A DNA stretch of 64,000 bases from a virus: the IMG/VR virus record IMGVR_UViG_2866807700_000004, positions 5,121-69,120 of that record; one strand, given 5' to 3'. Of the stretch, positions 1 to 64,000 are shown one piece after another. The notes beneath the pieces were generated by a model that had not been told where the DNA came from, made no database searches, and saw nothing but the letters and a program-made list of their open reading frames with translations. Made by a program: the position numbers and the translations under genes. Positions within the stretch are counted from its first letter, which is position 1, and each line of letters begins with the position of its first letter.

Positions 1-3
1 CCG

Positions 4-462
4 GTGATCCGGCGGGTGGACCGCGACGAGGCGCTCATCGACACGATCTGCGCGATGGAGCTGGACCTGTGGCGCATGGTCGAAGCCCGCACCCCGCCAG
101 CGCTCGAGGGTGGTCGGGCGTCCGAAGACCTGGTCAACCGGCTGTTTCCGACCGGTGTCCCCGGCAAGCCGATCGACGTCGACGACGCCTTCGTGGCCAA
201 GCTCGCCGAGCACAAGGCGCTGACGAAGGCCGAGGGCAACGCGAAGAGGCGCAAGAACGAGCTGCGTGACGAGCTGGCGTACGTGATGGGCAACGCCACC
301 GAGGCGTACTACCGCGGCGAGCTGGTAGCGACCCGCAACAACCACGTCAAGACCACCGCCTCCGTCGCCGACCTGCGCGAGAAGCACCCGGACGTCGCGG
401 CCGAGGTCGTCACGGAGACCCCGTACCGCAAGTTCCTCAACAAGATCAAGGAGACCCCCTGA
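4..462 (+). CDS. C-terminal part of YqaJ-like viral recombination exonuclease (5' truncated by window edge)
   Basis: Open frame from the window edge, stop overlaps the recT start; 'LWRMVEARTPP' tail resembles YqaJ C-termini; YqaJ-RecT is the usual gene pair. Catalytic N-terminus not in window. Confidence 0.7.
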   Translation: MIRRVDRDEALIDTICAMELDLWRMVEARTPPALEGGRASEDLVNRLFPTGVPGKPIDVDDAFVAKLAEHKALTKAEGNAKRRKNELRDELAYVMGNATEAYYRGELVATRNNHVKTTASVADLREKHPDVAAEVVTETPYRKFLNKIKETP

Positions 463-1403
463 TGGGACGCGACCTCGCCCAGCGCGCCGCCGCCCAGCGT
501 GGCGGCAACCAGAACGGCAACGGCGACGCGCCTGCCAAACAGCTCACCCTCGCGCAGCAGATCAACCAGATGCAGAAGCAGTACCAGCTCGCGATGCCCA
601 AAGGCGCCGAGGCCGGCCAACTCGTCCGCGACGCGCTCACCTGCATCCGCACCACCAAGAACCTCGCCGAGTGCGAGGCCGCATCCGTCCTCGGCGGCCT
701 GATGACCTGTGCCCAGCTCGGTCTGCGTCCTGGTGTCGGATCCCTCGGTCACGCGTGGCTCATCCCGTTCTGGGACAGGAACGCCGGACCCGTCAACGAG
801 CGGACCAAACAGCCGATGGGCGGGTACCGCGCGCAGCTCATCATCGGCTACCAGGGCTACGCCGAGCTGTGCTACCGCTCCGGCCGAGTCCTGAACATCG
901 CCCCCCGCACGGTGTTCACCAACGACCACTACGAGCTGGAGTACGGCCTGGACGGCGACAAGCTGATCCACCGACCCAACATCGACGGCACTCGGGGGGA
1001 GCCCCGCCTCTACTACGCCGTGGCCCGGCTGGAGCGCGGCGGCTACGGCGTCACCGACCCCGTGACCGTCGCGGACATGGAAAAGCATCGCGACAAGCAC
1101 GCCATGGCCAAGACCAAGAACGGCGACGTGGTCGGCCCCTGGAAGGACCACTTCGAGGCCATGGCGCACAAGACGATGGTCCGCCGCCTCGTCAAGCTGC
1201 TCCCCAAGTCCACCGACCTGGCTGTCGCGATGTCGGTTGACGAGGGCCTGCGCCTCGATGTCAGCCCCGACATCGATCCCGCCGAGGTCACCAGCGCGAT
1301 CCCGGGTGAGGTGGACGGCGGCGACCAGGCCACGCTCGCCGCCGCTGACGCCGAGGCCGCCGCGCAGGCCGCTGCCGAGGCCGGGGGCGGTTCGAGTGAG
1401 TGA
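462..1403 (+). CDS. recT: RecT family single-strand annealing protein
   Basis: 'SVLGGLMTCAQLGLRPG..LGHAWLIPF', 'AQLIIGYQGYAELCYRSG' and 'PWKDHFEAMAHKTMVRRLVKLLPKS' are RecT signatures. Confidence 0.93.
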   Translation: MGRDLAQRAAAQRGGNQNGNGDAPAKQLTLAQQINQMQKQYQLAMPKGAEAGQLVRDALTCIRTTKNLAECEAASVLGGLMTCAQLGLRPGVGSLGHAWLIPFWDRNAGPVNERTKQPMGGYRAQLIIGYQGYAELCYRSGRVLNIAPRTVFTNDHYELEYGLDGDKLIHRPNIDGTRGEPRLYYAVARLERGGYGVTDPVTVADMEKHRDKHAMAKTKNGDVVGPWKDHFEAMAHKTMVRRLVKLLPKSTDLAVAMSVDEGLRLDVSPDIDPAEVTSAIPGEVDGGDQATLAAADAEAAAQAAAEAGGGSSE

Positions 1404-1668
1404 CGTCCGTCGCAAGACCCTTTCCTACCTGAGGGACGAGAACGTCCGGATCCTGCACGCCGACACCCCGCCCGGCGCCACCCGCCCGGACGAGGTCAGG
1501 GCGCTGGTCCGCGGCCACCACGGCACCTACCAGGTCGTGCTGACGGGCGACGTGTGGTCCTGCGCCTGCGGCGCTGACGAGTGCACCCACGCGGCGGCCG
1601 TCCAGATCGTGACCGGGTACCGGTCCGCTGCCTCCAAGGCCGACAAGACGAATGAGGAGGCGGCCTGA
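1396..1668 (+). CDS. small SWIM-type zinc-finger protein
   Basis: GTG start overlapping the recT end; CxC-x4-CxH motif (WSCACGADECTH). Confidence 0.6.
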   Translation: MSDVRRKTLSYLRDENVRILHADTPPGATRPDEVRALVRGHHGTYQVVLTGDVWSCACGADECTHAAAVQIVTGYRSAASKADKTNEEAA

Positions 1669-2045
1669 TGTGGGTCGTGAAGGTCAGCGACGGTGGGGCG
1701 GACGTCGCCGCGTACGGGCCGATGCGAAACCAGGTCGAGGGGGAGGGGTTCGCTGGCTTCTTGACCGAGGAAGTCGACCCGGCGCGCGTCGAGTACGAGG
1801 CGCCGTACACCCAGTCGGACGTGTCCTCGCCGGTCGCGGAACTCCTCAACTGGCGCGACCACTTCAAGGCCGCCCAGGCGGAGCGGGACGGGCGGATCCG
1901 CGAAGCCCACGCCCAGCTCGTCAACAAGGCCGTCAACGGGCACGGCGCGAACCGCGCCGGGCTGGAGAAGGCCGCCGAGCTGCTCGCCAACGCCTGGTAC
2001 GGCTACGAGCCCGCCGACCCGTATGCACCTCTGGGCGGTCCCTGA
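1668..2045 (+). CDS. hypothetical phage protein
   Basis: TGATG overlaps at both ends; GC3-rich codons. Confidence 0.65.
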   Translation: MWVVKVSDGGADVAAYGPMRNQVEGEGFAGFLTEEVDPARVEYEAPYTQSDVSSPVAELLNWRDHFKAAQAERDGRIREAHAQLVNKAVNGHGANRAGLEKAAELLANAWYGYEPADPYAPLGGP

Positions 2046-2239
2046 TGATCTCCGTGCTGAGGGGCCTGCTGTCTCGGTCCACGCCGTGCTCGCCGCGTAT
2101 CTGCGTCCGCTGTGACCGGACCACCACACGCCTGTCCGCCAAGCAGCGCCGCCAGGTGGTCGCTGGCGGCGACGCGGTGTGCGACCGATCCCGCTGTGGT
2201 GGCCGCCTCGAACGGATCGACGCGGAGGTGTCACCGTGA
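2045..2239 (+). CDS. small Cys-containing hypothetical protein
   Basis: Overlapping start/stop on both sides; CVRC...CDRSRC. Confidence 0.5.
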   Translation: MISVLRGLLSRSTPCSPRICVRCDRTTTRLSAKQRRQVVAGGDAVCDRSRCGGRLERIDAEVSP

Positions 2240-2778
2240 CTCGCGCGACGGCGGAGGAGACGCGGGCCCGGCTCGCGAAACACCTGGTGTGGCACCCGAA
2301 CTCGGGGGACTGCCTGCAGTGCGCGGCGGCGCGGCTGATCGTTTCCCTGCCCGACGCCGGTGCGGCTGCGGTGCGGGCGCAGCGGCCGGTGCTGGACGAC
2401 ATGCTCGCCACCGCCGAGCGCGCCGCCAAGGAGATGGACCAGGTCATCGCCCACCTCGACGGCGAGCACGGCACCAGCATGCGCGACGCCCTCAACTCCA
2501 TCGCCGTCACCACCGACTCCGGGGCGCTCACCGCGATCCTCGCCCAAGCCGCCTGCAGCCCCGACACCGCCGAGACCGCGCTCGCCGGTGCCCGCCGACG
2601 GCTCAACCGCATCCGCGTCATGCACGCCCACCTCGTCGCCGAGCACCGCAACGACAAGTCGTTCCTCGGTCGCCTCACGCGCGCGAACGACCGCGCTGGC
2701 CTGATCCGGCGAGTCGCGCAGGCATGGCACGGCCGCCTCCCCGACGACCCCTTCGCACCCCTCAACCACGACCACTAA
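2236..2778 (+). CDS. hypothetical protein
   Basis: GTGA overlap start; helical, GC3-biased frame. Confidence 0.6.
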   Translation: MTRATAEETRARLAKHLVWHPNSGDCLQCAAARLIVSLPDAGAAAVRAQRPVLDDMLATAERAAKEMDQVIAHLDGEHGTSMRDALNSIAVTTDSGALTAILAQAACSPDTAETALAGARRRLNRIRVMHAHLVAEHRNDKSFLGRLTRANDRAGLIRRVAQAWHGRLPDDPFAPLNHDH

Positions 2779-2797
2779 CCCCTCAAGGAGGCAACCC

Positions 2798-3376
2798 ATG
2801 AAGAACACCCGGTCCATGCGTGGTAACACACAGCAAGAGATCGCGCACCCTCCGGCACAGATCGCCCCCGCCTTCAAATCGCCGGACACCGGGCGGGACC
2901 TCGCCCAGCTCCTGGCCGAGAAGCGCAACGCTGTCGACCACCACGGCCACGAGGCCCAGGCCCGCCGCCAGGACGCCGAGGAGCAGCTCCGCCACAGGAA
3001 CTCCCGCGAGCAGCTCATCGCCGAAAAGGAGCGGGAGATCGAGGAGTTCCGCGCCCAGCGCGAGCGGGAGATCGAGGCGATCCGCCAGGAGATCACCCGC
3101 ATCGACACTGCGGCCAGGAACGCCAACGGCCAGGCCGACCAGCACACCCAGGCGCAGCGCCATGCCCAGCTCGCTGTGCAGGACCTCGAGACGGTGCTCG
3201 GCGCGTACGCGCCCGCCGCGCTCGAGCTGGCAGCCCAGTCGGGCGGGACGCCGCCGAACGGCACCCCTACCAGCGGCGCCCACCCGGACGCGACCGGCGG
3301 CTACCCCGTTCCCGTCGCCACGGGCAGCGGCCCCCAGGAGTTCCCCAACCGCGATCAGACGACGGAGAACCACTGA
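2798..3376 (+). CDS. coiled-coil hypothetical protein
   Basis: AAGGAGG RBS; E/R/Q-rich central helix. Confidence 0.7.
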   Translation: MKNTRSMRGNTQQEIAHPPAQIAPAFKSPDTGRDLAQLLAEKRNAVDHHGHEAQARRQDAEEQLRHRNSREQLIAEKEREIEEFRAQREREIEAIRQEITRIDTAARNANGQADQHTQAQRHAQLAVQDLETVLGAYAPAALELAAQSGGTPPNGTPTSGAHPDATGGYPVPVATGSGPQEFPNRDQTTENH

Positions 3377-3377
3377 C

Positions 3378-3542
3378 ATGGACTACGGCAAAACCCTCCC
3401 TGTGACCGGTGCTGGTGTGAGCGCATTCGGCATCTACATCGGCCAGCTCTGGCTGATCGCGGTGGCCGTCGGTCTCGTCGCGGCCGGTGCGGTGCTGATG
3501 AAACTGACCTTCCGGCGCGGCAAGAAGGCCGACCACTCGTGA
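3378..3542 (+). CDS. 54-aa peptide consisting of a sortase-type sorting signal (LPVTG + hydrophobic helix + RRGKK)
   Basis: MDYGKT-LPVTG-AGVSAFGIYIGQLWLIAVAVGLVAAGAVLMKLTF-RRGKK; stop overlaps the GT2 start (GTGA). Confidence 0.7.
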   Translation: MDYGKTLPVTGAGVSAFGIYIGQLWLIAVAVGLVAAGAVLMKLTFRRGKKADHS

Positions 3543-4891
3543 AGATCTACGAGGCTCGGCGTGCGCGCGGGCGACTGATCACCGTCATGCTCGGCCTCCT
3601 GGTCGCGGCGGTCGGATGGTCCATCCACCACGCCATGGTCACGATGCAGGCCCTGAACGGAGACACCCGCAAGTTCGGGATGGTCTACTCCCTGTCCGCC
3701 GCGATGCTGGTCTTCCAGCTCGTCCTCGCGCACGCCGAGCGGCCCTTCACCGTCACGCGCCGGCAGCAGCGCCATCTCGACAGCCTCAATCTGGCCGTGC
3801 TGGTGCCCGCCTACAACGAGGACCCCGAGTTGCTGGTGCGGTGCCTCATGTCGCTGGGCAACCAGACCCGGCGGCCGGACCACATCCTCGTGGTGGACGA
3901 CGGCTCCGACAAGGTCGACCTCTCAGCCGTGCGCGCATGGTTCCTGGCCGAGGGTGCACGGACGGGGCTCCGCACCTCTTGGGTCCGCACGCCGAATCGG
4001 GGCAAGCGCCAGGCGCATGGGACGGCGATCTCGATGGCACCGGACGCCGACGCGTTCCTCACCGTGGACTCCGACGCCATCCTGGACCGGGAGGCGGTGG
4101 CCGAGGGCCTCAAACCACTGGCTCGCAAGGACGTGCAGGCGGTCGCCGGCGTCGTCCTGGCGGCCAACAACCGCACCACCCTGCTGGCGAGGTTCACCGA
4201 CCTCTGGTACGTCACCTCCCAGCTGATCGACCGGTCGTCCCTGTCGGCCATGGGCAGCGTGCTGGTCAACTCCGGGCCGCTGGCGTTCTACCGCGCCGAG
4301 ACAGTCCGGCAGTACCTGGACACCTACCTGAACGAGACGCTGGCTGGCCGCGAGGTCCGGTTCTCCGACGACAGCATGCTCACGCTTTTCGCCAAACTCG
4401 AGGGCCGGACAGTCCAGCAGCCGTCCAGCTTCGTCTTCACCGCGATGCCGGAGAAGGTGGGCAACCACTTCCGCCAGTACACCCGCTGGATGCGGGGCTC
4501 GACGGTCCGTAGCCTCTGGCGCTTCCGCTACCTGCCGGTGACGTCCCTGGCGTACTGGCTGCACTTCAGCCGGTGGGTCTCGATGGCGGTCTCCACCATG
4601 CTGTTCGCGGCGCTGTTCCTGGTGCAGCCGGTGGTGGACGGAGCGCTGACGCTGTCCCTGCTGGCCATGACAGTCCTGATCGGGTACGCGCAGTGCCTGC
4701 GGTACCTCACCGTCTGGCGGTCCGACCAGAGTGTCTGCTCACAGTGGGCCACCTGGATGCTCGCGCCCCTGGCTGCGCTGTGGGCCTACTTCATCCTGCG
4801 GCCGGTCCGCTGGTACGCGATGGCGACGTGCCTGCGCACCGGCTGGGGCACCCGCGCCGAGGTCGAAGTCACCCTCGGAGGCGCCTCATGA
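3539..4891 (+). CDS. processive GT2 glycosyltransferase, hyaluronan synthase/NodC/chitin synthase-like
   Basis: PAYNEDP, VDDGS, TVDSD (DxD), SDD, QYTRW (QxxRW), C-terminal WGTR; transmembrane helices at both ends. Confidence 0.9.
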   Translation: MKIYEARRARGRLITVMLGLLVAAVGWSIHHAMVTMQALNGDTRKFGMVYSLSAAMLVFQLVLAHAERPFTVTRRQQRHLDSLNLAVLVPAYNEDPELLVRCLMSLGNQTRRPDHILVVDDGSDKVDLSAVRAWFLAEGARTGLRTSWVRTPNRGKRQAHGTAISMAPDADAFLTVDSDAILDREAVAEGLKPLARKDVQAVAGVVLAANNRTTLLARFTDLWYVTSQLIDRSSLSAMGSVLVNSGPLAFYRAETVRQYLDTYLNETLAGREVRFSDDSMLTLFAKLEGRTVQQPSSFVFTAMPEKVGNHFRQYTRWMRGSTVRSLWRFRYLPVTSLAYWLHFSRWVSMAVSTMLFAALFLVQPVVDGALTLSLLAMTVLIGYAQCLRYLTVWRSDQSVCSQWATWMLAPLAALWAYFILRPVRWYAMATCLRTGWGTRAEVEVTLGGAS

Positions 4892-5205
4892 CCGAGGTCA
4901 TCGTCCTAGTCCTCCTCGGCGCGGCCATCGTGGGCCTGATCTGGGAAGTCCGGGACCTCCGGAAGAAGGTGCGAGCCGAGCGGGTGCGCGCGGACGCGGA
5001 GGCCGCCGACGCTCAACGATCCCGCGCCCGAGCGGTCATCGCCGAAGAACACCGCTCTCGCGCCGTCCTCCGCAATGGCGAGGTCCTCGAAGAGGTCGCC
5101 GCGGTCGCCGAGTTCCTGCGCACCAACCATCTGCCGCTGGTCGCAGCCCGCCTGGACCGCCTCGCCAACACTCCGCTCGGCACATCGAGGAGGCAGCGCG
5201 CATGA
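4888..5205 (+). CDS. N-terminally membrane-anchored protein
   Basis: ATGA overlap; hydrophobic first ~20 aa, then a charged helix. Confidence 0.65.
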   Translation: MTEVIVLVLLGAAIVGLIWEVRDLRKKVRAERVRADAEAADAQRSRARAVIAEEHRSRAVLRNGEVLEEVAAVAEFLRTNHLPLVAARLDRLANTPLGTSRRQRA

Positions 5206-5570
5206 ACTGGCGGACGTTCCTCCTGCCCATCGTCGCGGCGGCCTGCGGCGGCCTGCTCCTGGTGCCCCAGATCAGCACCCAAGACGTCGACCTCAACACC
5301 ACCGGCCTGTCCACTGAAGAGGAGGGCGCGTACCTGGGGTGGGCCCGCACAGAGGCCCCCGAGCTGTGGGCCGCGTCCGACGCCCAGCTGCTCCGCATCG
5401 GCCTCGGCCTGTGCGCCGCGATCGACCGCGTCCCGGACCCGGTGGTGGAGCCCCGACCGGTCGAGGGCCTGACCGGCCGCGAGATCCACGCCATCACCAA
5501 CGCCGCGACCCAGCACCTGTGCCCGACCCTCCGGCCCAAAGTGGCCGGCTACCTGCGGAGCGCCCTGTGA
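5202..5570 (+). CDS. secreted DUF732-like protein
   Basis: Signal-like N-terminus; 'QLLRIGLGLC...NAATQHLCP' matches the DUF732 two-Cys pattern. Confidence 0.6.
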   Translation: MNWRTFLLPIVAAACGGLLLVPQISTQDVDLNTTGLSTEEEGAYLGWARTEAPELWAASDAQLLRIGLGLCAAIDRVPDPVVEPRPVEGLTGREIHAITNAATQHLCPTLRPKVAGYLRSAL

Positions 5571-6132
5571 CGCCCCGCACCCTGTACCGCGTCCCGGGCC
5601 ATGCCTCCGGCCTGGTGACGCGCGCCGAGGAGTCCAGCTCCCAGGTCTCCTCGGCAACCCCGCCCACCGTCACGATCCCTGCGGTGGGCGGGGCCCCGAC
5701 TACACAGACGCGCTGGAGCGAGCGCCCCCGCACGGACAGCACCCCGTGCGGCGCGGGCCCCTCCAGCGCCGTGGCCGCGCCCCTGACCGGGGGGTGGAGG
5801 CGCGGCCAGCAGCCGATCCCGTTCGGGGGAGCGGGATCGGCTGCAACCCTCGGCGCCCGCACCCACACCATGCGGGCGCCGAGGGCCCAAACCGCGGACC
5901 GGCCAGCAGGGGGGTCTGGCTGGTCCGCACCCGACGCGGCGGTGTGCACGGCGTTCGCGCCTGAGCTGAGCTCCTCCGCCGCTACCCGCCCGGCCCTGCC
6001 TTCCCCGGGGGCCGGGCGGGCCAAGACCCGGGCAGTCGCGAGTACGCGACTGCCCGCACCAACCGCCAGGGCCCGTCACTCTCGCTCTCCCTTGTCGGTG
6101 GCGGGCCCTGGCATCACCCACCCCGGGAGGCG

Positions 6133-6861
6133 GTGACCATGCCCTCCGTCCAGATCACCCAACTCACAGACCGGCAGCGAGAGGCCCTTCTCCACGGCAA
6201 GACCGTGGGCTGGGTCGCCGCCGCCTTCCAGATCCCACGGCCGCAGCTCATCGCCCGGATCACCGCCGAAGGCTGGGTTGTGGACCCCTCAACCGACCGG
6301 GCAGGCGAGCGCCCGGCCGAGCCCGCCCAAGCCGAAGAGAAGGCCACCCCGATGTCTGCTGAGAACCCGACCGCACCCGCCACCACCGGTCCCGCTCCCC
6401 AGGGACAGCCCGCAGCCGCGCCGACGCCGACGCCGACGCCGACCGAGATGGTGGCCGGTGGGATCGAGCAGCTCCTCGCGGACGCCCACGCCTCGGGCGA
6501 CAAGAAGCTCGAGCGCGCCGCGGCCAAAGCCTCGACGGCGATCGACGCGCTGGTGGCGCTCTACGAGCCGTGGCTGGCCGAGAAAAAGGAGGCCGAGGAA
6601 CGCGCCGCCAAGCTCGCCGAGGTCGAGGCCCGCGCCGAGCAACTGCGGGCCCAACTGGAGGCGGCGCAGGCCGAGGTCGCCGCGCTGACCGGCAAGCCCA
6701 CTCGCAAGAGCAACGCGCCGAGCATGGACCGCGAGCGGTCGCAGGCGATCCGTGCGTGGGCTGCCCGAGAGGGCATCAAGGTCCACCCGCGCGGCCGGAT
6801 CCCCGGCGAGGTAGTCGAGCGCTACGACGCCGTCCATCCGGGGGCACCTGATGGCGCATAG
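6133..6861 (+). CDS. coiled-coil protein with C-terminal Lsr2-type DNA-binding domain
   Basis: C-terminal 'RSQAIRAWAAREGIKVHPRGRIPGEVVERYD' with the RGR AT-hook-like motif of Lsr2; GGGAGG RBS. Confidence 0.85.
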   Translation: MTMPSVQITQLTDRQREALLHGKTVGWVAAAFQIPRPQLIARITAEGWVVDPSTDRAGERPAEPAQAEEKATPMSAENPTAPATTGPAPQGQPAAAPTPTPTPTEMVAGGIEQLLADAHASGDKKLERAAAKASTAIDALVALYEPWLAEKKEAEERAAKLAEVEARAEQLRAQLEAAQAEVAALTGKPTRKSNAPSMDRERSQAIRAWAAREGIKVHPRGRIPGEVVERYDAVHPGAPDGA

Positions 6862-7147
6862 AAGGCATAGGAACGCGCCCGCCTGCCGGCTGTGCAGCCA
6901 GCCGGTGATCTTCGCGCTGACCGAGTCCGGCGCCTACCAGCCGCTCGACCCGGAGCCGAACCCGAAGGGCAACGTCCTGGCATTCAAGGACGCGCTCGGC
7001 GCCTGGAGGGCTCGGTCCCTGGCGTCAGTCGAAGGCGACGCCCGCCACCCCCTTGAGAAGACGTTCATGCCCCATTTCGCGACCTGCAAGGGCCCAGCCC
7101 AGCAGGTGCTGCCCGCCAACGTCACCCCCATCCGGAGGCACACATGA
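6851..7147 (+). CDS. small zinc-binding hypothetical protein
   Basis: CRLC...HFATC. Confidence 0.65.
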   Translation: MAHRRHRNAPACRLCSQPVIFALTESGAYQPLDPEPNPKGNVLAFKDALGAWRARSLASVEGDARHPLEKTFMPHFATCKGPAQQVLPANVTPIRRHT

Positions 7148-7665
7148 CCAGGGAAGAGGATCGGGCCAGGCAGCTCGCCGGTGTCCACAACCAGGAGGCG
7201 CTGGAGAAGATCGCCGAGCACCTCCACTACAACGAGTCGATCCACCTGCACGACCTCACCGACGAGGCCGCGAAGGTGTGCAACTACTGCTGGCTCCGCG
7301 CCGGCAAAGCGATCCTGGCCCTTCGGATAGCGAAGCTGCCGATCGTTCTCGGCCGCGACCCCGTCCAGGCCGACGAGCCCGTCGAGATCGAGGCGGAGGT
7401 CCTGCACGCGCTCGAGGCCGCGGCGTGCATCGGGGACCGCGCCGAGGTGCGGGGCTGGCGCGCCGTCCACATCAGCAACCCCGGCGCTGACCAGGCCCGG
7501 CGGATCCTGTTCTTCAGGAGCCAGGACGGCCGGACCTACGGTGCGCCGCTCCCGGCGTTCATGCACACCGGCCCCGCCGCCCGTGTCCTGTGCTCGCCCG
7601 CCGTGGCACGGCCTGTGGTGACGCAGACCGCCCGGTACGAGCTGGCCGAGGCGGTGTCCCGGTGA
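7144..7665 (+). CDS. hypothetical protein
   Basis: ATGA overlap; GC3 bias. Confidence 0.6.
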   Translation: MTREEDRARQLAGVHNQEALEKIAEHLHYNESIHLHDLTDEAAKVCNYCWLRAGKAILALRIAKLPIVLGRDPVQADEPVEIEAEVLHALEAAACIGDRAEVRGWRAVHISNPGADQARRILFFRSQDGRTYGAPLPAFMHTGPAARVLCSPAVARPVVTQTARYELAEAVSR

Positions 7666-7838
7666 TCGTGCTGCGGAACCGCGTCCGCGCTCGGACGCAG
7701 TGTCCCTTCTCCGGCGGCCCGGACGAGCTGGCGGAGCTGCGGGACCGGGTCGAGCGGGCGCGCGCGGACCTGGCGGCCGTGTGGAAGGAAGCGGAGGACC
7801 TCGGCTGGGACCTCCCGGAGGCGGTGGGACGTGGCTGA
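7662..7838 (+). CDS. small hypothetical protein
   Basis: GTGA overlap start; short helical product. Confidence 0.45.
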   Translation: MIVLRNRVRARTQCPFSGGPDELAELRDRVERARADLAAVWKEAEDLGWDLPEAVGRG

Positions 7839-8535
7839 CCGGATGCCGGATGAGAAGCTCGCCGAGATCCGCGCGGACCTCGCCGCCGTCCCCGCGCCGC
7901 CATGGCAGTGGATCGGGCACCGCACCACCGGCCCGCTCCTGACGACCACGCACTCCGGTTGGCAGTACATCCTCGGCCCTGCCCACCCGCTCGATGAGCA
8001 CGGCGCCCAGGCCGAGGACGCCGACGGCACCCCGATCTACGCCGACCTCATGCTCCGCGACGAGGGCGGCCCCGACGAGCACGCGGTCATGCGCCGCGCT
8101 GCCGAGATGATCGTGCCGCGCGCCGCATACGACCCCGACTCGATCCGCGGGATCGACAACCCGGTCGCCCGCTGGATCCAACGCTCAGCCGAGCACGTCA
8201 CGGCACTGCTGGACGAGGTCGACCGTCTCCGCGCTGAACTGGACGAGACCCGTGACCAGAGTGACGGTGACCGCGCCGCGCTCGCCGATGAGCGCGCTGA
8301 GGCGGGCCTGTCCATGCGGCAGAGGGCGGTGCTCGCATCCATCCGCGAGTCCGTGCAGCGGCGCGGCTACCCGCCGACCGTCCGGGAGATCTGCGCGGCG
8401 GTCGGCGTCACCAGCACATCCACCGTTCACTACCACCTGCGCGTGCTGGAGCGCGCCGGGTTCGTGAGCCGTGGCCCGGCTCACTTCCGCGGCATCCTCC
8501 TGACCGCGCCGGAGCCCGCGGAGGTGGGCCGGTGA
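7831..8535 (+). CDS. unknown N-terminal domain fused to a LexA-type winged-helix DNA-binding domain (no S24 peptidase)
   Basis: 'LSMRQRAVLASIRESVQRRGYPPTVREICAAVGVTSTSTVHYHLRVLERAGF' matches the LexA N-terminal domain; the ORF ends shortly after. Confidence 0.85.
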   Translation: MADRMPDEKLAEIRADLAAVPAPPWQWIGHRTTGPLLTTTHSGWQYILGPAHPLDEHGAQAEDADGTPIYADLMLRDEGGPDEHAVMRRAAEMIVPRAAYDPDSIRGIDNPVARWIQRSAEHVTALLDEVDRLRAELDETRDQSDGDRAALADERAEAGLSMRQRAVLASIRESVQRRGYPPTVREICAAVGVTSTSTVHYHLRVLERAGFVSRGPAHFRGILLTAPEPAEVGR

Positions 8536-8750
8536 GGCACCCGCTCGTGCAGCAACTCATCAAGGCCCGGTACGCCCAGGACCTTAATCAGGCCCAGCTC
8601 GCCGAACGCATGGGCCGGTGGCCGTCCACGGTCGGCGCATGGGAGGCCGGCTCCCGCATTCCGAACATGGCGTCGCTCGACGAGTGGGCCGCCGCGCTTG
8701 GCCTCCGCATCACCCTCACACCAACCCCACCCACCCGGGAGACCTCATGA
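8532..8750 (+). CDS. XRE/Cro-type helix-turn-helix protein
   Basis: 'ARYAQDLNQAQLAERMG...TVGAWEAGSRIPN'. Confidence 0.85.
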   Translation: MRHPLVQQLIKARYAQDLNQAQLAERMGRWPSTVGAWEAGSRIPNMASLDEWAAALGLRITLTPTPPTRETS

Positions 8751-9031
8751 ACCTGCGTCTACGTGTCCTCTTCACCGCGGCAGGCGCCGCTGGTGTGCTG
8801 GCGCTCGCCAGCGGTTGCGCGAAGATGACCGAGCCGTTCAACGACGCGCCGATCAAGTCCAAGGACGACAGCGCGGCCGAGGTCTACTCGATGCCGGACG
8901 GCTTCTCGAACGTCGCCACTAAGTGCGACCGGCACGGCAACCGGATCTACGTCGTCTACCACGGCGACAATCCTTACGGCGCGCTCAACGTCGTCCCGCA
9001 GGACCCCTCCTGTAAGAGGTCCACGCCGTGA
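8747..9031 (+). CDS. lipoprotein
   Basis: Basic N-terminus, hydrophobic stretch, lipobox LASGC. Confidence 0.75.
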   Translation: MNLRLRVLFTAAGAAGVLALASGCAKMTEPFNDAPIKSKDDSAAEVYSMPDGFSNVATKCDRHGNRIYVVYHGDNPYGALNVVPQDPSCKRSTP

Positions 9032-9585
9032 CTGGGCGCGACGACAACGACATCACGGCGATGCTGCCGCCCGTCGAGTACGAGCCTGAGCGGCGCCGCG
9101 GCCACCATGCCGACGCCCCCCGGTGGCGGACTCTCCTGGACGACCTGTGCCGCTGGATCGTCGGTCACAGGGCCGCGTTCTGTGGGCTGGTCGCGTGCCT
9201 CGCTGCGGCGGCCATGTTCGGCGGCTACGTCGCCGGTCTCCCAGCCAGCGCCGACCCTGCCTCACCCCCGGCCGCCGGGGTGACGGAGACACCACCCGGA
9301 GCCCTCGACGCTCCGCCACCCGCGCCCGGACCGTCACGTATCCGCACGCCCACGGCCCCGGCGGCCACCGTGAAGCCCCGCCCCCGCCGGACAGAACAGG
9401 CAACCCGGCCTGGAACACCGGCTCCGACCCGGGCCGAGCCGTCACCGTCTGCGACGCAGACGTCCCCGCCGCCGGACGGCGGTAAGGACGACGACCCGCC
9501 CCCGGGTGGCGGAGGCACGGGTGGCGGCGAAACACAGAGTCCGCCTCCACCAGGCTCACCCACCCCGAAGGGGCCGGCCAAGTGA
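9028..9585 (+). CDS. single-pass membrane protein with Pro/Thr-rich tail
   Basis: One hydrophobic segment followed by a P/T/A/G-rich region; GTGA overlaps. Confidence 0.65.
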   Translation: MTGRDDNDITAMLPPVEYEPERRRGHHADAPRWRTLLDDLCRWIVGHRAAFCGLVACLAAAAMFGGYVAGLPASADPASPPAAGVTETPPGALDAPPPAPGPSRIRTPTAPAATVKPRPRRTEQATRPGTPAPTRAEPSPSATQTSPPPDGGKDDDPPPGGGGTGGGETQSPPPPGSPTPKGPAK

Positions 9586-9998
9586 ACGAACTCCACGGCG
9601 GTGAGGCTCCGGTCCCGGGCGCGCGCGTCGAGGCCATCCGGGAGGGCCTGGCCGTAGCGCTCGAGACGGCGATCCCAGGCCCGTGGGTCGACAGGGCCGC
9701 CACCGTCCTCGCCCCGATCGTCACAGGGCTCCGGACCGGCCCGGTCACCGCGGTCCCGGACGACCTCCCGAAGCGGGACGGCACCGGCGCGCCGTTCGCG
9801 ACGATCGTGGCCCGGACAGAGCAGCACCTGCAGCGCTCGATCGACGCCGGCTGCAGCACCTGGGCCGACCTGGTGCGGGCCCGGCTGTACGCGGCGCTCG
9901 CCGAAACCGACCCGGAGCGCCTCCACGCCGCCGTCCTGAACCTCGGGTCCACGTGCGAGGCGTGGGCCGGGGACCTCGCCCGACGGCAGGGGCTGTGA
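9582..9998 (+). CDS. hypothetical protein with degenerate MazG-like C-terminus
   Basis: 'TWADLVRARLYAALAETDPERLHAAVLNLGSTCEAW' resembles the phage TW..IL.EE..EALAE.DP..L..EL.Q motif but lacks the acidic residues. Confidence 0.5.
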   Translation: MNELHGGEAPVPGARVEAIREGLAVALETAIPGPWVDRAATVLAPIVTGLRTGPVTAVPDDLPKRDGTGAPFATIVARTEQHLQRSIDAGCSTWADLVRARLYAALAETDPERLHAAVLNLGSTCEAWAGDLARRQGL

Positions 9999-10213
9999 TG
10001 GCCCGCAAATTCGGTCAGGTCCTGACCCAGGTCGCCACTGGGACACCCGAAGGGCGGACCCGCTGCGGCCACACCGGCCCGGCGGTCGGCTGCCGGGTGT
10101 GCGAGGCCGCCCTGTCCCGTCAGCGCCGGCCCGGGCGGCTACGCGGCCGCGGCTGGACGAAGAGCGACAAGCCCCCCAAGCGGCGTCGCCGCAAATCCAG
10201 GAGGACGACATGA
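9998..10213 (+). CDS. small basic Cys-containing protein
   Basis: TGATG overlap; CGH...CRVC; Arg/Lys-rich tail. Confidence 0.5.
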   Translation: MARKFGQVLTQVATGTPEGRTRCGHTGPAVGCRVCEAALSRQRRPGRLRGRGWTKSDKPPKRRRRKSRRTT

Positions 10214-10869
10214 CCACCGCGACCGACCCCGCGACGCAGCTCCACAACCTGTCCACACTGCCGGACGACTCTTTCCGCACGCTCATCGAGAACAACCTCG
10301 ACCGGGACGAACACCCGTCCCTGTGGGACCTGCTGCTTCACCCGCAGATGGTCCGCCGAACCCACGCCGCGCTGGGATCGGCGTTCCGTGATGTCGAGGA
10401 CCAACTCGCCGAGCGCCGCGCCGACCTGGAGAGCTTCCGGCAGGAATGCCACCAGGCAGGCCCCGCAGGCAAGGACAAGTGGTTCGCCGCGCAGGGCGAG
10501 CATCAGGAATGGCGGCGCCGCGCGATCGGCTACCGACGCATCCTCCAGCGGCGCCTCAGCGAGGCCAAGAACGCCCTGAACAACGCGGCTGCTCTGCCGT
10601 CCCCACAGCCTGCCCCAGCCAACTCGGCACGGAAGACCCGGCAGGTGACGACCGTGTTCCGCCTCGCCTGGGTGATCTCCCAGCACCGCGACGAGACCCT
10701 CCGGCAGGGCATCGTCCCCGACGAGCACGACGTCGAGCTGTGGCGCGCCCTCGACCTGATCGAGCTCGACACCACCGACGGCCCCATCACCATCACCGAG
10801 TTCCTCGACGACGTCACCTCCAAGCCGGGCTTCACCCCGCCCGACCTGCCAGCCGGAGGACGTTCGTGA
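10210..10869 (+). CDS. hypothetical protein
   Basis: GGAGG RBS; ATGA/GTGA overlaps; helical product. Confidence 0.65.
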   Translation: MTTATDPATQLHNLSTLPDDSFRTLIENNLDRDEHPSLWDLLLHPQMVRRTHAALGSAFRDVEDQLAERRADLESFRQECHQAGPAGKDKWFAAQGEHQEWRRRAIGYRRILQRRLSEAKNALNNAAALPSPQPAPANSARKTRQVTTVFRLAWVISQHRDETLRQGIVPDEHDVELWRALDLIELDTTDGPITITEFLDDVTSKPGFTPPDLPAGGRS

Positions 10870-11501
10870 GGTTCCAGATCGAGCCGCTGACCGTATGGAC
10901 CGACCCGGTGACGAGCCCGCGCCGCTCGTCCGGGGTCTTCCGCGCATCGTGGAAGTCCACCCTCGATCTCCTGCAGCGGGAGGCCGGGCTTCTCGGCGCC
11001 GACCTCGTCGTGCTCCAGGTTGACGCCGGGAAGGCGGACATCCGGCAGGACGGGATGCTTCGCGCACGCGCGCACGTCGAGTTCCCCGGTGTCGTCGTCA
11101 GTTTCAGCAGCGACCACGGGCCGCTGCGGTACGCCGCGGATACCTACCAGCAGGAATGGGGCGGGGCCCTACCGGCGTGGCAGGCCAACGTCCGGGCGAT
11201 CGCTCTCACGCTGGAGGCGCTGCGGGCGGTCGACCGGTACGGCGTCACCAGGCGCGCGGAGCAGTACGTCGGGTTCCGGGCGCTGCCCGCCGCCGAGGGC
11301 GGGTTCGCCTCCTCCGATGACGCCGTCCGCTGGATGCGCGACCAGGCGAGCCCGCACGCCAAGGACGCCGACACCGCCACCCCGAACGGCCTGTACCGGT
11401 TCCTGGCCAAGCAGCTGCACCCCGACACCGGCGGGACCGCGGACGACTGGGAGCGGCTCGACCAGGCCCGCCGCCTGCTGAAGGAGGCGAAGCTCCTGTG
11501 A
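10866..11501 (+). CDS. phage protein with C-terminal partial J-domain (HPD motif)
   Basis: 'LYRFLAKQLHPDTGGTADDWERLDQARRLL'. Confidence 0.8.
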   Translation: MRFQIEPLTVWTDPVTSPRRSSGVFRASWKSTLDLLQREAGLLGADLVVLQVDAGKADIRQDGMLRARAHVEFPGVVVSFSSDHGPLRYAADTYQQEWGGALPAWQANVRAIALTLEALRAVDRYGVTRRAEQYVGFRALPAAEGGFASSDDAVRWMRDQASPHAKDADTATPNGLYRFLAKQLHPDTGGTADDWERLDQARRLLKEAKLL

Positions 11502-11746
11502 CCTCCGTCCTGACCGTCCGCGTAGGCGGCTCCGTCGCAGGCTCATGCGGCCGCGCCTGCTACGACGCTGAGCACGAGCCCTGCCGGTGCGTGTGCTGTG
11601 GCACGAACCACCGCGCCGGGTTCGAGCAGGCGGTTCGCAACGCGCGGGACATGGCCGCGGAATGGGTCGCGCGGGCCCGTGCGGACGGTCAGGACATCGA
11701 CACCTACGAGCTGGGCCTGGACGTGGTCCAGCACGCCCTTTTCTGA
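11498..11746 (+). CDS. small Cys-rich protein
   Basis: C-x3-C...CRCVCCG.NH. Confidence 0.65.
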   Translation: MTSVLTVRVGGSVAGSCGRACYDAEHEPCRCVCCGTNHRAGFEQAVRNARDMAAEWVARARADGQDIDTYELGLDVVQHALF

Positions 11747-11755
11747 GGAGACCAC

Positions 11756-11857
11756 ATGCGCAGATACCGCAGCGCCCGCCGCGACAGACGCCGCCGCGGC
11801 GGCTGGGTCGGTGACCTCATCGAGTTCATCGCCGACCTGATCACGTGGGGGCGGTGA
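11756..11857 (+). CDS. 33-aa basic/amphipathic peptide
   Basis: GAGGAG RBS; MRRYRSARRDRRRRGGWVGDLIEFIADLITWGR; stop overlaps the next GTG. Confidence 0.5.
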   Translation: MRRYRSARRDRRRRGGWVGDLIEFIADLITWGR

Positions 11858-12180
11858 TCGTGCAGGCCGCCGCGTCCGAGCCGCGCCCATCATCGACGCC
11901 GAAGGCGCGGCGACGCACCGGCACCTGCTCGCACTGCGGTGAGACCAGGGCCATGACCGCGACAGGGCTGATCTACAGCCACGGCTCGCTGCGCGCGGGC
12001 TGCCCCGGGGCGGGGAAGGTCCCCGCCGAAGTGACTGTGCAGGCGTTCAGGGAGATCCTCGACGACCTGCCGGTATTCGCGCTGAACGGCGCACCCGTCG
12101 TCCGGCTGGACGACCTGAACGACGCCGTCGCCCGCGCCGCCGCCGGAATCCGCCCTCTGGACGGGGACAGCGATGGGTAG
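11854..12180 (+). CDS. zinc-binding hypothetical protein
   Basis: CSHC...H...C.G.G. Confidence 0.55.
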   Translation: MIVQAAASEPRPSSTPKARRRTGTCSHCGETRAMTATGLIYSHGSLRAGCPGAGKVPAEVTVQAFREILDDLPVFALNGAPVVRLDDLNDAVARAAAGIRPLDGDSDG

Positions 12181-12276
12181 CCCGGTCCCGGTCGCGCGGG
12201 CGCTCCACCGGCAGCGCCTCGCCGGCTGCGTGTCCCGTGCCGATGCGGCCGCGCTCGGCGCGCTCGGCGGTGCGCC

Positions 12277-12663
12277 GTGACTGACCAGTTGAGCAAGCCG
12301 TGCGTGCACTACTCCGCAGCTGAAGAGCGCACGTGCGGGGCGACACCGACCCGGCTGTTCATCCAGGGGCCCCGCTGCGTCCTGCACATCCCTTCGGCCG
12401 AGCGCGGCCTGCCCGAACCGCCGCCGGGCACGTGCGCGCTGGCGAGGTGCCACTGCGGGAAGCCGTCATGCCCCGCCTATGAGACGTACGGCCGCGAGTC
12501 CTACTCGGCGCAGAGCCTGGCGTGGCCAGCGGTCGACGCCCGCGCGGTCGCCTCCGGGAAACGCCGCGCCTCCCCGCAGGAGAAGGCCGCGGCGAAGGCG
12601 GCCGTCCAGGAACAGAAGGACCGCGACGCGGCGCACCGCCGCGGTGCTCAGGGAGGTGCGTGA
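12277..12663 (+). CDS. Cys/His-rich hypothetical protein
   Basis: CVHY..C...RCVLH..CHCGKPSC; stop overlaps the next ATG. Confidence 0.6.
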   Translation: MTDQLSKPCVHYSAAEERTCGATPTRLFIQGPRCVLHIPSAERGLPEPPPGTCALARCHCGKPSCPAYETYGRESYSAQSLAWPAVDARAVASGKRRASPQEKAAAKAAVQEQKDRDAAHRRGAQGGA

Positions 12664-13535
12664 TGGTTCAGCTCACCTACTACGAGCCGACCGGACAGGC
12701 CGCGGATTCCCTGCCGCCCGAGCCCAGGTGGGTGCCAGCCCCAGACGATGCGCACACCTTGCGGCACGGCTACAACCTCGCTGACATCGAACGGCTCGCG
12801 CGGATCGCGGTGAGAGCGGCGAGGGCGCAGGCGATGGACTACCAGGACCGGTACGAAGCCGCCTGGTACGCGATCGTCGAAGGGATCTACACGGCCATTG
12901 ACGCCCCGGACCCGTGGGAGCTGAAGCGGCTCGGCGCGGACGCCGTGAACCGGCTCCAGCAGGACTACGGGCACACATGGGGTTACGACCGCCGAAACCC
13001 CGACGCCGGGTTCGAAGGCATGCGGGGATTCCGCAAGTACTGGGAACTCGACCGTCGCGCCCACCGCTCCTGCGAGGACGGGGTAGTGGATCGGGTAGCA
13101 CTGTGGCAGATCTGGGAACGGCTGTCCGCCACACATCAGGCGATGCTGCTCGCGCTGGCCGCCTACGAGGACCCCGTCGCAGCGTCGGCCGCGGTCGGGA
13201 AGCGCTACAACACCTTCAACACCCATCTGAAGAACGCCCGCCGCGAGTTCCTCACACTGTGGCACGAGGGCGAGACACCGTCGCGGTTCTGGGGCAAGGG
13301 CGACCGGCGCCGGGGCCGCCGTAGCGGTGTTCAGCTGCTGGTCAACCGGCGGCAGCAGCGCGAACGGCGCGCGTTGGCCGAGGTCGAACCGAAGCCAGCC
13401 AAGCCGCCTCGAACCCACTGCTCCAACGGGCACCGACTCGTCCCGGACATCCTCACGGCTGCCGGCAGGTGCAAGGCGTGCGGTCGTGACCGCAGCGCCC
13501 TTTACCGCGCGAAGAAGCGGGGGGCGGCTGCGTGA
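12663..13535 (+). CDS. sigma-70 region 4-like regulator with C-terminal Cys/His zinc motif
   Basis: 'LWQIWERLSATHQAMLL...YNTFNTHLKNARREF' is sigma region-4-like; 'RTHCSNGH...RCKAC' tail. Confidence 0.55.
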   Translation: MVQLTYYEPTGQAADSLPPEPRWVPAPDDAHTLRHGYNLADIERLARIAVRAARAQAMDYQDRYEAAWYAIVEGIYTAIDAPDPWELKRLGADAVNRLQQDYGHTWGYDRRNPDAGFEGMRGFRKYWELDRRAHRSCEDGVVDRVALWQIWERLSATHQAMLLALAAYEDPVAASAAVGKRYNTFNTHLKNARREFLTLWHEGETPSRFWGKGDRRRGRRSGVQLLVNRRQQRERRALAEVEPKPAKPPRTHCSNGHRLVPDILTAAGRCKACGRDRSALYRAKKRGAAA

Positions 13536-15156
13536 TCGGGATCGCAGGGTTCACCGGCGTCACATGGCGGGATGCGGCCGTGCAGGCGCGGCATGGCGAG
13601 GCCGCGCTGTGGAAGGCCGCGCAGGCGGTGACCAGCCAGCTGGCTGGTCGGATCGGCGAGCGTGCCGCGGTGGCGTGGGTCCACACTGCCGCCGTCGTCG
13701 ACCACGCTGGCCGCTATGGGCTCATCTCGGCCGAGAACCTCGACGATTCTGCTGCGATCCGGAAACAGGCTGAGCAGCTCGCCTCGTGCAACCCGGCGCT
13801 CGCCGGCTTCGCTGACCCTGCTGCGAACCCGATGTGGGACGCCGACCCTGGCGACGCGGCGGCCGACATCGCGGCCCTGTACGCCGAGCACACGACCGTG
13901 GACCTGCCGGGCGTCCCGGACGGGTACCGCATCGGTGACCTCTACCAGCAGCTCAGCGAAGAGGCGCGTAAGGGACGCGCGCTGTGCCAGACCCCGCCAT
14001 GGGTCACCGACCTGCTCCTGTCCCTGTCCCTCGACCATGCCGCCGACGAAGCCGGATGGGATGGACTGCGCTCGCTGAAGGTCATCGACCCGGCGTGCGG
14101 GACCGGGCACGTCCTAGTCGAGACTTTCCTGCGGCTGGAAGCGTGGCAGTGGCTGCACCCAGGGGCACCCCGCGTGCGCGGTGCCCTAGTGCCGGACGTG
14201 CTGGCGCAGGTCCACGGATGCGACCTGGACCCGTACGCGGCGCTGATCGCCCGGTACCGGCTGTGCGCCTTGGCCGCCGCGATGAGCGGCACCGACCTTG
14301 CCGGGCTACCCGCGGATCTGCCGGTGCAGGTGGCCACCGCAGATTCCCTGCTCGCCGACGATGAGCCATTGCTGGCGCGCGGTGCCTACGACGTGGTGGT
14401 GATGAACCCGCCCTACATCACCCCGAAGGACGCCCTGGCCCGGGACGCGGTCCGCGCCCGGTACCCGGACGTGTGCCACCGAAAGTACGCACTCTCACTG
14501 CCGTTCCACGCGCTGGCCAATGACCTGCTCAAGCCGGGAGGCTGGTGCGCGCAGCTCACCGCGAACAGCTTCATGAAACGAGAGTTCGGCAAGCCGTACG
14601 TCGAGAAGTACCTGTCAGGGCTGGACCTGCATTGGGTGATCGACACCTCCGGCGCCTACTCCCTGGCCACGGCACCCCCACCGTCATCCTCGTCAACCGC
14701 AACCAGCCCCCAACCGCGCCCATGGTGTCGACCGTGCGAGGCGCCCAAGGCGAACCCTCGGTTTCGGAACTCCCGGGCCGCGGCATTGTGTGGACACAGC
14801 TCCGCCACGCCGTCCGCGAACGCGACCAAGCCGCCCGCCTCGACGCGCTCCTGGACCGCAGCGACAGCCAGGAGCTGCACGCCGCGTCCGAGGAACCACC
14901 CCCGGTGCCGGTACCTGATGGAGACCGGCCGTCAGCGCAGGGCGCGCCCACTCCGAAGCGGAGACGTGCGGCACCGTCCGCAGTTGGCCAGCTCGATCTG
15001 CTCATCGAGGTGGCGGAAGAGGGAGCGGGCACGCAGCAGGCCCGGGTGGCGCAACGGCGACGGAGCCGCCTTAAAGGCGGCATCTCTGCGGGTTCGAATC
15101 CCGCCCCGGGCACCTGGCGGCAGGCCAAGCAGGCGAGCGACCGGGGGCCGAAATGA
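13532..15156 (+). CDS. PglX (BREX type 2)-like N6-adenine DNA methyltransferase, frameshifted at ~14660
   Basis: Motif I IDPACGTGH, motif IV NPPY, and PglX-type blocks GDLYQQLSEEARK, TANSFMKREFG, VIDTSGAY|PGHGTPTVIL split between two frames; the corrected frame stops at 15156, overlapping the next ATG. Confidence 0.85.
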
Positions 15157-15539
15157 CCCGCACTGAGGACCTGAGTGCGGCGTTCGCCGACGGGCCCGCC
15201 CTCCACGCGGGCTTGGACGAGAAGCTCACCGCCGCGCTCCGGGCGGCTGTGCCGCTGCGGATGCTGGAGATCCGCGGCTGGACGGATCGGCAGCGCGCGA
15301 ACGACGCCGCGTGGGTCCAGGAGCTGATGCGCGGCGGCGCGGCTGCGGACGAGCTGCTGTACGGCGTGAAGGGCGGCCGGCCCGCTGCAGCGTTTGGTGC
15401 CTTGGTTCGCGGCCTGGCGGTCCTGGCGTACGTGGAGGGCGGCGTGGAGCTCGCCGGGCTGCACTGGTGCGCCGAGCCGCATATCGAGTGCCCGAGCAGG
15501 CCCCCGTGGACGCATTTGGAGGAGGCCGTGCCGGGGTGA
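15153..15539 (+). CDS. hypothetical protein
   Basis: ATGA overlap; GC3 bias. Confidence 0.6.
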   Translation: MTRTEDLSAAFADGPALHAGLDEKLTAALRAAVPLRMLEIRGWTDRQRANDAAWVQELMRGGAAADELLYGVKGGRPAAAFGALVRGLAVLAYVEGGVELAGLHWCAEPHIECPSRPPWTHLEEAVPG

Positions 15540-15585
15540 GCCCGGCAGCGGCCTTTGGAACGTGACGAGGACGGGAGAGTGATGA

Positions 15586-16080
15586 GTGGCCGACGAGGAG
15601 CCGGGCGACGATGCCGTGGCGCTGGCCGGGCTCGACGTCCAATGGATGCGCCGGTTCGACTGGGAGCGCCTCGTCCGGCGGTGCCGCCTCGGGTTCTACG
15701 AGGGCAAGACCCGGGACCCGCGGCGCTGGGTGCGGCATCTGACCGTCCAGGACGTCGCGCTGGTGCTCGCGACGTACGGGAACCTCGACGGGACCCGCGT
15801 GCGGCCCTCGGCGGCGCGGATGGCAATGGTGTGCGACCTGGACGAGCGGACCGTCCGGGCCGTCATCGGACGCCTGCGCCGGCTGAACCTGCTGGAGCTG
15901 GTATCGCCGCATCGTTCCCCGGGGCGCCGTGGCGGGCCGGGGTGGTCCGCGGAGTACCGGCTGACCGCTCCGGCCGACCTTCTGGAGCGGGTCGCGCACC
16001 TCGACCCGGAAGAGCAGACGCTGATCGTGCCGCCGGGTGTCGACACCGGCCCGGAGCGGAAGCCGCGAGCACCGAAATGA
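15586..16080 (+). CDS. helix-turn-helix replication initiator-like protein (may continue by frameshift into 16077-16472)
   Basis: 'VALVLATYGNLDG...PSAARMAMVCDLDERTVRAVIGRL' winged-helix pattern; followed by DnaA boxes and tandem repeats. Confidence 0.6.
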   Translation: MADEEPGDDAVALAGLDVQWMRRFDWERLVRRCRLGFYEGKTRDPRRWVRHLTVQDVALVLATYGNLDGTRVRPSAARMAMVCDLDERTVRAVIGRLRRLNLLELVSPHRSPGRRGGPGWSAEYRLTAPADLLERVAHLDPEEQTLIVPPGVDTGPERKPRAPK

Positions 16081-16093
16081 CCCACAGCCCGCC

Positions 16094-16127
16094 TGTGGAT
16101 AACTCGCCGCGGCTGGCCTGTGGACAA
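16094..16127. promoter_or_regulatory. two DnaA boxes (TGTGGATAA 16094-16102; TGTGGACAA 16119-16127)
   Basis: Reverse complements TTATCCACA and TTGTCCACA are the canonical and Streptomyces-type DnaA boxes; a near-match TGTGGAAAA lies at 16330-16338. Confidence 0.65.
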
Positions 16128-16144
16128 CCCGTCGTGCCCGAACT

Positions 16145-16232
16145 AATGACCGGGGGCTCACCCCCGGTGATTCCAGGAATGACCGGGGGCTCACCCCCGG
16201 TGATTCCAGGAATGACCGGGGGCTCGCCCCCG
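16145..16232. repeat. 33-bp tandem repeat, about 2.7 copies, each with an 8-bp inverted repeat (iteron-like)
   Basis: AATGACCGGGGGCTCACCCCCGGTGATTCCAGG at 16145, 16178 and a partial copy at 16211; ACCGGGGG-ctca-CCCCCGGT palindrome. Confidence 0.9.
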
Positions 16233-16573
16233 CCCACCATGCCAACTACAGGCACCAGGACCAAAGGAAAGACACCAGGCCAAAACCCCGCTTTCTGTCT
16301 CTTATGGCTGAGCTGGAAGGCGACACGCCTGTGGAAAACCCGACCCGCGCCTGTGGGAACCGCCCTGGCGCCCGGCCCCGTCGTCGACGCCACCCGCCGC
16401 ACTCGCCCGCTTGCCGGACCTCGGCGCCACCCTCATCGACGCGCACCCGCTGACCTCAAGAACCCGACATGAGAGGCACACGACACCCACGCCACTGAAC
16501 TAATAAACGGACACAAAGCCCAATAAAAGCCGTACACCACATGGCACCCGGTACCCGTCAAAAAGGACACAGA

Positions 16574-17185
16574 ATGACTGACCGCGAATTCGAAATCACC
16601 AACGACCACCTCACCCTCCTCCGCAACGCCCACTGGAGCTGGAACGACTGCGAATTCGGCGCACCCACCATCGACCCGAAGCGCCCCTACGGCAACAGCA
16701 GCGTCATCCGCGACATCGCCGAACTCCTCGACATCGACCTCGACGACCTCGACCGGGACCGCGAAGACGAGTTGAGCGAACTCCACCGCGAGACGCTCAC
16801 CGTCCTGGACATCGCCCTGGCGACCGGCTCGTTCGCGCCGGGCACGTACCGGTACCGCGCCGACGGGTGGGAACGGGTCGGCGACGGCGCGACGGTCCTG
16901 GACGTTCGGATGGGCGAGAACGACGCCGGCGCGGCCACGATCCGCGAGTACCTGACCGCGCTTCTCACCGCCCTGTGGAGCACGGGCGAGGGGTTCTCGG
17001 GGAAGCGGCCGTTCGGGAACTCGGGCTGGGACTGGGACCTCATAGCGGCGCTGGCCAAGGCCGGGCGCATCACTGCGACGTTCGACGAGGACGGTCTCCT
17101 CGACCGCCTGGATAGCGACCAGGAGCGCAAGGGGCAGCGGCTGATCGCCGAGGCGATCCGGGCGCTCGGTCAGGTGGGCCGGTGA
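16574..17185 (+). CDS. hypothetical phage protein
   Basis: AAGGA RBS; acidic, GC3-rich frame. Confidence 0.7.
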   Translation: MTDREFEITNDHLTLLRNAHWSWNDCEFGAPTIDPKRPYGNSSVIRDIAELLDIDLDDLDRDREDELSELHRETLTVLDIALATGSFAPGTYRYRADGWERVGDGATVLDVRMGENDAGAATIREYLTALLTALWSTGEGFSGKRPFGNSGWDWDLIAALAKAGRITATFDEDGLLDRLDSDQERKGQRLIAEAIRALGQVGR

Positions 17186-17493
17186 TGGCAGGCGTGGTCC
17201 GGCGGGGCGGGGATGGGGTTGCGCAGCCCGGATTCGATCAACGCGCGACGATCACTGGTGATCACGTATCGCGTTCACCAGACAACGGTCCGGAGTCACC
17301 GCAGACGATCTCAGCGCCCCGCCGCCTCGCCATCTCCATCCCATCTGACCGCGCCGTCCGGGGGGACACCGACCGCAACCAGGAGTTCGTCGCCCGCGAA
17401 GCGTTCACCGGCCTCCGCCATCCCGGGGTCGAGGAGAACCCGGCGAGGACCCCGCCTGATACCGGCAGACTCGCGCCGCGCAGGGATCTACCG

Positions 17494-17820
17494 TTAGACG
17501 GCCCCGGCCCGCTGGGCGAAATACACCACAGCGGTCTTGGCGCCAGCGATGATCTCATCGCCCAGCCGGTAGGCGCGATCGGTGCCGGGGTGCTGCATGA
17601 TCCATGTCATCGCCTGCTTGAGGACCAGGTCGATATCGGTAGGACGAAGCAGGATCGCTTCGCCGCCGTTGATCTGCTCTGGTGCCTTGTGCTGCCAGAG
17701 CCGGTAGAACTGCCCGTTGGCGGGGTCGAACGCCATGTGGCGATCACCCTCCGGGTTGAGCAGCAGCACTGGGAACGGCACCTCAGGACCTGGTGTCCAC
17801 GGTGCCTCATAGTCCGCCAT
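17494..17820 (-). CDS. antisense moron, hypothetical protein
   Basis: Globular-looking product on the opposite strand to its neighbours; purine-rich RBS; somewhat lower GC. Confidence 0.6.
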   Translation of the reverse strand: MADYEAPWTPGPEVPFPVLLLNPEGDRHMAFDPANGQFYRLWQHKAPEQINGGEAILLRPTDIDLVLKQAMTWIMQHPGTDRAYRLGDEIIAGAKTAVVYFAQRAGAV

Positions 17821-18018
17821 AGTGCTCCATTCCCCTCGTGTTGGCTCGGTCGCGGGTTGCATTGTCCACCGCCCGAAGCCGATTGGCACCCCATTCGGCC
17901 GATGACGGCCGCCTGCGATGCGCGGCCCCGACGGGCGTGGCAGCGCGGCTCACGGCAGGACCTGCTTACTCCGCGCCGAACGACATTCCGACGCCCCGGA
18001 CCGAAAGGCAGATGAGGC

Positions 18019-18339
18019 ATGAGTCCAGAACCCGAACTCGCATCGGCGACCGCACTGCCCCCCCTTCACTGGCACCGGTTCGCAATGCGCCAAGTGCGGG
18101 GCTTGCGCCGCCACCACCAGCTACCGGCCGCCGAACATGCACGCAGGACAGCTCGTCCGCATCGAGCACCTGGAGCGGCAGTGCACCCGCTGCGGCTACC
18201 GGTGGCCCGAGGCAACCACCGACAACGTCCCGCCCGCCAGCCAGGAGGGAACGAGCCGCCCCGCCCTGGCGTTCGCACGTCTAAGGAAGTCGCCCAACGT
18301 GGCGACTCAGCTCCACAGGGCGACGGGAGGGTCAGTTGA
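18019..18339 (+). CDS. zinc-ribbon protein, frameshifted at C7 tract 18058-18064
   Basis: Removing one C gives LPPFTGTGSQCAKCG...ERQCTRCGYRW, joining two CxxC pairs. The 3' end is uncertain. Confidence 0.5.
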   Translation: MSPEPELASATALPPLHWHRFAMRQVRGLRRHHQLPAAEHARRTARPHRAPGAAVHPLRLPVARGNHRQRPARQPGGNEPPRPGVRTSKEVAQRGDSAPQGDGRVS

Positions 18340-19040
18340 CCGACGACGAAGCCGCGCCCGTCCGGCAGGTCGGCGCCGTCTGGTGCGCCGACCACGACCG
18401 GTGGGAATGCGTGAAGAACCGGCGCGCCAAACGCGGCGGAGGCCGCTGCCACCAGCCCGCCATCCCCGGCCTCGACCGCTGCTACCACCACGCCGGTTTC
18501 TCCGCCGAGGTCGCCAAGGCGCAGGGCGAAGCGATGGACGCGTGGACGGCCGCGTACCACGAGGTTGCAGTCACCCCGCAGCAAGCCATCATCGGCATGC
18601 TCAACATGTCGTGGTTCCGCGCGAACTTCTACGCTGGCTTGCTGGAGGAACAGGCACTGCGGGCCCAGTCAGACCGCGAGGAGAACGGCGAACCGTACGT
18701 GAAGGGCGCGCCGCCGGTAGGGGAAGGCGCCGGCCTCATCGGTCACACCTACTCCGCCGACAAGGAGTACGGGATCTTCGCGTCCGGCGAGGCGATCCGC
18801 GGCCTCGTCCAGCTCGAGGCGCAGGAACGCGACCGGGTCGTGAAGTACGCGAAGGTCGCGCATGAGATGGGCATCGCCGAACGCCAGATCCAGCTCGCCG
18901 AGCAGCAGGGCGCGATGCTCGCCGGCGCCGTCCGCAAGATCCTCGACGGCCTCAACCTCACCCCGGACCAGCAGCAGCTCGTCCCGCAGCTCGTCCCGTC
19001 CGTGCTCCGCGCCCTCGCCTCCGGCCACAACGCCGCATAG
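18336..19040 (+). CDS. terminase small subunit-like protein
   Basis: N-terminal C..RC..RCYHH zinc motif; C-terminal 'GIAERQIQLAEQQGAMLAGAVRKIL..LNLTPDQQ..VP' resembles actinophage TerS. Confidence 0.65.
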   Translation: MTDDEAAPVRQVGAVWCADHDRWECVKNRRAKRGGGRCHQPAIPGLDRCYHHAGFSAEVAKAQGEAMDAWTAAYHEVAVTPQQAIIGMLNMSWFRANFYAGLLEEQALRAQSDREENGEPYVKGAPPVGEGAGLIGHTYSADKEYGIFASGEAIRGLVQLEAQERDRVVKYAKVAHEMGIAERQIQLAEQQGAMLAGAVRKILDGLNLTPDQQQLVPQLVPSVLRALASGHNAA

Positions 19041-19047
19041 GAGAACC

Positions 19048-19353
19048 ATGAGCGACCTCACGATCCCACCCTCAGCGGCAGCGCTGGACGACCGCGCCGA
19101 CGTCGGCGGTGGCCTGTGCCCGCTCTGCAAGGTGTGCGCCGACCACCAGATCTCGCACACCTGCATCGTCCAGCCCGGCCCCCTCAGCGACGAGATCTTC
19201 AGCCACGTGCCCCACAGCGAGTTCCAGCCGCTCCACGCGCGCCTCGCAGCACACCCGGCTCGGCCGCTGGACGAGAACGGCGAACGCCGCGGCGTCGACC
19301 GCACCTGGTGCGTATGTGGCTGCACCACCGCCCGGAAGGAGCTCGACCGATGA
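19048..19353 (+). CDS. Cys/His hypothetical protein
   Basis: AGGAGA RBS; CPLC..C.DH...CVCGC. Confidence 0.6.
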   Translation: MSDLTIPPSAAALDDRADVGGGLCPLCKVCADHQISHTCIVQPGPLSDEIFSHVPHSEFQPLHARLAAHPARPLDENGERRGVDRTWCVCGCTTARKELDR

Positions 19354-19547
19354 GAGACCAGACAGGCGTCTGGGTTGCCAGATACGCCGACGGCTCGTCG
19401 ATCTGCCCGTTCGAGGAAGAGATCGACGCGCTCCGCCACGCGGTCGACAACCAGATGGATGTGACGTTCGTGCCCTGGGGCGAGGACGCACGCACCTACC
19501 GGCAGCCGCCCGAGCGGCCCAAGCAGCCCGCAGTGAGGGCGACCTGA
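19350..19547 (+). CDS. small hypothetical protein
   Basis: ATGA and TGATG overlaps. Confidence 0.6.
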   Translation: MRDQTGVWVARYADGSSICPFEEEIDALRHAVDNQMDVTFVPWGEDARTYRQPPERPKQPAVRAT

Positions 19548-20951
19548 TGGCCGCCCAACCCGCAAACGTGCTCCTGGCCGGCATCGTCGGATCCACCGCC
19601 TACGGTCTCGCCGGGCCCGGCTCCGACATCGACAGGCTCGGCGTGTACGCCGCCCCAACGACCGCGTTCCACGGCCTTCACCCGCCGACCGGCCGCGACG
19701 CCACCACGGTCACAACCAAGCCCGACGTGACCTTTCACGAGGCCGGGAAGTGCGCCGCGCTTTGCCTCGGGATGAACCCAACCGTCACGGAACTGATCTG
19801 GCTCCCGGACGGCCTGTACGAGACCCGCACTGCCCTCGGCGAGCAGCTCATCAGCATCCGGACCGCGTTCCTGTCCGCACGCCGGGTCAAAGACGCCTAC
19901 CTCGGCTACGCGGTCTCCCAGTTCAAACGGCTGGAGACCCGCGGCGACGGCTCCTTCAGCGCGGACACCCGCAAACGTACGGCCAAGCACGCCCGCCACC
20001 TCGCCCGGCTCGTCCACCAGGGGGGGCCTCCAGCTGTACCGCACCGGCCACCTTGACGTCCGCCTCGCCGACCCGCAGTGGTACCTGGACTTCGGTGAGC
20101 GCGTCGCCGGCGGAGACCTTGAGGAAGCGCGCTTCGTCCTGTCCGAGGCCGAGGTCGACTTTGCCGCCGCGCGCACACCTTTGCCTGACGAGCCCGACCG
20201 CGCCCGCGTCGAGGAATGGCTCCACTCCGTCCGCGCCGCCCATCTACCCGACCAGGCCAGGCCCTGCCCGCACGCGGCCGAGGCCGCCCGCCTCCACGAA
20301 GGCGAAGACCCCACACCCCGCGACCCGGGCTGCGAGCCGACGCCTGGGCAATGGCTGCACCGGTTCAACAGCGCGCCCCCGCAGCAGCGGCTCACCTGGG
20401 CGGAAGACATCCTGCGGCACGCGCGCGACAGCTCCCGGTGCCGGTTCGAGATGCGCCACGAAGACCAGATCAGCGAGCTAAGCGACCACGTAGAGGAACT
20501 CCAGCACCGCCCGGCCCCGGCTGACGCCGCCCTGTTCCTGGTGGACCTGGACGGCACCATGGCGCTCCGCCAGGACACCGACGACGTCCGCTCCCCATAC
20601 GACTGGGACCGCGTTGGCGAGGACGTCCCGCACACCCCGATCGTCACCGTCGTCCGCGCGCTCGATACCGCAGGGCACCGGATCATCTACCTGTCCGGCC
20701 GCTCGGAGGAGTGTCGCGCCGCGACCGGTGTGTGGATCGCCGCGCACATCGGCGTGTCAGGGGAGGCGCTGCTGATGCGCCCGGCCGGTGACCACCGCCC
20801 CGACCACGTGGTCAAGCGGGCGCTGTACGAGCGGTGGGTCGCGCCGGTCGGGCCCGTCACCGCCGTCCTCGACGACCGCGCCTCCGTCATCCGGATGTGG
20901 CGCGAAGACCTCGGCCTCACCGTCCTCCAAGTCGCTGAAGGGGACTTCTGA
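19547..20951 (+). CDS. RlaP/YcgL-like (PF10127-type) nucleotidyltransferase fused to a T4-PNK-type HAD 3'-phosphatase; frameshifted at G7 tract 20020-20026
   Basis: Pol-beta motif GSTAYG...SDID; one G fewer gives an open frame HQGGLQLYRTG...LPDEPDRARVEEWLHSVR, then the HAD motifs VDLDGT, LSGR, K, LDDR. Confidence 0.8.
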
Positions 20952-20953
20952 CC

Positions 20954-21370
20954 ATGTCCAGTGACCGGCAGCAGCTGCAGGACGCCGCGATGGCTGCCTT
21001 GGACACCATGCGCGCCGGCGACCGCGCCGCCACCGACCGCGCCCTCAACCAGCTCCTCGACGAGCACGGCCCCGCCGCCATCCCGATCGCGCTGATGCAC
21101 TGGTGCGACGCCGCGCTCGCGCCCATCATGCCTCCCGGGGGCGGGCCGGTTCGGCTGTCGTGGATGGACACCGTCACCGGCCGCGTCCAGGCCGGTGACA
21201 TTGGCGTGCCCGTCACCGAGCAGTGGGCCTGTCGACTCCTGGCCGCCCGGGCGAACGGCGACCGCGACATGTTCCTCGACCTCGTGAAGGCCGTGCCCGA
21301 CGAGGCGATCAACGCGCACATCGGCGCGATGGTCCAGATGGCCGCGTGCATCATCCAGGAGGCGCCATGA
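20954..21370 (+). CDS. hypothetical protein
   Basis: Clean ORF in the operon; stop overlaps the next ATG. Confidence 0.65.
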   Translation: MSSDRQQLQDAAMAALDTMRAGDRAATDRALNQLLDEHGPAAIPIALMHWCDAALAPIMPPGGGPVRLSWMDTVTGRVQAGDIGVPVTEQWACRLLAARANGDRDMFLDLVKAVPDEAINAHIGAMVQMAACIIQEAP

Positions 21371-21639
21371 CGCCCTCGGACTACTGGAACCTGGCGGACC
21401 GCTGGATCCTCGACGACCTCAACCGGGCTCTCGAAGACATGTGCCTCGTGTGCATGGGGCGGGGCTGTATCAACTGCCTGCCCGATCGGAGCCCCTTCTC
21501 AGCTGCGAACGCCGCAGAAGACTGCGAACCCGCTGATCCGGCTGGATGGCTCACCTGCACGGGGCCCGGGATCGACCGGCGCCGGGAGGTTGCAGCGGTG
21601 CAACGCATCCTCGCTGCCGCGCGGAGGGACTCGGACTGA
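21367..21639 (+). CDS. small hypothetical protein (CxxC-x4-CxxC)
   Basis: ATGA overlap; CLVCMGRGCINC. Confidence 0.55.
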   Translation: MTPSDYWNLADRWILDDLNRALEDMCLVCMGRGCINCLPDRSPFSAANAAEDCEPADPAGWLTCTGPGIDRRREVAAVQRILAAARRDSD

Positions 21640-22124
21640 TGCCTCGCTTCCTGATCAAGCCTGACCGGGCCCGGGATCTGTACATCGAGTGGTGGACGAT
21701 CGTCGACGCGCCCGTTGGGCACGGCACCCGCGCCGAGTGGGTAGCCGAAGGGATCGCCCCAGGCGGTCTCGACCGCGCGGACCGGACCGGGACATCCGCG
21801 TGCCCGCCGCTGGCCACCGGTGCGTGGGACGACGAAGAACTGATGGTCGCCGAGCCGCTCGGCCGGCAGCGGCTACTGCCGCGCGACCACCTCATCGACT
21901 ACACCCTCGCCCTGTACCGGCGGGCGGTCACCCAGGCGTACGGCATGACCCGCCCCATCGAGATCGACGACAACTACCCGCCAGCGACTCCGGAACGCCG
22001 GCGGGCTGTTCGTGTCCACTGGCGCCGTTGCCGCCGCTGCAACCCGGCCGGGAACCCGGCGCCGCTGCTCGTCGACGGCGCCGGCTACGCCCGCCGCCGC
22101 AAGGCCAGGAGGCGCCGCCGATGA
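21639..22124 (+). CDS. hypothetical protein
   Basis: TGATG overlap; GC3 bias. Confidence 0.6.
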   Translation: MPRFLIKPDRARDLYIEWWTIVDAPVGHGTRAEWVAEGIAPGGLDRADRTGTSACPPLATGAWDDEELMVAEPLGRQRLLPRDHLIDYTLALYRRAVTQAYGMTRPIEIDDNYPPATPERRRAVRVHWRRCRRCNPAGNPAPLLVDGAGYARRRKARRRRR

Positions 22125-22381
22125 CCTACATCAACCCCGAGGACTACGAGCCCGACGGCGAGGCCCTCGACCGGATGACACGTGCCCAGCTCGCCGAGCT
22201 ACCCGGCCCCGAGCGCACGGTCGCGGACGTCCTCGACGAGTGGAACCGCCGCGAGCACGGCGTCATCTCGTCCTCGCACGGCGCCGGGCTGTTCCTCGAC
22301 CTCCTCGCAGCCGAGGGGTACCGCGTCACTCCGATCGACGCGCCCGACCTGTCCGAACTCCTACCGCCGCCCACCGATTAG
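22121..22381 (+). CDS. hypothetical protein
   Basis: ATGA overlap; acidic product. Confidence 0.6.
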   Translation: MTYINPEDYEPDGEALDRMTRAQLAELPGPERTVADVLDEWNRREHGVISSSHGAGLFLDLLAAEGYRVTPIDAPDLSELLPPPTD

Positions 22382-22396
22382 GAACGGAGCCCCACC

Positions 22397-22984
22397 ATGC
22401 GCAAGATTCCGACGATCTTCGTCCGTGACTGGGAGAACGACCCCTCCCGCGTCACCCGCGAACCGAACCCCGACTGCGCCTGGGTGTTCGCCGGCGAGGG
22501 ACGCGCGACCCGCAAACTCGACGGGACCGCCACCCGTCTCGACGAGGACGGCCGGTGGTGGGGGCGCCGGGAGGTCAAGCCCGGCAAGACCCCGCCGCCC
22601 AACTTCCAGCTCGTTCAGGTCGATGACCGGACCGGGAAGCGCACGGGCTGGCAGCCGATCGAGGACACTCCGTACGCCAAAGTGCACGTCGAGGCGCTGA
22701 ACTTCGCCCTTGAGCATGGACCCCAATTCGAGTTGGGCACGTACGAGTTGTGCGGCCCGAAGATCAACCGTGACCCCGAGCAGTTCGGCGTGCACTTCCT
22801 GATCCGCCACGGCACCCACGAACTCGACGACGTCCCGCTCGACTTCGACGGCCTCGCCGCCTGGCTCCTGGCGCACCCGTACGAGGGCATCGTCTGGCAC
22901 CACCCGGACGGACGGCTCGCGAAGCTGAAGCGGCGTGACATCCCTGCCGAGCTCGCGCCGCATCGGGACACGGAAGCCGGATGA
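22397..22984 (+). CDS. ATP-dependent RNA ligase-like protein (DUF5565/C12orf29-like)
   Basis: Covalent nucleotidyltransferase motifs I KLDGT, III YELCG, IV EGIVW, V AKLK; N-terminal MRKIPTIF; no OB-fold DNA-ligase domain. Confidence 0.75.
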   Translation: MRKIPTIFVRDWENDPSRVTREPNPDCAWVFAGEGRATRKLDGTATRLDEDGRWWGRREVKPGKTPPPNFQLVQVDDRTGKRTGWQPIEDTPYAKVHVEALNFALEHGPQFELGTYELCGPKINRDPEQFGVHFLIRHGTHELDDVPLDFDGLAAWLLAHPYEGIVWHHPDGRLAKLKRRDIPAELAPHRDTEAG

Positions 22985-23172
22985 TCGTGACCTTGTACGC
23001 CTTCGGTCGTGAGGTCCTCTCCGTGTGCTGGACCCGCCCCGTCGCTCAGCCCGAGCCCGCGCAGGTGGAGGACGTTCGCCCGGACGCTGGCCCGTTCGGG
23101 TTCGGCGGCGGCACCTTCGGCACCCAAGAACGCGCCTGGCTGCCCGACACCGAACGCCCCATCGACGCATGA
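22981..23172 (+). CDS. small hypothetical protein
   Basis: ATGA overlap. Confidence 0.5.
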   Translation: MIVTLYAFGREVLSVCWTRPVAQPEPAQVEDVRPDAGPFGFGGGTFGTQERAWLPDTERPIDA

Positions 23173-23179
23173 GGACATC

Positions 23180-23542
23180 ATGACCACCGAACGCATCACC
23201 GCCACGAAGCGCTCCAGCATCCTCGCCGTGCCCCGCGAGATCCTGCTCGACCACGGCCTCGTCGAGCCGACCGAAGCCGAACGCGCCGAAGCGGAACGTT
23301 CCGCCGCCGAGTACCAGCGGCGGGCAGCGGCGCGCGCCGAGGTCCTCGTTGCCGCCCGTGAGCAGCTCGCCGCGATCACCGACCCGCTCGCCCGCACCAT
23401 TCTCGACCTCCACGATGAGGGGCACGACGGCACCTGCCAGGGCGATGACATCGACGGTTACGAGGCCGAACGCCCCGACTGGCCGTGCCGGACGGTCGAG
23501 GCCATCGCCGCGCACTACAGCATCCCGCTGGCGGTATCGTGA
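23180..23542 (+). CDS. hypothetical protein
   Basis: GAGGA RBS; LH...C.GDD...WPC.T motif. Confidence 0.6.
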   Translation: MTTERITATKRSSILAVPREILLDHGLVEPTEAERAEAERSAAEYQRRAAARAEVLVAAREQLAAITDPLARTILDLHDEGHDGTCQGDDIDGYEAERPDWPCRTVEAIAAHYSIPLAVS

Positions 23543-24036
23543 GCGCCGCATCGAACGACCTGCTGGAGTTCCTGCGGGCGCGCGGCTGGCCGAGGACGAG
23601 TGGTGGGCGCGCGAAGCCAGCCGCCTACGCGGCCAGGAAGGACAACCGGCCGGAGACCACTGGCAGTGGATCGACCCCGACACGGAACAGGTCCTCCTTG
23701 TTGACCCCGCCCAGAACGAATGCGTGGGAGAGGAAAGCGAGGGCATCTCGGTGAGCCTTCGGAGCAAGGGAGCACTATCCAACGCAGAACGTGGGAGACC
23801 TGCCCAACTTCGCGATCCACTACGCCGAGGAGGTCCCGACTACGGTCGCAAGTCACATCGTCCGCCATGGCCCGGCGCGCGTGCTGGCCGAAGTCGAGAC
23901 CAAGCGGCGGCTGATTGATCAGCACGTCGGCTACTCCGGCGGAGGCGACGACGATCACTGGCCCGTCCAGACGCTTCGTCTGCTCGCCCTGCCGTACGCA
24001 TCCCACCCCGACTACCGGCCCGAATGGCGTCCATGA
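23539..24036 (+). pseudogene. DUF6221-like protein broken by two frameshifts (~23583 and ~23769)
   Basis: 'DLLEFLRAR|LAEDE' start and 'HIVRHGPARVLAEVETKRRLI...LRLLALPYASHPDYRPEWRP' end lie in three frames. Confidence 0.7.
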
Positions 24037-24058
24037 ACCACCACGAGGGGAGCCGTCA

Positions 24059-25003
24059 TTGACCGAGCCTGCCGCCACCATCCCGACCAGCCCGGCCGAA
24101 GAACTCGCCCAGCTCGTCACCGAGCTCGTCGACGAGGTCACCACCGACGAGGCCGTCACCCGGTACAAGCAGGTCAGCCGCGGCGGCGGCCGCACCGTCA
24201 AGGTCGTCGACCCGGACGCCCGCCACATCACCCGCGACGTCGGCCTCCTCGATCAGCTCCACGCGATCAAGTCGGCGAAGGCGACGGTGCCGGTGCGGAT
24301 CTTCCAGTGGGTGAGCGACCACCAGGGGGAGGACGACCGATGCGAGTCGGCGAGGCAGGGGCTGAAATGCGCGCACGGCCGCTGGAAGCACGTCCGCACC
24401 GAGCAGCGCCCGGCCGGAAGGCTCGGCGTCGTCGCCGGCGGCGCGGCCGTCCCCGGCGGCAGCGCCGGATGGGACAGCGACGGCGCCCTCAACCCGCTCC
24501 GCTCTCTCGGGTTCGAATCCGCCAGCCCGGCCACCAGCGCCGTCGAACTGTACGACGACATCCGCCGCGGCATCGACCGGCTCCGCCGCGACCTCCGCCA
24601 AGCCGCGGGCCGCACCTGGGGCGGCCGCAAAGCGCCCTCAGACGCGCTCCGCGAATGCGTCGGGCTGCTCCTGGACGTCGACGACGACACCGCCCGAGAC
24701 GCCGTCCATCAGGTTCGGGGCTGGGTGTCGACGTGCCGGATCCGCCTCGGCTACGACGCCCCGATCGTCAAACTCCGCGACCTCGTCTGCGGGCAGTGCG
24801 GCGGAACGCTCCACGTCCGCGCCGACGCATCCACCGCCGTCTGGTGCGCCGGCTACCCGACCGCGCACGTGACCGGGCCCGGCTGGCCAGGGGACGAGTG
24901 GGGGCCGGTTGAGTACCCGGCCGAACCGGGATGCGGGGAACGGTACCCCCGCGGCTCCTGGATCAAGCTCCTCGAAGACGTAGCGAAAGCAGGTAACACA
25001 TGA
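24059..25003 (+). CDS. hypothetical protein with C-terminal zinc ribbon; last gene of the early + strand run
   Basis: TTG start after GAGGGGAG; CGQCGG...WC...C motif. Confidence 0.65.
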   Translation: MTEPAATIPTSPAEELAQLVTELVDEVTTDEAVTRYKQVSRGGGRTVKVVDPDARHITRDVGLLDQLHAIKSAKATVPVRIFQWVSDHQGEDDRCESARQGLKCAHGRWKHVRTEQRPAGRLGVVAGGAAVPGGSAGWDSDGALNPLRSLGFESASPATSAVELYDDIRRGIDRLRRDLRQAAGRTWGGRKAPSDALRECVGLLLDVDDDTARDAVHQVRGWVSTCRIRLGYDAPIVKLRDLVCGQCGGTLHVRADASTAVWCAGYPTAHVTGPGWPGDEWGPVEYPAEPGCGERYPRGSWIKLLEDVAKAGNT

Positions 25004-25327
25004 GCCATGCGCCCGGGCCCCAGCTCACGCCCGAGTTCACATCCGAACAACTCGAGCGCGCGACCGCCGCATTCCGACGCATCACTGAAGCGTTCAGTGC
25101 GATCGCGGGCGCGATTGAGCGCGCGGCCGGAGATCGATCTCCGCACTGAGATTCCGGAGCTCGGTCGGTCTTGATGGCTCACCGCTCGACCGTCCGGAGC
25201 GGGACGACGGTGCCGCAGCTCATTCTGAAGACCATCCATCCAGCGCCTAGCTGAGCCGAACACATGACCTTGGGGCTTCCTCAAAGACGCCCTGGCAAGA
25301 GAGACGCCCGGTCAAGCCTTGGGTACG

Positions 25328-26635
25328 TCATGAGCTGCCGCTGGAGCCCTCACCCGAATCGTATTGGAGCACGGGTTTCTCCTTTTCTGCTTTCTGGGGG
25401 TCCGGTGCTTTTCTGTTGATTGAGAGTTCCTTCCAGAGGTCCTCGATGTTTTTGTTCTCGAATGTCACCTGGTAGATCAACTTGGCATACAGAGGGAGAA
25501 ACTTGAACGACCAGCCTCCGGCGCACACCACGGCGTTGCGATGTGGGTCCGGAAGTCGATCCAAGACGGCGTTGTGGTCACCGAAATGCGGATGCACGCA
25601 GTTTCCGGAGTAGACTGGATAAGGTTCGACCCCCAAACAGTGATTTTTGATGAAGTCAACGGTTTTCTTCACATCGTCACGAGCTGGTACGAGGTCCTGT
25701 CTCTCGTCCGTCCGGTTGGGCAACTTCATGGTTTTCTGCGTGGTCGACTCCCAGCCGATTTTAGCGAGGTTGGGCGGTCCCCATGGGACGGGCGGGAAGC
25801 CATAGTACAGTTCGTCTGTTCTTTCACCGAAATAGACCCACATGCCCGGGTAGATGTTGTCGATTTTCGGATCGGTCGCATAGTAGTCGTAAACCATGTC
25901 CCAGACCGCGTAATTGAGTTTGTATTTCTTCTGGGGCTGGATGTTCTTCAGAACCTCGTTGGTATAGGCACCGCACGCGATGACACATTTCTTGGCCGTG
26001 TATGTTCTCGGTGTGCCTGCATCGCTGAATCTGTCTTTATCCTCCTTCACTGTCGCCTTAACGGTCACTGATTCGTTGTCCACTTTAACGGCCGTGACCT
26101 CGGCCTTTTCGATGAGGGTCGCGAGGTTTCGTTGCGCCAGCTTGTAGAAGGTCCGCAGGATCAACGGTACGTTCATCACGCCATTGTCTGGCGAGAAGTA
26201 TCCATCGTACTTGAAGTTCGTGAGATGAAATTCTTTCTCGATCTCCTCTTTGCTTAGTGGTCGGCATGGCCTGCCCAGCTTCGTGAGAGCTTCCTTTACC
26301 TTTTTGTATTCGCCCTGCGCGCCCGCCGTGGATTTATTGCTTCCGAAGTTCAGTTGCCCTGTCATCCAGAGCAGCTTCTCCCCGGAGTCTTTCTCCAGTT
26401 CATGCCACATCTTCAGGGAATTGATGGCTCTTTGGGTGTCCTCCGGTGTGGAATACAGGATTCGGAACATCCGCATGATGTCGCCGGAACTTCCCGAATG
26501 ATGGAAGAACTTCCGTGCCTCCAGGACCAGGACCTTCTTCCCCTTCCTTGCGCTGTGGCATGCGGTGGCGAGCCCGATGGCTCCGCCGCCGACGACGACC
26601 AGGTCGTACTGTGGCCCTTGGGCGTTACTGTTCAT
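25328..26635 (-). CDS. FAD-dependent oxidoreductase, monomeric sarcosine/pipecolate oxidase family
   Basis: Rossmann motif YDLVVVGGGAIG..A, 'GSSG...RMFR', a Cys at the flavinylation-equivalent position (GNCVHP), 'GGWSFKF'; markedly lower GC than the flanks. Confidence 0.85.
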   Translation of the reverse strand: MNSNAQGPQYDLVVVGGGAIGLATACHSARKGKKVLVLEARKFFHHSGSSGDIMRMFRILYSTPEDTQRAINSLKMWHELEKDSGEKLLWMTGQLNFGSNKSTAGAQGEYKKVKEALTKLGRPCRPLSKEEIEKEFHLTNFKYDGYFSPDNGVMNVPLILRTFYKLAQRNLATLIEKAEVTAVKVDNESVTVKATVKEDKDRFSDAGTPRTYTAKKCVIACGAYTNEVLKNIQPQKKYKLNYAVWDMVYDYYATDPKIDNIYPGMWVYFGERTDELYYGFPPVPWGPPNLAKIGWESTTQKTMKLPNRTDERQDLVPARDDVKKTVDFIKNHCLGVEPYPVYSGNCVHPHFGDHNAVLDRLPDPHRNAVVCAGGWSFKFLPLYAKLIYQVTFENKNIEDLWKELSINRKAPDPQKAEKEKPVLQYDSGEGSSGSS

Positions 26636-27428
26636 CTCAGTCTCCCGTCCTTGTCGTGATGGGTGATCGTCGGTCCCGCGGAAGGTGTCCGGCCGATCGA
26701 CACGGCGCCTGATGGCACCGGCCTCCCCCTCTACCTGCCTCACTTTGAACAAACTCCACCTCAACAGCGCGTTCGTACTCCCTTCGGGGCGGAGGTCAAC
26801 GACCAGCAGCGGTTTATCTCCAGGTCCCGATCAGCACTCCACCCTGGGCAAACGGGCACAGAGCCGGCCGTGCGCAATCCGCGTTACGTGGGCGGGTTCT
26901 GGCATTGTGAGGAGGCGAAGCGGTTCGGGGACCTCATGCCTGACTGCGAGCGGATAGTGCTGGCCTGAGCTGCCGGGTACACGGCCCCGGCTGCTTGGGC
27001 CCGTGGGGCTACGAACGAGGCCCACACCGACCAGCACCATCCCTACATGCCCGAGCAACTCGCCGTGCGGGAAGAGGGCCCGCACTTCTACGCCTACCCA
27101 ACCCACGAGGCGTACCTCGAAGGCCGGCACCTGTGGCGCGCGTACCGCCGCAACGAACGCCTGCACGCCGACGAGGCCGCCGTCCGGTGGGCGCTCATCG
27201 ACCAGCGCATCCTTCGCGCGGCGGGCGATTGAATCCACATGCGTCGTGACGAAGCGCGACCTACAGGGGAGGAGGATCCGAGCCTTGATCGGGTCGGGGC
27301 GGCGACGGCGCGAGACGAGGCACCCGGCGGGACGGCGGAAGCCAGCATCGGCCGGATCGCGCAGAGCCTCTTGAAACGGAACCGCTGGCGCTGGTTCCCC
27401 CGGCGCGCTGAGGGCTCGGGTCCCTCGA

Positions 27429-27502
27429 AGTGGAGTGGAGCAGTTCGGTAGCTCGCTGGGGTCATAATCCAGAGGTCGGCGGTTCGAATCCGTCCTCCGC
27501 CA
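27429..27502 (+). tRNA. tRNA-Met(CAT), initiator-like, CCA not encoded
   Basis: Acceptor AGTGGAG/CTCCGCC with a 1:72 mismatch; D arm GAGC/GCTC; anticodon arm CTGGG-GTCATAA-TCCAG; T arm GGCGG-TTCGAAT-CCGTC. Confidence 0.85.
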
Positions 27503-27651
27503 CGGTCCAGGTTGGCGTGAGCCGTACCGCGCTCAGGTTCCGTGACGGACGTGGCCCGAAGCTGAGCGGCAACGGCGTGGTCGAGGGACCGGTCTCCGAC
27601 GCGGCCGTCACGGCCAAGGGGACCGGGACTCTCGGGCAGTTGGCAGGGCGA

Positions 27652-28683
27652 CTAGGACCCCCGGCGCTTCAACTCGTCATCGAAAAACTTGATCACCGAC
27701 GTCACAAGCATCAGGGCGATCACTGCGTTGACTCGCTTGTACTGCTTCCGTGAAACAGCATGGGCGCTCGGGTGGCGGCCGTAGTCCGCTGGTATCGGGT
27801 CGCCCTTGTCCGGCCAGTACTCGGCGTGCGCGCACCAGACCGGCGCGAACGTGAGCGCCGCACGGAAGTGGAAGTCGTCGAAGTCGAAGGTGACTCCGCT
27901 GTCCTTGAACTTGTTCTTTGTGAGTTTCACGCGCACCTCCTTGCTGAAGAACTTCCGCATCACGCTGTCGAGGAGGTTTGCTGCCAGCGCCTGAGCAGCG
28001 TTGGTGTGGCCGCTGCGCAAAGCCTTGACGCAGTCCAGGGCGAACTCACGCTCGTCGGCGAGGCGCTGGTGCGTGACCCCATTGAGGACCGTCTCACAGT
28101 CGGTGACGATGCCCTTCCAACGACTGCTGAGCACCCGGCGTCGATCAGAAGGCGTCTTGGCCGCGAAGATCGCTGCGATGATCTCGGGGCCGGGAACCCG
28201 AAGGACGGGGATGCCCTCGTGCGCGAGCATGTGCTCGAACTCGTCCCAGTCACGGGGCCGCGCCTCACCCCAGTTGGGCGGGAAGAGATTCTGAATGGTC
28301 ACGCTGAGCCGCGACAGGGCGGGCACCAACTGGGACCGCATCACCCTGTCTATGCCCTCGGCGATTTCCCGAAAGGCGGGACTGGGAGTGTTGAACATGC
28401 TTCGAGGGATGGGCACCTTAAAAATCGAATTCAAGCGCTCGGCCGTGGCGCGGAGGCGGAGGATCTCCGGCGACACCTGCGTTTTGAAGTGCGGGACCTT
28501 GATGAGGTTCAGATTTCGCTGCCACAAAGGGCTCAAGAACTGGTTCAGAGGCTGCGCGCGTCGCCGCTGCATCCCCGTGAACGCTTCGCTCAGCGGACGT
28601 CCCCGCCGGGCCGACCCGGCAGCAGACTCCTCGTCGGCGCCTGACTCGTTCTCGGGGGTGTCGGTGTCCTCGGGGGTGCTCAC
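27652..28683 (-). CDS. antisense moron with C-terminal HEPN-like RxxxxH motif
   Basis: Lower-GC ORF; 'GRHPSAHAV' near the C-terminus followed by a helical tail. Confidence 0.65.
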   Translation of the reverse strand: MSTPEDTDTPENESGADEESAAGSARRGRPLSEAFTGMQRRRAQPLNQFLSPLWQRNLNLIKVPHFKTQVSPEILRLRATAERLNSIFKVPIPRSMFNTPSPAFREIAEGIDRVMRSQLVPALSRLSVTIQNLFPPNWGEARPRDWDEFEHMLAHEGIPVLRVPGPEIIAAIFAAKTPSDRRRVLSSRWKGIVTDCETVLNGVTHQRLADEREFALDCVKALRSGHTNAAQALAANLLDSVMRKFFSKEVRVKLTKNKFKDSGVTFDFDDFHFRAALTFAPVWCAHAEYWPDKGDPIPADYGRHPSAHAVSRKQYKRVNAVIALMLVTSVIKFFDDELKRRGS

Positions 28684-28780
28684 GTCGTCATTGTGAGCCT
28701 TGCTCCGTCTGCTGGCGACTCGATTGTTTGCTTTCGCGTGACCGAACGTGGCGGGCGTGGCCAGGTGGCACCAGTAGGCC

Positions 28781-29707
28781 ATGAGCCGCGTCTACTTCCA
28801 CTCACCGTCCGGCACCGCCGAACTGGCGCCGAACACGCCCACGCTAGCGTGATCGTCCGGCGCATCGCCGCCGGGGCCGTGGACGCGTTCCACCACCATG
28901 AGCGGCTCCGCGAGCTGCTGAATCCCGCGCATGACATGGCTCGTGCGGACACCTCCGGCGAGATGATCCGGTGGGCGTTCTGGTTCGACAGGTCTCTCAC
29001 TGTCAGCGATGGGTCCTTGCCCCTGCTCGCCTACCAGGGGCACCCGATCGACGCGTTCTCCCTCGTTCTCAACACGGCGATCGCCGTCGGCGGTGACGCG
29101 GTGAAGCTCCTGGCCCGGCTCCATGGCCAGTGCGAGCTTCACGGCTACGTGGAGGGCCCGAACCGCGCCCTGGCTCGCCGACATCATCGACCAGGGACTG
29201 GACGACGGCGTCATGCGCCGCTCCCTGCGGTACCAGCCGCACCCCGACATCCCGCAGGAGGAGTGGCCGACCCGGGACCTTGGCTGGGACGACGTCACTG
29301 CGTTCCTCCGCGCCCGCGACGACGAACCCGTCGTCATGTCCGACAGCACCATGGACGGGTTCCCCAACGAGTTCGTAGCCGAATGGCGGCCACCCGCCGG
29401 TACCGACCTGCGGCCTGACTGGGCGGCCGAGGCTCCAGAGGAGTGGACGGCTCTCGATGAGACCGAGCGCGCCGATTGGAAACAGACGCGTGTTGGTGAT
29501 CTCTGGGCTGAGCTACCCGAGTCCGAACGGTGGACTCTCGCCATGGCCGGGCTCCGGCTCCGAAGCGAGCGCGGAGCGCTGCTTGAGCTGACCCCGGACG
29601 GCTGGGCCGACTACAGGTTCGGGCACAGCCTGACCGCGTTCGACCTGTACGCCGACGACTACCGAGCCAAGATCGAGGAAGCCCTTGGTGTCGCCTCTGC
29701 TCCCTGA
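28781..29707 (+). CDS. hypothetical protein, frameshifted at 29168-29170
   Basis: 'LHGYVEGPNRA|WLADII' becomes continuous when one C is removed. Confidence 0.6.
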
Positions 29708-29746
29708 CCGGGCTTCCTCGGCGTCAACTCTCAGGCGTCAGCCCTA

Positions 29747-30103
29747 TTAACCGGGCTCAGGCTTGTACTTGGACCTACGCTCGGGTGACCTCTCGCGCTG
29801 CGTGTTCGGATCCGCGTCCTGGCCGCAGGCCCGGAGAATCAGCGTGACGAGCTGTGGGTCATATACCGGCTGGATGAGCCGGGCGCCCTTGGTGTAGGTG
29901 TTCGGGGGCCTGAAGCCCGCCCGTGCGATCAGCGCCCGGACCATGTCCACGTCGGAGGGCCGCAGCCGAAACCGTAGCTCGAACCCCTTCTTGTACGTCT
30001 CCCAGCCTTCGTCACGCTGCCGCTCCACGACCGGGCGCCGGACATGCCCAAACATCGAGAAATACAAGCCGAGGGTCACAACAGCGGACTCATGCGCCTC
30101 CAC
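29747..30103 (-). CDS. hypothetical protein
   Basis: Globular-looking ORF downstream of the ClpX zinc-finger gene on the same strand. Confidence 0.55.
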   Translation of the reverse strand: MEAHESAVVTLGLYFSMFGHVRRPVVERQRDEGWETYKKGFELRFRLRPSDVDMVRALIARAGFRPPNTYTKGARLIQPVYDPQLVTLILRACGQDADPNTQRERSPERRSKYKPEPG

Positions 30104-30163
30104 GAGACGAACGCTACGTCGCGCGCGTTGAGTTCGACCAGTTCAGCCAGCAGGAGACCCGCG

Positions 30164-30634
30164 TCATCCCCCGCCTGAAGGGCCGGGGACCCCTCCTATC
30201 ACGTTCTCCTCGTAGAGGATCTCCAGGCAGAGATCGATGCACTCGAGGCAGATCGTGACGTCGGGAGCGGCGGCAGGGCGCAACAACATGCGGAACTTCT
30301 TGCTGCAGAAGCTGCACCTCTCGGCGTCCTCCTCTGCCTTTGCTAGCAACTCGCCGAGCTGTTCTGCGAGACGCTTTAGTTGCCCGTACTCCTCGGTGGT
30401 CGAGTCCCGCAACAGCGTCGTGCGGCTGTTGGAAGCTTGCCCTTCGCCTGCTGCCGAGGTGCCGAGCACGACGCATTCGTTGCAGACGTGGAGGCCCCGC
30501 GGCCCCGCAATCATCTTCTTGACGTCGCCGGCGTCGGCGCCGCAGAACGAGCATCGGACCTCGTGCAAGTCGGCAGATGACCGCTCGGTTTGTTGCGTGC
30601 CGGAATCGTTGTGTGCCTCTTTGTCACGTGCCAT
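30164..30634 (-). CDS. protein with two ClpX C4-type zinc-binding domains and no ATPase
   Basis: 'RCSFCGADAGDVKKMIAGPRGLHVCNECV' and 'RCSFCSK...VTICLECIDLCLEIL' both match the ClpX N-domain. Confidence 0.8.
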   Translation of the reverse strand: MARDKEAHNDSGTQQTERSSADLHEVRCSFCGADAGDVKKMIAGPRGLHVCNECVVLGTSAAGEGQASNSRTTLLRDSTTEEYGQLKRLAEQLGELLAKAEEDAERCSFCSKKFRMLLRPAAAPDVTICLECIDLCLEILYEENVIGGVPGPSGGG

Positions 30635-30794
30635 CCCGTCAGGTTCGTCCCGTACGGGGCGCGAATCCACTGCGGGGCCGGATCCGGCCGCGCGCAATGG
30701 CCTGACCAAGAGAGGCTCAAACCTCCTGGTGAGGCGCTCTCGGCTGGGCTTGTCCGGGTAGCGCGCGTAGCAACCGGAGTCAGGGGGCGGGGCT

Positions 30795-31802
30795 GTGCAC
30801 ATCCGAAGACCAGTCCCGCCCATGGCCGCGACCAGCATCGAGCACATCCCCGAGGAGTGGGCCTGCTCGGGCGGGTGCCGGTACGAGCCCAAGTTCGACG
30901 GGTTCCGCTGCATCGCCAACGTGAACGATGACGGCGGCGTGCAACTGTGGTCCCGCAACCTCAAGCGCCTCAACGACGCGTTCCCGGAGATCGTGTCCGC
31001 CGTTCACGACACGCTCCCGCCGGCCACCGTGGTGGATGGCGAGATCGTCCGCTGGTCCGCCGACGGCCGCCTCGACTTCTCCGCCCTCCAACGCCGCCAC
31101 GTCGCCGGCCGCCGACGCGCCGACCTCGCGATCACCGAGCCCTGCCACTACGTCGTGTTCGACCTCCTCGAAGCGGCGGGGGAGGACCTGCGGCCTGCGC
31201 CGCTGTCCGAGCGCCGCGCCGAGCTCGAGCAGCTCCTGGGCGACCTTCCCGGCACGTCCCGCGTCGTGCTGTGCCCGCAGCTCCGCGACATCGGCGAGGC
31301 GCGGCTGTGGTTCGAGCTGCTCGTCGCACAGGGCGTGGAGGGCCTGGTGGTGAAGGCCGCGGACGACCCGTACCGGGAGGGACGGCGCGGCTGGTGGAAG
31401 GTCCGGCACCGGGTCACGACCGAAGCGATCGTTGGTGGGGTCACGGGGCCGGTAGATGCGCCATGTACGCTGCTCCTCGGCCGCTACGGGAGCGAAGGCC
31501 GGCTGCGTGTAGTGGCGCGATCGACGCCGCTGGAGGCCCGCGACCGGCTGAGGCTGGGTGCCGTGCTCGTCCCGGCGGGCGATGAGCATCCGTGGCCGGT
31601 GGAGCTACCAGCCGGCTGGGCGGGCGGCCTGCCCGGCGCAGGGGAGCCGATCCAGTACACGAGGGTCGTGCCCGAGATGGTTGTGGAGATCAGCGCCGAC
31701 GCCGCAGTGGAGCGCGGCCGGTGGAGGCATGCGGTGCGGTTCGTGCGGCTACGCGCGGAGTTGGATCCGATGCTTGTTCCCAGAGACCTGGGCCTAGAGT
31801 GA
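30795..31802 (+). CDS. ATP-dependent DNA ligase (compact LigC/LigD-ligase type)
   Basis: PM.A start, motif I EPKFDGFR, III DGEIV, IIIa VVFDLL, IV EGLVVK, V WWKVR; OB-fold tail ending 'RH.VRFVRLR'. Confidence 0.9.
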   Translation: MHIRRPVPPMAATSIEHIPEEWACSGGCRYEPKFDGFRCIANVNDDGGVQLWSRNLKRLNDAFPEIVSAVHDTLPPATVVDGEIVRWSADGRLDFSALQRRHVAGRRRADLAITEPCHYVVFDLLEAAGEDLRPAPLSERRAELEQLLGDLPGTSRVVLCPQLRDIGEARLWFELLVAQGVEGLVVKAADDPYREGRRGWWKVRHRVTTEAIVGGVTGPVDAPCTLLLGRYGSEGRLRVVARSTPLEARDRLRLGAVLVPAGDEHPWPVELPAGWAGGLPGAGEPIQYTRVVPEMVVEISADAAVERGRWRHAVRFVRLRAELDPMLVPRDLGLE

Positions 31803-32133
31803 GGCCCCTCTCCGCTGCTCCTTCCAGTCGAGAATCGTCCCTTCAACTGAGATTCTCACTGATAGGTGCACAGTAGCCCTCTATGGGCTGTTGAGCCTGG
31901 TTGGCCTGCGGGGGAGCGAATACGGCGTCAGGCGTAAGTGGAGCTTACTCTAACCCCTTGAAAATCCGATGCTCAACAGACGGTGGCCGCCGCCAGTTGG
32001 CGTTCGACTCTTGGAAGGCTCCCACCCAAGCGGCGGCTCGCTGGTTCCGTCGGAGAAGCAGCGACGGCCCCCGGTGGTGGTGCACCGAGAGCCGCCGAGA
32101 ACCCGAATCCGCTATCTGGAGGTCGAGCTCTCG

Positions 32134-32319
32134 ATGAGCGTACGTCCACTGCTAGGTGAAGCGCAGCCACCGGACCAGGTGTCCATCAGTGTCGGTGCAC
32201 TGCTGATCGTGTTCATGCTCGTTCTAATCGCCCTTGCGGCCTACCGCGACCCGAAGCTAGCGGCCACGTTTGGCGCAGTGGGTGCGATGGGAGCGCTGTT
32301 GGTCGCTCTGGTCCGTTAA
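32134..32319 (+). CDS. small two-helix membrane protein
   Basis: GGAGG upstream; two hydrophobic segments; lower GC. Confidence 0.55.
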   Translation: MSVRPLLGEAQPPDQVSISVGALLIVFMLVLIALAAYRDPKLAATFGAVGAMGALLVALVR

Positions 32320-32384
32320 CCGTCCTCGCACGCGAAGGGCCCGCCGCGCAAGGAGGCGTCGGCGGGCCCGTGCTGTCCCGATAC

Positions 32385-32536
32385 GTGAGACCCGGTCCAG
32401 TGCACGCGGGTGGCGCCGGAGGCGGTGGTGGAGATCAGCGGCGATGCCGCGGTGGGGCGGGGGACAGTCGCGGCGCGCGGTCAGGTTCGTGCGGCTGCGG
32501 CCTGGTGATGTGCCGATGGGCTTCGGTCTCGGATGA
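32385..32536 (+). pseudogene. degenerate second copy of the DNA ligase C-terminus
   Basis: Across a frameshift reads PVQCTRVAPEAVVEISGDAAV..SRRAVRFVRLR, versus PIQYTRVVPEMVVEISADAAV..WRHAVRFVRLR in 30795-31802. Confidence 0.7.
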
Positions 32537-32540
32537 CCAG

Positions 32541-32783
32541 CTACCCGGCGTCTTGTGAGGCGTCGCCCGGGCCTTGCAGGGCGGCGAGGTCCACGTGTTC
32601 GGCGACTTCTTCGATATCGCGGCAGTAGGCGACGAGGCGGCCGTATCTGGTGATGAGGAACCAGGATTGGCCGGCGCGGGCGTCGCTGTGGCGGGCCTGG
32701 GCGTAGATGAGGTCTGCGTCGTCGAGGGTGACGGCTTCGACGCGCAGGCCGTCCGGGCCGGTCAGGAACCTTGGCTCGGACAT
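32541..32783 (-). CDS. small hypothetical protein
   Basis: MSEPRFLTGPDGLRVEAV...; plausible globular ORF. Confidence 0.5.
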   Translation of the reverse strand: MSEPRFLTGPDGLRVEAVTLDDADLIYAQARHSDARAGQSWFLITRYGRLVAYCRDIEEVAEHVDLAALQGPGDASQDAG

Positions 32784-33012
32784 GGGGGCAGTCTGCGCGT
32801 TCCGATCTCGTCGTTGTAGGCCCAATCGCTGGGCGTGATCGTGCGTGGTCCGGTCGGGGTTGCAGAGGTTGCCGCGCCGGCCCGGTTGACGTAGCTCTCT
32901 GTGACCGGCTGGGGAGGCTGGTTTAGGTGGCCGAAGGCTCGCCCTGCCTGCCTGGCTTGCGCTGGTCTGCTGTTAAGCGGTGAAGACGACTCTCGACCTC
33001 GCTAATACGGTG

Positions 33013-33041
33013 TTGACAAGGTTGATACGTAGAGCTACATT
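33013..33041 (+). promoter_or_regulatory. sigma-70/HrdB-type promoter
   Basis: TTGACA (33013-33018), 17 bp, TACATT (33036-33041) in an AT-rich patch; flanked by a GCTAATAC direct repeat at 33001 and 33042. Confidence 0.75.
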
Positions 33042-33087
33042 GCTAATACCGGAACAACAAGGTTCCGAGGGATCGGGAGGAACCCTG

Positions 33088-34350
33088 ATGACCGTCGACG
33101 TGAACGCGGCGTTCTCCGCCGAGAAGACCGGCCAACTCGACGCACAGCGCGCGGCCCGCGAGCAGCAGGTCCAGGCGAACGCTGACCGGGTCGCGTGGCT
33201 GGACAACGAGGTCGAGCAGGGCCGCATGGTCCTGGACGGCCCCAACACCTACCGCGTCACGCAGGGCTGGGACGCGGGCGAGGTCTTCACCGTCAACCGG
33301 AACCTGGCGGGGCAGATCACCGAGGTCATCGCCGACCACGGCCTCGACACCACCGCCGACGGTGACGCCGCTCTCTACTCCGCCGTCCCCGCCTGGCACG
33401 GCCTCGGCAACGTCATCCCCGGCGGCATCAGCGACATCGCCGAGGTCCTGCGCCTCGGCGGGATCGAGTTCGGCGTGGAGAAGGTCGCCGACCAGTACAC
33501 CTGGAACGGGGAGCTGCGCACCAAGCCGGACTCCTTCATCACGGTCCGCGACGACACCGGCGACGCGCTCGGGAACGTCGGCCGCAAGTACGAGGTCTTC
33601 CAGAACCGGCGGCTGTTCACCTTCCTGGAAGACCTGGTCGCCCGCCACGGCGTGATCTGGCAGTCCGCCGGGCCGCTGCGCGGCGGCCGGAAGGTGTTCG
33701 TGTCCATGCGCGTCCCCAACGACGTGATCGTCGACCCGGGTGGCCTGGACGACACCGTCCAGCTGTTCATCGTCGCGATCAACTCCCACGACGGGCAGTC
33801 CCCGGCTCAGGCCGTCGTCACCCCGTGGCGGCCGGTGTGCGGCAACACCGAGCGGTTCGCCGTCCGCGACGCCGTGTCCCGGTGGAAGATCCGCCACACC
33901 TCCGGCGCGCTCGACCGCCTCCACGAGGCCCGCCGCACCCTCGGCCTGACCGTCGCCTACGCCGAGACGTTCGCGGCCGAAGAGACCGCGCTGGCCCGCA
34001 CGGACCTCGCGATCGCCGAGTTCCACAAGGTGATCTCCGACCTGTGGGACCCGGCCACCGAGGACGACTCCACCCGCACCCGCAACTACGACGAGCGCCG
34101 CCGCGAGTGCCTCGACGCCATGTTCCGCGCCGAGGCCGAGCGCGCCGGACGCACGGCCTACGCGGCGGAGAAGGCGGTCACCGACTACCTCGACCACGTC
34201 GCGCCCAAGCGCCCCGGCCGGACCCTCACCGAGGAACTCGGCCGCGACCGCGCCCTGGACGTCGTCCGCGCCACCGCCCTGGTGGAGGGCACCGACGACG
34301 ACCTGAAGACCACCGCGCACCGGCGGCTGCTGACCCTGACCCGCCGCTGA
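33088..34350 (+). CDS. DUF932 (phage/plasmid TIGR03299-like) protein
   Basis: 'PAWHGLG', 'LGNVGRKYEVFQN', 'SAGPLRGGRKVF', 'NSHDG', 'RPVCGNT', 'IRHT'; GGGAGG RBS. Confidence 0.85.
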   Translation: MTVDVNAAFSAEKTGQLDAQRAAREQQVQANADRVAWLDNEVEQGRMVLDGPNTYRVTQGWDAGEVFTVNRNLAGQITEVIADHGLDTTADGDAALYSAVPAWHGLGNVIPGGISDIAEVLRLGGIEFGVEKVADQYTWNGELRTKPDSFITVRDDTGDALGNVGRKYEVFQNRRLFTFLEDLVARHGVIWQSAGPLRGGRKVFVSMRVPNDVIVDPGGLDDTVQLFIVAINSHDGQSPAQAVVTPWRPVCGNTERFAVRDAVSRWKIRHTSGALDRLHEARRTLGLTVAYAETFAAEETALARTDLAIAEFHKVISDLWDPATEDDSTRTRNYDERRRECLDAMFRAEAERAGRTAYAAEKAVTDYLDHVAPKRPGRTLTEELGRDRALDVVRATALVEGTDDDLKTTAHRRLLTLTRR

Positions 34351-34357
34351 CCGGCCG

Positions 34358-34393
34358 CCCCCCGGGGCCAGGGTGCGGCCTGGCCCCGGGGGG
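34358..34393. terminator. perfect 15-bp GC hairpin after the DUF932 gene
   Basis: CCCCCCGGGGCCAGG-gtgcgg-CCTGGCCCCGGGGGG. Confidence 0.6.
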
Positions 34394-34432
34394 ACGGCCC
34401 CCACCCCAACACAGGAAAGGGTCTGACCTGCC

Positions 34433-34804
34433 ATGACGACGATGACCGTCACCCCGACCGCGTTCTCCGTCAGCTCCGAGAACACCCCCGGCACCGACTA
34501 CCACGTAACCGTCGCGCCGTGCGGATGCTGCTACTCCTGCACCTGCCCCGACTACATCCACCGCCACCGCCGCAAGCCCGGCTACGCCTGCAAGCACATC
34601 GACACCGCCCGGGACTGGATGGCCAACGGCCCCGACCGTGCCCTCATGCTGGCGAACGCGCTGGTCAGCCTCCTCGCCCAGACCGCCGACCCCTGCGCCG
34701 TACCCCGGGCGGCCCGCCCGCCCGCGCCATGCGCGTGCGCCTGCAACTCCGGCGACGGCTGGTGCGGCGGCTGCGGCCACGCCGGATGCGGGCGACGCCG
34801 GTGA
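34433..34804 (+). CDS. SWIM zinc-finger protein
   Basis: 'YSCTCPDYIHR...ACKHI'. Confidence 0.75.
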   Translation: MTTMTVTPTAFSVSSENTPGTDYHVTVAPCGCCYSCTCPDYIHRHRRKPGYACKHIDTARDWMANGPDRALMLANALVSLLAQTADPCAVPRAARPPAPCACACNSGDGWCGGCGHAGCGRRR

Positions 34805-35055
34805 CCGCGCACACCCCCGGGCGGGCGATCCCCGCCCGAGACGAGTTCCGCCGCGACGAACACCTCGTCGAGATCCTCGACGACCGTCCCGACTCCGAGA
34901 ACCGCATCACCTTCTACGCCTACTGGCACGACGACAAGACGCCCGCCGAGGGCGGCCCGCCCGCCGGTGTACGCGGCCAGATCTACGTCGCCGACCTCGA
35001 CAAGTTCACCGCCCACGCCGCCAAACGCGGCATCAACGTCAGGAGATGGCCGTGA
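34801..35055 (+). CDS. hypothetical protein
   Basis: GTGA overlaps. Confidence 0.55.
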   Translation: MTAHTPGRAIPARDEFRRDEHLVEILDDRPDSENRITFYAYWHDDKTPAEGGPPAGVRGQIYVADLDKFTAHAAKRGINVRRWP

Positions 35056-35417
35056 CCATGTGGCACCGCATCCCCGAGCCCCTCATCAACCTCCTGCGCC
35101 GCATCAAGCGCATCGAGCACCCCGACGGGTCGTGGCCCGGCGCGGACGTCGTCGACACCGTCACCACCTGGCTGACCGAGCATGGCCTCGACCCCGCCGC
35201 CCCGGCCGAGGAGATTCCGCCCGGCGAACCCCGCCGCATCTACCGCCGCACCGTCACGGTGGAGTGCTCCACCCACGTCCCGCTCGACGAGGCCGACCTC
35301 GACCACGCCATCACCGGCGCAGTCACCGGCACCGCCGTCCGGGTCGAGCACGCCGACCTCGCTGAGACGTTCTGGATCGAGCTCGACGCCACCGGCATCA
35401 CCGCCACGCCGCGCTGA
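35052..35417 (+). CDS. hypothetical protein
   Basis: 'HPDGSWPGADVVD.V..WL' phage-type motif. Confidence 0.6.
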   Translation: MTMWHRIPEPLINLLRRIKRIEHPDGSWPGADVVDTVTTWLTEHGLDPAAPAEEIPPGEPRRIYRRTVTVECSTHVPLDEADLDHAITGAVTGTAVRVEHADLAETFWIELDATGITATPR

Positions 35418-35513
35418 CGCACCCCACCGGCGCCCGGGGAGGCCAGCAGCCGCTGGCCTCCCCGAGTCCGGCCCGGCGCACGACCAGGCCCCAACCCTGA
35501 CAGGAGGACCCCC

Positions 35514-35741
35514 GTGGCCGTCACCACGAACACCGACGTCTACGCCATCAACAAGCTGACCGGATACCTCTTCCCGCAGCTACGCGGCGAGGGCCGCCCG
35601 CCCGTCACCTCCGACGACGCGGCCAAGGCCCTCGCGCACCTGTGCGAGGCGGCCTACCACAAGCACTCCGCCGGCGTCCGAGGCGAGGAGGTCCTCGCCG
35701 CGTGGGCCAAGACGCCGCCCGACCCGGACCGCACCCTCTGA
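35514..35741 (+). CDS. hypothetical protein
   Basis: AGGAGG RBS. Confidence 0.65.
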   Translation: MAVTTNTDVYAINKLTGYLFPQLRGEGRPPVTSDDAAKALAHLCEAAYHKHSAGVRGEEVLAAWAKTPPDPDRTL

Positions 35742-35932
35742 CACGCCCCGCAGGGGCTGATCGCCGGGCGCCGGCCTCGCCGGCGTCCGGCTCGAGCGCC
35801 GCCAACATCCTCTGGGGAGACGCTGTGCATCACATCGCGACACCCGCCCCGCCGGCCACCCCTCCGGCCGCGCGGCTTCGTCCCACCGCCCTAGACTTTG
35901 TCGATTCGCTGTTGGCAAGGAGAGGTGCGGTG

Positions 35933-36184
35933 ATGGGGGAGGAACGCCCGCTCGGCGACCCGGCCAAGGAATTCTGGACCGCGGCCGACATAGCCGCCTA
36001 CCTGGGCGTCACCGTCGAAACGGTCCGCGTCTACCGTAGCCGCGGCCGCGGGGAGCTGCCGGCCGAGGACGACCGCTTCGGCCAGTCCCCGGTCTGGCGG
36101 CCGGCGACGATCATCAACCACAAGCGTCCCGGCCAGGGCGCGCGCACCGACCTGCAAGACAACGACCGGAAGGCAGGCCCATGA
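35933..36184 (+). CDS. AlpA/excisionase-like HTH DNA-binding protein
   Basis: 'WTAADIAAYLGVTVETVRVYRSR...FGQSPVW..ATI...RPGQGARTDL'. Confidence 0.75.
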   Translation: MGEERPLGDPAKEFWTAADIAAYLGVTVETVRVYRSRGRGELPAEDDRFGQSPVWRPATIINHKRPGQGARTDLQDNDRKAGP

Positions 36185-36417
36185 CCATGCATCCCGACCC
36201 TGAACGCATCGTCGTGCAGGTACTCCTGACCGTCGGTGGCATCGCCGAGGTCGTCACCCCCGAACACGACTACCGGAACCCGCTGCGGGTGCCCGCGGCC
36301 GACATCGCGCGCGACGCGGGCCTGCCCGCAAACGAGCTGCCGGGCCGCAAGTTCTACGCCGCACGATCCGGTGACGGGCTGCGCGGCTTCCAGCTGATCG
36401 ACGATCCGCGGCGCTGA
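36181..36417 (+). CDS. hypothetical protein
   Basis: ATGA overlap; ends just before a hairpin. Confidence 0.6.
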   Translation: MTMHPDPERIVVQVLLTVGGIAEVVTPEHDYRNPLRVPAADIARDAGLPANELPGRKFYAARSGDGLRGFQLIDDPRR

Positions 36418-36431
36418 CGCTGCACAGCAGA

Positions 36432-36472
36432 GAAGGGGCCGGCATCCGGGGATTTCCGGTGCCGGCCCCTTC
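36432..36472. terminator. hairpin terminator between convergent genes
   Basis: GAAGGGGCCGGCA...TGCCGGCCCCTTC. Confidence 0.7.
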
Positions 36473-36557
36473 GTCTTCCCTGGCGCAGATTGATTGCTCT
36501 GGAAAGGGCTGTTCGTGCGTTGCCGCCCCGGGCTGGGTGCCCGGGGCGGGCTCGGCC

Positions 36558-36941
36558 TCACTCCAGATCGGGGCCCGAGGTGAGGTGGTCGATCACGACC
36601 TCCGCGTGAGCCTGCAGGCGGAGGATGGCGTAGTCCGCGCATTCCAGCCGCCACACGGCGGGGTGGGATTGGTCCAGGGTTCCGAACGTCAGGGCGGTGA
36701 GCCAGTCCAGGATCATCCAGACGAGCAGGACCTTGGTCTCCTCCGCGAGGGGGAGGTCCAGGATCATGTCGTGGGACCGGACGATCGCTGCGGCGGCGTC
36801 CGCCCCCGTCCACTCCTCATCGATCTTCGCGGGAAGCGAGATCGGGATGGGAAGCATTCCCAGGACCTTGACCATCGCCAGGTAGCCGAGGATGACTTTC
36901 TCCCCGATTTCCCGCTGGCGGTCTTCGTGGTCGTCCACCAC
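36558..36941 (-). CDS. helical hypothetical protein, paralog of 38655-39020
   Basis: Shares 'K.L.MLPIPI..PA..D..WT', 'DL..DLP' and 'I.DW..A' with 38655-39020. Confidence 0.75.
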   Translation of the reverse strand: MVDDHEDRQREIGEKVILGYLAMVKVLGMLPIPISLPAKIDEEWTGADAAAAIVRSHDMILDLPLAEETKVLLVWMILDWLTALTFGTLDQSHPAVWRLECADYAILRLQAHAEVVIDHLTSGPDLE

Positions 36942-36960
36942 GAACTCCTCTCTTGAGTTA

Positions 36961-37034
36961 TCAATCTGCGAGTGCCGGTCCGGGGGTCTCACTCCCTGTC
37001 CCGACATCACTAACTATACCATAGTTTTGTACCG
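36961..37034 (-). repeat. promoter/leader element copy A (inverted repeat of copy C)
   Basis: 74 bp; its reverse complement matches 38556-38629 with 3 mismatches; contains TGGTATAGT (extended -10). Confidence 0.9.
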
Positions 37035-37061
37035 AGTTGGCAAGGGGAATGCAGGAGTCTC

Positions 37062-37481
37062 TCACGCATTCTTCGGGGGCCGCCCGCCGCCGACGCCCCG
37101 GCCCGGCCGCGCGCGTAGCTGCTCGTCCAAGTCACCGCGCCGCAGATGCACCACGCCGCACACCTCAACGAACCCCGTCAGGCGGCCCACATGGCGTTCC
37201 TTGGTCACCGTGGTGTGCGCCACCCCGCGCAGGTCGGCGATGTCCCGCTCGTCCAGCAGATCGTCGGCGTCCCCCGGCGCGGGCAGCGCGGGCAAAGCCC
37301 GCCCGTCCCGGTACGCCTCGACCTGGTCCCGGTCGTAGAGCAGCTTGCGCCGCCCGGGATTCAACGGCGCCGGGAACCCGTCCTCGTGCGCGACACCGGC
37401 GTTCCGGAACGTCTGGTACGCCAGCCCGAGCAACTGCGCCGCACCCGCGGCGTCCACCGCCGTCCGGCCCGCCGGGATCAC
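37062..37481 (-). CDS. tandem HTH (AlpA-like) DNA-binding protein
   Basis: 'VDAAGAAQLLGLAYQT..' and 'LLDERDIADLRGVAHTTV'; RPGRG.GGGRP tail. Confidence 0.65.
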   Translation of the reverse strand: MIPAGRTAVDAAGAAQLLGLAYQTFRNAGVAHEDGFPAPLNPGRRKLLYDRDQVEAYRDGRALPALPAPGDADDLLDERDIADLRGVAHTTVTKERHVGRLTGFVEVCGVVHLRRGDLDEQLRARPGRGVGGGRPPKNA

Positions 37482-37744
37482 GGCATCTCCCCGGCGGCGC
37501 GGAAGACAGCGGCCACGCTCTCGTACGGGCGGCTGGTGTCCGGCGCGTACGTCAGGCACGCGGCCGGCCCCTGGTCGTCGCGGACCTCGAACCAGTACCG
37601 GATGTGACTGGTGCCTTCCCCGTTCGCCGCAGCCTGCTCGTGCCTGCGGCGGCATGCGTCGTCGAGCTGGTCGAGCGCGTCATCGATGCCGGACGCGTCG
37701 CCGATCATCACGGGCGGCTTGTTGGTCTGCCAGATCTCGAACAT
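37478..37744 (-). CDS. hypothetical protein
   Basis: GAAGGAGG RBS; stop overlaps the next GTG. Confidence 0.65.
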   Translation of the reverse strand: MFEIWQTNKPPVMIGDASGIDDALDQLDDACRRRHEQAAANGEGTSHIRYWFEVRDDQGPAACLTYAPDTSRPYESVAAVFRAAGEMP

Positions 37745-37875
37745 GTTGGCCTCCTTCGCTGCCGGGCTGCTTCTCACTGTGCTAGGTGCGGTGGGTCGTG
37801 CGGGTGTCTGTGCGGATGTGTGGAAAACCGTTGGGCCCGGGAGCGGGGCGGGCGTTTGGCCCGCCCCGCCGTCCG

Positions 37876-38396
37876 TCAGAGGCGACCTTCCTGGAACAGC
37901 CGTTCGGTGATCCGGGACTCGGCGATGGGCTCGAAGCTGTCCACCGGTGCGAGCTGCCAGAGTTCGCGGCCGAGGTCGTACACCGACCGCCAGATCCGGC
38001 ATTGCTCCTGCAGGGCCGCCCGGTCGTCACAAACGGTCGTGAGCCGCCCGACCTTGACGACGACCTGGCCGCAGCCGCTGGGGCTCTGGCGAGGTGACTT
38101 GCCAGGACCACCGGGGTCGGCTGGGCCCACCTGAACCTGACCGCCGAGTAGATCGTCGGTGTGCCCTGCCGGTACAGGCGGGCCGTCTTGGGGGTGGTCA
38201 TCACCCGGTTCCCGATGATCCGGGCCTCGACCCACGCCTTGAACAGGTCGCGTGCGGCCCACTTGTCCGCGACGGTGATGACCACGCCCGGCATCAGGAT
38301 CTGGATGAACGTCTGGACGATCTCGACGACACCCTCGTACGGTCCCGCGTGCCGGACCGTAAGGGACGCCTCGTGCTCGGCCGTGTAGTTCCCCAC
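37876..38396 (-). CDS. hypothetical protein, frameshifted near 38100
   Basis: GGAGGA RBS; the coherent first half and second half ('GQVVVKVGRLTTVCDDRAA..') lie in different frames. Confidence 0.55.
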
Positions 38397-38493
38397 GGTT
38401 CCTCCACTGTTGATTTGTCAATCTGCGAGTGCCGGGGTCCGGGGTCTCACTCCCTCGTCCTGACACTTATAACTATACCATGTTTCTGTACTG
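38395..38493 (-). repeat. promoter/leader element copy B (diverged)
   Basis: Reverse complement: ..GTACAGAAACATGGTATAGTTA..GGGAGTGAGACCCCGGACC..CTCGCAGATTGACAAATCAACAGTGGAGG. Confidence 0.85.
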
Positions 38494-38555
38494 ACTCAAG
38501 ACCTTCTGCGACAGGAATCTTTAGCCGGTTTTCTATGCCGCCCTACTTGCCATCA

Positions 38556-38629
38556 CGGTACAGAACTGTGGTATAGTTAGTGATGTCGGGACAGGGAGTG
38601 AGACCCCCGGACCGGCGCTCGCAGATTGA
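38556..38629 (+). repeat. promoter/leader element copy C
   Basis: CGGTACAGAACTGTGGTATAGTTAGTGATGTCGGGACAGGGAGTGAGACCCCCGGACCGGCGCTCGCAGATTGA. Confidence 0.9.
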
Positions 38630-38654
38630 CAAATCAACAGTGGAAGGAAGACCG

Positions 38655-39020
38655 ATGGAGGACCACAACCGGGCCATCGAGGCCGCGAAGCTCCGTCTCC
38701 TCGCCACCTACGGGCTGGTGATCAAGGCGCTGCAGATGCTGCCCATCCCCATCGAGGTTCCCGCCGTCCTGGACAGCATGTGGACGGCCGAGATCCACGA
38801 GAGCCTCACCCGCACCTACGACCTCCTGAACGACCTCCCCATGCAGGAGCCGCTCAGGGCCCAGGTCAAGGTGATGGTGATCGACTGGATCTCCGCCGCC
38901 GACTACCTGTTCGACGCGCAGGAGGAATTCGCGGACTGGAAGACCGACTTCGCGCTCATCCAAGCCGAACGAATCACCGCCAGCTGGCACCTCGTGAAGG
39001 CGATGCACGACCGGAAGTGA
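38655..39020 (+). CDS. helical hypothetical protein, paralog of 36558-36941
   Basis: GGAAGGA RBS; sequence similarity as noted for the paralog. Confidence 0.75.
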   Translation: MEDHNRAIEAAKLRLLATYGLVIKALQMLPIPIEVPAVLDSMWTAEIHESLTRTYDLLNDLPMQEPLRAQVKVMVIDWISAADYLFDAQEEFADWKTDFALIQAERITASWHLVKAMHDRK

Positions 39021-39091
39021 CCACCCGCCGCCCCGGCACCCAGCCGGGGCGCCCCCCTTCCCCTGCGAAACAACCTGCGAGCACAAGAAAC

Positions 39092-39139
39092 GGGGCCGGC
39101 GGTACAGGCGCGAACGCCTGGTGAGACACCGCCGGCCCC
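39092..39139. terminator. nested hairpin after 38655-39020
   Basis: GGGGCCGGCGGT/ACCGCCGGCCCC arms enclosing CAGGCG-cgaa-CGCCTG. Confidence 0.55.
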
Positions 39140-39277
39140 ATCGCAGATCGACCTCAACAGGGAGGCTCACTCCAGGATACGCCGCAGCCGGCCGCGCCCA
39201 CAGCCCACCAAGCCGAGAACGCCAGCCGGCACACCCGGCCGCCGGCCGCCGGCCGCCGCAGCCGCGCATGACGCATC

Positions 39278-39511
39278 ATGAACCTTGTGATCGTCAGACG
39301 AGTTCCGGGCGGGATCCTCGCCGACCGTGAAGCGCTGTCGGTGGAACACGGCCGCTCACAGGCCACCATCCGCGCGCGATGCACGCCCGTGGCCTGCGAC
39401 ATCGGCACCCGCAGAGCCCTCTACTGGTCGCACGAAGTACGCGAAATGACCCTCGCCACACCGAAGCGGCGTCGGAAACTTGCGGAAACGGACGCCCTTA
39501 TAGCACCCTGA
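39278..39511 (+). CDS. small putative DNA-binding protein
   Basis: 'LADREALSVEHGRSQATIRARC...RALY' is an HTH-like pattern. Confidence 0.5.
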   Translation: MNLVIVRRVPGGILADREALSVEHGRSQATIRARCTPVACDIGTRRALYWSHEVREMTLATPKRRRKLAETDALIAP

Positions 39512-39623
39512 TCGCAGTACCACCCGTATCTTCAGAGCCCGGCCACCGCGCCGGGCTCGCGCACGTTCAGACCCCCGCCATTCCTCTGCGAAAGCCCGAC
39601 GCGACACCCCGGCTTCCGCGGGC

Positions 39624-39959
39624 TCAGCTTCCGGCGGCGCGGTTCCTCCGCTTCGACGCCGCCACGGCGACGAGCAGCACGAGACCGGCCACGCCGAGAC
39701 CCCGCGACGCGTACGCCGGCCCGGATCGCGCCGCCTCGCACCGGTCGTCGACCGCCTCCACGGCGACGAGCCCGGCGCCGGTCGCGTCGGTGACGACGTC
39801 GTAGGTATCGAATGCGTAGGTAGGGCGCAGCGCCGATCCGCAGCTGGCCGTGCCGACGCCGACGTTGGCGTGGACCGGCCAGAACCCGACCGCGATCGCG
39901 AGGATGAGCGCGCCGGTCGCGGCGAGGCCGAGGGCTCGTGCGTTGTTCACGTCCCGCAT
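39624..39959 (-). CDS. two-TM membrane protein with an extracellular Cys pair
   Basis: GGAGG RBS; TM-SCGS...DRC-TM-basic tail. Confidence 0.65.
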   Translation of the reverse strand: MRDVNNARALGLAATGALILAIAVGFWPVHANVGVGTASCGSALRPTYAFDTYDVVTDATGAGLVAVEAVDDRCEAARSGPAYASRGLGVAGLVLLVAVAASKRRNRAAGS

Positions 39960-40082
39960 CCTCCAGCCGAAACGGCCGGGCTGCGCAGCCTCGGCCGGAT
40001 GAGGCCAGATCGGACAACCCGGGCCGGCGGTCGCGCGACGTGCCCGCCCGGGCGCCATCCACACCGAAAGGCCCGCGAAGCC

Positions 40083-40400
40083 ATGCCCGACACCACCACC
40101 GCACCCGCCGCCGAAGCCCCGTACCTGACGCTCCGCTCGGAGAAGGTCCAGACCCTCCCCGACATGGCCCGCGCCGAGGTGCTCGGCTGGCTGCAGGACG
40201 CGACGCCCGACCCGGACGTGGTCTACCGCGTCACCTTCGACCCGCGCGCCGGTGCCACGGCCCCGTTGTACGTCACCGAGATTGAGCGGGACGACTCGTC
40301 CCCGGTCCTGGCCCGCGTCCATGTCGTCCCCGGCGCCGGCGCGCCCCCGCTCCCGGTACACCTGCGCGACCTGTTCGACCCCTGCGACGACATCCTCTGA
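40083..40400 (+). CDS. hypothetical protein upstream of terminase
   Basis: GAAAGG RBS; clean ORF. Confidence 0.6.
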   Translation: MPDTTTAPAAEAPYLTLRSEKVQTLPDMARAEVLGWLQDATPDPDVVYRVTFDPRAGATAPLYVTEIERDDSSPVLARVHVVPGAGAPPLPVHLRDLFDPCDDIL

Positions 40401-40429
40401 CCGCCTCACCGAGGCGCCGGGGGTGAATC

Positions 40430-41875
40430 GTGGCTGTCGACCTCGCATGGGAGTACGCCGCCCGCCAGTTCGACCCGCCCCCGGTCAGCCCGTACCTGGG
40501 GAACCCGGTCGGCTGGATGACCGAGAGGCTCGGCGCGCACCTGTGGTCGAAGCAGCGCGAGATCGCCGAGTCCGTAGTGGCGAACAAACGCACGGCGGTG
40601 AAGTCGTGCCACAACGCCGGCAAGTCGTGGATCGCGGCGCAGATCGCGGGCTACTGGATCGACGTCCACCCGCCCGGCGAAGCTTTCATCGTCTCCACCG
40701 CCCCCTCGTATCCGCAGGTGCACGCGATCCTCTGGGAAGAGATCCGCAAGACGGCCAAGAACCCGCAGGGTGATCCCCTACCGGGCCGAGTCCTGCAGAG
40801 CGACGAGTGGAAGCTCGACGACGGCACCCTCGTCGGATGGGGCCGCAAACCCGCAGACACCGACCAGCACGGCTTCCAGGGCATCCACCGCAAGTACGTC
40901 CTGGTCATCCTCGACGAGGCGTGCGGCATCCCCGAGCAGCTCTGGACCGCGGTCGAGGCGATCACGACCACCGACACGTGCCGGATCCTGGCGATCGGGA
41001 ACCCCGACGACCCCAACACCGAGTTCGGGAACGTCTGCAAACCCGGCTCCGGCTGGAAAGTCATCCGCATCTCCGGGCTCGACACCCCGAACTTCACCGG
41101 CGAGGAAGTCCCCGACGCCGTCCGCGAGCTGATGCTGTCCCCCGAGTGGGTGGAGGACAAGCGGCGCCGCTGGGGTGAGAACTCCCCCCGCTTCATCTCC
41201 AAGTGCCTTGGCGACTTCCCCGAGATCGGCAACGACACCCTGATCTCGCCGCGCTGGATCGAGGCCGCGCAGGCCCGCGCGTTGGAACCCGGCCCGTGGT
41301 CGGTGCTCGGCGTGGACGTGGCCCGGTTCGGCTCCGACGAAACGATCCTCGCGCTGGCCCGCGGCCCGGTGGTCAGGATCGTCGGGGAGCACGCCAAGCT
41401 CCGCACGACCGAGACCACCGGCCACGTGATCGTCGCCAAGGGCGAGCACGGCGTCGACGAGATCCGCGTGGACGGTGTCGGCGTCGGATCCGGCGTCGTC
41501 GACCAGCTCCTCGAAGCCGGCCACGACGTGGTGGACATGCAGTCAGGCGCCGCCGCGCTCGACTCCGAGCACTACGCCAACGCCCGCGCCGAGTGGTGGT
41601 GGGGCCTGCGGCAGCGGTTCGAGGACGGCGACATCGACATCGACCCCGACGATGACGAGCTCGCCGCGCAGCTCGGCACGGTGAAGTACAAGTACACCGC
41701 CCGCGGCCAGGTGCTGATCGAGTCCAAGGACGACATGAAGAAGCGCGGCGTCCCGTCTCCGGACCGGGCGGACGCGGTGATGCTCGCCAAGGCCCACGTG
41801 TTGCCGCCGGAGGAGCTAGTCGAGGACGAGGACCTGGACGACGAGATCGGCGGCTACTCGATCAGCGACTACTAG
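40430..41875 (+). CDS. terL: terminase large subunit
   Basis: Walker A-like CHNAGKS, Walker B VILDEA, LAIGNP, nuclease GVDVARFGSDET and SPDRADAVML. Confidence 0.93.
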   Translation: MAVDLAWEYAARQFDPPPVSPYLGNPVGWMTERLGAHLWSKQREIAESVVANKRTAVKSCHNAGKSWIAAQIAGYWIDVHPPGEAFIVSTAPSYPQVHAILWEEIRKTAKNPQGDPLPGRVLQSDEWKLDDGTLVGWGRKPADTDQHGFQGIHRKYVLVILDEACGIPEQLWTAVEAITTTDTCRILAIGNPDDPNTEFGNVCKPGSGWKVIRISGLDTPNFTGEEVPDAVRELMLSPEWVEDKRRRWGENSPRFISKCLGDFPEIGNDTLISPRWIEAAQARALEPGPWSVLGVDVARFGSDETILALARGPVVRIVGEHAKLRTTETTGHVIVAKGEHGVDEIRVDGVGVGSGVVDQLLEAGHDVVDMQSGAAALDSEHYANARAEWWWGLRQRFEDGDIDIDPDDDELAAQLGTVKYKYTARGQVLIESKDDMKKRGVPSPDRADAVMLAKAHVLPPEELVEDEDLDDEIGGYSISDY

Positions 41876-41889
41876 CGCGGGAGGTGGCC

Positions 41890-43605
41890 GTGACCGTCCT
41901 CGATCGCCTCCAGGAAAGCGTCCAGGGGCTCTACGACCGGGCCACCGGCCGGTCCGCGCGGCTGTGGCTGGCCGAGTCGGCGCGGGCCGAGCGGGAAATG
42001 CGGCTCCACCTCGAAGAGACGATCTCGGACCTCGAAAACCGGATGAACGAGCCGGGCTGGCAGCGGCTCACAGCCCTGGCGGACCAGGAGTTCAGCCGCG
42101 AGGGGCTGCGGCAGATCACGGCCGTCTGCCGGATCATGGCGATCAAGAACAGCCTGATCAAACGGGGACTGTCGCTGCGCGCGAGCTACATCTGGGGGCA
42201 GGGCGTCCAGACGTCCGCCCGCGCCCAGGGCAAACGGCCGGGGGAGCAGGACGTCAACGCCGTCGTCCAGCGGTGGCTCGACGACCCGTCGAACCGGCGG
42301 ACGTTCACCGGCCTCGGTGCGTGCGAGGACCTGGAGCGGGCGCTCGGGAGCGATGGAAACCTGTTCTTCGCGCTGTTCACCCGCCCGAAGACCGGCCGCG
42401 TGCAGGTGCGGACGCTGCCGTGGGACGAGATCACCGACGTCATCAGCAACCCGCAGGACAGGTCCGAGCCGTGGTTCTACCGGCGGGAATGGTACGAGGA
42501 GGAGCAGACCGGCTCCGGGGTCGTCGACCGGCGCCGCATCGCCTATTACCCGGCGCTCGGGTACCGGCCCCGCCTCCGTCCCCGCAAGCTGTCGTTCCCG
42601 GGGCACGGCGACGGCGGCCTGGTCGAGGTGCTATGGGACGCGCCCGTCCTCCACGTCGCGGTCAACAGCCCGCTGCACTGGAAATGGGGCATCCCCGACT
42701 CCTACGCCGCCGTGGACTGGGCACGCGCCTACACCGAGTTCCTCACGGACTGGGCGCGGCTGATCAAGGCCCTGTCGCGTTTCGCGTGGAAGCTCACCAC
42801 GCCCGGCCGTAAGCAAGCGCAGGCCCGCGCCCGCATCGGCGCCACACCCTCCCACGATCGGCTCTCGGGCGAACCGAACACCGCCGGCGCGACGGCGCTA
42901 CTGCCGCCGGACATGGCACTGGAATCCGTCCCCAAGTCCGGCGCGACGATCGACAGCGAGTCCGGCCGCCCGCTCGCGGCGATGATCGCGGCCGCCCTGG
43001 ACCTGCCGGTCACGATGCTGCTCGGCGACCCCGGCGTCACCGGGAACCGAGCCACCGCCCAAACCCTTGACCAGCCGACCGAGCTGGCCATGCAGATGCG
43101 CCGCGAACTGTGGACCGACGTCCGCCGCACCATCCTCGACTACGTCATCGACCAGGCCGTGAAGGCACCCATGGGCCCCCTGCGCGGCACGATCACCCTG
43201 GACGAGGACGGCCGCGAGGTCATCGAGCTGGACGGCGACACCGACCGCACCGTCGACATCACCTGGCCCGACCTCGACGACATCGATCCGCTACAGGTGA
43301 TCCAGGCGATCACCACTGCGGACGGAACCACCTACATCCCGCCGCTGGTCGTGGTCCGGCTACTGCTGGAGGCCCTCGGCCTGAAGAACGTCGACGAGAT
43401 CCTCGACCAGGTCACCGACGACAACGGCGAGTTCCTCTCGCCCAGCGGCGCGCTCGGCGCGGCCGGGCAGGCAGCGATCGACGCGTTCAACCGCGGTGAG
43501 GACCCCGCCGCCGCAGTCGGCGGCCGTGACCGCGGCGAACCCACCAGCGCCGACGACGACCCCGAGGACGAGAACGCACGCCGACCCGAGCCCGCGAACG
43601 CCTGA
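41890..43605 (+). CDS. portal protein
   Basis: Directly after terL; 'DGNLF', 'SGRPLAAMIAAALDLP..LLGDPG..GNRATAQTLD.PT'. Confidence 0.85.
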   Translation: MTVLDRLQESVQGLYDRATGRSARLWLAESARAEREMRLHLEETISDLENRMNEPGWQRLTALADQEFSREGLRQITAVCRIMAIKNSLIKRGLSLRASYIWGQGVQTSARAQGKRPGEQDVNAVVQRWLDDPSNRRTFTGLGACEDLERALGSDGNLFFALFTRPKTGRVQVRTLPWDEITDVISNPQDRSEPWFYRREWYEEEQTGSGVVDRRRIAYYPALGYRPRLRPRKLSFPGHGDGGLVEVLWDAPVLHVAVNSPLHWKWGIPDSYAAVDWARAYTEFLTDWARLIKALSRFAWKLTTPGRKQAQARARIGATPSHDRLSGEPNTAGATALLPPDMALESVPKSGATIDSESGRPLAAMIAAALDLPVTMLLGDPGVTGNRATAQTLDQPTELAMQMRRELWTDVRRTILDYVIDQAVKAPMGPLRGTITLDEDGREVIELDGDTDRTVDITWPDLDDIDPLQVIQAITTADGTTYIPPLVVVRLLLEALGLKNVDEILDQVTDDNGEFLSPSGALGAAGQAAIDAFNRGEDPAAAVGGRDRGEPTSADDDPEDENARRPEPANA

Positions 43606-43610
43606 CCACG

Positions 43611-44636
43611 ATGCCGGTCACCGCGGCCTCCCTCGATGCCGCATCCGCGGACCGTGCCGCTACCGGCGACCGGATCGACCAGGTCACCCGCGACCTCACC
43701 GCAGCGTGGGCCACCACGTGGACCGCGCAGGAAGCACAGCTCGGGTCAGTGCTCGCCGGTCTCCTCGCCGCGGCCGGGGCATGGCCGACCCGCCGGCAGC
43801 TCACCGCGTCGTTCCGGCTGCAGATCACGATCGCCATGCTGCAGCAGACATTCGTGCGGCTCGCCGACCGTGCCGCGTCCGTCATCGGCGCGGCGGCCGA
43901 GGCCGCAGCCCGGGAATCCGCGGCCGCGCAGGCGAGGATGATCGCCGCGCAGCTCCCGCCCGGTGTGACACTCGCCGACGGCGCCGCGACCGTCACCGAC
44001 GACCAGATCGCCGAGATCGCGCGCCGCGCCGCGCAGTCGGCGTCCGCGACCCTGCGGGACCTGCCGGGCGAAGTCGTCGGCGCCGTTCAGGGCGAGATCA
44101 TCCACGGGCACGCCGACCTTGCGCGCGCAGTCGCGCAGGTCCTCGCCGCCGCCCGCCGGCACACATCCGCATCGCTCGCCCGGGTCCTGCTCGTCGCCCG
44201 CACCGAGATCATGGACGCTCACCGCGCCGCAGCCCAGGCCGCGCAGGACTCGGCCGCCTCCCTGCTCACCGGCTGGCGGTGGATTTCCGAACTGTCCTCG
44301 ACGACATGCCCGGCGTGCTGGTCGATGCACGGCACCGACCATCCCCTCACCGAGCCCGGGCCGCTCGACCACCCAGCCGGCCGGTGCCGCCGCGTCCCCG
44401 TCGTCAAGCCGTGGGCCGACCTCGGCCTGCCCGGCACCGCACCCGCAGACGCCACCCCGGACGCCGAAACCGTGTTCCGGGCGCTGCCGCGCGCCGACCA
44501 GCTCCGCATCATGGGCCCCGGCCGCCTCCACCTCCTCGACACCGGCCAGATCACCTGGTCCGACCTCGCCCGCCGCCGCGACAACCCTGGCTGGCGCCCG
44601 TCCTTCACCGTCGCACCGCTCCGAGACCTCACCTGA
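43611..44636 (+). CDS. minor head morphogenesis protein (SPP1 gp7/Mu gpF-like)
   Basis: 'ARTEIMDAHR...WRW.S.LS..TCPAC..MHG...DHP.GRC'. Confidence 0.85.
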   Translation: MPVTAASLDAASADRAATGDRIDQVTRDLTAAWATTWTAQEAQLGSVLAGLLAAAGAWPTRRQLTASFRLQITIAMLQQTFVRLADRAASVIGAAAEAAARESAAAQARMIAAQLPPGVTLADGAATVTDDQIAEIARRAAQSASATLRDLPGEVVGAVQGEIIHGHADLARAVAQVLAAARRHTSASLARVLLVARTEIMDAHRAAAQAAQDSAASLLTGWRWISELSSTTCPACWSMHGTDHPLTEPGPLDHPAGRCRRVPVVKPWADLGLPGTAPADATPDAETVFRALPRADQLRIMGPGRLHLLDTGQITWSDLARRRDNPGWRPSFTVAPLRDLT

Positions 44637-44646
44637 GGAGAACTCT

Positions 44647-45012
44647 GTGGCCACCCGCAAAGCCCCTGCCAAGACGCCCGCCAAGGCCAAGACCGAGGAC
44701 GAGACCCCGGCCAAGGACGCCACGCCGACCGAAGCGCCGTCCGGCCCGGCGTCCGAAGCAGGGACCGAGTCCGGGCTCGCCGAGCAGGCCGCGCAGATCG
44801 CCGCCGACGCCCGCGCCCTCGCCACCGGCACCCAGCAGGCCATCAGCGACCTGAACACCCGCTGCGTAGCCCTGCTCCGCGCTGACACGGGCGAGCACCC
44901 GGCGTCCACCGGCGGCGTGCAGCGCCTACCGATGGCGGCCACGGACCTTCTCCGCGCTCTGCGCTCGTACGGGGCCGTCGCCGCCGAGCTGGCCGCCGCC
45001 GCGCGGCGCTGA
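44647..45012 (+). CDS. hypothetical head-region protein
   Basis: GAGGAG RBS; K/A/P-rich N-terminus. Confidence 0.65.
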   Translation: MATRKAPAKTPAKAKTEDETPAKDATPTEAPSGPASEAGTESGLAEQAAQIAADARALATGTQQAISDLNTRCVALLRADTGEHPASTGGVQRLPMAATDLLRALRSYGAVAAELAAAARR

Positions 45013-45048
45013 CCGGCCGCCCCCGACCACGCAGATGGAGGTCTGACC

Positions 45049-46869
<1,821 letters not shown>

Positions 46870-46885
46870 CAGGAGATCAGCACAG

Positions 46886-47260
46886 ATGGCCAAGAACGAG
46901 ATCTTCAAGGACGGCGATGACCTGTCGGTCACCGTGTCGCACCCCACGTCCCCGGTCTCGGGTGACCCGGTGCGGTACGGCGAAATCGTCGGCGTCGCCA
47001 CCACGACCGAGGACGCTGACAGCGGCAAGACGTCGGTCACGTTCAAGGGTGTGCACCTGCTGAGCGTGAAGGGCACGACCGGGTCGGACTCGGCCGTCGC
47101 GCCCGGCGACAAGCTCTACTACGTCGACGCGAACACCCCGCCCATCTCCAAGACCACCTCGGGCAGGTTCGTCGGCTACGCCTTCGAGGCTCCCGGCTAC
47201 TCCGGCACTCTCGTCGCCGCCGGCGCGACCGCCACGATCCCGGTCCGCCTGTCCAACTGA
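46886..47260 (+). CDS. DUF2190-like capsid cement/decoration protein
   Basis: 'MAKN....GD.L...P..P.SGDPV..G..VGVA.T...VHLLSV'; sits between scaffold and capsid. Confidence 0.75.
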   Translation: MAKNEIFKDGDDLSVTVSHPTSPVSGDPVRYGEIVGVATTTEDADSGKTSVTFKGVHLLSVKGTTGSDSAVAPGDKLYYVDANTPPISKTTSGRFVGYAFEAPGYSGTLVAAGATATIPVRLSN

Positions 47261-47373
47261 CCGCCCGCCCGCCTTACCGGACGCCGGTCCTCCTTCTCCT
47301 CGCCTCCGCGCCCACGGCCCGGGGGCTTTTTCATGCCCCGGCGCGGAGCGCCCGCAGCAAAAAGGAACCGCTC

Positions 47374-48534
47374 ATGGAACTGCTCGACCTGATCGAGAGC
47401 TACAACCACAGGGACGCCTCCGAGCGCACCCTGTACGCCCGGGAGGGCCGCCGGGTCCGCGGCGGCCGCAACGACCCCAAGTACAAGCGGGCCCTGGTCG
47501 AGGCCACCCGCCTGTACGGCGCCGTCCTGAAGGGCGACGTCAAGGTCGACCGCCTCCAGGAGGCGATGACCACCTCGGATTTCCAGTACCTGTTCGCCGA
47601 CATCCTCGACCGGCAGCTGCTCGCCAAGTACCAGCACCGGAACGTGATGTGGGACCGGATCGCGCGCCGCGGCAGGGTCCGCGACTTCCGGAAGGTCAAG
47701 CGGTTCACCCTCGACGGCGGCGAGGCCGTCCTCGACGAGGTGCCGCAGAACACCGAGTACCCGGCCGCGGCCGTCACCGACGGCAAGTACGAGTACTCGG
47801 TCAAGAAGTACGGCAAGCGCCTCCCCTTTACGTGGGAGGACTTCATCAACGACGACCTGGACGCGCTGCGGGACATGCCCGACCGTCTCGCCAACTCCGC
47901 CCGGTTCTCCGAGGAGAAGTTCTTCACCAGCCTGTTCGCGGAGTCGACCGGGCCCGACTCGGACTTCTACAGCACCGGGAACAAGAACATCGTCACCGGC
48001 AACCCCGCACTGGCGATCCCGGGCCTGAACACCGCCTTCAATGTGCTGGCGGCGCAGAAGGACACAGACGGCAACCCGATCTACATCAACGCCGTCACTC
48101 TCGTCGTGCCGCCCGCGCTGGAGATCACGGCGCTGAACATCATCAACGCCACCGAGATCCTCGCGGCGGACGGCGGCGGCGATGGCACCGGCAACAACCA
48201 GCTCCGCGTCACCAACTGGATGCGCAACCGCGTCACGCTGGTCGTGGACCCGTGGCTCCCGATCATCGACACCACCTCGGGGAACTCCGCCTGGTACCTG
48301 TTCGCCGACCCGTCGGTGGGCCGGCCCGCGATGGAGATCGGTTTTCTCGTCGGCCACGAGACCCCGGAGCTGTTCATGCAGTCCCCGAACGCCGTCCGGG
48401 TGGGCGGCGGCACGGTCGACCCGATGGACGGCGACTTCCGCACCGACGCGATCGACTACAAGGTCCGGTACGTGTTCGGCGGCACCAAGATGGACCCCAA
48501 GTCCTCGGTGGCCTCCACCGGCGCCGGGTCGTGA
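47374..48534 (+). CDS. major capsid protein (Mu gpT-like)
   Basis: 'EAMTTSDFQYLF', 'VRDFR', 'KYGKR..FTWE..INDDL', 'YKVRYVFG'. Confidence 0.9.
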   Translation: MELLDLIESYNHRDASERTLYAREGRRVRGGRNDPKYKRALVEATRLYGAVLKGDVKVDRLQEAMTTSDFQYLFADILDRQLLAKYQHRNVMWDRIARRGRVRDFRKVKRFTLDGGEAVLDEVPQNTEYPAAAVTDGKYEYSVKKYGKRLPFTWEDFINDDLDALRDMPDRLANSARFSEEKFFTSLFAESTGPDSDFYSTGNKNIVTGNPALAIPGLNTAFNVLAAQKDTDGNPIYINAVTLVVPPALEITALNIINATEILAADGGGDGTGNNQLRVTNWMRNRVTLVVDPWLPIIDTTSGNSAWYLFADPSVGRPAMEIGFLVGHETPELFMQSPNAVRVGGGTVDPMDGDFRTDAIDYKVRYVFGGTKMDPKSSVASTGAGS

Positions 48535-48556
48535 CAGCCCTAGGCGGGCGTGATCG

Positions 48557-48829
48557 GTGGCTGCAGTGAGTGCGCTGCCGCCACCGATCTCGGTCACCGA
48601 CCACTACCTGGCCGCGATCCACGACCGGCTGGGCGAGATCTGCGACCGGCTCCCCGCCAAGGCGGAACAGCCGGCCGAGGGGCAGCCGGTGGAACTGCGC
48701 GAGCCCGCGCCACCACCGGCCACCCCGCCCCGCCCGCTCACCGAGCCGGCTCGTCCGGCCCGCAAACCACCAGCCCGCAAGGCGGCGGCACGGACGCCGC
48801 CGCGCACCCGAACCAGGAAGGGCACCTGA
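48557..48829 (+). CDS. small head-associated hypothetical protein
   Basis: 'PPPISVTDHYLAAIHDRL' followed by a P/A/K-rich tail; directly after the capsid gene. Confidence 0.55.
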   Translation: MAAVSALPPPISVTDHYLAAIHDRLGEICDRLPAKAEQPAEGQPVELREPAPPPATPPRPLTEPARPARKPPARKAAARTPPRTRTRKGT

Positions 48830-48830
48830 C

Positions 48831-49100
48831 ATGGGCCTTACCGCCAAGGGCGAATCGGGCGGCCTCGCCACCCTCGACGCCGACGGCCACGTCCCCGCCG
48901 AGCAGCTCGGCGACGCGGGCGGCTTCTCGCAGGGCGCCGCTGTCAGCGATGTCGCCGCGCTCACCTCCTCCGCAGCGTCAGGCGGGGAGGCGCCCACCGA
49001 GGCCGAGTACAACGCGCTGCGAACCGACGTCGCCGCGATCCGGACGACGGTCAACGCTCTCCTGGCGTCGCTGCGCGCCGCCGGGCAGATCGACACCTGA
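48831..49100 (+). CDS. head fibre-like protein
   Basis: 'QGAAVSDVA...PTEAEYNALRTD...NALLASLRAAG.I' trimeric fibre-like pattern. Confidence 0.65.
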   Translation: MGLTAKGESGGLATLDADGHVPAEQLGDAGGFSQGAAVSDVAALTSSAASGGEAPTEAEYNALRTDVAAIRTTVNALLASLRAAGQIDT

Positions 49101-49116
49101 TCGGAAGGGGCAGGCG

Positions 49117-49513
49117 TTGGCCATCGACTACACCAGCGACCTCGGCCGGGTACGCCTGCTGATCCCCGACACCACCGAGGACGCGTTCCTGCTCACCGAC
49201 GAGCAGATCGACACGTTCCTCGCCCTGGCGCGGCACCGGCACACCGCTGATCAAGCGGGCCGCCGCGAGCGCACTGGAGACCATCGCCTCCTCCGAAGCG
49301 CTCGTCAGCAAGAAGCTGCGCGACAAGGACCTGCAGACCGACGGCCCGGCCGTCGCCAAGGAACTCCGCGACCGCGCAGCGAAGCTGCGTGACGAGGCCG
49401 ACCAGGACGAGGACAACGACCTCGCCGACGGCGGTGGCCTGGACATCGTCGATTTCGTCGACCCGTTCACCCGCCGCTGGGGGCCCGAGGCCACCGAGCC
49501 GGAGGCATACTGA
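49117..49513 (+). CDS. head-to-tail adaptor, frameshifted near 49230
   Basis: 'GRVRLLIPD..LLTDEQIDTFL' then, in another frame, 'IKRAAASALETIASSEALVSK..DLQTDG.AVAKELR.RA..LR'. Confidence 0.75.
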
Positions 49514-50214
49514 TGCCGCTGCCCACGACCCGGGTGTTCCCGCCGGACTGGTCGCAGCACCACCGGCCCACCGCGACCGACACCATGACCGGGCAGTGCA
49601 CCATCACCCGCGGCGGCACGCAGATCTACGCCGGCGCGTGCCGGGTCATCGCCGACGGCTCCAACGAGGTCGCGATGATCGGCGATCAGAAACTCCTGGT
49701 CGTCCGGTACCTGGTCACGGTCCGGTACGACACCAACACCGTTGAGCCCGGCGACGTCGTCACTGTCACCGCTGCCGTCGACGGCGGCCTGGTGGGCCGC
49801 GAGCTGATCGTCAAGCAGGTCCGGTACGGCACCCAGCAGTGGGAGCGGGACCTGTACGCCGACGACGAAGGCGCCGGCCTGCCCGTCCTGTCCGACGAGG
49901 TCACCATCGTCCGCGCCCCGCTCGTCACCGGGTACGGCAACAGCCTCGTCTACGACTGGGACAACGCCGCCCGCACCACCGTCGCAGCCGGGCTGCAGCC
50001 GGGAACCTCGACGGAGGAGACCGGCGCCCGCGACAAGGTCACGAGCTTCTACACCTGCTTCGTCCCCGCCGGCACCGACGTGCGCGTGACCGACCGCATC
50101 GAGTGGGACGCCCGCGCGTGGGAGATCGACGGCGAGCCCCGCGCGTGGCCTCAGCCCGAAACCGGGACCGGCCACCACATCGAACTCCGGCTCCGCATCG
50201 ACCTGGGCGGCTGA
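49513..50214 (+). CDS. head closure/stopper protein with two tandem stopper-like domains
   Basis: The first half is DUF6093-like (W..HHRPTA...TG.CTI); the second half 'VTIVRAP..D/GYGN..YDW...LQP...D.R.TDRIEW..WEIDGEP' is a separate stopper type. Confidence 0.7.
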   Translation: MPLPTTRVFPPDWSQHHRPTATDTMTGQCTITRGGTQIYAGACRVIADGSNEVAMIGDQKLLVVRYLVTVRYDTNTVEPGDVVTVTAAVDGGLVGRELIVKQVRYGTQQWERDLYADDEGAGLPVLSDEVTIVRAPLVTGYGNSLVYDWDNAARTTVAAGLQPGTSTEETGARDKVTSFYTCFVPAGTDVRVTDRIEWDARAWEIDGEPRAWPQPETGTGHHIELRLRIDLGG

Positions 50215-50255
50215 CCACCAGCACAGCCCCGCACTCTGGAGAAAGGTGGGCCACC

Positions 50256-50597
50256 GTGGCACGCACAGCCCTGACGCCGCAGCCGTTCGTGACCGCCGGG
50301 CTCGTCCCGACGCCGGTCACCCCGGACGCCGAGGGCGTCTCGTTCCGCAACAACGGCAAGATGATCCTCAAGGTGATCAACGGGTCCGTATCCGAGATCA
50401 CCGTCACCCCGAAGATCGCCAAGACCGTCGAGGGAGTCACACCAACGTCCCCGGGCCGCACCGTCGCCGCCGGCGCGACGAAGTACCTCGGCCCGTTCGA
50501 CGAGGAGAACTACCGGCAGCTCGCCTCGACCGCGGTGATGTACGTGGACTTCTCCGCTGTCGCCGACGTCGAAGTTGCGCTGCTCCAGCACCCGTAG
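50256..50597 (+). CDS. virion-associated hypothetical protein
   Basis: GAAAGG RBS; beta-rich product ('FRNNGK..L.V.NG'). Confidence 0.7.
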   Translation: MARTALTPQPFVTAGLVPTPVTPDAEGVSFRNNGKMILKVINGSVSEITVTPKIAKTVEGVTPTSPGRTVAAGATKYLGPFDEENYRQLASTAVMYVDFSAVADVEVALLQHP

Positions 50598-50605
50598 AGG
50601 GGGCC

Positions 50606-51025
50606 GTGGTGGCGGTCTGGACGTTCAACCACACGGAGCTCGAGCGGCTCGTCGTGCACCCGAAAGTGCAGGCCGACCTGGACCGTCGCGCCGAAGCCGG
50701 ACGCGCCGCCGCCGACGCGGTGTGCCCGCGCAGCGAGGATGGCCGCAACGGCAACCCGGCCGGACACCTGGCCTCCACCGTCCGCGTCGAGAAACGCGGC
50801 CCGGCCCGGCGGATCCTGTACGGCAACGACACCACCGCCTGGTACGCGCCCCTGATCGAGTGGGGCACCCGCCCGCACATCATCCTGCCCCGCAACGGCC
50901 GGTACCTGCGGTGGGTCGACCCGGGCACCGGCCGGGTCATCTACGCCCGGATGGTCCGCCACCCCGGCACCCCCGCCTACCGCGTGATGTCCGGCGCCGC
51001 GCTGCAGGCCGCCCGCAACGGATAG
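50606..51025 (+). CDS. HK97 gp10-like neck/tail completion protein
   Basis: 'G.LASTV...YAPLIEWGTRPH.I.P...V.HPGT'. Confidence 0.8.
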   Translation: MVAVWTFNHTELERLVVHPKVQADLDRRAEAGRAAADAVCPRSEDGRNGNPAGHLASTVRVEKRGPARRILYGNDTTAWYAPLIEWGTRPHIILPRNGRYLRWVDPGTGRVIYARMVRHPGTPAYRVMSGAALQAARNG

Positions 51026-51039
51026 AAGGAGAGACCCGC

Positions 51040-51447
51040 GTGAAACTTCACGTCACCGCCTGGCCCCGCATCAACGGCCAGAAGCACCAGCCCGGCGACG
51101 AGGTCGACGTCGACGACCTGGCGCTGGCGCGGATGCTGATCCGTGAGGGGCAGGCCCGCGAAGCCGGGACCCCGGAGCCGCTCGCCGGCGGGCCCGCCGC
51201 GTCGCAGAGGGCCGCGCAGGTCGACGCGGGGCTCGCCGGTGAGCCCACCCAGCCCGCAGGCGACGGCGCAGCAGGTGCCGACGGCGCAGATGCCGGCGCG
51301 GCGGGGGAGGAGGGGCCGTCGGCCAAGCCCGGCCGCGGCGCCTCCCACGCCGACTGGGTCGCCTACGCGACCGGGCAGGGCATGGAAGCCGACGCCGCAG
51401 AGAAGATGAGCCGCGCCCAGCTCAGCGCCCACTTCGCCGGCTCCTGA
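51040..51447 (+). CDS. hypothetical protein
   Basis: GAAGGAG RBS; C-terminal 'KP...ASHADWVAYA...AEKMSRAQL'. Confidence 0.65.
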   Translation: MKLHVTAWPRINGQKHQPGDEVDVDDLALARMLIREGQAREAGTPEPLAGGPAASQRAAQVDAGLAGEPTQPAGDGAAGADGADAGAAGEEGPSAKPGRGASHADWVAYATGQGMEADAAEKMSRAQLSAHFAGS

Positions 51448-51476
51448 CCGAGGAGTAGCACGGGAGGGGAGCCGCC

Positions 51477-51896
51477 GTGCCGCAGCAGGAGTTCCCCGAC
51501 GTCGAGCCGATCATCGTCGCCTACCAGCTCGACCTGGTCCCGTCAGTGCATTCCTGCCTGGAGCTGCCGCCCGTCGCCGAGTTCAACTCCCGGCTGCCCG
51601 TAGCGCAGTACACCCGCATCGGCGGGAACGCGACCCGCCGCACCTGGGCCGACGGCTACCTCACCGACCGGGCCCGTATAGACGTCGACGTGTACGGCGG
51701 CTCCCGCCAGCAGGCCAACCTCGCGGTGAAGGAACTGCGCGCCGCGCTGCTCGGCATCGGCGGGACCGTCCGCGACGGCGCCGGGTTCAGCGACCCCGAA
51801 GAGGTCGCCGGGCCGGGCCGCCGCCCCGACGCGAGCCAGAACATCACCCGGATCGGGTTCACCGTCGCCGTGACGGTCCGGTCCATCGGCCCCTGA
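51477..51896 (+). CDS. tail terminator protein
   Basis: 'FPDVE...LP....RIGG...D.ARIDVDVYG' in the expected position before the major tail gene. Confidence 0.8.
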   Translation: MPQQEFPDVEPIIVAYQLDLVPSVHSCLELPPVAEFNSRLPVAQYTRIGGNATRRTWADGYLTDRARIDVDVYGGSRQQANLAVKELRAALLGIGGTVRDGAGFSDPEEVAGPGRRPDASQNITRIGFTVAVTVRSIGP

Positions 51897-51980
51897 CGGC
51901 CGCCCCGTAAGACCCGCGAATCCTGAGACCCGCCCTGGTCGGCGGGCGTTTCCGCATGCCCGCAAGAAGGGGGATTTGCT

Positions 51981-52559
51981 GTGGCCAACACCGACAACAT
52001 CACCGTCGGCGCGAAGGGGTTCGCGTACTTCGGGGAGGTCGGCGTGACCGCGCCGACCGACATCGCGACGGCGTGGGGCACCGGCTGGGAGGACGGCGGG
52101 ATCATCCTGGACGACGGTCTCACCGAGGCCCTCAACGAGGACGAGACCACCTTCATGGGGTGGGGCTACAACGGCCCGGTCCGCATCGAACCGAAGTCCC
52201 GGACGATCACCTTCAAGCTGACGCTGACCGAGACCACGGCCCGGGCGCTCAGCCTCTACTACTCGGTGCCGATCGCCGACATGGCCACCGTAGGCGCCGG
52301 CGCCGACATCGGCGTGCAGTTCGACGACCCGGAGACCGCGCAGGCGATCTACGTGGCGCTCGGCCTCGACGTCATCGACGAGCAGACCGGCCGCCAGTTC
52401 CGCTACGTCGTCCCCAGGGCGAAGGTCTCCGACCGCGACAACATCGAGGACAAGGCCGACTCGCTGCACCAGTACGGCCTGACCATGACCGCGATGGTCC
52501 CCACGACCGGCGGCACCCCGGTGAAGCGGTTCGTGTCGAAGGTTCCGCTGCCCACCTGA
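51981..52559 (+). CDS. major tail protein
   Basis: 'APTD...W..GW...G.I.DDG.TE...W...VR' actinophage tail-tube pattern. Confidence 0.85.
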   Translation: MANTDNITVGAKGFAYFGEVGVTAPTDIATAWGTGWEDGGIILDDGLTEALNEDETTFMGWGYNGPVRIEPKSRTITFKLTLTETTARALSLYYSVPIADMATVGAGADIGVQFDDPETAQAIYVALGLDVIDEQTGRQFRYVVPRAKVSDRDNIEDKADSLHQYGLTMTAMVPTTGGTPVKRFVSKVPLPT

Positions 52560-52649
52560 TGAGCCGGCGGCCGGGGAGTTCCTTCGCGGGTCTTCGCCCC
52601 GGCCGCCACCTTCCTCCAAGGCCCGCGATGAAGATCCGCGAGGAGCAGC

Positions 52650-52985
52650 ATGGGCAAGCCGAACAGCAAGCGGTTCCGTCTGTCGCAGATGCGCCAGCAG
52701 CGCGCCAGAGCACTCGGCGGCGAGTACGTCGAGATCGAGGACGACGACGGCAACGTCCTGGTCCAGATTCCGCGCATGGCGTTCTGGGACGCCGAAACCT
52801 ACGAGGACGTCGTCGAGACCGGCGTCGCGGTGAGGGACCTGGCGACCCTCGAACGGATCATGGAACCGGCCGAGTTCGCCAAACTGAAGGCGCTCAAGCT
52901 GCAGCTCGGCGACATGCGCGACCTCCTCCTAGAAGTCATGAAGGACGTCAAGCGCCCGGAATCGCAGGGCTCCTCCACGCCGTAG
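52650..52985 (+). CDS. tail assembly chaperone (gpG-like)
   Basis: Short acidic ORF between the major tail and tape measure genes. Confidence 0.8.
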   Translation: MGKPNSKRFRLSQMRQQRARALGGEYVEIEDDDGNVLVQIPRMAFWDAETYEDVVETGVAVRDLATLERIMEPAEFAKLKALKLQLGDMRDLLLEVMKDVKRPESQGSSTP

Positions 52986-53416
52986 AGGAGCACCCGTCAA
53001 AGCTGCACGCCGACTTCGCGCACTACTTCCCCGGCCAGAAAGACCCCCTCATTGGGTGGCGAGCCGGGAAAGTGCCGCTCATCGAACTCGCCTCGTACTA
53101 CGGGTGGCTGCCGGAGGAATCGGCGACCAAGGCCGCCCAGGCCGGCGACGAGAAGGGCCGCCGCTGGTCCGAACGGGAATGGATGCAGGCCGCGCAGATC
53201 ACCTACCTGCAGACGGTGATCCAGGTCCTGTGGGTCGGGCTGCGTTTGAAGGGCCGCCCGCCTAAGACCGCGCCCGTGCGGGCCCCCGTCTACGCGCGCC
53301 CCGAACCCACTCCTGAGGAGCAGGCCAAACAGGCCGCGCACCTCGCGCGGGTCGCGGCGCTCCGCAAGTACAGCCCGTCCCATCAGCAGCCCCCGGCGGA
53401 CGACCCACCGCCCTGA
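52955..53416 (+). CDS. tail assembly chaperone extension (gpGT) reached by -1 frameshift
   Basis: The -1 frame is open across the gpG stop with no own start; candidate slip site C-CCG-GAA at 52955-52961. Confidence 0.7.
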   Translation, partial: PGIAGLLHAVEEHPSKLHADFAHYFPGQKDPLIGWRAGKVPLIELASYYGWLPEESATKAAQAGDEKGRRWSEREWMQAAQITYLQTVIQVLWVGLRLKGRPPKTAPVRAPVYARPEPTPEEQAKQAAHLARVAALRKYSPSHQQPPADDPPP

Positions 53417-53436
53417 CGAACCGCCCGGGGGGTGCC

Positions 53437-56400
53437 GTGGCCGAGCAGGACGGCGGCTCCGTCGGCATCGACGTCGTTCCGCGGATCAGCGCGGCGGCGT
53501 GGGGGCAGGAGATCCAGCGGCGCCTGGACCCGACGGTGAACCGGGCCGGGCGGGCCCTCGGCCGCACACTCGCCGACGGCATGAAGTCGGGGTTCGCGCC
53601 CCGCCGCCTCGAGGAGGCGATGCGGGACGCGACGCCCCGCCTGGAGGTCGCCGCGGGCAGGCTCGGGCGGCGGCTCGGCGCGCAGATCGCCCGGTCGGTC
53701 AAGGCCGAGCTTGAGCTGAAGCTCCGGAACCTCCCCGAGGCGAACATCCGCGCCCGGGTCACCATCGACCCGGCGTCGCTGGCGCGGGTCCGGCAGGAAC
53801 TCGGAAGCCTCGGCCCGTTCAATGTCACCCTCAACGTCGACGCCGACACGGCCGCGGCGCGCGCCGAGATCGCCCGGCTGCAGGCCCAGGTGCGGCTGCT
53901 GTCGCAGTCCAGCGTCAACATCAATGTCACCGCCAACACCTCCCGCGCCAGCCGCAACCTGGTCATCCTCGGCGCGCAGATGGCCGCGCTGGCCTCGATC
54001 CCGCTCGGCGCCGTCCTCGCGGCGGGGATCGGGTCGATCGCGGCATCGGCGACCGCGGCCGCGGCTGGGATCGGCGGGATCCTCGCCGTCGCGATCCCCG
54101 GCGTCCGGCGGGTGTCCGAAGCGCTGCAGGCGCAGAAGACCGCCGACAACCAGGTCGCGGCCTCCACCCGCGGCCGCACCACCGCGCTGAACGCCGGCAC
54201 CATCGCCACGCTCCAGGCGCGGCAGCAGGCCACGCAGATGGCGCAGGCCGAAAGGCAGGTCACCCAGGCGCAGCAGGCCGCGCGGCAGGCGCAGCGGGAC
54301 CTGAACCAGGCCCGCGTCGACGGGGCCCGCGCGCTGCAGGACATGCAGAACAACCTGATCGGCGCCGGCCTGTCGCTGCGCGCCGATGAGATCGCCGTCC
54401 AGCGCGCCAAGCAGGCCCTGAACCAGCTGACCTCCGCCCGCCAGGACTCCCTGGCGGTGCAGAAAGCACAAGCCGACCTCGCCCGGGCCAACACCGGTCT
54501 CCAGCTCGTCCTCGGGGACCCCAACGCCACCCAGCTGGCCAAGAACCAGGCGAAGCTGGCCGCCGACGCGGCAGCCGCCGCGCTCAAACAGGCCCGCGAG
54601 TCGCAGACCGCGCACGAACTGGACCGCAAGGAGGCGCAGCTCGCCTACGAGCAGGCCGTCCACCAGCTCAAACAGCAGCGAATCCTCGTCGCTCGGCTCA
54701 CCGCCGATGAGGCCAAGGCCCGGAAGGCCGGTGTCGAAGGCACCCAGGACGTTGTCGCCGCCAAGCAGCGGTTGCGGGACGCCCTCGAGCAGGTCGCCGA
54801 CGCGCAACGCAACGTCCGGCAGCAGCAGATCCAGGACCGGATCGCGGCGCTGCAGCAAGCCGACGCGCAGCGGCAGGCCGCGGACGCCGCCGACGGCGCG
54901 ACCGCCGCGAACGTGCGGCTCGGCCGCGCCATGGCCGCCCTCACCCCGGCCGAGAAAGAACTGCTCAACAACTGGAAGGCATTCTCCGATGTGTACCGGG
55001 ACTGGGTCAAAGACCTGGAGCCGGACGTGCTGCCGGTCTTGTCCGGCGGCCTCGGCCTGGTCGCCACACAACTCGACCGGGTCAAGCCGCTCGTCCGGTC
55101 CTCGGCCGCCGCGTTCCGGATCCTGGAAGCGCGGGCGGCGGTCGCGCTCGACGGCCCGTTCTGGACGAACTTCATCAACAACGTCGGGATCGCCGCGCCG
55201 GAGGCGATCCAGCGGTTCGGCGGGATCGCCGGGAACACCCTCACCGGCGTCGCCGGCGTCATCAACGCCTTCCTGCCGTTCACGAACCTGCTCCTGGGGT
55301 CGGTGGAGGACCTCACCCAAGAGTTCGAGGAGTGGGGCACCAGCCTCGGCGGCAGCGAGGGATTCATCTCCTTCATCCAGTACGTGCAGCAGGTCGGCCC
55401 GCAGGTCGTATCCACGGTCGGGGCGCTCGGCGGCGCGCTCCTGGACGTCGGGCAAGCCCTCGCCCCCCTCGCCGCGATCCATCTCGGCGCCCTCACCATC
55501 CTCGCCAACACCATCTCGAAGATCGCCAACGAGTACCCGACCCTGATCCAGTTCGCCGCGGCGGCGCTCCTGGTGTCCAAGGCCATCCGGGTCCTGGCGA
55601 TCTCGTCCCTCGTCGCCGGTTTCACCGGTACCGCCGCAGCCGCGGGCGTGGCCGGTGGGGCGATGCTGCGGTTCGGCGTCATCCTCCGCGGGCTCGGCGC
55701 GGTGATGATGGGCGTATCGGCGCAGGCCGCCACCACCCGCGTGGCGCTGCTCGGCCTCAGCCGCGCCGCCGGGATCCTGCTGGCGTTCTACGCCGCCACC
55801 GAGGCCATCAACCACTTCGCCGGATCCGCCAAAGACGCCAAGCCGAGCAGCGACCAGCTGAAGCAGGCCCTCATCGACCTCGGCCGCACCGGGCAGACGT
55901 CGACTCCGCTGCTGAAGCAGTTCTCCGACGGGCTCGGCGACATGAACGAGCAGGCCCGCATCCTCACCGACCCCACCAAGTCGGAGCAGACCGCCCAGTT
56001 CTTCTCCGGGCTGATCAACGGGCTGTACGGCGCGAACGGCATCGCCGGGCAGGCCAAAGAGAACTTCAAGGGCATCGACACCGCCCTGGTCCAGCTCACC
56101 CAGTCCGGGAACGCCGACGTCGCCAAGGCCGCCTTCGACCGGCTGTCAGCCTCGCTGCAGGCAAACGGCCGCGGCGTCGAAGAGGTCAACGCGCTGTTCC
56201 CGACGTACACGCGGCAGCTCTACAACGGGGGCGGCGCCGCGAACGCCTTCACCGCTCAGATCCATCGGCAGAACCAGGCCCTGGCCGCCAACGCACAGAG
56301 GTTCATCAACTCCGAGCAGCAGATCATCGACTTCAACCAGGCGCTGCTCGCCGGCAGCGACGCCCTCAACCGCAACGGGCGGGCGTTCTGGGGCAACAGC

Positions 56401-58149
56401 CGCGCAGCGACTGACAACCGGCAGCAAGTCCTGAACGCCGCGCGGGTCCTGCAGAACTACACCAACGACCTGGTGAAGAACAACCAGGTCACCGACGGCA
56501 ACCTGAAGCGGCTCCGGGGGCAGCGCGAACAGCTCATCGACCTGGCGACCAAGTTCACCGGCAGCCGCAAGGCCGCAGAGAAGTACGTCGACCAACTGGT
56601 GAAGATCCCCAAGTCGGCGAAGACCAACGTGTCGGTGAACGCCAAGGGCAAGTTCTCCATGAAGGGCCTGGACGTCTTCGCCAAGGACCCCATCCTCGGC
56701 GACATCTTCAACGCCGGCGGCGGCTACATCCACGGCGGCGGAGGCCCCCGCGACGACAGGTACCTCACCCACATCTCCGCCGGCGAGATGGTCATCAACG
56801 CCCCGGCCACCAGCCGGTACCTGCCGCTGCTGACCGCGATCAACGACGAGGGCAACGCCGGGACCATCTACAAGGGGCGCGGCTACACCTCCGGGCCCAC
56901 CCTGCCCGCGCCAACACCGGCGGCGGGCTCGGACGGTGCGTTCGCCGGCGGTGGCCTGCCCAGCCTGCGGCCGCGCGGGCAGGAGGCGCTGCCCGCGTTC
57001 GCAGGCGGCGGGCTCCTCAAGCCGTCGTTCAGCGACACCTACCACCACCAGGGCGACCCGCCGCCCACCATCACCAAGGCCCGGCAGGGCAACGCGCAAG
57101 GGTTCGCGGGGATGATGGCCTACTCCACCGGGCAGGCCGCGATCGGCGCGACGTTCCTCACCGCGCTGCTCACCGGCGGGTACGGCAAGGGCGCCAAGGC
57201 CGTCAGGTTCGCGCAGGCCCAGCTCGGCGAACCGTACGTGTGGGGCGCGACCGGCCCCAACTCCTGGGACTGCTCCGGCCTCACCATGCGCGCCTGGGAG
57301 GCCGCCGGGGTGAAGATCCCACGCGTCACCTACGACCAGATCGCCTACGGCACCCCGACGTCCCGGGCCAAGGCGATGCCGGGCGACCTGTACTTCCCGC
57401 ACCGCGGCCACGTGATGATGGTCACCGGCATGGGCGGGTCCCGCGCCCTGGTCCACGCCCCGCGCACCGGCGACGTCGTCCGGTACGCGGGCTGGCGGAC
57501 CGGCGGCAACTTCCGGCACATCGCCGGCGGCGGCGGATCCTGGTACGGCGGCGGCACCCCGAAGGGGTTCGCCAAGGCGCAGCTGGGAGACCTGGGCTGG
57601 TCCGCGGCGCAGTTCGCGCCGCTGAACCGGCTGTGGGAACGCGAGTCGAACTGGAAGTGGAACGCCCGCAACAAGAGCAGCGGCGCGTACGGCATCCCGC
57701 AGGCGCTCCCGCCCGGCAAGATGGCCAGCTTCGGCAGCGACTGGCGGACGAACTGGGCCACCCAGATCCGCTGGGGCCTGGACTACATCAAACGCCGGTA
57801 CGGGTCCCCGGCACGCGCATGGGCGCACTCGCAGCGAACCGGCTGGTACGCCGACGGCACCGACCACGCCCGCCGCGGCTGGGCGTGGGTCGGGGAACGC
57901 GGCCCGGAACTGGTGAACTTCCGCGGCGGCGAGGCGGTGTACCCGCACGAGGAATCCCTGCGGATGGCCGCCACCGCGGCGGCCGGGCCGCTGGAGCTGG
58001 CCGACCCGCTCCCGGCCGCCGGCGGCGACGAGTACCACGCCCACTTCGACGGGATCACCGCCGCCGTCCTGTCCCGCGAGGTCCGGGTCGCGTTCAAGGG
58101 CATGCAGATGGCTCAGGCGCAGAGCCTCCGCATCGGCCGACGGGGATAG
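53437..58149 (+). CDS. tape measure protein with C-terminal NlpC/P60 and lytic transglycosylase domains
   Basis: 1570-aa Ala-rich helical ORF; 'PYVWGATGP.SWDCSGL...H' (NlpC/P60); 'LWERESNW..NARN.SSGAYGIPQALP...QIRWGLDYI..RYG' (SLT). Confidence 0.93.
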   Translation: MAEQDGGSVGIDVVPRISAAAWGQEIQRRLDPTVNRAGRALGRTLADGMKSGFAPRRLEEAMRDATPRLEVAAGRLGRRLGAQIARSVKAELELKLRNLPEANIRARVTIDPASLARVRQELGSLGPFNVTLNVDADTAAARAEIARLQAQVRLLSQSSVNINVTANTSRASRNLVILGAQMAALASIPLGAVLAAGIGSIAASATAAAAGIGGILAVAIPGVRRVSEALQAQKTADNQVAASTRGRTTALNAGTIATLQARQQATQMAQAERQVTQAQQAARQAQRDLNQARVDGARALQDMQNNLIGAGLSLRADEIAVQRAKQALNQLTSARQDSLAVQKAQADLARANTGLQLVLGDPNATQLAKNQAKLAADAAAAALKQARESQTAHELDRKEAQLAYEQAVHQLKQQRILVARLTADEAKARKAGVEGTQDVVAAKQRLRDALEQVADAQRNVRQQQIQDRIAALQQADAQRQAADAADGATAANVRLGRAMAALTPAEKELLNNWKAFSDVYRDWVKDLEPDVLPVLSGGLGLVATQLDRVKPLVRSSAAAFRILEARAAVALDGPFWTNFINNVGIAAPEAIQRFGGIAGNTLTGVAGVINAFLPFTNLLLGSVEDLTQEFEEWGTSLGGSEGFISFIQYVQQVGPQVVSTVGALGGALLDVGQALAPLAAIHLGALTILANTISKIANEYPTLIQFAAAALLVSKAIRVLAISSLVAGFTGTAAAAGVAGGAMLRFGVILRGLGAVMMGVSAQAATTRVALLGLSRAAGILLAFYAATEAINHFAGSAKDAKPSSDQLKQALIDLGRTGQTSTPLLKQFSDGLGDMNEQARILTDPTKSEQTAQFFSGLINGLYGANGIAGQAKENFKGIDTALVQLTQSGNADVAKAAFDRLSASLQANGRGVEEVNALFPTYTRQLYNGGGAANAFTAQIHRQNQALAANAQRFINSEQQIIDFNQALLAGSDALNRNGRAFWGNSRAATDNRQQVLNAARVLQNYTNDLVKNNQVTDGNLKRLRGQREQLIDLATKFTGSRKAAEKYVDQLVKIPKSAKTNVSVNAKGKFSMKGLDVFAKDPILGDIFNAGGGYIHGGGGPRDDRYLTHISAGEMVINAPATSRYLPLLTAINDEGNAGTIYKGRGYTSGPTLPAPTPAAGSDGAFAGGGLPSLRPRGQEALPAFAGGGLLKPSFSDTYHHQGDPPPTITKARQGNAQGFAGMMAYSTGQAAIGATFLTALLTGGYGKGAKAVRFAQAQLGEPYVWGATGPNSWDCSGLTMRAWEAAGVKIPRVTYDQIAYGTPTSRAKAMPGDLYFPHRGHVMMVTGMGGSRALVHAPRTGDVVRYAGWRTGGNFRHIAGGGGSWYGGGTPKGFAKAQLGDLGWSAAQFAPLNRLWERESNWKWNARNKSSGAYGIPQALPPGKMASFGSDWRTNWATQIRWGLDYIKRRYGSPARAWAHSQRTGWYADGTDHARRGWAWVGERGPELVNFRGGEAVYPHEESLRMAATAAAGPLELADPLPAAGGDEYHAHFDGITAAVLSREVRVAFKGMQMAQAQSLRIGRRG

Positions 58150-58158
58150 GAGGCTCGG

Positions 58159-59106
58159 ATGCCGCTTCCCGTTGGGGTAGGCGGGCCAGGGCCCGGTCCC
58201 GGCCCGGTCTCGACCAGGCCGAGGCCGCTGCGGCTGCTGTACATCGACCCCGACGGCGTCGAGTGGGACTTCTCCGACCTGGCCGGGCCGGTGCAGGTCA
58301 CCAACGTCGCCGGATACGGATCCCCGCCGGTGTCGCTGACCACCCTGGCCATGCCGTCCGGGGCGTCGCTGCCGCAGAACTACGTCGGCACCGGCCGCAC
58401 CATCCTCGTCGGCCTGGTCGCCGGCGCGACCACCCAGGCCGAGTTCCTGACTCTCACCGACCGGCTCGCGCAGGCGTTCTGGACGGAGCGGCTCGGGGTG
58501 CCCGCGCCGGGCACGCTGGTGATCCAGCGGCCGGACGGCACAGGCCGCCGCATCAAGGTCCTCGTCTCCGATGGCCCTGACCTGAACGACGACGACCGCG
58601 ACAAGAGCGGCCTCACCTGGACCAGCTTCGTCGTCACCTTCCGGAGCCTGGACCCGTGCTGGTCGGACGCCACCCCGATCACCCTCGTCTTCCAGGGCGC
58701 CGACGAGGCGGCAGGCGTGCCGCCCATGCCGCCGGTCGTGCTGTCCCCCTACTCGGTACTCGGGACCGTGACGGTGAACAACACCGGCAACGCCCCCGCC
58801 TACCCCGTGTGGCGGATCACCGGCCCCGGCACCCCGACGCTGGAGAACGTCACCCTGGGCCGCGAGTTCGGACTCGCGACGGCGCTGGAGGAGGGCGAGA
58901 CCGTCACGATCGACACCGCCCCAGACGGCGGCGCCTACGCCATCGACCAGACCGGCGCAGACCGCTGGACCGATCTCGTCAAAAGCAGCCCCCGGGACCT
59001 GTGGGAGCTGGTGAAAGGCCCCAATCAGCTCAACCTGGTGCTGTCCGGGTCGTCCTCGGCGTCGCAGATCGAACTGTCCTACGTCCGCCGCTGGCTCCGC
59101 GCGTGA
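58159..59106 (+). CDS. distal tail protein (Dit)
   Basis: First gene after the TMP; 'V.NTGNAPAYPVW.ITGPG...LW.L..GPN'. Confidence 0.8.
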   Translation: MPLPVGVGGPGPGPGPVSTRPRPLRLLYIDPDGVEWDFSDLAGPVQVTNVAGYGSPPVSLTTLAMPSGASLPQNYVGTGRTILVGLVAGATTQAEFLTLTDRLAQAFWTERLGVPAPGTLVIQRPDGTGRRIKVLVSDGPDLNDDDRDKSGLTWTSFVVTFRSLDPCWSDATPITLVFQGADEAAGVPPMPPVVLSPYSVLGTVTVNNTGNAPAYPVWRITGPGTPTLENVTLGREFGLATALEEGETVTIDTAPDGGAYAIDQTGADRWTDLVKSSPRDLWELVKGPNQLNLVLSGSSSASQIELSYVRRWLRA

Positions 59107-59118
59107 GAGGGGGCGGCT

Positions 59119-60369
59119 GTGGCGGTCACCGTTGAGCCACTCACCACCGGCTGGGCGAAACTGAAGCCGCTGCCGTGGGTGAAGCTCGACATCAACGCGG
59201 TCCGCTACAACCAGGTCGGGGCGTTCTCGCTGACCCTGCCGGCGACCGATGTGACCTGGGACCTGGTCGACTTCGACGTCGACGGGGTGCTGAAGCCCAA
59301 GACCGGGTTCTTCGTCGACTGGAACGGCATCTTCGAGATCCCGCTGAAGGCCGAACAGGCGAACCCGTCCAAGGTGATCAACGACGCCGGTGAGGTCGTC
59401 GAGACGATCGTGTTCTCCGGCGCCGACTTCCTCTCTCTCCTCGCCGACCGGCTCGTCTTCCGTAACGCCGCCCTGGCGTGGACGGCGCAGACCCCCGGGA
59501 CCACCACCGTCACCGGCAAGGCCGAAACCGTCATCAAGCAGCTGGTCACCGCGAACGTCGTCACCGCCGGCGACACCGCCCGCCGCGTCCCCGGCTTCAG
59601 CGTCGCCGCCGACCTGGCCCGCGGCGGCGACGTCACCTACACCATCTCGATCGGGGACCCGGCCGCCGAGCCCGGCACCGACAAGACGACCACCGCCGGT
59701 GAATCGCTGATGGACATGATCCGGTCGGTCGCACGGCAGTCCGACATCGGCGTCTCCCTCACCCTCGTGGACGGCGGCCTGGAGTTCGACTGCTTCCTGC
59801 CGCGCGACCTGACGGAGAAGGTCGTGTTCTCCGAGCGGCTCGGGTCGCTGCGGTCGTGGGCCATCACCGACGCCACCCCGACCGCCAACGCGATCCTCAT
59901 GCAGTCCGCCGCCACCACCGGCGCGTTCACCGAGACCCACGGCGCCGCCGCCACCGACCCGTGGCGCCGCGTTGAGCACTTCTCCGACCAGTCCTCCACC
60001 ACCGAGGCCGCGCAGATCACCCAGGTGCAGCTGGACGAGGTCGCCCGCGGCGCCGCGCAGACACGGGTCGCGCTCGCCGCCCTCGACATCCCCAAGGCCC
60101 GGTTCGGCCGCGACGCCACCGGCGTCCAGGGCTACGGCATCGGCGACCAGGTCGCCGCCGACATCCGCGACGGCATCACCTACACCGACAAGGTCACCGC
60201 CGTGCAGCTCACCGCCGACGCGACCCTCGCCCCCTACACCGAGACCGTCGTCCCGACCATCGGCGACAACGACGCCGGCGGCGACGCCCCCGCCGACGAC
60301 GCCACCGCGGTCGCGCAGCTGTCCGCCCGCGTCCGGCAGCTCGAACAGGCCCTCCGCTCCCGCTCCTGA
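59119..60369 (+). CDS. minor tail/baseplate hub protein (Gp37-like)
   Basis: Position after Dit; 'RYNQVGAFSLTLP', 'FG...YG.GD.V', C-terminal coiled coil. Confidence 0.75.
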   Translation: MAVTVEPLTTGWAKLKPLPWVKLDINAVRYNQVGAFSLTLPATDVTWDLVDFDVDGVLKPKTGFFVDWNGIFEIPLKAEQANPSKVINDAGEVVETIVFSGADFLSLLADRLVFRNAALAWTAQTPGTTTVTGKAETVIKQLVTANVVTAGDTARRVPGFSVAADLARGGDVTYTISIGDPAAEPGTDKTTTAGESLMDMIRSVARQSDIGVSLTLVDGGLEFDCFLPRDLTEKVVFSERLGSLRSWAITDATPTANAILMQSAATTGAFTETHGAAATDPWRRVEHFSDQSSTTEAAQITQVQLDEVARGAAQTRVALAALDIPKARFGRDATGVQGYGIGDQVAADIRDGITYTDKVTAVQLTADATLAPYTETVVPTIGDNDAGGDAPADDATAVAQLSARVRQLEQALRSRS

Positions 60370-60423
60370 CACCAACGGTCCGCTTCCGGGCGCCGCGCCC
60401 GCCTACCCTGCCGGGAGGTCGTC

Positions 60424-61368
60424 TTGGCGATCGATGACGCCTACCCCACCTCAGCGTCCGTGCTGTCGACGATGGCGCAGTGGGAGGGGTTCTTCACCGG
60501 GTTCTCCGCAGACGGCGTCCTCCCCGGCGTCCTCAACGAGATGGTCCCCTCCCTCAACGCCGGTGCCCGCACCGCCGTGCTGGGGACGGGCGCCGCGCAA
60601 ATCCGCGGGTTCCACGTCGACAACCCGTCGACGACGGCCACCCCGATCCCGGCGGCCGACGCGCAGAACCGCATCGACCGGCTCGCGCTGCGCCTCGATC
60701 GGACTGCGGTGACGGCCGCGGACTGGATCACCCCCGTCGTGATCGAGGGGACCCCGTCCGCGAACCCGCAGATACCGGCCCTGACCCAGTCCACCAGCGG
60801 GAACTACGACATCCCGATCGCGCGGTGGACGGCGGCGTCGGACGGGTCGCTGTCGGGGCTGGTCGACGAGCGGCAGTTCGCTGCGGCGTCCCCGATCGAG
60901 TTCCGGTCCGATGCCCGCCCGCCCGCCACCATCCGGCGGCACGGTTTCGAGCGTGACACGGGCAGGGTGCTGTGGGCGGACGGCGCGGCCTGGCAGGTCG
61001 TCCGCGAGGACACCGGCTGGGCCCAGCTCAGCTTGAACGGCAAGGACAAAGGCGCATGGAACGACGCGGCCCCCTACAACCCGCTGGTCTACCGCCGCAT
61101 TGACGGCGTCGTCCACCTGCGGTTGTCCATCCAGCGGGTCTCGGTCCAGCTCGGCCTGTCCGACGCGGACGGCTCCACCGCGTATGTGCTGCCGATCGGG
61201 TTCAGACCGTCGTCCAGTAGCCCGCCGGTCCTCGGCCACGGCAACCACGCTCGTAACGCGCTGCAGCTCTACATCTACAGCAACGGTGAGGTGCGCATCT
61301 ATCCGCTGAACCAGGACCTGCCGAAGGACCGCCGCATTTACGCGCAGGCCACATTCCCGGTCGGCTGA
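60424..61368 (+). CDS. minor tail protein
   Basis: 'G.AQIRGF...N..PI..AD..NRIDRL.LRLD', 'YDIPIA', C-terminal 'YRR..GVVHLR...LP.GFRP'. Confidence 0.75.
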   Translation: MAIDDAYPTSASVLSTMAQWEGFFTGFSADGVLPGVLNEMVPSLNAGARTAVLGTGAAQIRGFHVDNPSTTATPIPAADAQNRIDRLALRLDRTAVTAADWITPVVIEGTPSANPQIPALTQSTSGNYDIPIARWTAASDGSLSGLVDERQFAAASPIEFRSDARPPATIRRHGFERDTGRVLWADGAAWQVVREDTGWAQLSLNGKDKGAWNDAAPYNPLVYRRIDGVVHLRLSIQRVSVQLGLSDADGSTAYVLPIGFRPSSSSPPVLGHGNHARNALQLYIYSNGEVRIYPLNQDLPKDRRIYAQATFPVG

Positions 61369-61376
61369 GGAGTCTC

Positions 61377-61919
61377 ATGGCACGGCACACCTTCGGTCAG
61401 AGCCTGACCGACTGGACGATGGGCCTGGGCGCCTCCGCAACCAGCGAAGGAGTCACCACCGCACCGGTCATCGCGACCGGCCCGGCCACGATCACGCTCT
61501 GGTCCGCCCAGACGGGAGGCATCCAGTACACCGACCTGCTGAACGGGGACGGGGCCGCGGTCACGGCCATCACCTCATCCGACGGGTCCGACGGGCTACC
61601 CATCGGGACCATCCCCGAGTTCTCCGGCCCTGACAACATCACGGAGATGTGGGCGTCCGCAGACGGCGGAGTCCGCTTCAAGATGGTCGCGACCGACCTG
61701 GGCGGCGCGTTGGCGGTCGTCGAGGAGCACACGGCCGCGATCGAGGACCTGCAGACGCATCGGCTTCCGGCGATCCTGTGGGACGCAGGGGCGTCCGCCT
61801 ACCCCGAACGCACCCCGGAACTCGCGGGGAAGCGGGTGGAGTGGGTAGGGCCGTCCGCGCCGCCGGTCAGCTCCAGCCACGCGGCCGAGGGCGACATCTG
61901 GATGAAAACGATCGTCTGA
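61377..61919 (+). CDS. minor tail protein
   Basis: 'MARHTFG..TLWSAQTGG.QYTDL...IP.FSGPD'; GAGGAG RBS. Confidence 0.7.
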   Translation: MARHTFGQSLTDWTMGLGASATSEGVTTAPVIATGPATITLWSAQTGGIQYTDLLNGDGAAVTAITSSDGSDGLPIGTIPEFSGPDNITEMWASADGGVRFKMVATDLGGALAVVEEHTAAIEDLQTHRLPAILWDAGASAYPERTPELAGKRVEWVGPSAPPVSSSHAAEGDIWMKTIV

Positions 61920-62851
61920 TGCCGGCCTCCTTCCACCAGCTGCGATCCGGGGTGTGGACGCCCCTCGGCGACGTCGGCCCCTCACCAACGACCATGCTGG
62001 TCGGTGCCGCAAACACGATCCCGAACAGCAACGAGTCGGGTTGGCTCACCTACGCCGCCACCGTGCCCGGGCCGCAGACCGTCCGACGCACCTACTCCTC
62101 GGAGGCGGCGGGCGTGCCGTCGTCCTGGGCCGTGACCGGGGCCGGCAGCGACGTCGGCAAACGCGCGAGCGTGTGGAGCTTCAAGCCGAACATCACGCAG
62201 ATGGCGTCCGGGGCATTGGACGCCCAGGTCACGAACCTCATCAGCTCGATTCCCGACACGCACGTCGCGATGCTCGCGCTGTGGGCCGAAGCTGACCGGC
62301 ACGTCAGACTCGGCGCTTTCACCGCGGCGCAGTGGCGGGCCGCCCACACACGTTTCGCCAGCATCGTCCGCGCGGTCGGCAAGCCGCGCGTCTGGATCTA
62401 CCTGTCGCACACCTCGTACCTGTGGGATCCGATCAACACGCGGGGCCCGGCACCGGAAGACGTGTGGCCAGGTGACGGGCAGGTCGACATCTACGGCCAG
62501 GACGGCTACGGCTACGCCACCTGGCCGGACCCGGAGACCTTGTTCGGCGGTGGGCTGGCCGAGGCGCGGTCACGGAACGTGCCGTGGGGGATTTTTGAGT
62601 CCGGCGCTGACGAGCACCCCAGCGACGCGACCCGCAAGTCGAACTGGATGACGTCCGTCGCCGACTGGGCCGCCACGCAAGGCTCCGGCGGCAGGCCCGG
62701 CTGCGAAGCGCTGGTCTGGTTCAACAGCGCCGTCGGACTCGACGAGGACGCCTTCGGGCCCGCGACTCCGTCCAGCTCACCGCAGGCCCTGGCCGCTGCC
62801 GGCGCGATCGCCACGACCTACTACCGCGACTGGGCCACCTACACCCTCTGA
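61919..62851 (+). CDS. GH26-like glycoside hydrolase in the tail module
   Basis: Clan GH-A-like 'LWAEAD' acid/base, 'WPGDG.VDIYGQDGY', nucleophile 'PWGIFESG', 'LVWFNS'. Confidence 0.7.
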   Translation: MPASFHQLRSGVWTPLGDVGPSPTTMLVGAANTIPNSNESGWLTYAATVPGPQTVRRTYSSEAAGVPSSWAVTGAGSDVGKRASVWSFKPNITQMASGALDAQVTNLISSIPDTHVAMLALWAEADRHVRLGAFTAAQWRAAHTRFASIVRAVGKPRVWIYLSHTSYLWDPINTRGPAPEDVWPGDGQVDIYGQDGYGYATWPDPETLFGGGLAEARSRNVPWGIFESGADEHPSDATRKSNWMTSVADWAATQGSGGRPGCEALVWFNSAVGLDEDAFGPATPSSSPQALAAAGAIATTYYRDWATYTL

Positions 62852-62906
62852 CGCCACACCGCCTGCCCGCCGTGCGCGGGGACTTCAGCATGCCGAGGAG
62901 AGCCTC

Positions 62907-63965
62907 ATGCCCATCGCCGCGCCGCTGACCGCAACCGGCAACGGCACCAGCAACGCGCATGTCATCATCCCCGCCGGCGCGGAAGCCGGGCAGGGCATGC
63001 TGCTGGTGATCGCGACGCAGCCGGACGGCACCATCACCACGCCGACCGGATGGACAGTGGTCAGCCCGCCGCAACAGGCCGGGTCCGGCGTCATCACCGC
63101 CCTGTTCAAGGCCATCGTGCAGGAGTCCGGAGTCAACAGCCCCGGCAGCACCGTGACGGTCGACGTCGGCGGCACCATCCCGCCCCGGACTGTGTCCCTC
63201 GTGGCGGTCTACCCCGGCGTCGACCAGGTCGACCCCGTCCACCTCTTCGACGACCTCGTGATAGCGACGACCGGCACGGTGCGGGCAACCCCGGAGATCA
63301 CCACGACACTGGCGGATTGCTGGATCGTGGAGATCGTCACCAGCAAGCAGCTCGCCGGTACGAACTACACCCCGCCCGCGGGATTCACCCGCCGCGCCCA
63401 GGTGTTCCGGGCCGACTCCAGCCCCGCCATCGGCCTCGGCGACACCAACGCCGCCGAGGCCGCCGGGACCCACGGGGGCGACACGTGGGAATGCGACGTG
63501 TCCGGCGGGTCCGCGATCACCTACACGGTCGCTCTCGCTCCGCGCCTCGACACGCAGACCGCAAGGCCCGTCACCGACGTGACGGACTGGACCACCGCTG
63601 TCCCCGACGCCGGCGGCGGGCAGCAGGCCGCGCGCATCGGCGAGTCGATCCGCGACGACGCCACATACCTGGAGACCGCAGCGAACCCCACGGCCGAGGT
63701 CGGGGAGTGGGCGTTCCAAGCGATGGTCGACCCAGGGGTCCATACCGGCCACACGCTCCGGTACGTCCTGTGGACCGCTGGGGGCGCCACCTCATCCAGC
63801 GCCGTGGTGTCCCTGATGCAGGGCGCCACCACCATCGCGACCTGGACCGAGAACGACGTGCCCGACACACCGACCGTCTTCAGCCACACCCTCGCTGAGG
63901 TGGACGCGGCCGACATCACCGACTACGCGGACCTGCGGATCCGCGTGTCGGCGACGGTGTCTTGA
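62907..63965 (+). CDS. tail fibre/receptor-binding-like protein
   Basis: T/A/V/G-rich beta-type sequence in the distal tail module; GAGGAG RBS. Confidence 0.65.
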   Translation: MPIAAPLTATGNGTSNAHVIIPAGAEAGQGMLLVIATQPDGTITTPTGWTVVSPPQQAGSGVITALFKAIVQESGVNSPGSTVTVDVGGTIPPRTVSLVAVYPGVDQVDPVHLFDDLVIATTGTVRATPEITTTLADCWIVEIVTSKQLAGTNYTPPAGFTRRAQVFRADSSPAIGLGDTNAAEAAGTHGGDTWECDVSGGSAITYTVALAPRLDTQTARPVTDVTDWTTAVPDAGGGQQAARIGESIRDDATYLETAANPTAEVGEWAFQAMVDPGVHTGHTLRYVLWTAGGATSSSAVVSLMQGATTIATWTENDVPDTPTVFSHTLAEVDAADITDYADLRIRVSATVS

Positions 63966-64000
63966 TGGCGACCCTGCGCCTCGGCTACGCCGAATTCGCG
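63965..64000 (+). CDS. start of next tail-module gene (truncated by window edge)
   Basis: TGATG overlap; MATLRLGYAEFA. Confidence 0.5.
   Translation, partial: MATLRLGYAEFA

What the first reader, a model, noticed from the sequence alone, without database searches (positions are those of the whole stretch)
13532..15156. Prophage-encoded compact PglX-like methyltransferase: possible BREX/Pgl mimic
Seen: PglX-type blocks (GDLYQQLSEEARK, QTP, DPACGTGH, NPPYITPKD, KYALS.PF, TANSFMKREFG, DTSGAY[I]PGHGTPTVIL); the corrected product is 541 aa and ends soon after the catalytic domain; no pglW/Y/Z or brx genes are in the window. Established: PglX is the ~1200-aa self/non-self methylase of the Streptomyces Pgl (BREX-2) system. 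Inference: a captured core that pre-methylates phage DNA, with relaxed specificity since the target-recognition region appears absent, or that poisons the host complex.
Basis: partly seen in the sequence, partly recalled or inferred. Interest (0 to 1): 0.75.

Follow-up and report, generated by a model that had tools for sequence, protein, structure and literature searches.

The report
Broken clamp-tailed PglX-like prophage methylase
A prophage in a high-GC actinomycete carries a frameshifted copy of a small DNA adenine methylase from a little-known family of mobile elements that is the closest relative of the Pgl/BREX-2 defence methylase PglX, lacks its DNA-reading half and usually ends in a peptide resembling the one that grips the replication sliding clamp.

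Summary
However, the "541-aa product" exists only after repairing a 1-base deletion at 14659/14660. Its last ~40 codons also run through a tRNA-Leu(UAA) gene at 15040-15114.

The gene belongs to a large family of compact methyltransferases (430-490 aa). I found it only in actinomycete prophages, conjugative elements and giant Streptomyces plasmids.

- **Closest relatives:** BREX-2 PglX (NF033451, profile positions 112-512 of 1185).
- **Phylogeny:** the family is one separate clade, not a recent capture of a host PglX core.
- **Catalysis:** motifs I and IV are invariant, so family members are probably real enzymes rather than decoys.
- **Fold:** HsdM-like, with a helical bundle, catalytic domain and one helix. 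There is no target-recognition domain.
- **New observation:** 72 of 120 members, and none of 120 PglX, end in a Pro/Ala-rich linker plus Q(L/P)xLF(D/A)L..AA. This fits the beta-clamp-binding consensus. The window has QLDLL.

My reading is that the family methylates element DNA during replication as an anti-restriction function, and that this copy is inactivated. A specific anti-Pgl role is untested.

The host carries a full BREX-2 set on other contigs, with an in-frame stop in pglW. The scan has noted this family, and clamp-tethered phage methylases, before on other DNA.

The parts
13532..14659 (+). N-terminal 376 codons of the methyltransferase gene. GTG start overlaps the stop of the upstream ORF. 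Encodes the helical bundle and most of the gamma-class catalytic domain.
   Evidence: Translation. 73% identity to intact P0003 over residues 4-376. Pfam Eco57I, N6_Mtase and MmeI_Mtase. NF033451 at 236.6 bits. GC3 frame plot.
14087..14110 (+). Motif I, the SAM-binding block DPACGTGH.
   Evidence: D, P, C, G, G and H are invariant in 81 family members.
14405..14416 (+). Motif IV, the catalytic NPPY.
   Evidence: NPPY is invariant in the family.
14657..14662 (+). Frameshift site. One base is missing between 14659 and 14660: TAC-[A]TC-CCT. It is not in a homopolymer run.
   Evidence: DNA alignment with L010 and L009. Frames compared.
14662..15156 (+). Continuation of the gene in the shifted frame. 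It holds the invariant PGHGTPT block, the last strands and the C-terminal helix (homology to about 14853), then a Pro-rich linker. The frame then reads on through the tRNA to TGA at 15154-15156.
   Evidence: 58% identity to P0003 residues 374-438. NF033451 profile positions 455-512. When read through the break, 44 of 44 remaining invariant family residues are kept.
14989..15003 (+). QLDLL, a beta-clamp-binding-like peptide in the shifted frame. It sits at the position of the family's C-terminal Q(L/P)xLF motif.
   Evidence: Canonical CBM definition, Q-aliphatic-x-[L/M]-[F/L], from PMC11139829.
15040..15114 (+). tRNA-Leu(UAA) gene with a short variable arm. It lies inside the 3' end of the 'corrected' ORF.
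   Evidence: ARAGORN. Rfam RF00005 at 45 bits against a gathering score of 29.
15153..15539 (+). 128-aa ORF of unknown function. Its homologues sit next to the two closest intact methyltransferase genes.
   Evidence: BLASTP of neighbouring genes at 38-40% identity, E about 1e-13. No Pfam, PHROG or PADLOC hit.
12660..13535 (+). Upstream ORF (291 aa) with an HNH-like C-terminus. It overlaps the methyltransferase start by 4 nt. This pairing is not conserved next to relatives.
   Evidence: phrog_826 at E 1.1e-5. Neighbour comparison.

Best explanation
The locus is a recently inactivated copy, with a 1-base deletion, of a gene for a compact N6-adenine DNA methyltransferase.

The enzyme belongs to an uncharacterised family found on actinomycete mobile elements. 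The family is the sister group of the BREX-2/Pgl methyltransferase PglX. Its architecture is:
- part of the PglX N-terminal helical bundle
- the gamma-class catalytic domain
- one C-terminal helix
- no target-recognition half
- in about 60% of members, a disordered Pro/Ala-rich linker ending in Q(L/P)xLF(D/A)L..AA-COOH

This tail peptide fits the beta-sliding-clamp (DnaN) binding motif.

**Inferred mechanism for intact members.** The enzyme is held at the replisome by the clamp. It methylates adenines in newly made element DNA with little or short sequence specificity. This gives the phage or plasmid broad cover against restriction-type defences that read unmethylated DNA.

**This prophage's copy.** The deletion removes the invariant IPGHGTPT block, two core strands, the terminal helix and the tail from the reading frame. 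This copy most likely makes no active enzyme.

**Shown:** family membership, relation to PglX, absence of a TRD, invariant catalytic motifs, mobile-element contexts, the frameshift, and the conserved tail peptide.

**Inferred:** DNA as the substrate, clamp binding, relaxed specificity, and the anti-restriction role.
For: **Frameshift**
- Searches show it.
- The assembly carries adjacent intact ORFs of 5.3-5.9 thousand aa, so indel errors are rare.

**Family**
- 472 proteins at E <= 0.001. The best 120 are mostly 430-490 aa and 47-73% identical.
- NF033451 BREX_2_MTaseX is by far the best model. It covers only profile positions 112-512 of 1185, and this holds for intact members too. PADLOC PglX is likewise the best match.
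- Tree: 44 compact against 41 PglX sequences, split by one branch with 100% support.
- 45 invariant columns include DPxCGxGH and NPPY.

**Structure**
- AF2 model of P0003: pLDDT 87.7. Helical bundle at 9-117, Rossmann domain at 130-400, helix at 416-438, disordered tail.
- Fold matches are CamA, HsdM subunits, PacII M, PglX/BrxX and BsaXI.

**Tail motif**
- 72 of 120 compact proteins against 0 of 120 PglX.
- In 60 of those 72 it sits 5-8 residues from the C-terminus.
- 49 of 120 compact proteins end in AA, against 1 of 120 PglX.
- The flanking linker is not conserved.
- Background: 0.26% of host ORFs match the stricter 5-residue pattern, which 59 of 120 family members also match.
- CBM consensus from PMC9690074 and PMC11139829.

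**Mobile-element contexts**
- This prophage.
- Next to a phage portal gene.
- Next to a Replic_Relax gene.
- Next to Mom-like, DpdA and SRA genes.
- On 31 giant Streptomyces plasmids.
Against: - Clamp binding rests on a short motif alone.
- About 40% of members lack the tail, including the two closest relatives (P0003, P0004) and the plasmid-borne Streptomyces subclade.
- Half of the motifs have Pro at position 2, where known ligands prefer an aliphatic residue.
- Substrate and specificity are unknown. The HsdM-like fold could mean that a separate specificity partner is needed.
- The frameshift could still be an assembly error. When read through, the gene shows no further decay.
- The family is not found in 50,697 phage records or in BFVD. 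'Phage' function is therefore inferred from prophages only.
Confidence: 0.6

Rival explanations
1. This is the first reader's idea: an active anti-Pgl/BREX-2 device. The compact enzyme would either write the PglX mark on phage DNA, or use its PglX-like N-terminal bundle to enter and poison the host PglW/X/Y/Z complex.
For: - The closest relatives are BREX-2 PglX.
- The host genome encodes pglY, pglZ, brxD and a helicase on C111, and pglW-pglX on C400.
- BREX-2 PglX is common in this order: 40 of 150 other sampled genomes.
- The PglX N-terminal bundle has been proposed as an interface for other BREX proteins (PMC12839542).
- The family sits among other anti-restriction DNA-modification genes.
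Against: - The copy is frameshifted.
- With no TRD, there is no reason to expect PglX's motif.
- The first ~110 positions of the PglX profile are also missing.
- Catalytic motifs are invariant, which a pure decoy would not need.
- In the classical Pgl model, modified phage is the restricted form (PMC4365076).
- It is an old separate clade, only 36% identical to the host PglX.
- No co-occurrence test was possible, because compact forms were too rare in the 400 sampled genomes.
Confidence: 0.12
2. The gene is intact and active in the real organism. On this view the 1-base deletion is an assembly or consensus error.
For: - Read through the break, the gene keeps 44 of 44 remaining invariant and 67 of 74 near-invariant family residues, with no stop in the correct frame.
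- The genome is a 421-contig draft with 6% contamination.
Against: - The site is not a homopolymer.
- Adjacent ORFs of 5.3-5.9 thousand aa are uninterrupted, so indel errors are rare.
The host pglW carries an in-frame TAG. Together these suggest real mutations.
Confidence: 0.18
3. It is the M subunit of a multi-subunit enzyme, like HsdM, PacII M or BsaXI. It would need a separate specificity protein, either element-encoded or borrowed from the host, to recognise a defined site.
For: The best full-length fold matches are type I M subunits and PacII M, with TM 0.5-0.6 over about 440 columns. The conserved C-terminal helix sits where HsdM contacts HsdS.
Against: - No Methylase_S or DUF7008 gene was found within 10 kb in nine contexts.
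- No neighbour is conserved across the family.
- The only shared neighbour, a 128-aa ORF, is limited to the three closest relatives.
Confidence: 0.07
4. It does not act on DNA. It would be an NPPY-type methyltransferase for protein glutamine or for RNA.
For: Weak hits to PrmC (TIGR03534, E about 1e-5 to 6e-9).
Against: DNA adenine methyltransferases match far more strongly by both sequence and fold. A clamp-type tail and DNA-modification neighbours also point to DNA.
Confidence: 0.03

Closest known systems
BREX-2 / Pgl methyltransferase PglX (NCBIfam NF033451; S. coelicolor PglX, PMC4365076)
   Same: It is the best-matching family by a wide margin. They share part of the N-terminal helical bundle, the gamma-class catalytic domain and the post-catalytic blocks (profile positions 112-512). 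Identity is 35-47%.
   Different: The compact protein is about 470 aa against about 1200 aa. It has no TRD or DUF7008 half and lacks the first ~110 profile positions. It is not linked to pglW, pglY or pglZ and is carried by mobile elements. It forms a separate clade with 100% support. It has a disordered tail with a clamp-type peptide that none of 120 PglX proteins has.
Type I HsdM subunits and PacII M (PDB 2okc, 5ybb, 7vs4)
   Same: Same overall architecture: an N-terminal helical domain, a catalytic domain, a C-terminal helix and no built-in TRD.
   Different: No HsdS-like partner gene is nearby. Sequence identity is only 14-17%.
CamA, orphan adenine methyltransferase of Clostridioides difficile (PDB 7lni, 7rfk)
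   Same: Best Foldseek match for the catalytic domain. It is an orphan enzyme, outside any restriction system.
   Different: CamA has its own C-terminal DNA-recognition domain and a defined 6-bp site.
M.EcoGII, the prophage-encoded non-specific adenine methyltransferase (PMC5778455)
   Same: It is a prophage-borne adenine methyltransferase without site specificity. That is the functional model proposed here. It is also silent in its lysogen.
   Different: It belongs to the beta class and is unrelated in sequence. No clamp motif is known. Non-specificity is demonstrated for M.EcoGII but only inferred here.
Eukaryotic DNMT1-PCNA coupling (cited in PMC9690074)
   Same: A DNA methyltransferase recruited to newly replicated DNA through a short clamp-binding peptide.
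   Different: It is a eukaryotic cytosine-5 enzyme with a PIP box. The bacterial counterpart proposed here is untested. A comprehensive beta-clamp review does not contain the word 'methyltransferase' (PMC11139829).

Membership tests
BREX-2 PglX (NF033451) | Full-length match above the curated cut-off of 400 bits | tested here: not met
   236.6 bits for the N part plus 39 bits for the C part. Intact relatives score 290-333 bits. Only profile positions 112-512 of 1185 are covered.
BREX-2 PglX (NF033451) | C-terminal target-recognition half (PF22654, DUF7008) | tested here: not met
   PF22654 is present in almost all of the 120 listed long PglX proteins and in none of the compact proteins. The model ends in one helix plus a disordered tail.
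BREX-2 PglX (NF033451) | Gamma-class motifs I (DPxCGxG) and IV (NPPY) | tested here: met
   DPACGTGH at 14087-14110 and NPPY at 14405-14416.
BREX-2 PglX (NF033451) | Gene linkage with pglW, pglY and pglZ | tested here: not met
   The gene lies in a prophage early region. The host pgl genes are on contigs C400 and C111.
BREX-2 PglX (NF033451) | Groups inside the PglX clade | tested here: not met
   Compact and long forms are separated by one branch with SH-aLRT 100. The tree is unrooted, so this shows they are distinct groups, not which came first.
Compact PglX-related methyltransferases of actinomycete mobile elements (unnamed; annotated as 'Eco57I domain-containing protein') | Full-length similarity and family-invariant residues | tested here: met
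   67-73% identity to P0003 and P0004. Forms a clade with them at 100% support. 44 of 44 remaining invariant residues are kept when read through the break.
Compact PglX-related methyltransferases of actinomycete mobile elements (unnamed; annotated as 'Eco57I domain-containing protein') | Intact reading frame of 430-490 codons | tested here: not met
   A 1-base deletion at 14659/14660. There is no stop before the tRNA in the correct frame.
Beta-clamp (DnaN) ligands | Clamp-binding motif Q-aliphatic-x-[L/M]-[F/L] in a disordered terminal region | tested here: inconclusive
   QLDLL at 14989-15003, but out of frame in this copy. The family logo is Q(P/L)(S/T/D)L(F/L)(D/A)L. Motif definition from PMC11139829.
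Beta-clamp (DnaN) ligands | Physical binding to the clamp pocket | not testable with these tools
Host DnaN was identified at C123, next to dnaA.
Type I HsdM | Works with an adjacent HsdS specificity subunit | tested here: not met
   No Methylase_S-type gene in nine contexts.
Prophage | Phage hallmark genes flanked by bacterial genes | tested here: met
   RecT, PNK, ligase, terminase and portal. Repressor and lysin, with bacterial DeoR, amidohydrolase and GNAT genes at the left end of the contig.

The most novel reading that the evidence does not exclude
Actinomycete phages and plasmids carry a PglX-derived methyltransferase family that replaced the target-recognition half with a beta-clamp tether. 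The enzyme rides the host replisome and lays down low-specificity m6A on nascent element DNA. It would be a bacterial counterpart of DNMT1-PCNA, used as a broad counter-defence that includes BREX-2/Pgl. The tail's conserved ..AA-COOH end might additionally act as a degradation signal that limits damage to the host.
Probability: 0.3. Interest if true: 0.8.

Novelty: new variant of a known kind. Interest (0 to 1): 0.5.

Why it matters
How Pgl/BREX-2 tells self from phage is still unsettled, and no counter-measure from actinomycete mobile elements is known. A mobile-element family that is PglX's nearest relative offers three things:
- It is a natural experiment on what the PglX catalytic core does on its own, since the family keeps the catalytic core and lacks the recognition half.
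- It gives a concrete candidate to test on Pgl+ Streptomyces.
- If the tail binds DnaN, it would be the first replication-coupled DNA methyltransferase I could find described for bacteria.

For this particular window the practical message is more modest. The gene is broken, and its 'corrected' length is an artefact of reading through a tRNA gene.

Tried and rejected
- **Near-identical DNA or sister copies:** no megablast hit in phage records. No close DNA relative in 60 related genomes. No exact match of the frameshift region, with or without the extra base, in genome contigs.
- **tblastn of the N part against 50,697 phage records:** one weak hit only, a Synechococcus phage at 29% identity. 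BFVD fold search gave no compact viral look-alike.
- **Co-occurrence of compact forms with PglX across 400 genomes of the class:** abandoned. Almost all matches were long PglX. The few candidate compact hits were fragments, or lay inside long open frames.
- **Host proteins with a similar C-terminal peptide:** I looked for known clamp ligands among them. The two I checked were a radical-SAM protein and a DUF6248 protein, which was uninformative.
- **Restriction-modification pair with the upstream HNH-like ORF:** rejected, because the pairing is not conserved next to relatives.
- **Split PglX with the recognition half in a neighbouring gene:** rejected, because no DUF7008 neighbour was found in nine contexts.
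- **Programmed frameshifting:** rejected, because there is no slippery or repeat sequence at the site.
- **Literature searches** for PglX-like phage genes, or for clamp-binding bacterial methyltransferases, found no description.
Full report
**What is in the sequence**

The window is 71% G+C and is G000:C55:11264-75263 of a 9.38-Mb, 421-contig actinomycete draft. The ORF from GTG 13532 reads well in frame 1 up to DTSGAY at 14659, and then turns into low-complexity text. The next family block, PGHGTPTVIL, is in the frame of the 14545 ORF.

A DNA alignment with two intact relatives shows TAC-ATC-CCC in both, against TAC-TCC-CT here. One A is missing, and the site is not a homopolymer. The 541-aa product requires this repair.

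In the repaired frame the ORF does not stop until 15154-15156. On the way it crosses a tRNA-Leu(UAA) gene at 15040-15114 (ARAGORN; Rfam 45 bits). Intact relatives are 430-490 aa.

**Is the break real?**

The same assembly holds adjacent uninterrupted ORFs of 5,307, 5,509, 3,511 and 5,886 codons on C273, so indel errors are rare. Read through the break, the gene keeps 44 of 44 remaining invariant and 67 of 74 near-invariant family residues. The break is therefore either recent or an artefact. I put about 0.8 on it being real.

As written, the product lacks the invariant I-P-G-H-G-T-P-T block, two core strands and the terminal helix.

**Setting**

The contig starts with bacterial genes (DeoR regulator, amidohydrolase, GNAT), followed by an HTH repressor. 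After that come RecT, a polynucleotide kinase/phosphatase, a DNA ligase, terminase, portal and a 1570-aa tape-measure-sized ORF. A CHAP lysin lies beyond the window. This is an integrated prophage.

The methyltransferase sits in the early region. Its start overlaps an ORF with an HNH-like end. Downstream are the tRNA and a 128-aa ORF whose homologues also neighbour the two closest intact methyltransferase genes.

**The family**

A search limited to 299-952 aa found 472 proteins at E <= 0.001. The best 120 are mostly 430-490 aa and 47-73% identical. Where named, they come from Streptomyces, Kitasatospora, Actinomadura, Actinoallomurus, Streptosporangium, Nonomuraea, Nocardia, Actinoplanes and similar genera. 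They are annotated only as 'Eco57I domain-containing' or 'N-6 DNA methylase'.

The nearest long proteins are all BREX-2 PglX of about 1200 aa, at 35-47% identity over 65-96% of the query. Almost all of them carry PF22654 (DUF7008), and the compact proteins lack it.

NCBIfam NF033451 (BREX-2 PglX) scores 236.6 bits (E 4.5e-70) for the N part and 39 bits for the C part. BREX-1, -5 and -6 PglX and type II models score E 1e-8 to 1e-11. Only profile positions 112-512 of 1185 are matched. The same holds for intact members, which score 290-333 bits against a cut-off of 400. PADLOC agrees.

A maximum-likelihood tree of 44 compact and 41 PglX N-terminal halves, including the host's own PglX, splits the two groups by a single branch with SH-aLRT 100. 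The window groups with P0003 and P0004. The tree is unrooted. It shows one distinct family, not the direction of descent.

The host PglX is only 36% identical to the prophage gene. 'Captured core' in the sense of a recent capture is therefore not supported.

**Enzyme or decoy?**

In 81 aligned members, 45 columns are invariant. They include D-P-x-C-G-x-G-H (motif I) and N-P-P-Y (motif IV). This points to selection for catalysis.

The AlphaFold2 model of P0003 (pLDDT 87.7, pTM 0.88) has four parts:
- a helical bundle at residues 9-117
- a Rossmann-type domain at 130-400
- one helix at 416-438
- a disordered tail

Foldseek finds CamA for the catalytic domain only. Over the whole length it finds type I M subunits (2okc, 5ybb), PacII M (7vs4), BsaXI and PglX/BrxX. 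By sequence, the PDB relatives are Salmonella PglX, E. coli BrxX, CamA and MmeI. The architecture is HsdM-like and has no TRD.

**A conserved tail peptide**

I found that most members end in a Pro/Ala-rich linker of variable length and sequence, followed by a fixed peptide. Anchored on the glutamine, the logo is Q-(P/L)-(S/T/D)-L-(F/L)-(D/A)-L-L-x-x-A-A-COOH. The counts are:
- 72 of 120 compact proteins carry Qxx[LIM][FLWP] in their last 30 residues, against 0 of 120 PglX.
- In 60 of the 72, the motif sits 5-8 residues from the end.
- 49 of 120 compact proteins end in AA, against 1 of 120 PglX.

A stricter 5-residue pattern matches 59 of 120 family members. Among 8,164 likely-coding host ORFs, that same stricter pattern occurs in the last 30 residues of 0.26%.

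The peptide fits the bacterial beta-clamp-binding motif. The consensus is QL(S/D)LF (PMC9690074). The canonical form is Q-aliphatic-x-[L/M]-[F/L], and QLDLF is the strongest binder (PMC11139829).

The window has QLDLL at 14989-15003, just before the tRNA. The host's replicative DnaN lies next to dnaA on C123.

Several caveats apply. Half of the motifs have Pro at position 2. The short Streptomyces subclade of 431-439 aa has no tail. The two closest relatives of the window also lack a clear motif. That beta-clamp review does not contain the word 'methyltransferase', and my searches found no bacterial example.

**Where the family lives**

All nine contexts I examined look like mobile elements:
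- this prophage
- a Streptosporangium prophage with a portal gene
- an Actinoplanes element with Replic_Relax and AbiGi
- a phage-like metagenome contig with WhiB and DUF5131
- an Actinomadura array of small ORFs with GmrSD/HNH and a lysin-like gene
- a short metagenome contig made up only of small ORFs of no known family
- long one-directional gene arrays in Streptomyces and Nocardia that also hold Mom-like, DpdA, SRA-McrA and other methylase genes

Thirty-one giant Streptomyces plasmids carry a homologue.

The family was not found in 50,697 phage records or in BFVD. In species-representative genomes it is rare. It appeared in none of 150 others in the order, where 40 have long PglX. In 400 genomes of the class there were only a few fragmentary candidates.

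No specificity-subunit gene and no DUF7008 gene sits nearby in any context.

**Host Pgl system**

The window has no pgl genes, but the genome does. On C111 it encodes PglY (956 bits), BREX-2 PglZ (805 bits), BrxD (669 bits) and a helicase. On C400 it encodes PglW followed by PglX (922 bits; the N-terminal 697 aa, then the contig ends).

pglW carries an in-frame TAG between profile positions 574 and 586. The lysogen may therefore be Pgl-negative.

- Progeny phage are thought to be modified and then restricted, and PglX is toxic without PglZ (PMC4365076). Under that model, writing a PglX-like mark on phage DNA need not be protective.
- The PglX N-terminal bundle has been proposed as an interface for other BREX proteins (PMC12839542). 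A dominant-negative role therefore cannot be excluded.

**Verdict**

The gene is a broken member of an uncharacterised, mobile-element-borne sister family of BREX-2 PglX.

The best-supported working model for intact members is replication-coupled, TRD-independent adenine methylation of element DNA as an anti-restriction function. A specific anti-Pgl role is possible but unsupported.

Earlier notes of this scan recorded the same compact family in another genome (e1-3415214). They also recorded clamp-tailed methyltransferases in T4-like phages (e1-213282, e1-299563). These are leads, not evidence.

Noticed in passing
window 15040-15114 (+); also G000 C6:4897-4970 and C372:48181-48254: The prophage carries a tRNA with a UAA anticodon (Leu, the rare TTA codon of high-GC actinomycetes) and a short variable arm. 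My prophage gene calls contain only 1 TTA in 17,089 codons, and that one lies inside the tRNA itself. The phage therefore does not need this tRNA for its own genes. Two more short tRNA(UAA) genes exist elsewhere in the genome, and no long-arm tRNA-Leu(UAA) was called.
   Followed up: partly
G000 C400:1-6560 (locus L006), minus strand: Host pglW (BREX-2 kinase) is interrupted by an in-frame TAG in the kinase region. pglX follows and runs off the contig end. The lysogen may be Pgl-negative.
   Followed up: partly
G000 C111:188856-198917 (locus L044): The host carries a BREX-2 cluster of pglY, pglZ, brxD and a DEXH helicase, all apparently intact.
   Followed up: partly
window 11498-11746 (+): An 82-aa prophage ORF ends in ...VVQHALF-COOH. 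This is a clamp-binding-type peptide at the extreme C-terminus. The ORF may be a small clamp ligand or inhibitor.
   Followed up: no
window 15153-15539 (+): A 128-aa ORF of no known family has homologues next to the methyltransferase genes of the two closest relatives (L009:11815-12315, L010:786-1190). It may be a functional partner, or this may only reflect synteny.
   Followed up: partly
plasmid hits H2-H26 (for example NC_023284.1:53390-54616, NZ_CP108628.1:212711-213937): On many giant Streptomyces plasmids the compact methyltransferase gene lies about 40-70 kb from one end of the record. In the chromosomal or plasmid loci I read, it sits among long one-directional arrays with Mom-like, DpdA and SRA-McrA genes. 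This looks like a DNA-modification or anti-restriction island.
   Followed up: no
G410:C106:392-1111 and C173:1162-1392; G499:C65:20308-21412: In the 400-genome sample, the few likely compact-family hits outside long ORFs were also interrupted or split (a TGA inside, or two pieces). This hints that copies often decay in their hosts.
   Followed up: no

Follow-up and report, generated by a model that had tools for sequence, protein, structure and literature searches.

Gene content of the locus

The 64-kb stretch analysed here (hereinafter the window) is a siphovirus-type prophage, encoding a terminase, portal, protease, capsid, tape measure, and RecT, and is carried on a contig (C55 of G000) of a 9.38-Mb Actinomadura/Spirillospora-like genome. 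The repair genes are part of the prophage early region (Table 1), and the four elements claimed in an earlier note on this DNA, namely a nucleotidyltransferase (NTase), a phosphatase, an RNA ligase, and a tRNA, were all recovered where it had placed them on the plus strand. DNA sealing is covered by a separate gene for an ATP-dependent DNA ligase (30795-31802), and the host genome has no further copy of RlaP or HAD_PNKP.

Table 1. Features of the predicted RNA-repair region and of the downstream tRNA (positions in the window).
Feature	Position	Strand	Remark
RlaP Pol-beta NTase core, 5' part of the RlaP-HAD gene, 169 aa	19547..20056	+	
G7 homopolymer, +1 reading-frame shift	20020..20026	+	
Frame-shifted continuation: RlaP C-terminal helical part, insert, and HAD_PNKP	20027..20951	+	
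138-aa protein, family unassigned	20954..21370	+	starts 3 nt past the HAD stop
Two small ORFs (about 162 and 89 aa)	21636..22381	+	no Pfam/PHROG match
Predicted minimal RLIG1/C12orf29-type 5'-P/3'-OH RNA ligase, 195 aa	22397..22984	+	
Diverged tRNA-Met(CAU), predicted initiator type	27429..27502 (ARAGORN end 27503)	+	Rfam tRNA 52 bits

Residues 3-155 of the first ORF correspond to the Pfam family RlaP (PF10127; E 8.4e-19, 68.7 bits against a gathering cut-off of 23), and the ORF also matches PHROG 388 ('nucleotidyltransferase'). This bears out both the Pol-beta NTase read earlier from the motif GSTAYG...SDID and the RlaP assignment for which a PF10127 search had been suggested; the residues of the GS...DxD motif (G14, S15, D26, D28) are invariant among 21 homologues. 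The C-terminal helical part of RlaP extends to about 20250 and is followed by an insert of ~90 aa between RlaP and the HAD domain that is common to the homologues P0004, P0030, and P0032. The HAD_PNKP domain itself (about 20535-20948; PF25109, E 9.2e-41, 139.7 bits, cut-off 27.6; PHROG 505) carries the motif FLVDLDGT and matches the phosphatase domains of Pnkp1 (4xrp, 2.4e-18, with DLDGT aligned) and T4 Pnk (1ltq, 5.6e-14), as well as 5uj0. The DxDGT phosphatase claimed earlier is thus confirmed by Pfam and PDB matches, and by its sequence the domain is assigned to the Pnkp phosphatase type.

The adjacent 138-aa protein retrieved no Pfam, PHROG, or PADLOC match. Its homologue is fused straight to RlaP, in the place of HAD, in P0030 and P0032, whose C-termini match 20975-21364 at 68-74% identity (tblastn); another lies downstream of P0004 on locus L002. 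The two small ORFs beyond it are kept yet reshuffled in related prophages (tblastn/tblastx against the loci L050 and L290).

The RlaP-HAD gene is split by a frameshift

Both domains that the earlier note had described as an NTase joined to a phosphatase are present, but not in a single ORF: a G7 tract shifts the frame by +1 and leaves the RlaP helical part out of frame with the NTase core, whose ORF ends in out-of-frame residues and a stop (20056) after the tract. The next frame is open from at least 19980. An intact 473-aa homologue, P0004, aligns through residues 2-158 in one frame (88% identity to the RlaP core) and through residues 158-473 in the next, switching exactly at the G7 tract. 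At this site relatives have CAGGGCCTC or CAGGGGCTC (G3 or G4), and either G6 or G3 would restore a single ORF of about 467 aa. The tract is one of two G/C runs of at least 7 in the whole window, and the source gene caller called a 256-aa product (P0003) from a TTG at 20181. As designed, 19547-20951 encodes a single polypeptide; given the split, the RlaP NTase is probably inactive in this prophage, barring an assembly error that added the extra G, and the repair kit is possibly decaying in this lysogen.

A minimal RLIG1-type ligase and no 5'-kinase

The KxDG RNA ligase of the earlier note held up well. The 195-aa protein exceeds the cut-off of Pfam RLIG1 (PF17720; 41.7 bits against 25), with partial coverage of the profile (192-269 of 324), and matches PHROG 14301 ('RNA ligase') over its full length (2.8e-47). 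Its motifs (K40 in TRKLDGT, GTYELCGPK, YEGIVWHH, and AKLK) are invariant in 25 homologues, and K40 aligns with the catalytic K73 of PDB 9c6l (E 6.8e-8). An AF2 model (pLDDT 92.3) recovered 9c6m and 9c6l in Foldseek (E 2.5e-12, TM 0.72), whereas any resemblance to a DNA ligase, in sequence or in fold, is weak next to that to the RNA ligase 9c6l. On the combined evidence of Pfam, catalytic lysine, and modelled fold, the protein is predicted to be a true RLIG1/C12orf29-type RNA ligase. The human enzyme and several viral and bacterial homologues catalyze ATP-dependent joining of 5'-P to 3'-OH RNA ends, and members of the family, bacterial and viral homologues included, do so in tRNA anticodon loops (10.1101/2024.04.24.590974).

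The absence of a visible P-loop 5'-kinase, as noted earlier, was borne out at the level tested: the coding frames across all 64 kb contain no Walker A motif (GxxxxGK[ST]), and a Pnkp-kinase HMM retrieved nothing from the window at E <= 0.1. This absence tells against a repair kit, as the usual anticodon nucleases, where they produce a 3'-phosphate, produce a 5'-OH along with it. With no 5'-kinase encoded, the kit would therefore complete repair only of breaks with a 5'-phosphate, or would rely on an unlinked kinase.

A diverged initiator-type tRNA

The variant initiator tRNA-Met(CAT) proposed earlier is supported by ARAGORN, Rfam, and its identity to the host initiator (62/74 positions, versus 48/74 for the host elongator). 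It has the A1·C72 non-pair (Rfam), A11:U24, and CAU anticodon of bacterial initiators and the same D arm as the host initiator; however, of the three G:C pairs expected of an initiator (29-31:39-41), the third is replaced by G31·U39 even though G29-G31 is retained, and a G takes the place of the C at position 32. Changes in its stems are compensatory. From its sequence, we take it to be a diverged, structurally maintained, and functional-looking tRNA of the initiator type.

Genomic associations of RlaP, HAD_PNKP, and the ligase

RlaP and the RLIG1-type ligase are encoded close together in three related prophages, those of the window, Spirillospora (L050), and Actinomadura geliboluensis (L290), at distances of about 0.6-1.4 kb and with the intervening genes rearranged. 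The HAD domain is absent from L050 and L290 over the stretch up to the ligase. Co-occurrence across relatives, which the earlier note had put forward as a check, was therefore seen for RlaP and the ligase in these three prophages and not for HAD or the tRNA, in the parts of the relatives that were read.

Outside these prophages the two genes tend to occur apart. The ligase family lacks a nearby RlaP, HAD, or kinase in 56 of 57 genomic loci, in 18 of 19 viral loci, and in three phages; one viral ligase locus (L133) has a HAD-like match nearby. Taken together, a solitary ligase is seen at about 79 other loci. Conversely, the RlaP-HAD fusion was solitary in all eight cellular loci examined (L064-L066, L284-L286, L288, L289), surrounded by housekeeping genes and lacking any ligase or kinase gene within 7 kb. 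These absences are soft, since the HMMs for RlaP, HAD, and the kinase were each specific to a subfamily and the screen took in other ligase types (Rnl2, RtcB) at only a minority of loci. The fusion of RlaP to HAD_PNKP is itself recurrent, being seen in 33 among the 120 protein clusters listed, with the reverse domain order once (P0051). Moreover, an IMG/VR contig (L240) encodes an Rnl1-type ligase (PF09511), RlaP, and Pnkp (AAA_33 + HAD_PNKP), with an initiator-like tRNA 2.2 kb downstream, and Nocardiopsis codii (L094) likewise has RlaP, an Rnl1-type ligase, and Pnkp; in both, RlaP belongs to the same subfamily as that of the window (HMM 317 bits for L240).

A probable kinase-less variant of the phage RNA-repair kit

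With somewhat better than even confidence, we read these early genes of the prophage as the known phage RNA-repair kit in a kinase-less form. RlaP was first characterised biochemically in late 2025, for Pseudomonas enzymes only; these add one or two NMPs to an RNA 3'-OH and are unable to use 3'-phosphate ends (preprint 10.64898/2025.12.29.696909). By analogy with its family, the HAD phosphatase would strip the 3'-phosphate from broken RNA; RlaP, with its requirement for a 3'-OH, would then restore one or two nucleotides, as shown for the Pseudomonas enzymes; and the RLIG1-type ligase encoded 1.4 kb downstream would, like other family members, join the 3'-OH with a 5'-phosphate end, as a rule within the anticodon loop of a tRNA. 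Because the three prophages with RlaP and the ligase are relatives, their shared gene order may reflect common descent and not selection. Furthermore, the frameshift in the RlaP-HAD gene and the loss of HAD in two related prophages suggest weak selection on the full gene set, to which the phosphatase and the tRNA are additions of variable occurrence.

A serious alternative, though on balance an unlikely one, holds that two independent functions lie side by side: the RlaP-HAD protein would be a self-contained rebuilder of RNA 3'-ends that dephosphorylates and then adds 1-2 nucleotides, e.g., to clipped tRNA 3' tails or to 3'-ends trimmed elsewhere, with no need of a kinase or ligase, and the RLIG1-type enzyme would be an unrelated solo ligase brought near by the packing of accessory early genes. 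The solitary fusion in the eight cellular loci and the ligase standing alone in nearly all loci point this way, as does the addition of no more than 1-2 nucleotides by RlaP, and a missing kinase is to be expected where no ligation step comes next; however, the RlaP-ligase neighborhood survives rearrangement in three prophages, the same RlaP subfamily occurs in operons with a ligase and Pnkp, and RlaP preferentially used the 5' half of cut tRNA rather than the natural 3' end (preprint 10.64898/2025.12.29.696909).

More tentatively still, the RlaP-HAD_PNKP protein may be an autonomous enzyme that dephosphorylates and then rebuilds RNA 3'-ends, recruited here beside a minimal RLIG1 ligase against nucleases that remove nucleotides and produce a 5'-phosphate end, with the 138-aa protein as an alternative end-recognition or end-healing module. 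In cells, such an enzyme would need neither kinase nor ligase and would, for instance, restore toxin-trimmed tRNA tails or other ends.

It is improbable that the phosphatase-NTase, ligase, and variant initiator tRNA form one co-selected heal-seal-replace system against nucleases that cut tRNA-fMet. The tRNA is initiator-derived, with foldability kept by compensatory changes, and its changes at positions 32 and 39 lie beside the region known to be cut by VapC. For phage tRNAs altered in the anticodon loop, escape from anticodon nucleases has been proposed (PMC10264068), and the viral contig L240 unites RlaP, Pnkp, Rnl1, and an initiator-like tRNA. Nevertheless, the tRNA gene lies 4.4 kb from the ligase gene, with a low-GC oxidase gene in antisense orientation between the two, and it sits in a lower-GC island (25.0-28.8 kb) with no counterpart in the Spirillospora prophage, the one relative compared there. 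Neither the roughly 51 kb read around L050, whose only tRNA gene is a tRNA-Cys far downstream, nor the 17 kb read of the A. geliboluensis prophage yielded a tRNA-Met. The exact G32/U39 arm has no second case in the two collections searched, G32 being absent from the 116 viral arms and 37 cellular U39-type arms examined, and of the 116 viral loci that carry an initiator-like tRNA, a single one had RlaP nearby. The tRNA thus appears to have been acquired separately and represents at most a parallel 'replacement tRNA' strategy outside the gene block. What stands of the heal-seal-replace module proposed in the earlier note is the membership of the three protein domains in families whose RNA-end chemistry has been demonstrated experimentally, the RlaP-ligase linkage, and the occurrence of this RlaP subfamily in full operons; the conserved three-part unit does not, HAD and the tRNA being variable.

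Least probable by far is a LigD-like role in which the 3'-phosphatase, NTase, and ligase would act alongside the DNA ligase at 30795 to clean up and fill in the ends of phage DNA, although the prophage has RecT besides that ATP-dependent ligase and the phosphatase domains of T4-type Pnk also act on DNA 3'-phosphates. Characterised RlaP enzymes are inactive on DNA acceptors (preprint 10.64898/2025.12.29.696909), RLIG1 enzymes are RNA-specific (10.1101/2024.04.24.590974), and the small ligase groups with the RNA ligase 9c6l and weakly with DNA ligases.

Relationship to known systems

Most likely the repair genes represent a phage counter-defence kit described before, in variant form, and no new kind of system. 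RlaP-associated RNA repair operons (Burroughs & Aravind 2016, as cited in PMC7824862 and 10.64898/2025.12.29.696909) include rtcB-rlaP-rtcA of Pseudomonas; like them, the prophage block places a PF10127 NTase beside an RNA ligase and an end-healing phosphoesterase, with the predicted role of replacing nucleotides lost at the break before sealing. Unlike in the operons so described, the prophage RlaP is covalently fused to a PNKP-type HAD, the ligase is RLIG1 and not RtcB, Rnl1, or Rnl2, there is no kinase, the genes lie in an actinomycete prophage, and the fused gene carries a frameshift here. With T4 Pnkp and Rnl1 the block shares the heal-then-seal logic and a 5'-P/3'-OH ligase, and with T4 Pnkp and the actinomycete and actinophage Pnkp (kinase-HAD, about 297 aa) the HAD phosphatase family with its DxDGT motif; in contrast to the T4 pair, RlaP takes the place of the N-terminal P-loop 5'-kinase and the ligase comes from a different family. 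Compared with the RLIG1/C12orf29 enzymes (human HsRnl; Yasminevirus 9c6l), the ligase has the same Pfam family, catalytic lysine, two glutamate motifs, and fold but is shorter (195 aa versus 277 and 325), and the accessible part of the report on that family names no homologue of this size class as tested (10.1101/2024.04.24.590974). The Rnl1-RlaP-Pnkp operons of L240 and L094 have the same RlaP subfamily and, in L240, also the initiator-like tRNA downstream, but differ in keeping the kinase, in their Rnl1-type ligase, and in having RlaP as a separate gene. Finally, like the phage tRNAs with changed anticodon loops surveyed in eLife 2023 (PMC10264068), the prophage tRNA is a phage copy of a host tRNA with anticodon-arm substitutions; unlike them it is of the initiator type, tRNA-fMet being one that phages mostly avoid carrying in that survey.

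The need of RlaP for a 3'-OH had left open how the 3'-phosphate ends made by ribotoxins are handled. Its recurrent fusion to a PNKP-type phosphatase, in either domain order, offers direct genomic support for a dephosphorylate-then-extend step, for which the RlaP-HAD fusion would be a single-polypeptide system. The absent kinase limits which nucleases the kit could answer, and the general picture of phage RNA repair, already on record, is unchanged; the RlaP-RLIG1 pairing seen in three actinomycete prophages lends a genomic setting to the published guess that C12orf29 homologues of viruses may act in counter-defence.

Prophage setting of the repair genes

The window (G000 contig C55:11264-75263) comes from a genome of 9.38 Mb in 421 contigs with a G+C content of ~70%, and PHROG matches to RecT, terminase, portal, head protease, capsid and tape measure identify it as a siphovirus-type prophage. 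Nearly all its genes lie on the + strand, and the most similar proteins are found in Actinomadura and Spirillospora. A megablast search of positions 19000-27600 against the phage collection retrieved zero matches, and PADLOC matched neither any repair-block gene nor the antisense 376-aa neighbor. The prophage further codes for a DNA methyltransferase and a second tRNA (see table). Rfam gave the latter 45 bits in a search of that stretch by itself but missed it in a gathering run over 13 kb. In actinomycetes the codon UUA is seldom used and under regulation, and it is unusual for a "tRNA-Leu" to be of type I.

Features of the prophage discussed in the text
Feature	Positions	Strand	Remarks
DNA methyltransferase	13532-15030	+	Eco57I/N6_Mtase-type
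Second tRNA	15040-15112	+	anticodon UAA; short variable arm; ARAGORN call Leu
RlaP nucleotidyltransferase ORF, 169 aa	19547-20056	+	PF10127, 68.7 bits; GSTAYG...SDID motif
Remainder of RlaP helical domain, ~90-aa insert and HAD phosphatase	next frame, open from at least 19980 to 20951	+	PF25109, E 9.2e-41; motif FLVDLDGT
138-aa protein	20954-21370	+	no known family
RNA ligase, 195 aa	22397-22984	+	passes Pfam RLIG1 (PF17720); PHROG 14301 "RNA ligase" end to end
DUF7340/7341 lead	23915-25003		ESM Atlas
DAO-family FAD oxidoreductase	25328-26764	-	intact; PF01266, E 2.9e-34
Initiator-type tRNA-Met	27429-27502	+	Rfam 52 bits; 1:72 non-pair flagged
376-aa gene	27652-28782	-	convergent on tRNA-Met
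ATP-dependent DNA ligase	30795-31802	+	PF01068; distinct from the small RNA ligase

A nucleotidyltransferase-phosphatase interrupted by a frameshift

The domain calls in the repair block are secure. The earlier note had described an RlaP-like nucleotidyltransferase joined to a phosphatase; profile searches recover both domains, but a frame break at a run of seven guanines (G7, 20020-20026) separates them, such that they do not form one continuous ORF. The HAD part is of the PNKP type and matches the corresponding domains of Pnkp1 (4xrp) and T4 Pnk (1ltq, 5uj0). P0004, an unbroken metagenomic homologue of 473 aa with 79-88% identity, aligns over both frames, and the switch falls exactly between HQG and GLQLY, at the G7 run. 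The AF2 model of P0004, with an overall pLDDT of 68 and values <50 over the N-terminal 94 residues, was too poor for a fold search. Six relatives have CAGGGCCTC or CAGGGGCTC at this site, i.e., G3 or G4, from which we infer that the tract in the window is expanded and one G too long. As the site is thus not conserved as a slippery sequence, programmed recoding is unlikely, and we ruled it out as the main reading; the frameshift in the assembled sequence may instead be a mutation or an assembly error. As written in the assembly, the nucleotidyltransferase is without its C-terminal half, and the gene caller of one source called a 256-aa HAD product (P0003) separately. In this lysogen, the repair kit may not be functional.

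The 138-aa protein encoded downstream has homologues joined to the C-terminus of RlaP in place of the HAD domain in two Actinomadura-type relatives (P0030, P0032), and RlaP of Actinomadura geliboluensis is fused to such a homologue where HAD would be. It is a function-unassigned domain tied to RlaP. The ESM Atlas returned only unnamed actinomycete clusters for it, and a match to a HAD HMM was discarded as an artefact, two of the training sequences having contained that very domain.

An RLIG1-type RNA ligase and a missing kinase

The proposed RNA ligase was upheld by family profiles, catalytic lysine and predicted fold alike. Its K40 aligns with the catalytic K73 of the Yasminevirus C12orf29 ligase, which is also the top structure match of the predicted model (pLDDT 92.3; E 2.5e-12, TM 0.72), the Naegleria and T4 RNA ligases ranking far lower. 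Across 25 homologues, K40, a GTYEL.GP motif with E117 and a YEGIVWHH motif with E163 are invariant, and K176, the first lysine of an AKLK motif, is nearly so. One study describes joining of 5'-P to 3'-OH RNA by the RLIG1/C12orf29 family, with a preference for tRNA anticodon-loop nicks, and active viral and bacterial members (10.1101/2024.04.24.590974).

The remark that no 5'-kinase is visible likewise held: we found no canonical Walker A motif in any coding frame across the 64 kb, and a Pnkp-kinase HMM had no match, whether in the window or in the regions of the two related prophages. Neither did the host genome contain a second copy of RlaP or HAD_PNKP. Because no kinase was found, the breaks to be sealed by RLIG1 must carry a 5'-phosphate from the outset, unless an unlinked kinase adds it; this requirement is the main mechanistic gap.

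Domain fusion and gene linkage

RlaP and HAD_PNKP occur in a single protein, mostly of ~370 aa, in 33 of the 120 clusters among those listed, once in the reverse domain order (P0051). The usual partner of HAD_PNKP is a P-loop kinase, and a 297-aa Pnkp makes up the rest of the matches listed; in the fusion, RlaP has taken the place of the kinase. The available biochemistry of RlaP comes only from Pseudomonas, whose enzyme extends an RNA 3'-OH by one or two NMPs, does not accept 3'-phosphorylated RNA and is inactive on DNA (10.64898/2025.12.29.696909). A fused 3'-phosphatase would supply the step that RlaP cannot do, which fits this biochemistry.

RlaP and the ligase adjoin in three related prophages: in the syntenic one of Spirillospora sp. 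CA-294931 the gap is ~0.6 kb, and in that of A. geliboluensis a 189-aa gene stands directly between RlaP and a ligase that shares 85% identity with that of the window. The reshuffling of the intervening genes in all three prophages favors a grouping beyond chance, but their shared ancestry counts against it, HAD is missing in both relatives, and most ligase loci are without RlaP: among 57 genomic, 19 viral and 3 phage ligase loci, RlaP was near the ligase only in Spirillospora and a kinase in none, with a HAD-like match in one of the 19 viral loci. Linkage in these prophages thus holds for RlaP and ligase, with HAD variable and the ligase mostly on its own in other loci. At the Spirillospora locus (L050 4687-6774), NCBI annotates a 695-aa "RNA ligase 1 family protein" (P0123) with RlaP and RLIG1 in one CDS. 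Its codons ~391-435 have an out-of-frame composition matching the +1 frame of the window ORF 22112-22381, and the CDS probably crosses an indel; since it runs through this segment, we did not count it as a true fusion, nor as strong Rosetta-stone evidence.

A grouping beyond chance is also favored by two complete operons holding the RlaP subfamily of the window, with the order Rnl1-type ligase, RlaP, Pnkp (kinase and HAD) in an IMG/VR_UViG contig (L240 5262-10389) and RlaP, Rnl1-type ligase, Pnkp in Nocardiopsis codii. On the cellular side, the fusion is a lone gene amid housekeeping genes in all eight loci examined; neither a ligase nor a kinase lies less than 7 kb away. Stand-alone RlaP relatives in Kitasatospora and Streptomyces have unrelated chromosomal neighbors. 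The lone fusions and the unrelated Kitasatospora contexts cut against a dedicated heal-and-seal operon.

An initiator-type tRNA in a variable island

The initiator type proposed for the tRNA-Met agrees with the 1:72 non-pair flagged by Rfam and with 62/74 identities to the host initiator (contig C383), as against 48/74 for the elongator. It shares the D arm (A11:U24) and the 5' anticodon stem with that initiator; compensatory differences are seen at 6:67 and in the T-stem, and position 1:72 stays mismatched although both bases have changed (host C·U, prophage A·C). It is therefore maintained as an initiator type rather than decaying. The anticodon arm carries G32 and G31·U39, and this exact arm has no other occurrence in the genome or viral collections. 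The viral contigs yielded 116 initiator-like arms: 104 canonical, 8 with U39, 4 with U32 and none with G32. By itself, U39 turned up in 32 genomic stretches, for the most part from actinomycetes, and four Allokutzneria genomes (L255, L264, L265, L269) have two or three tandem initiator copies with G31·U39 replacing G:C, so in some actinomycetes the usual or amplified initiator is the U39 form. Escape from nucleases through anticodon-arm changes has been proposed for phage tRNAs (PMC10264068). In the L240 contig, an initiator-like tRNA-Met with G1·U72 as first pair lies 2.2 kb downstream of the operon on the same strand.

Membership of the tRNA in the repair module fared less well. It shares a stretch of lower G+C (0.62-0.65), at 25.0-28.8 kb, with the antisense oxidoreductase and 376-aa genes, and the Spirillospora prophage lacks an equivalent of this stretch. 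A search for tRNA-Met over ~51 kb around the latter and over 17 kb of the A. geliboluensis prophage was likewise negative, rendering the link to the repair genes weak. The oxidoreductase gene runs antisense to the phage genes in DNA of distinctly lower G+C and is absent from the Spirillospora prophage; it was probably picked up recently as cargo. The 376-aa gene has no Pfam, PHROG or PADLOC match and only unnamed actinomycete clusters in the ESM Atlas; family searches gave no support to an initial HEPN suggestion. At the matching spot, the A. geliboluensis prophage (L290 13420-17148) has antisense Schlafen-like (SLFN_AlbA_2) and Abi_C genes, and hence the site looks like a hot spot for defense cargo in an RNA-repair-carrying prophage.

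Functional interpretation

Taken together, the most likely reading, held with moderate confidence, is the known phage RNA-repair kit in a variant that lacks a kinase: 3'-dephosphorylation by HAD would be followed by extension by RlaP and sealing by the ligase. Its main rival, an RlaP-HAD that rebuilds 3'-ends autonomously alongside a functionally independent ligase, agrees with the solitary cellular fusions and sits less easily with the ligase-containing operons and prophages; we regard it as possible but distinctly less probable. The earlier note's full heal-seal-replace unit is quite improbable as a whole, given the weak connection of the tRNA to the repair genes. The general kind of system favored here, dephosphorylating, extending and sealing RNA, is already known; particular to this prophage are the covalent RlaP-HAD fusion, the pairing with an RLIG1-type ligase and the G32/U39 initiator tRNA.

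Follow-up and report, generated by a model that had tools for sequence, protein, structure and literature searches.

The stretch of DNA analysed here, called the window below, comprises 64,000 nucleotides and corresponds to positions C55:11264-75263, on one contig of a 9.38-Mb draft genome with roughly 70% GC. The lysogen genome is 98.8% complete and, judging by the names attached to its nearest homologues, the host would be Actinomadura or a neighbouring genus. The window genes are small and nearly all are on the + strand. Among them are a terminase large subunit (40430-41875), 46% identical to Arthrobacter phage terminases, and a 1570-aa ORF of tape-measure size (53437-58149); a CHAP/peptidoglycan-binding endolysin is encoded at the right end of C55 (C55:76295-77002). 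The left end of C55 contains the host genes for a DeoR regulator, an amidohydrolase and a GNAT protein, together with the tRNA-Ala(CGC) gene (C55:4256-4331) and an HTH repressor. We conclude from this gene layout, with its terminase, tape-measure-size ORF, endolysin and host genes at the left end, that the tRNA gene described below sits within a prophage of at least 70 kb that is integrated beside tRNA-Ala(CGC). No direct repeat of this tRNA-Ala of 14 nt or longer was found further along C55, and a megablast of window positions 24000-34000 against phages gave no match.

Inside the prophage lies a gene for an initiator-type tRNA(CAU) without an encoded CCA (27429..27502, + strand). ARAGORN called it in the window as tRNA-Met(CAT) at 27429-27503, and Rfam matched RF00005 at full length over 27429-27502 (+) with 52.0 bits against a gathering score of 29. 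The assignment is further based on the structure, on the comparison with the host tRNAs and on an orthologue in the prophage L230. The original prediction had given the same coordinates, the same arm sequence and an A:C reading of 1:72, and direct reading, ARAGORN and Rfam found all of these to be correct. By direct reading, the acceptor stem is AGTGGAG/CTCCGCC with an unpaired A1xC72, followed by G2:C71, U3.G70 and A6:U67 among its pairs, and the discriminator is A73. The D stem GAGC/GCTC provides A11:U24 and is the same as in the host initiator. The anticodon arm reads CTGGG-GTCATAA-TCCAG with the pairs G29:C41, G30:C40 and G31.U39 and with G32, and the CAU anticodon is placed in a 7-nt loop G-U-C-A-U-A-A that has U33 and A37. 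The predicted G32 and the predicted G:U at the third initiator pair are therefore real.

The position 1:72 has no Watson-Crick pair, as is characteristic of an initiator. The strict set of three G:C pairs (29:41, 30:40, 31:39) is not complete, with 31:39 being G.U; this rule is not absolute for initiator membership since natural GC/GC/gu exceptions exist (PMC5389676). The middle pair G30:C40 with R:Y pairs on either side is present. The formylase determinants G2:C71 and A73 are also present, with U.G instead of C:G at 3:70. When the anticodon hairpin was folded, the canonical register was the minimum-energy structure, with -4.0 kcal/mol compared to -5.9 kcal/mol for the host. A register shifted along the G-run of the anticodon stem was considered and rejected, as it is less stable (-2.2 vs -4.0 kcal/mol). 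No stem pair is broken and U8, G18G19, U33, T54-C56 and A58 are unchanged. The tRNA is structurally maintained and is no pseudo-tRNA.

Two further candidates were tried and discarded. A reading of the tRNA as an attB/attP relic was rejected because the gene is complete and internal to the prophage, the likely att site being the tRNA-Ala(CGC) gene. A second ARAGORN call in the window, tRNA-Leu(TAA) at 15040-15114, is probably false: it has no Rfam match and, with 75 nt, does not have the long variable arm of class II. This call falls inside an Eco57I/N6-type DNA methylase ORF (13532-15166).

The host has a canonical initiator of its own (C383:44967-45041) with C1xU72, three G:C pairs and C32, and an elongator tRNA-Met on contig C363. 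The window tRNA is identical to the initiator at 62 of 74 positions and to the elongator at 46 of 74, and this, together with the initiator hallmarks, bears out the predicted tRNA-fMet-like body. Both initiators have the CAU anticodon, an unpaired 1:72, G2:C71, A73 and A11:U24, and they also share the D arm, the variable loop, G29:C41, G30:C40, a length of 74 nt and the absence of an encoded CCA, which is not encoded in other tRNA genes of the host either. The window tRNA differs in having A1xC72 for C1xU72, U3.G70, A6:U67, another T stem, G32 for C32 and G31.U39 for G31:C39, and it lies on a prophage, whereas the host initiator lies on the chromosome backbone. Ten of the 12 differences fall in stems. 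They comprise three two-sided pair changes (6:67, 50:64 and 51:63) and two pairs that have become G.U (3:70 and 31:39), while 1:72 remains unpaired. All 12 differences leave every stem pair intact, which 12 random substitutions do in 0.1% of 100,000 simulations. The D arm, variable loop and anticodon stem are identical except for C32G and C39U, so that the comparison with the host tRNA-fMet that the original prediction had called for places the differences in the anticodon arm exactly at 32 and 39. A fourth tRNA with a CAT anticodon, which has an unusual D arm, was seen on a 6.7-kb contig of the same genome (C193:553-626). Among the ARAGORN calls of the draft genome, none was recognisable as a canonical tRNA-Ile2(CAT).

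Convergent with the tRNA is the gene for P0004 (27652..28683, - strand), whose 343 aa place it in the P0001 family, a group of uncharacterised actinomycete proteins. It has 141 homologues, mostly in Streptomyces and Actinomadura, none of which has a Pfam family. An R-H-x3-H motif near the C terminus is invariant (R303/H304/H308) in 26 sequences of the family, and the structural model is all-helical with a mean pLDDT of 71.5. Searches of Pfam, PHROGs, PADLOC, a PDB sequence profile and Foldseek pdb returned nothing for this protein, and in an atlas search only its own family was recovered. VIA-align lists HEPN chains with Z scores of 6.4-7.0 (1wol and 2hsb, Z 7.0; AbiV, Z 6.4), which are within the helical-bundle background. 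With Z scores at background level and the other searches empty, an assignment of the protein to HEPN was not upheld. Further downstream, 30164-30973 (-) encodes a protein that has two ClpX-type C4 zinc fingers but lacks an ATPase domain, and its gene overlaps on the opposite strand with that of an ATP-dependent DNA ligase (PF01068, 30795-31802, +); a DUF932 protein (32980-34350) follows after the ligase gene.

On the other side of the tRNA lies an antisense gene for a FAD-dependent oxidoreductase of the DAO family (25328..26764, - strand; PF01266 at 2.9e-34) in a low-GC cassette. The protein is 73% identical to one Actinomadura protein, and the next homologues reach at most 40% and are mostly fungal. 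The close homologue, in Actinomadura sp. KC216 (L228), adjoins a transposase and an integrase fragment. Where the window has the segment 25003-27501, with the DAO gene followed by the tRNA, the sister prophages have four small genes. A capture of the tRNA together with the DAO gene was rejected, since L228 has no tRNA nearby and the homology stops 585 bp before the tRNA; the 584-bp stretch between the DAO homology and the tRNA is unique in the genome.

A set of RNA-repair genes (19109-22984, +) is located 5-8 kb upstream of the tRNA. It encodes an RlaP-family (RNA-ligase-associated Pol-beta) nucleotidyltransferase (19109..20056, +; PF10127 at 2.9e-18, residues 148-301), a protein with a PNKP-type HAD 3'-phosphatase domain (20181..20951, +; PF25109 at 5e-41) and a small RNA ligase of 195 aa that is RLIG1/C12orf29-like (22397..22984, +; phrog_14301 'RNA ligase' at 2.8e-47 and PF17720 at 8.5e-11). 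No polynucleotide kinase domain was seen in this set. RlaP is described as adding nucleotides to damaged RNA 3' ends and helping to restore repaired tRNA (PMC12776372, a preprint). The counterpart in L230 consists of a 669-aa RlaP protein, a YaaC-family protein and a Thg1-like protein.

Related prophages were reached through homologues of the convergent neighbour gene. L222 of Actinomadura bangladeshensis has about 80% nucleotide identity over the structural genes and the RNA ligase and contains no tRNA, L223 of a Spirillospora sp. is a remnant at the same tRNA-Ala/GNAT/amidohydrolase/DeoR site, and L230 of Actinomadura sp. LOL_016 is syntenic with the window from 18 to 41 kb at 68-88% identity and has a tRNA-Met(CAT) whose position and orientation match those of the window tRNA. 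This orthologous tRNA (L230 11266-11339, GCA_048060485.1) is identical to the window tRNA at 69 of 74 positions. The gene of the window is thus inside a phage genome and inherited with the phage, as is expected of a phage-encoded tRNA. Searches for more orthologues gave no further case: the block of tRNA and flank had no match in 103 other species of the genus, and a T-arm/acceptor pattern returned only unrelated tRNAs from viral contigs.

The two orthologues have the A1xC72 acceptor, D arm, variable loop and T loop in common. The L230 tRNA, however, has the canonical arm CTGGG-CTCATAA-CCCAG with C32 and C39, as well as C3:G70, G51:C63 and an encoded CCA. The window tRNA differs from it by the three single substitutions C3U, C32G and C39U and by one compensated pair swap at 51:63. 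In Rfam, the L230 tRNA scores 64.8 bits and the host initiator 65.2 bits, compared to the 52.0 bits of the window tRNA. Since C3, C32 and C39 are common to the L230 tRNA, the host initiator and 58 of 61 sampled genomes of the phylum, U3, G32 and U39 of the window are derived. All three single substitutions occurred on the window lineage and none on that of L230. The window arm is a derived allele with two point substitutions on one branch and no old remodelled design. Of the remodelled anticodon arm in the original prediction, G32 and G31.U39 stand, but they amount to only two point substitutions in one lineage, and the arm of L230 is canonical.

The sequences around the tRNA were compared in the same way. 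The upstream non-coding flank (27275..27428, +), a possible promoter or leader, is 81% identical to L230 over 155 columns, and the tRNA itself 93%; the block of both (27275-27503) is 85.7% identical. Purifying selection on the fold is indicated by the higher conservation of the tRNA and by the compensatory swap at 51:63. The downstream flank (27503..27627, +) is 91% identical to L222 12426-12553, from a prophage without a tRNA there. The homology to L222 resumes exactly at the 3' end of the window tRNA (27501-27627), which marks a mosaic junction, and the L230 sequence downstream, beginning with the encoded CCA, is unrelated to the downstream flank of the window. The window tRNA has therefore had its 3' trailer exchanged directly behind the discriminator, and the CCA that its orthologue encodes has been lost. 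L230 has a TATAGT hexamer (~11500-11507) some 170 nt before its tRNA; it aligns with TACAGG at ~27262-27267 of the window, which may be what is left of a promoter. Neither L230 nor the window showed a -35 element near the hexamer, and promoter and terminator scans called no sigma-70-type promoter or terminator near the tRNA in the window or in L230. An extended -10-like motif, TGGTATAGT, is present elsewhere in three exact copies (37013-37021, 38472-38480 and 38569-38577), with 0.99 matches expected at up to one mismatch. These copies are candidate phage promoters; upstream of the window tRNA the motif is absent.

To see how rare the arm is, we surveyed several collections. The exact arm CTGGGGTCATAATCCAG had one match in 2.9 million viral contigs, which was no tRNA. 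In genome contigs (one genome per species, 185,579 species) it had 62 matches, which is about the number expected by chance, and the only tRNA-Met among them was that of the window. The arm as a 26-mer with flanks had no match in metagenome contigs, and a relaxed G31/G32/U39 pattern had four matches with no tRNA among them. The exact arm is thus a singleton among the tRNAs of the viral, genome and metagenome collections searched, and being a singleton it offers no evidence of conservation. It is unique, yet only two mutations away from the arm of its orthologue.

Among 74 initiator-like tRNAs sampled from IMG/VR, 70 have C32 and four have U32, whereas G32 does not occur; 59 form G:C at 31:39 and the other 15 do not, with G.U in one of these. 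A scan directed at G32 returned nine initiator-like tRNAs from viruses, and these have five different stems. Four of the nine belong to related contigs that keep G32 along with a compensatory 6:67 change, and for this reason G32 is compatible with a maintained tRNA. The G32 pattern was found in none of 400 other genomes of the phylum, whereas the control search for C32 with GGG/CCC was positive in 58 of 61. These genus and phylum tallies, for G32 and for the C32 control, include genomes that are flagged as unpublished (G036, G041 and G087), and none of these three carries a claim by itself. Variants with U39 recur in several high-GC viral contigs. The initiator copies of phages show a variable anticodon loop. 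The A1xC72 acceptor was present in 6 of the 74 IMG/VR tRNAs and also in the Mycobacterium phages Phabba and Myrna; among phage initiator-like tRNAs it is a minority yet established form. Two other IMG/VR contigs, L232 and L234, carry initiator-like tRNAs with strongly altered loops, one with U32 and U38 and one with TTCATTT.

With about even confidence, we favour a working spare initiator that is supplied by the phage and has tolerated some changes. The tRNA would belong to the phage lineage as heritable cargo of an Actinomadura-type prophage family and would most likely act as a spare tRNA-fMet while the phage genes are expressed. We infer its activities from the sequence. It could be charged by the host MetRS through the CAU anticodon and A73. 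The host formylase would formylate it and EF-Tu would reject it, with A1xC72 unpaired above G2:C71. Entry into the 30S P site would then follow through G29:C41 and the essential G30:C40. In E. coli, G30:C40 alone is essential and the flanking pairs add fitness, and some alpha-proteobacteria and mycoplasmas naturally have GC/GC/gu initiators, which are functional (PMC5389676, Shetty et al. 2017). Because the initiator determinants are in place, GC/GC/gu occurs naturally and only G30:C40 is essential, the window tRNA is probably still usable. A counterpoint to the working spare initiator is the replacement of C3:G70 by U3.G70; C3:G70 is a formylase determinant in E. coli (PMC5389676). The 13 Rfam bits that the window tRNA has lost compared to its orthologue also make a functional cost plausible. 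In addition, the tRNA is dispensable for the phage family, since L222 exists without any. The loop positions 32, 33 and 37 modulate the recognition by MetRS in E. coli. Most simply, C32G and C39U would be recent and tolerated substitutions that are near-neutral or mildly costly, and no designed remodelling. That the single substitutions are all on the window lineage could reflect relaxed constraint or selection rather than neutrality. We estimate a chance of ~0.04-0.2 that three substitutions would all be non-disruptive without constraint, and at this value the sequence does not allow selection to be told from drift; drift explains the two arm substitutions as well as selection does.

Decay is the alternative that survives best, although we think it unlikely. 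A resident prophage would no longer need the tRNA, so that damage such as G32, the weaker pairs at 31:39 and 3:70, the missing CCA and the exchanged 3' trailer accumulates and the product is poorly processed, poorly charged or not used. This would account for single substitutions that are confined to the window lineage and for a score 13 bits below both the orthologue and the host gene, but no stem pair is broken, no invariant tertiary nucleotide is changed and the changes at 3:70 and 31:39 both retain pairing as a wobble. GC/GC/gu also functions in nature (PMC5389676), and another phage clade maintains G32; both points speak against decay. The recombination joint at the 3' end, where the encoded CCA was lost, likewise fits with decay, except that the tRNA genes of the host do without an encoded CCA as well. 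The change of the TATAGT hexamer to TACAGG, the foreign low-GC cassette immediately upstream and the complete loss of the tRNA in L222 remain on the side of decay.

A further alternative is that C32G and C39U were selected because an anticodon-loop nuclease of the host, VapC-like or other, no longer recognises or cuts the phage tRNA, which would allow initiation to go on in defended hosts. We hold this to be rather improbable. Enteric VapC cuts tRNA-fMet at A38|C39, according to the statement in PMC4105405 that cites Winther and Gerdes 2011, and an escape of phage tRNAs through changes in the anticodon loop is a published hypothesis (PMC10264068, van den Berg et al. 2023). The two changed positions lie on either side of the loop, and 39 is the nucleotide 3' of the enteric cut as given in PMC4105405; here the original prediction, which had named G32 and the G:U at 31:39, agrees with the host comparison. 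The rest of the anticodon arm and the D arm are the same as in the host tRNA, which is another point for escape. The three single changes C3U, C32G and C39U, on the other hand, are all losses of C, as mutation pressure would also produce. The occurrence of G32 in nine viral initiator-like tRNAs with five stems and in none of the 400 other genomes of the phylum is consistent with escape, and so are the U39 variants of high-GC viral contigs and U38 in Gordonia phage Sixama and Clavibacter phage CN1A, but the window allele is a singleton and the sister prophage L230 keeps the canonical arm. The phage family carries genes for RNA repair (RlaP, the PNKP-type phosphatase and RNA ligase in the window, RlaP and the Thg1-like protein in L230), which also counts in favour of escape. 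Genes with a PIN domain (PF01850) are accessory in the genus, occurring in 9 of 25 congeners, but the 98.8%-complete lysogen genome had no match to PIN (PF01850), PIN_3 (PF13470) or the PrrC/RloC-type ATPase (PF13166). We know of no tRNA-fMet nuclease in this host group. Moreover, phages generally avoid encoding tRNA-fMet where VapC-LT2 acts (PMC10264068).

In its most specific form, escape from a nuclease would mean that C32G and C39U were fixed under an actinomycete nuclease for the initiator arm, that L230 retains the sensitive ancestral state and that G32 is a general phage solution against an undescribed tRNA-fMet nuclease that reads C32; this we regard as quite doubtful. If it were true, G32, found in at least five unrelated lineages of phage initiators, would counter such a C32-reading nuclease.

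That the P0001-family protein is a HEPN-type RNase attacking the initiator tRNA, with the variant tRNA as a resistant copy that shields the lysogen or the phage, is hardly credible: the invariant R-H-x3-H in 26 homologues, the HEPN chains in the VIA-align list and the convergent arrangement with the tRNA in both the window and L230 would suit it, but VIA-align stays within the helical-bundle background, Foldseek pdb, the atlas search, Pfam, PHROGs and PADLOC give no support for HEPN, most members of the family belong to Streptomyces chromosomes and show no linked tRNA, and an immunity pairing of protein and tRNA is unlikely because the partner tRNA in L230 has a canonical arm and L222 has the gene without any tRNA.

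Phage-borne initiator tRNAs were already known. What is added here is a natural pair of orthologues whose essential differences are at positions 3, 32 and 39, together with the host's own initiator. With this pair of alleles, it can be asked directly how changes at the loop flanks affect charging, formylation, use in the P site and sensitivity to toxins. Should the changes prove neutral or harmful, the locus would simply illustrate how accessory cargo of a phage drifts. That G32 recurs in unrelated phage initiator-like tRNAs but was absent from 400 cellular genomes of the phylum hints weakly at a defence that may recognise position 32 of tRNA-fMet.

The window tRNA was finally compared with the initiator tRNAs of the Mycobacterium phages Myrna, Phabba and ScoobyDoobyDoo, the Gordonia phages Sixama and GodonK and the Clavibacter phage CN1A. 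Phabba and Myrna have A1xC72 together with A73, as does the window tRNA. Altered arms are frequent among these actinophage initiators, with CTAGC/GCTAG in Phabba, CCAGG/CCTGG in Myrna and U38 in Sixama and CN1A, whereas G32 together with G31.U39 occurs in the window tRNA and in none of the others. They are located in large tRNA clusters of lytic or temperate phages of 56-165 kb, whereas the window tRNA stands alone. The GC/GC/gu initiators (PMC5389676) resemble the window tRNA in having G.U as the third pair and keeping G29:C41 and G30:C40. They are, however, the sole chromosomal initiators and keep C32, whereas the window tRNA is an accessory phage copy with G32. The escape-variant phage tRNAs (PMC10264068) and the T4 Pnk/Rnl1 repair likewise combine a difference from the host isoacceptor beside the nuclease cut with enzymes for RNA healing and sealing; the repair set consists of Pnk and Rnl1 in T4 and of RlaP, a phosphatase and an RLIG1-like ligase in the phage of the window.
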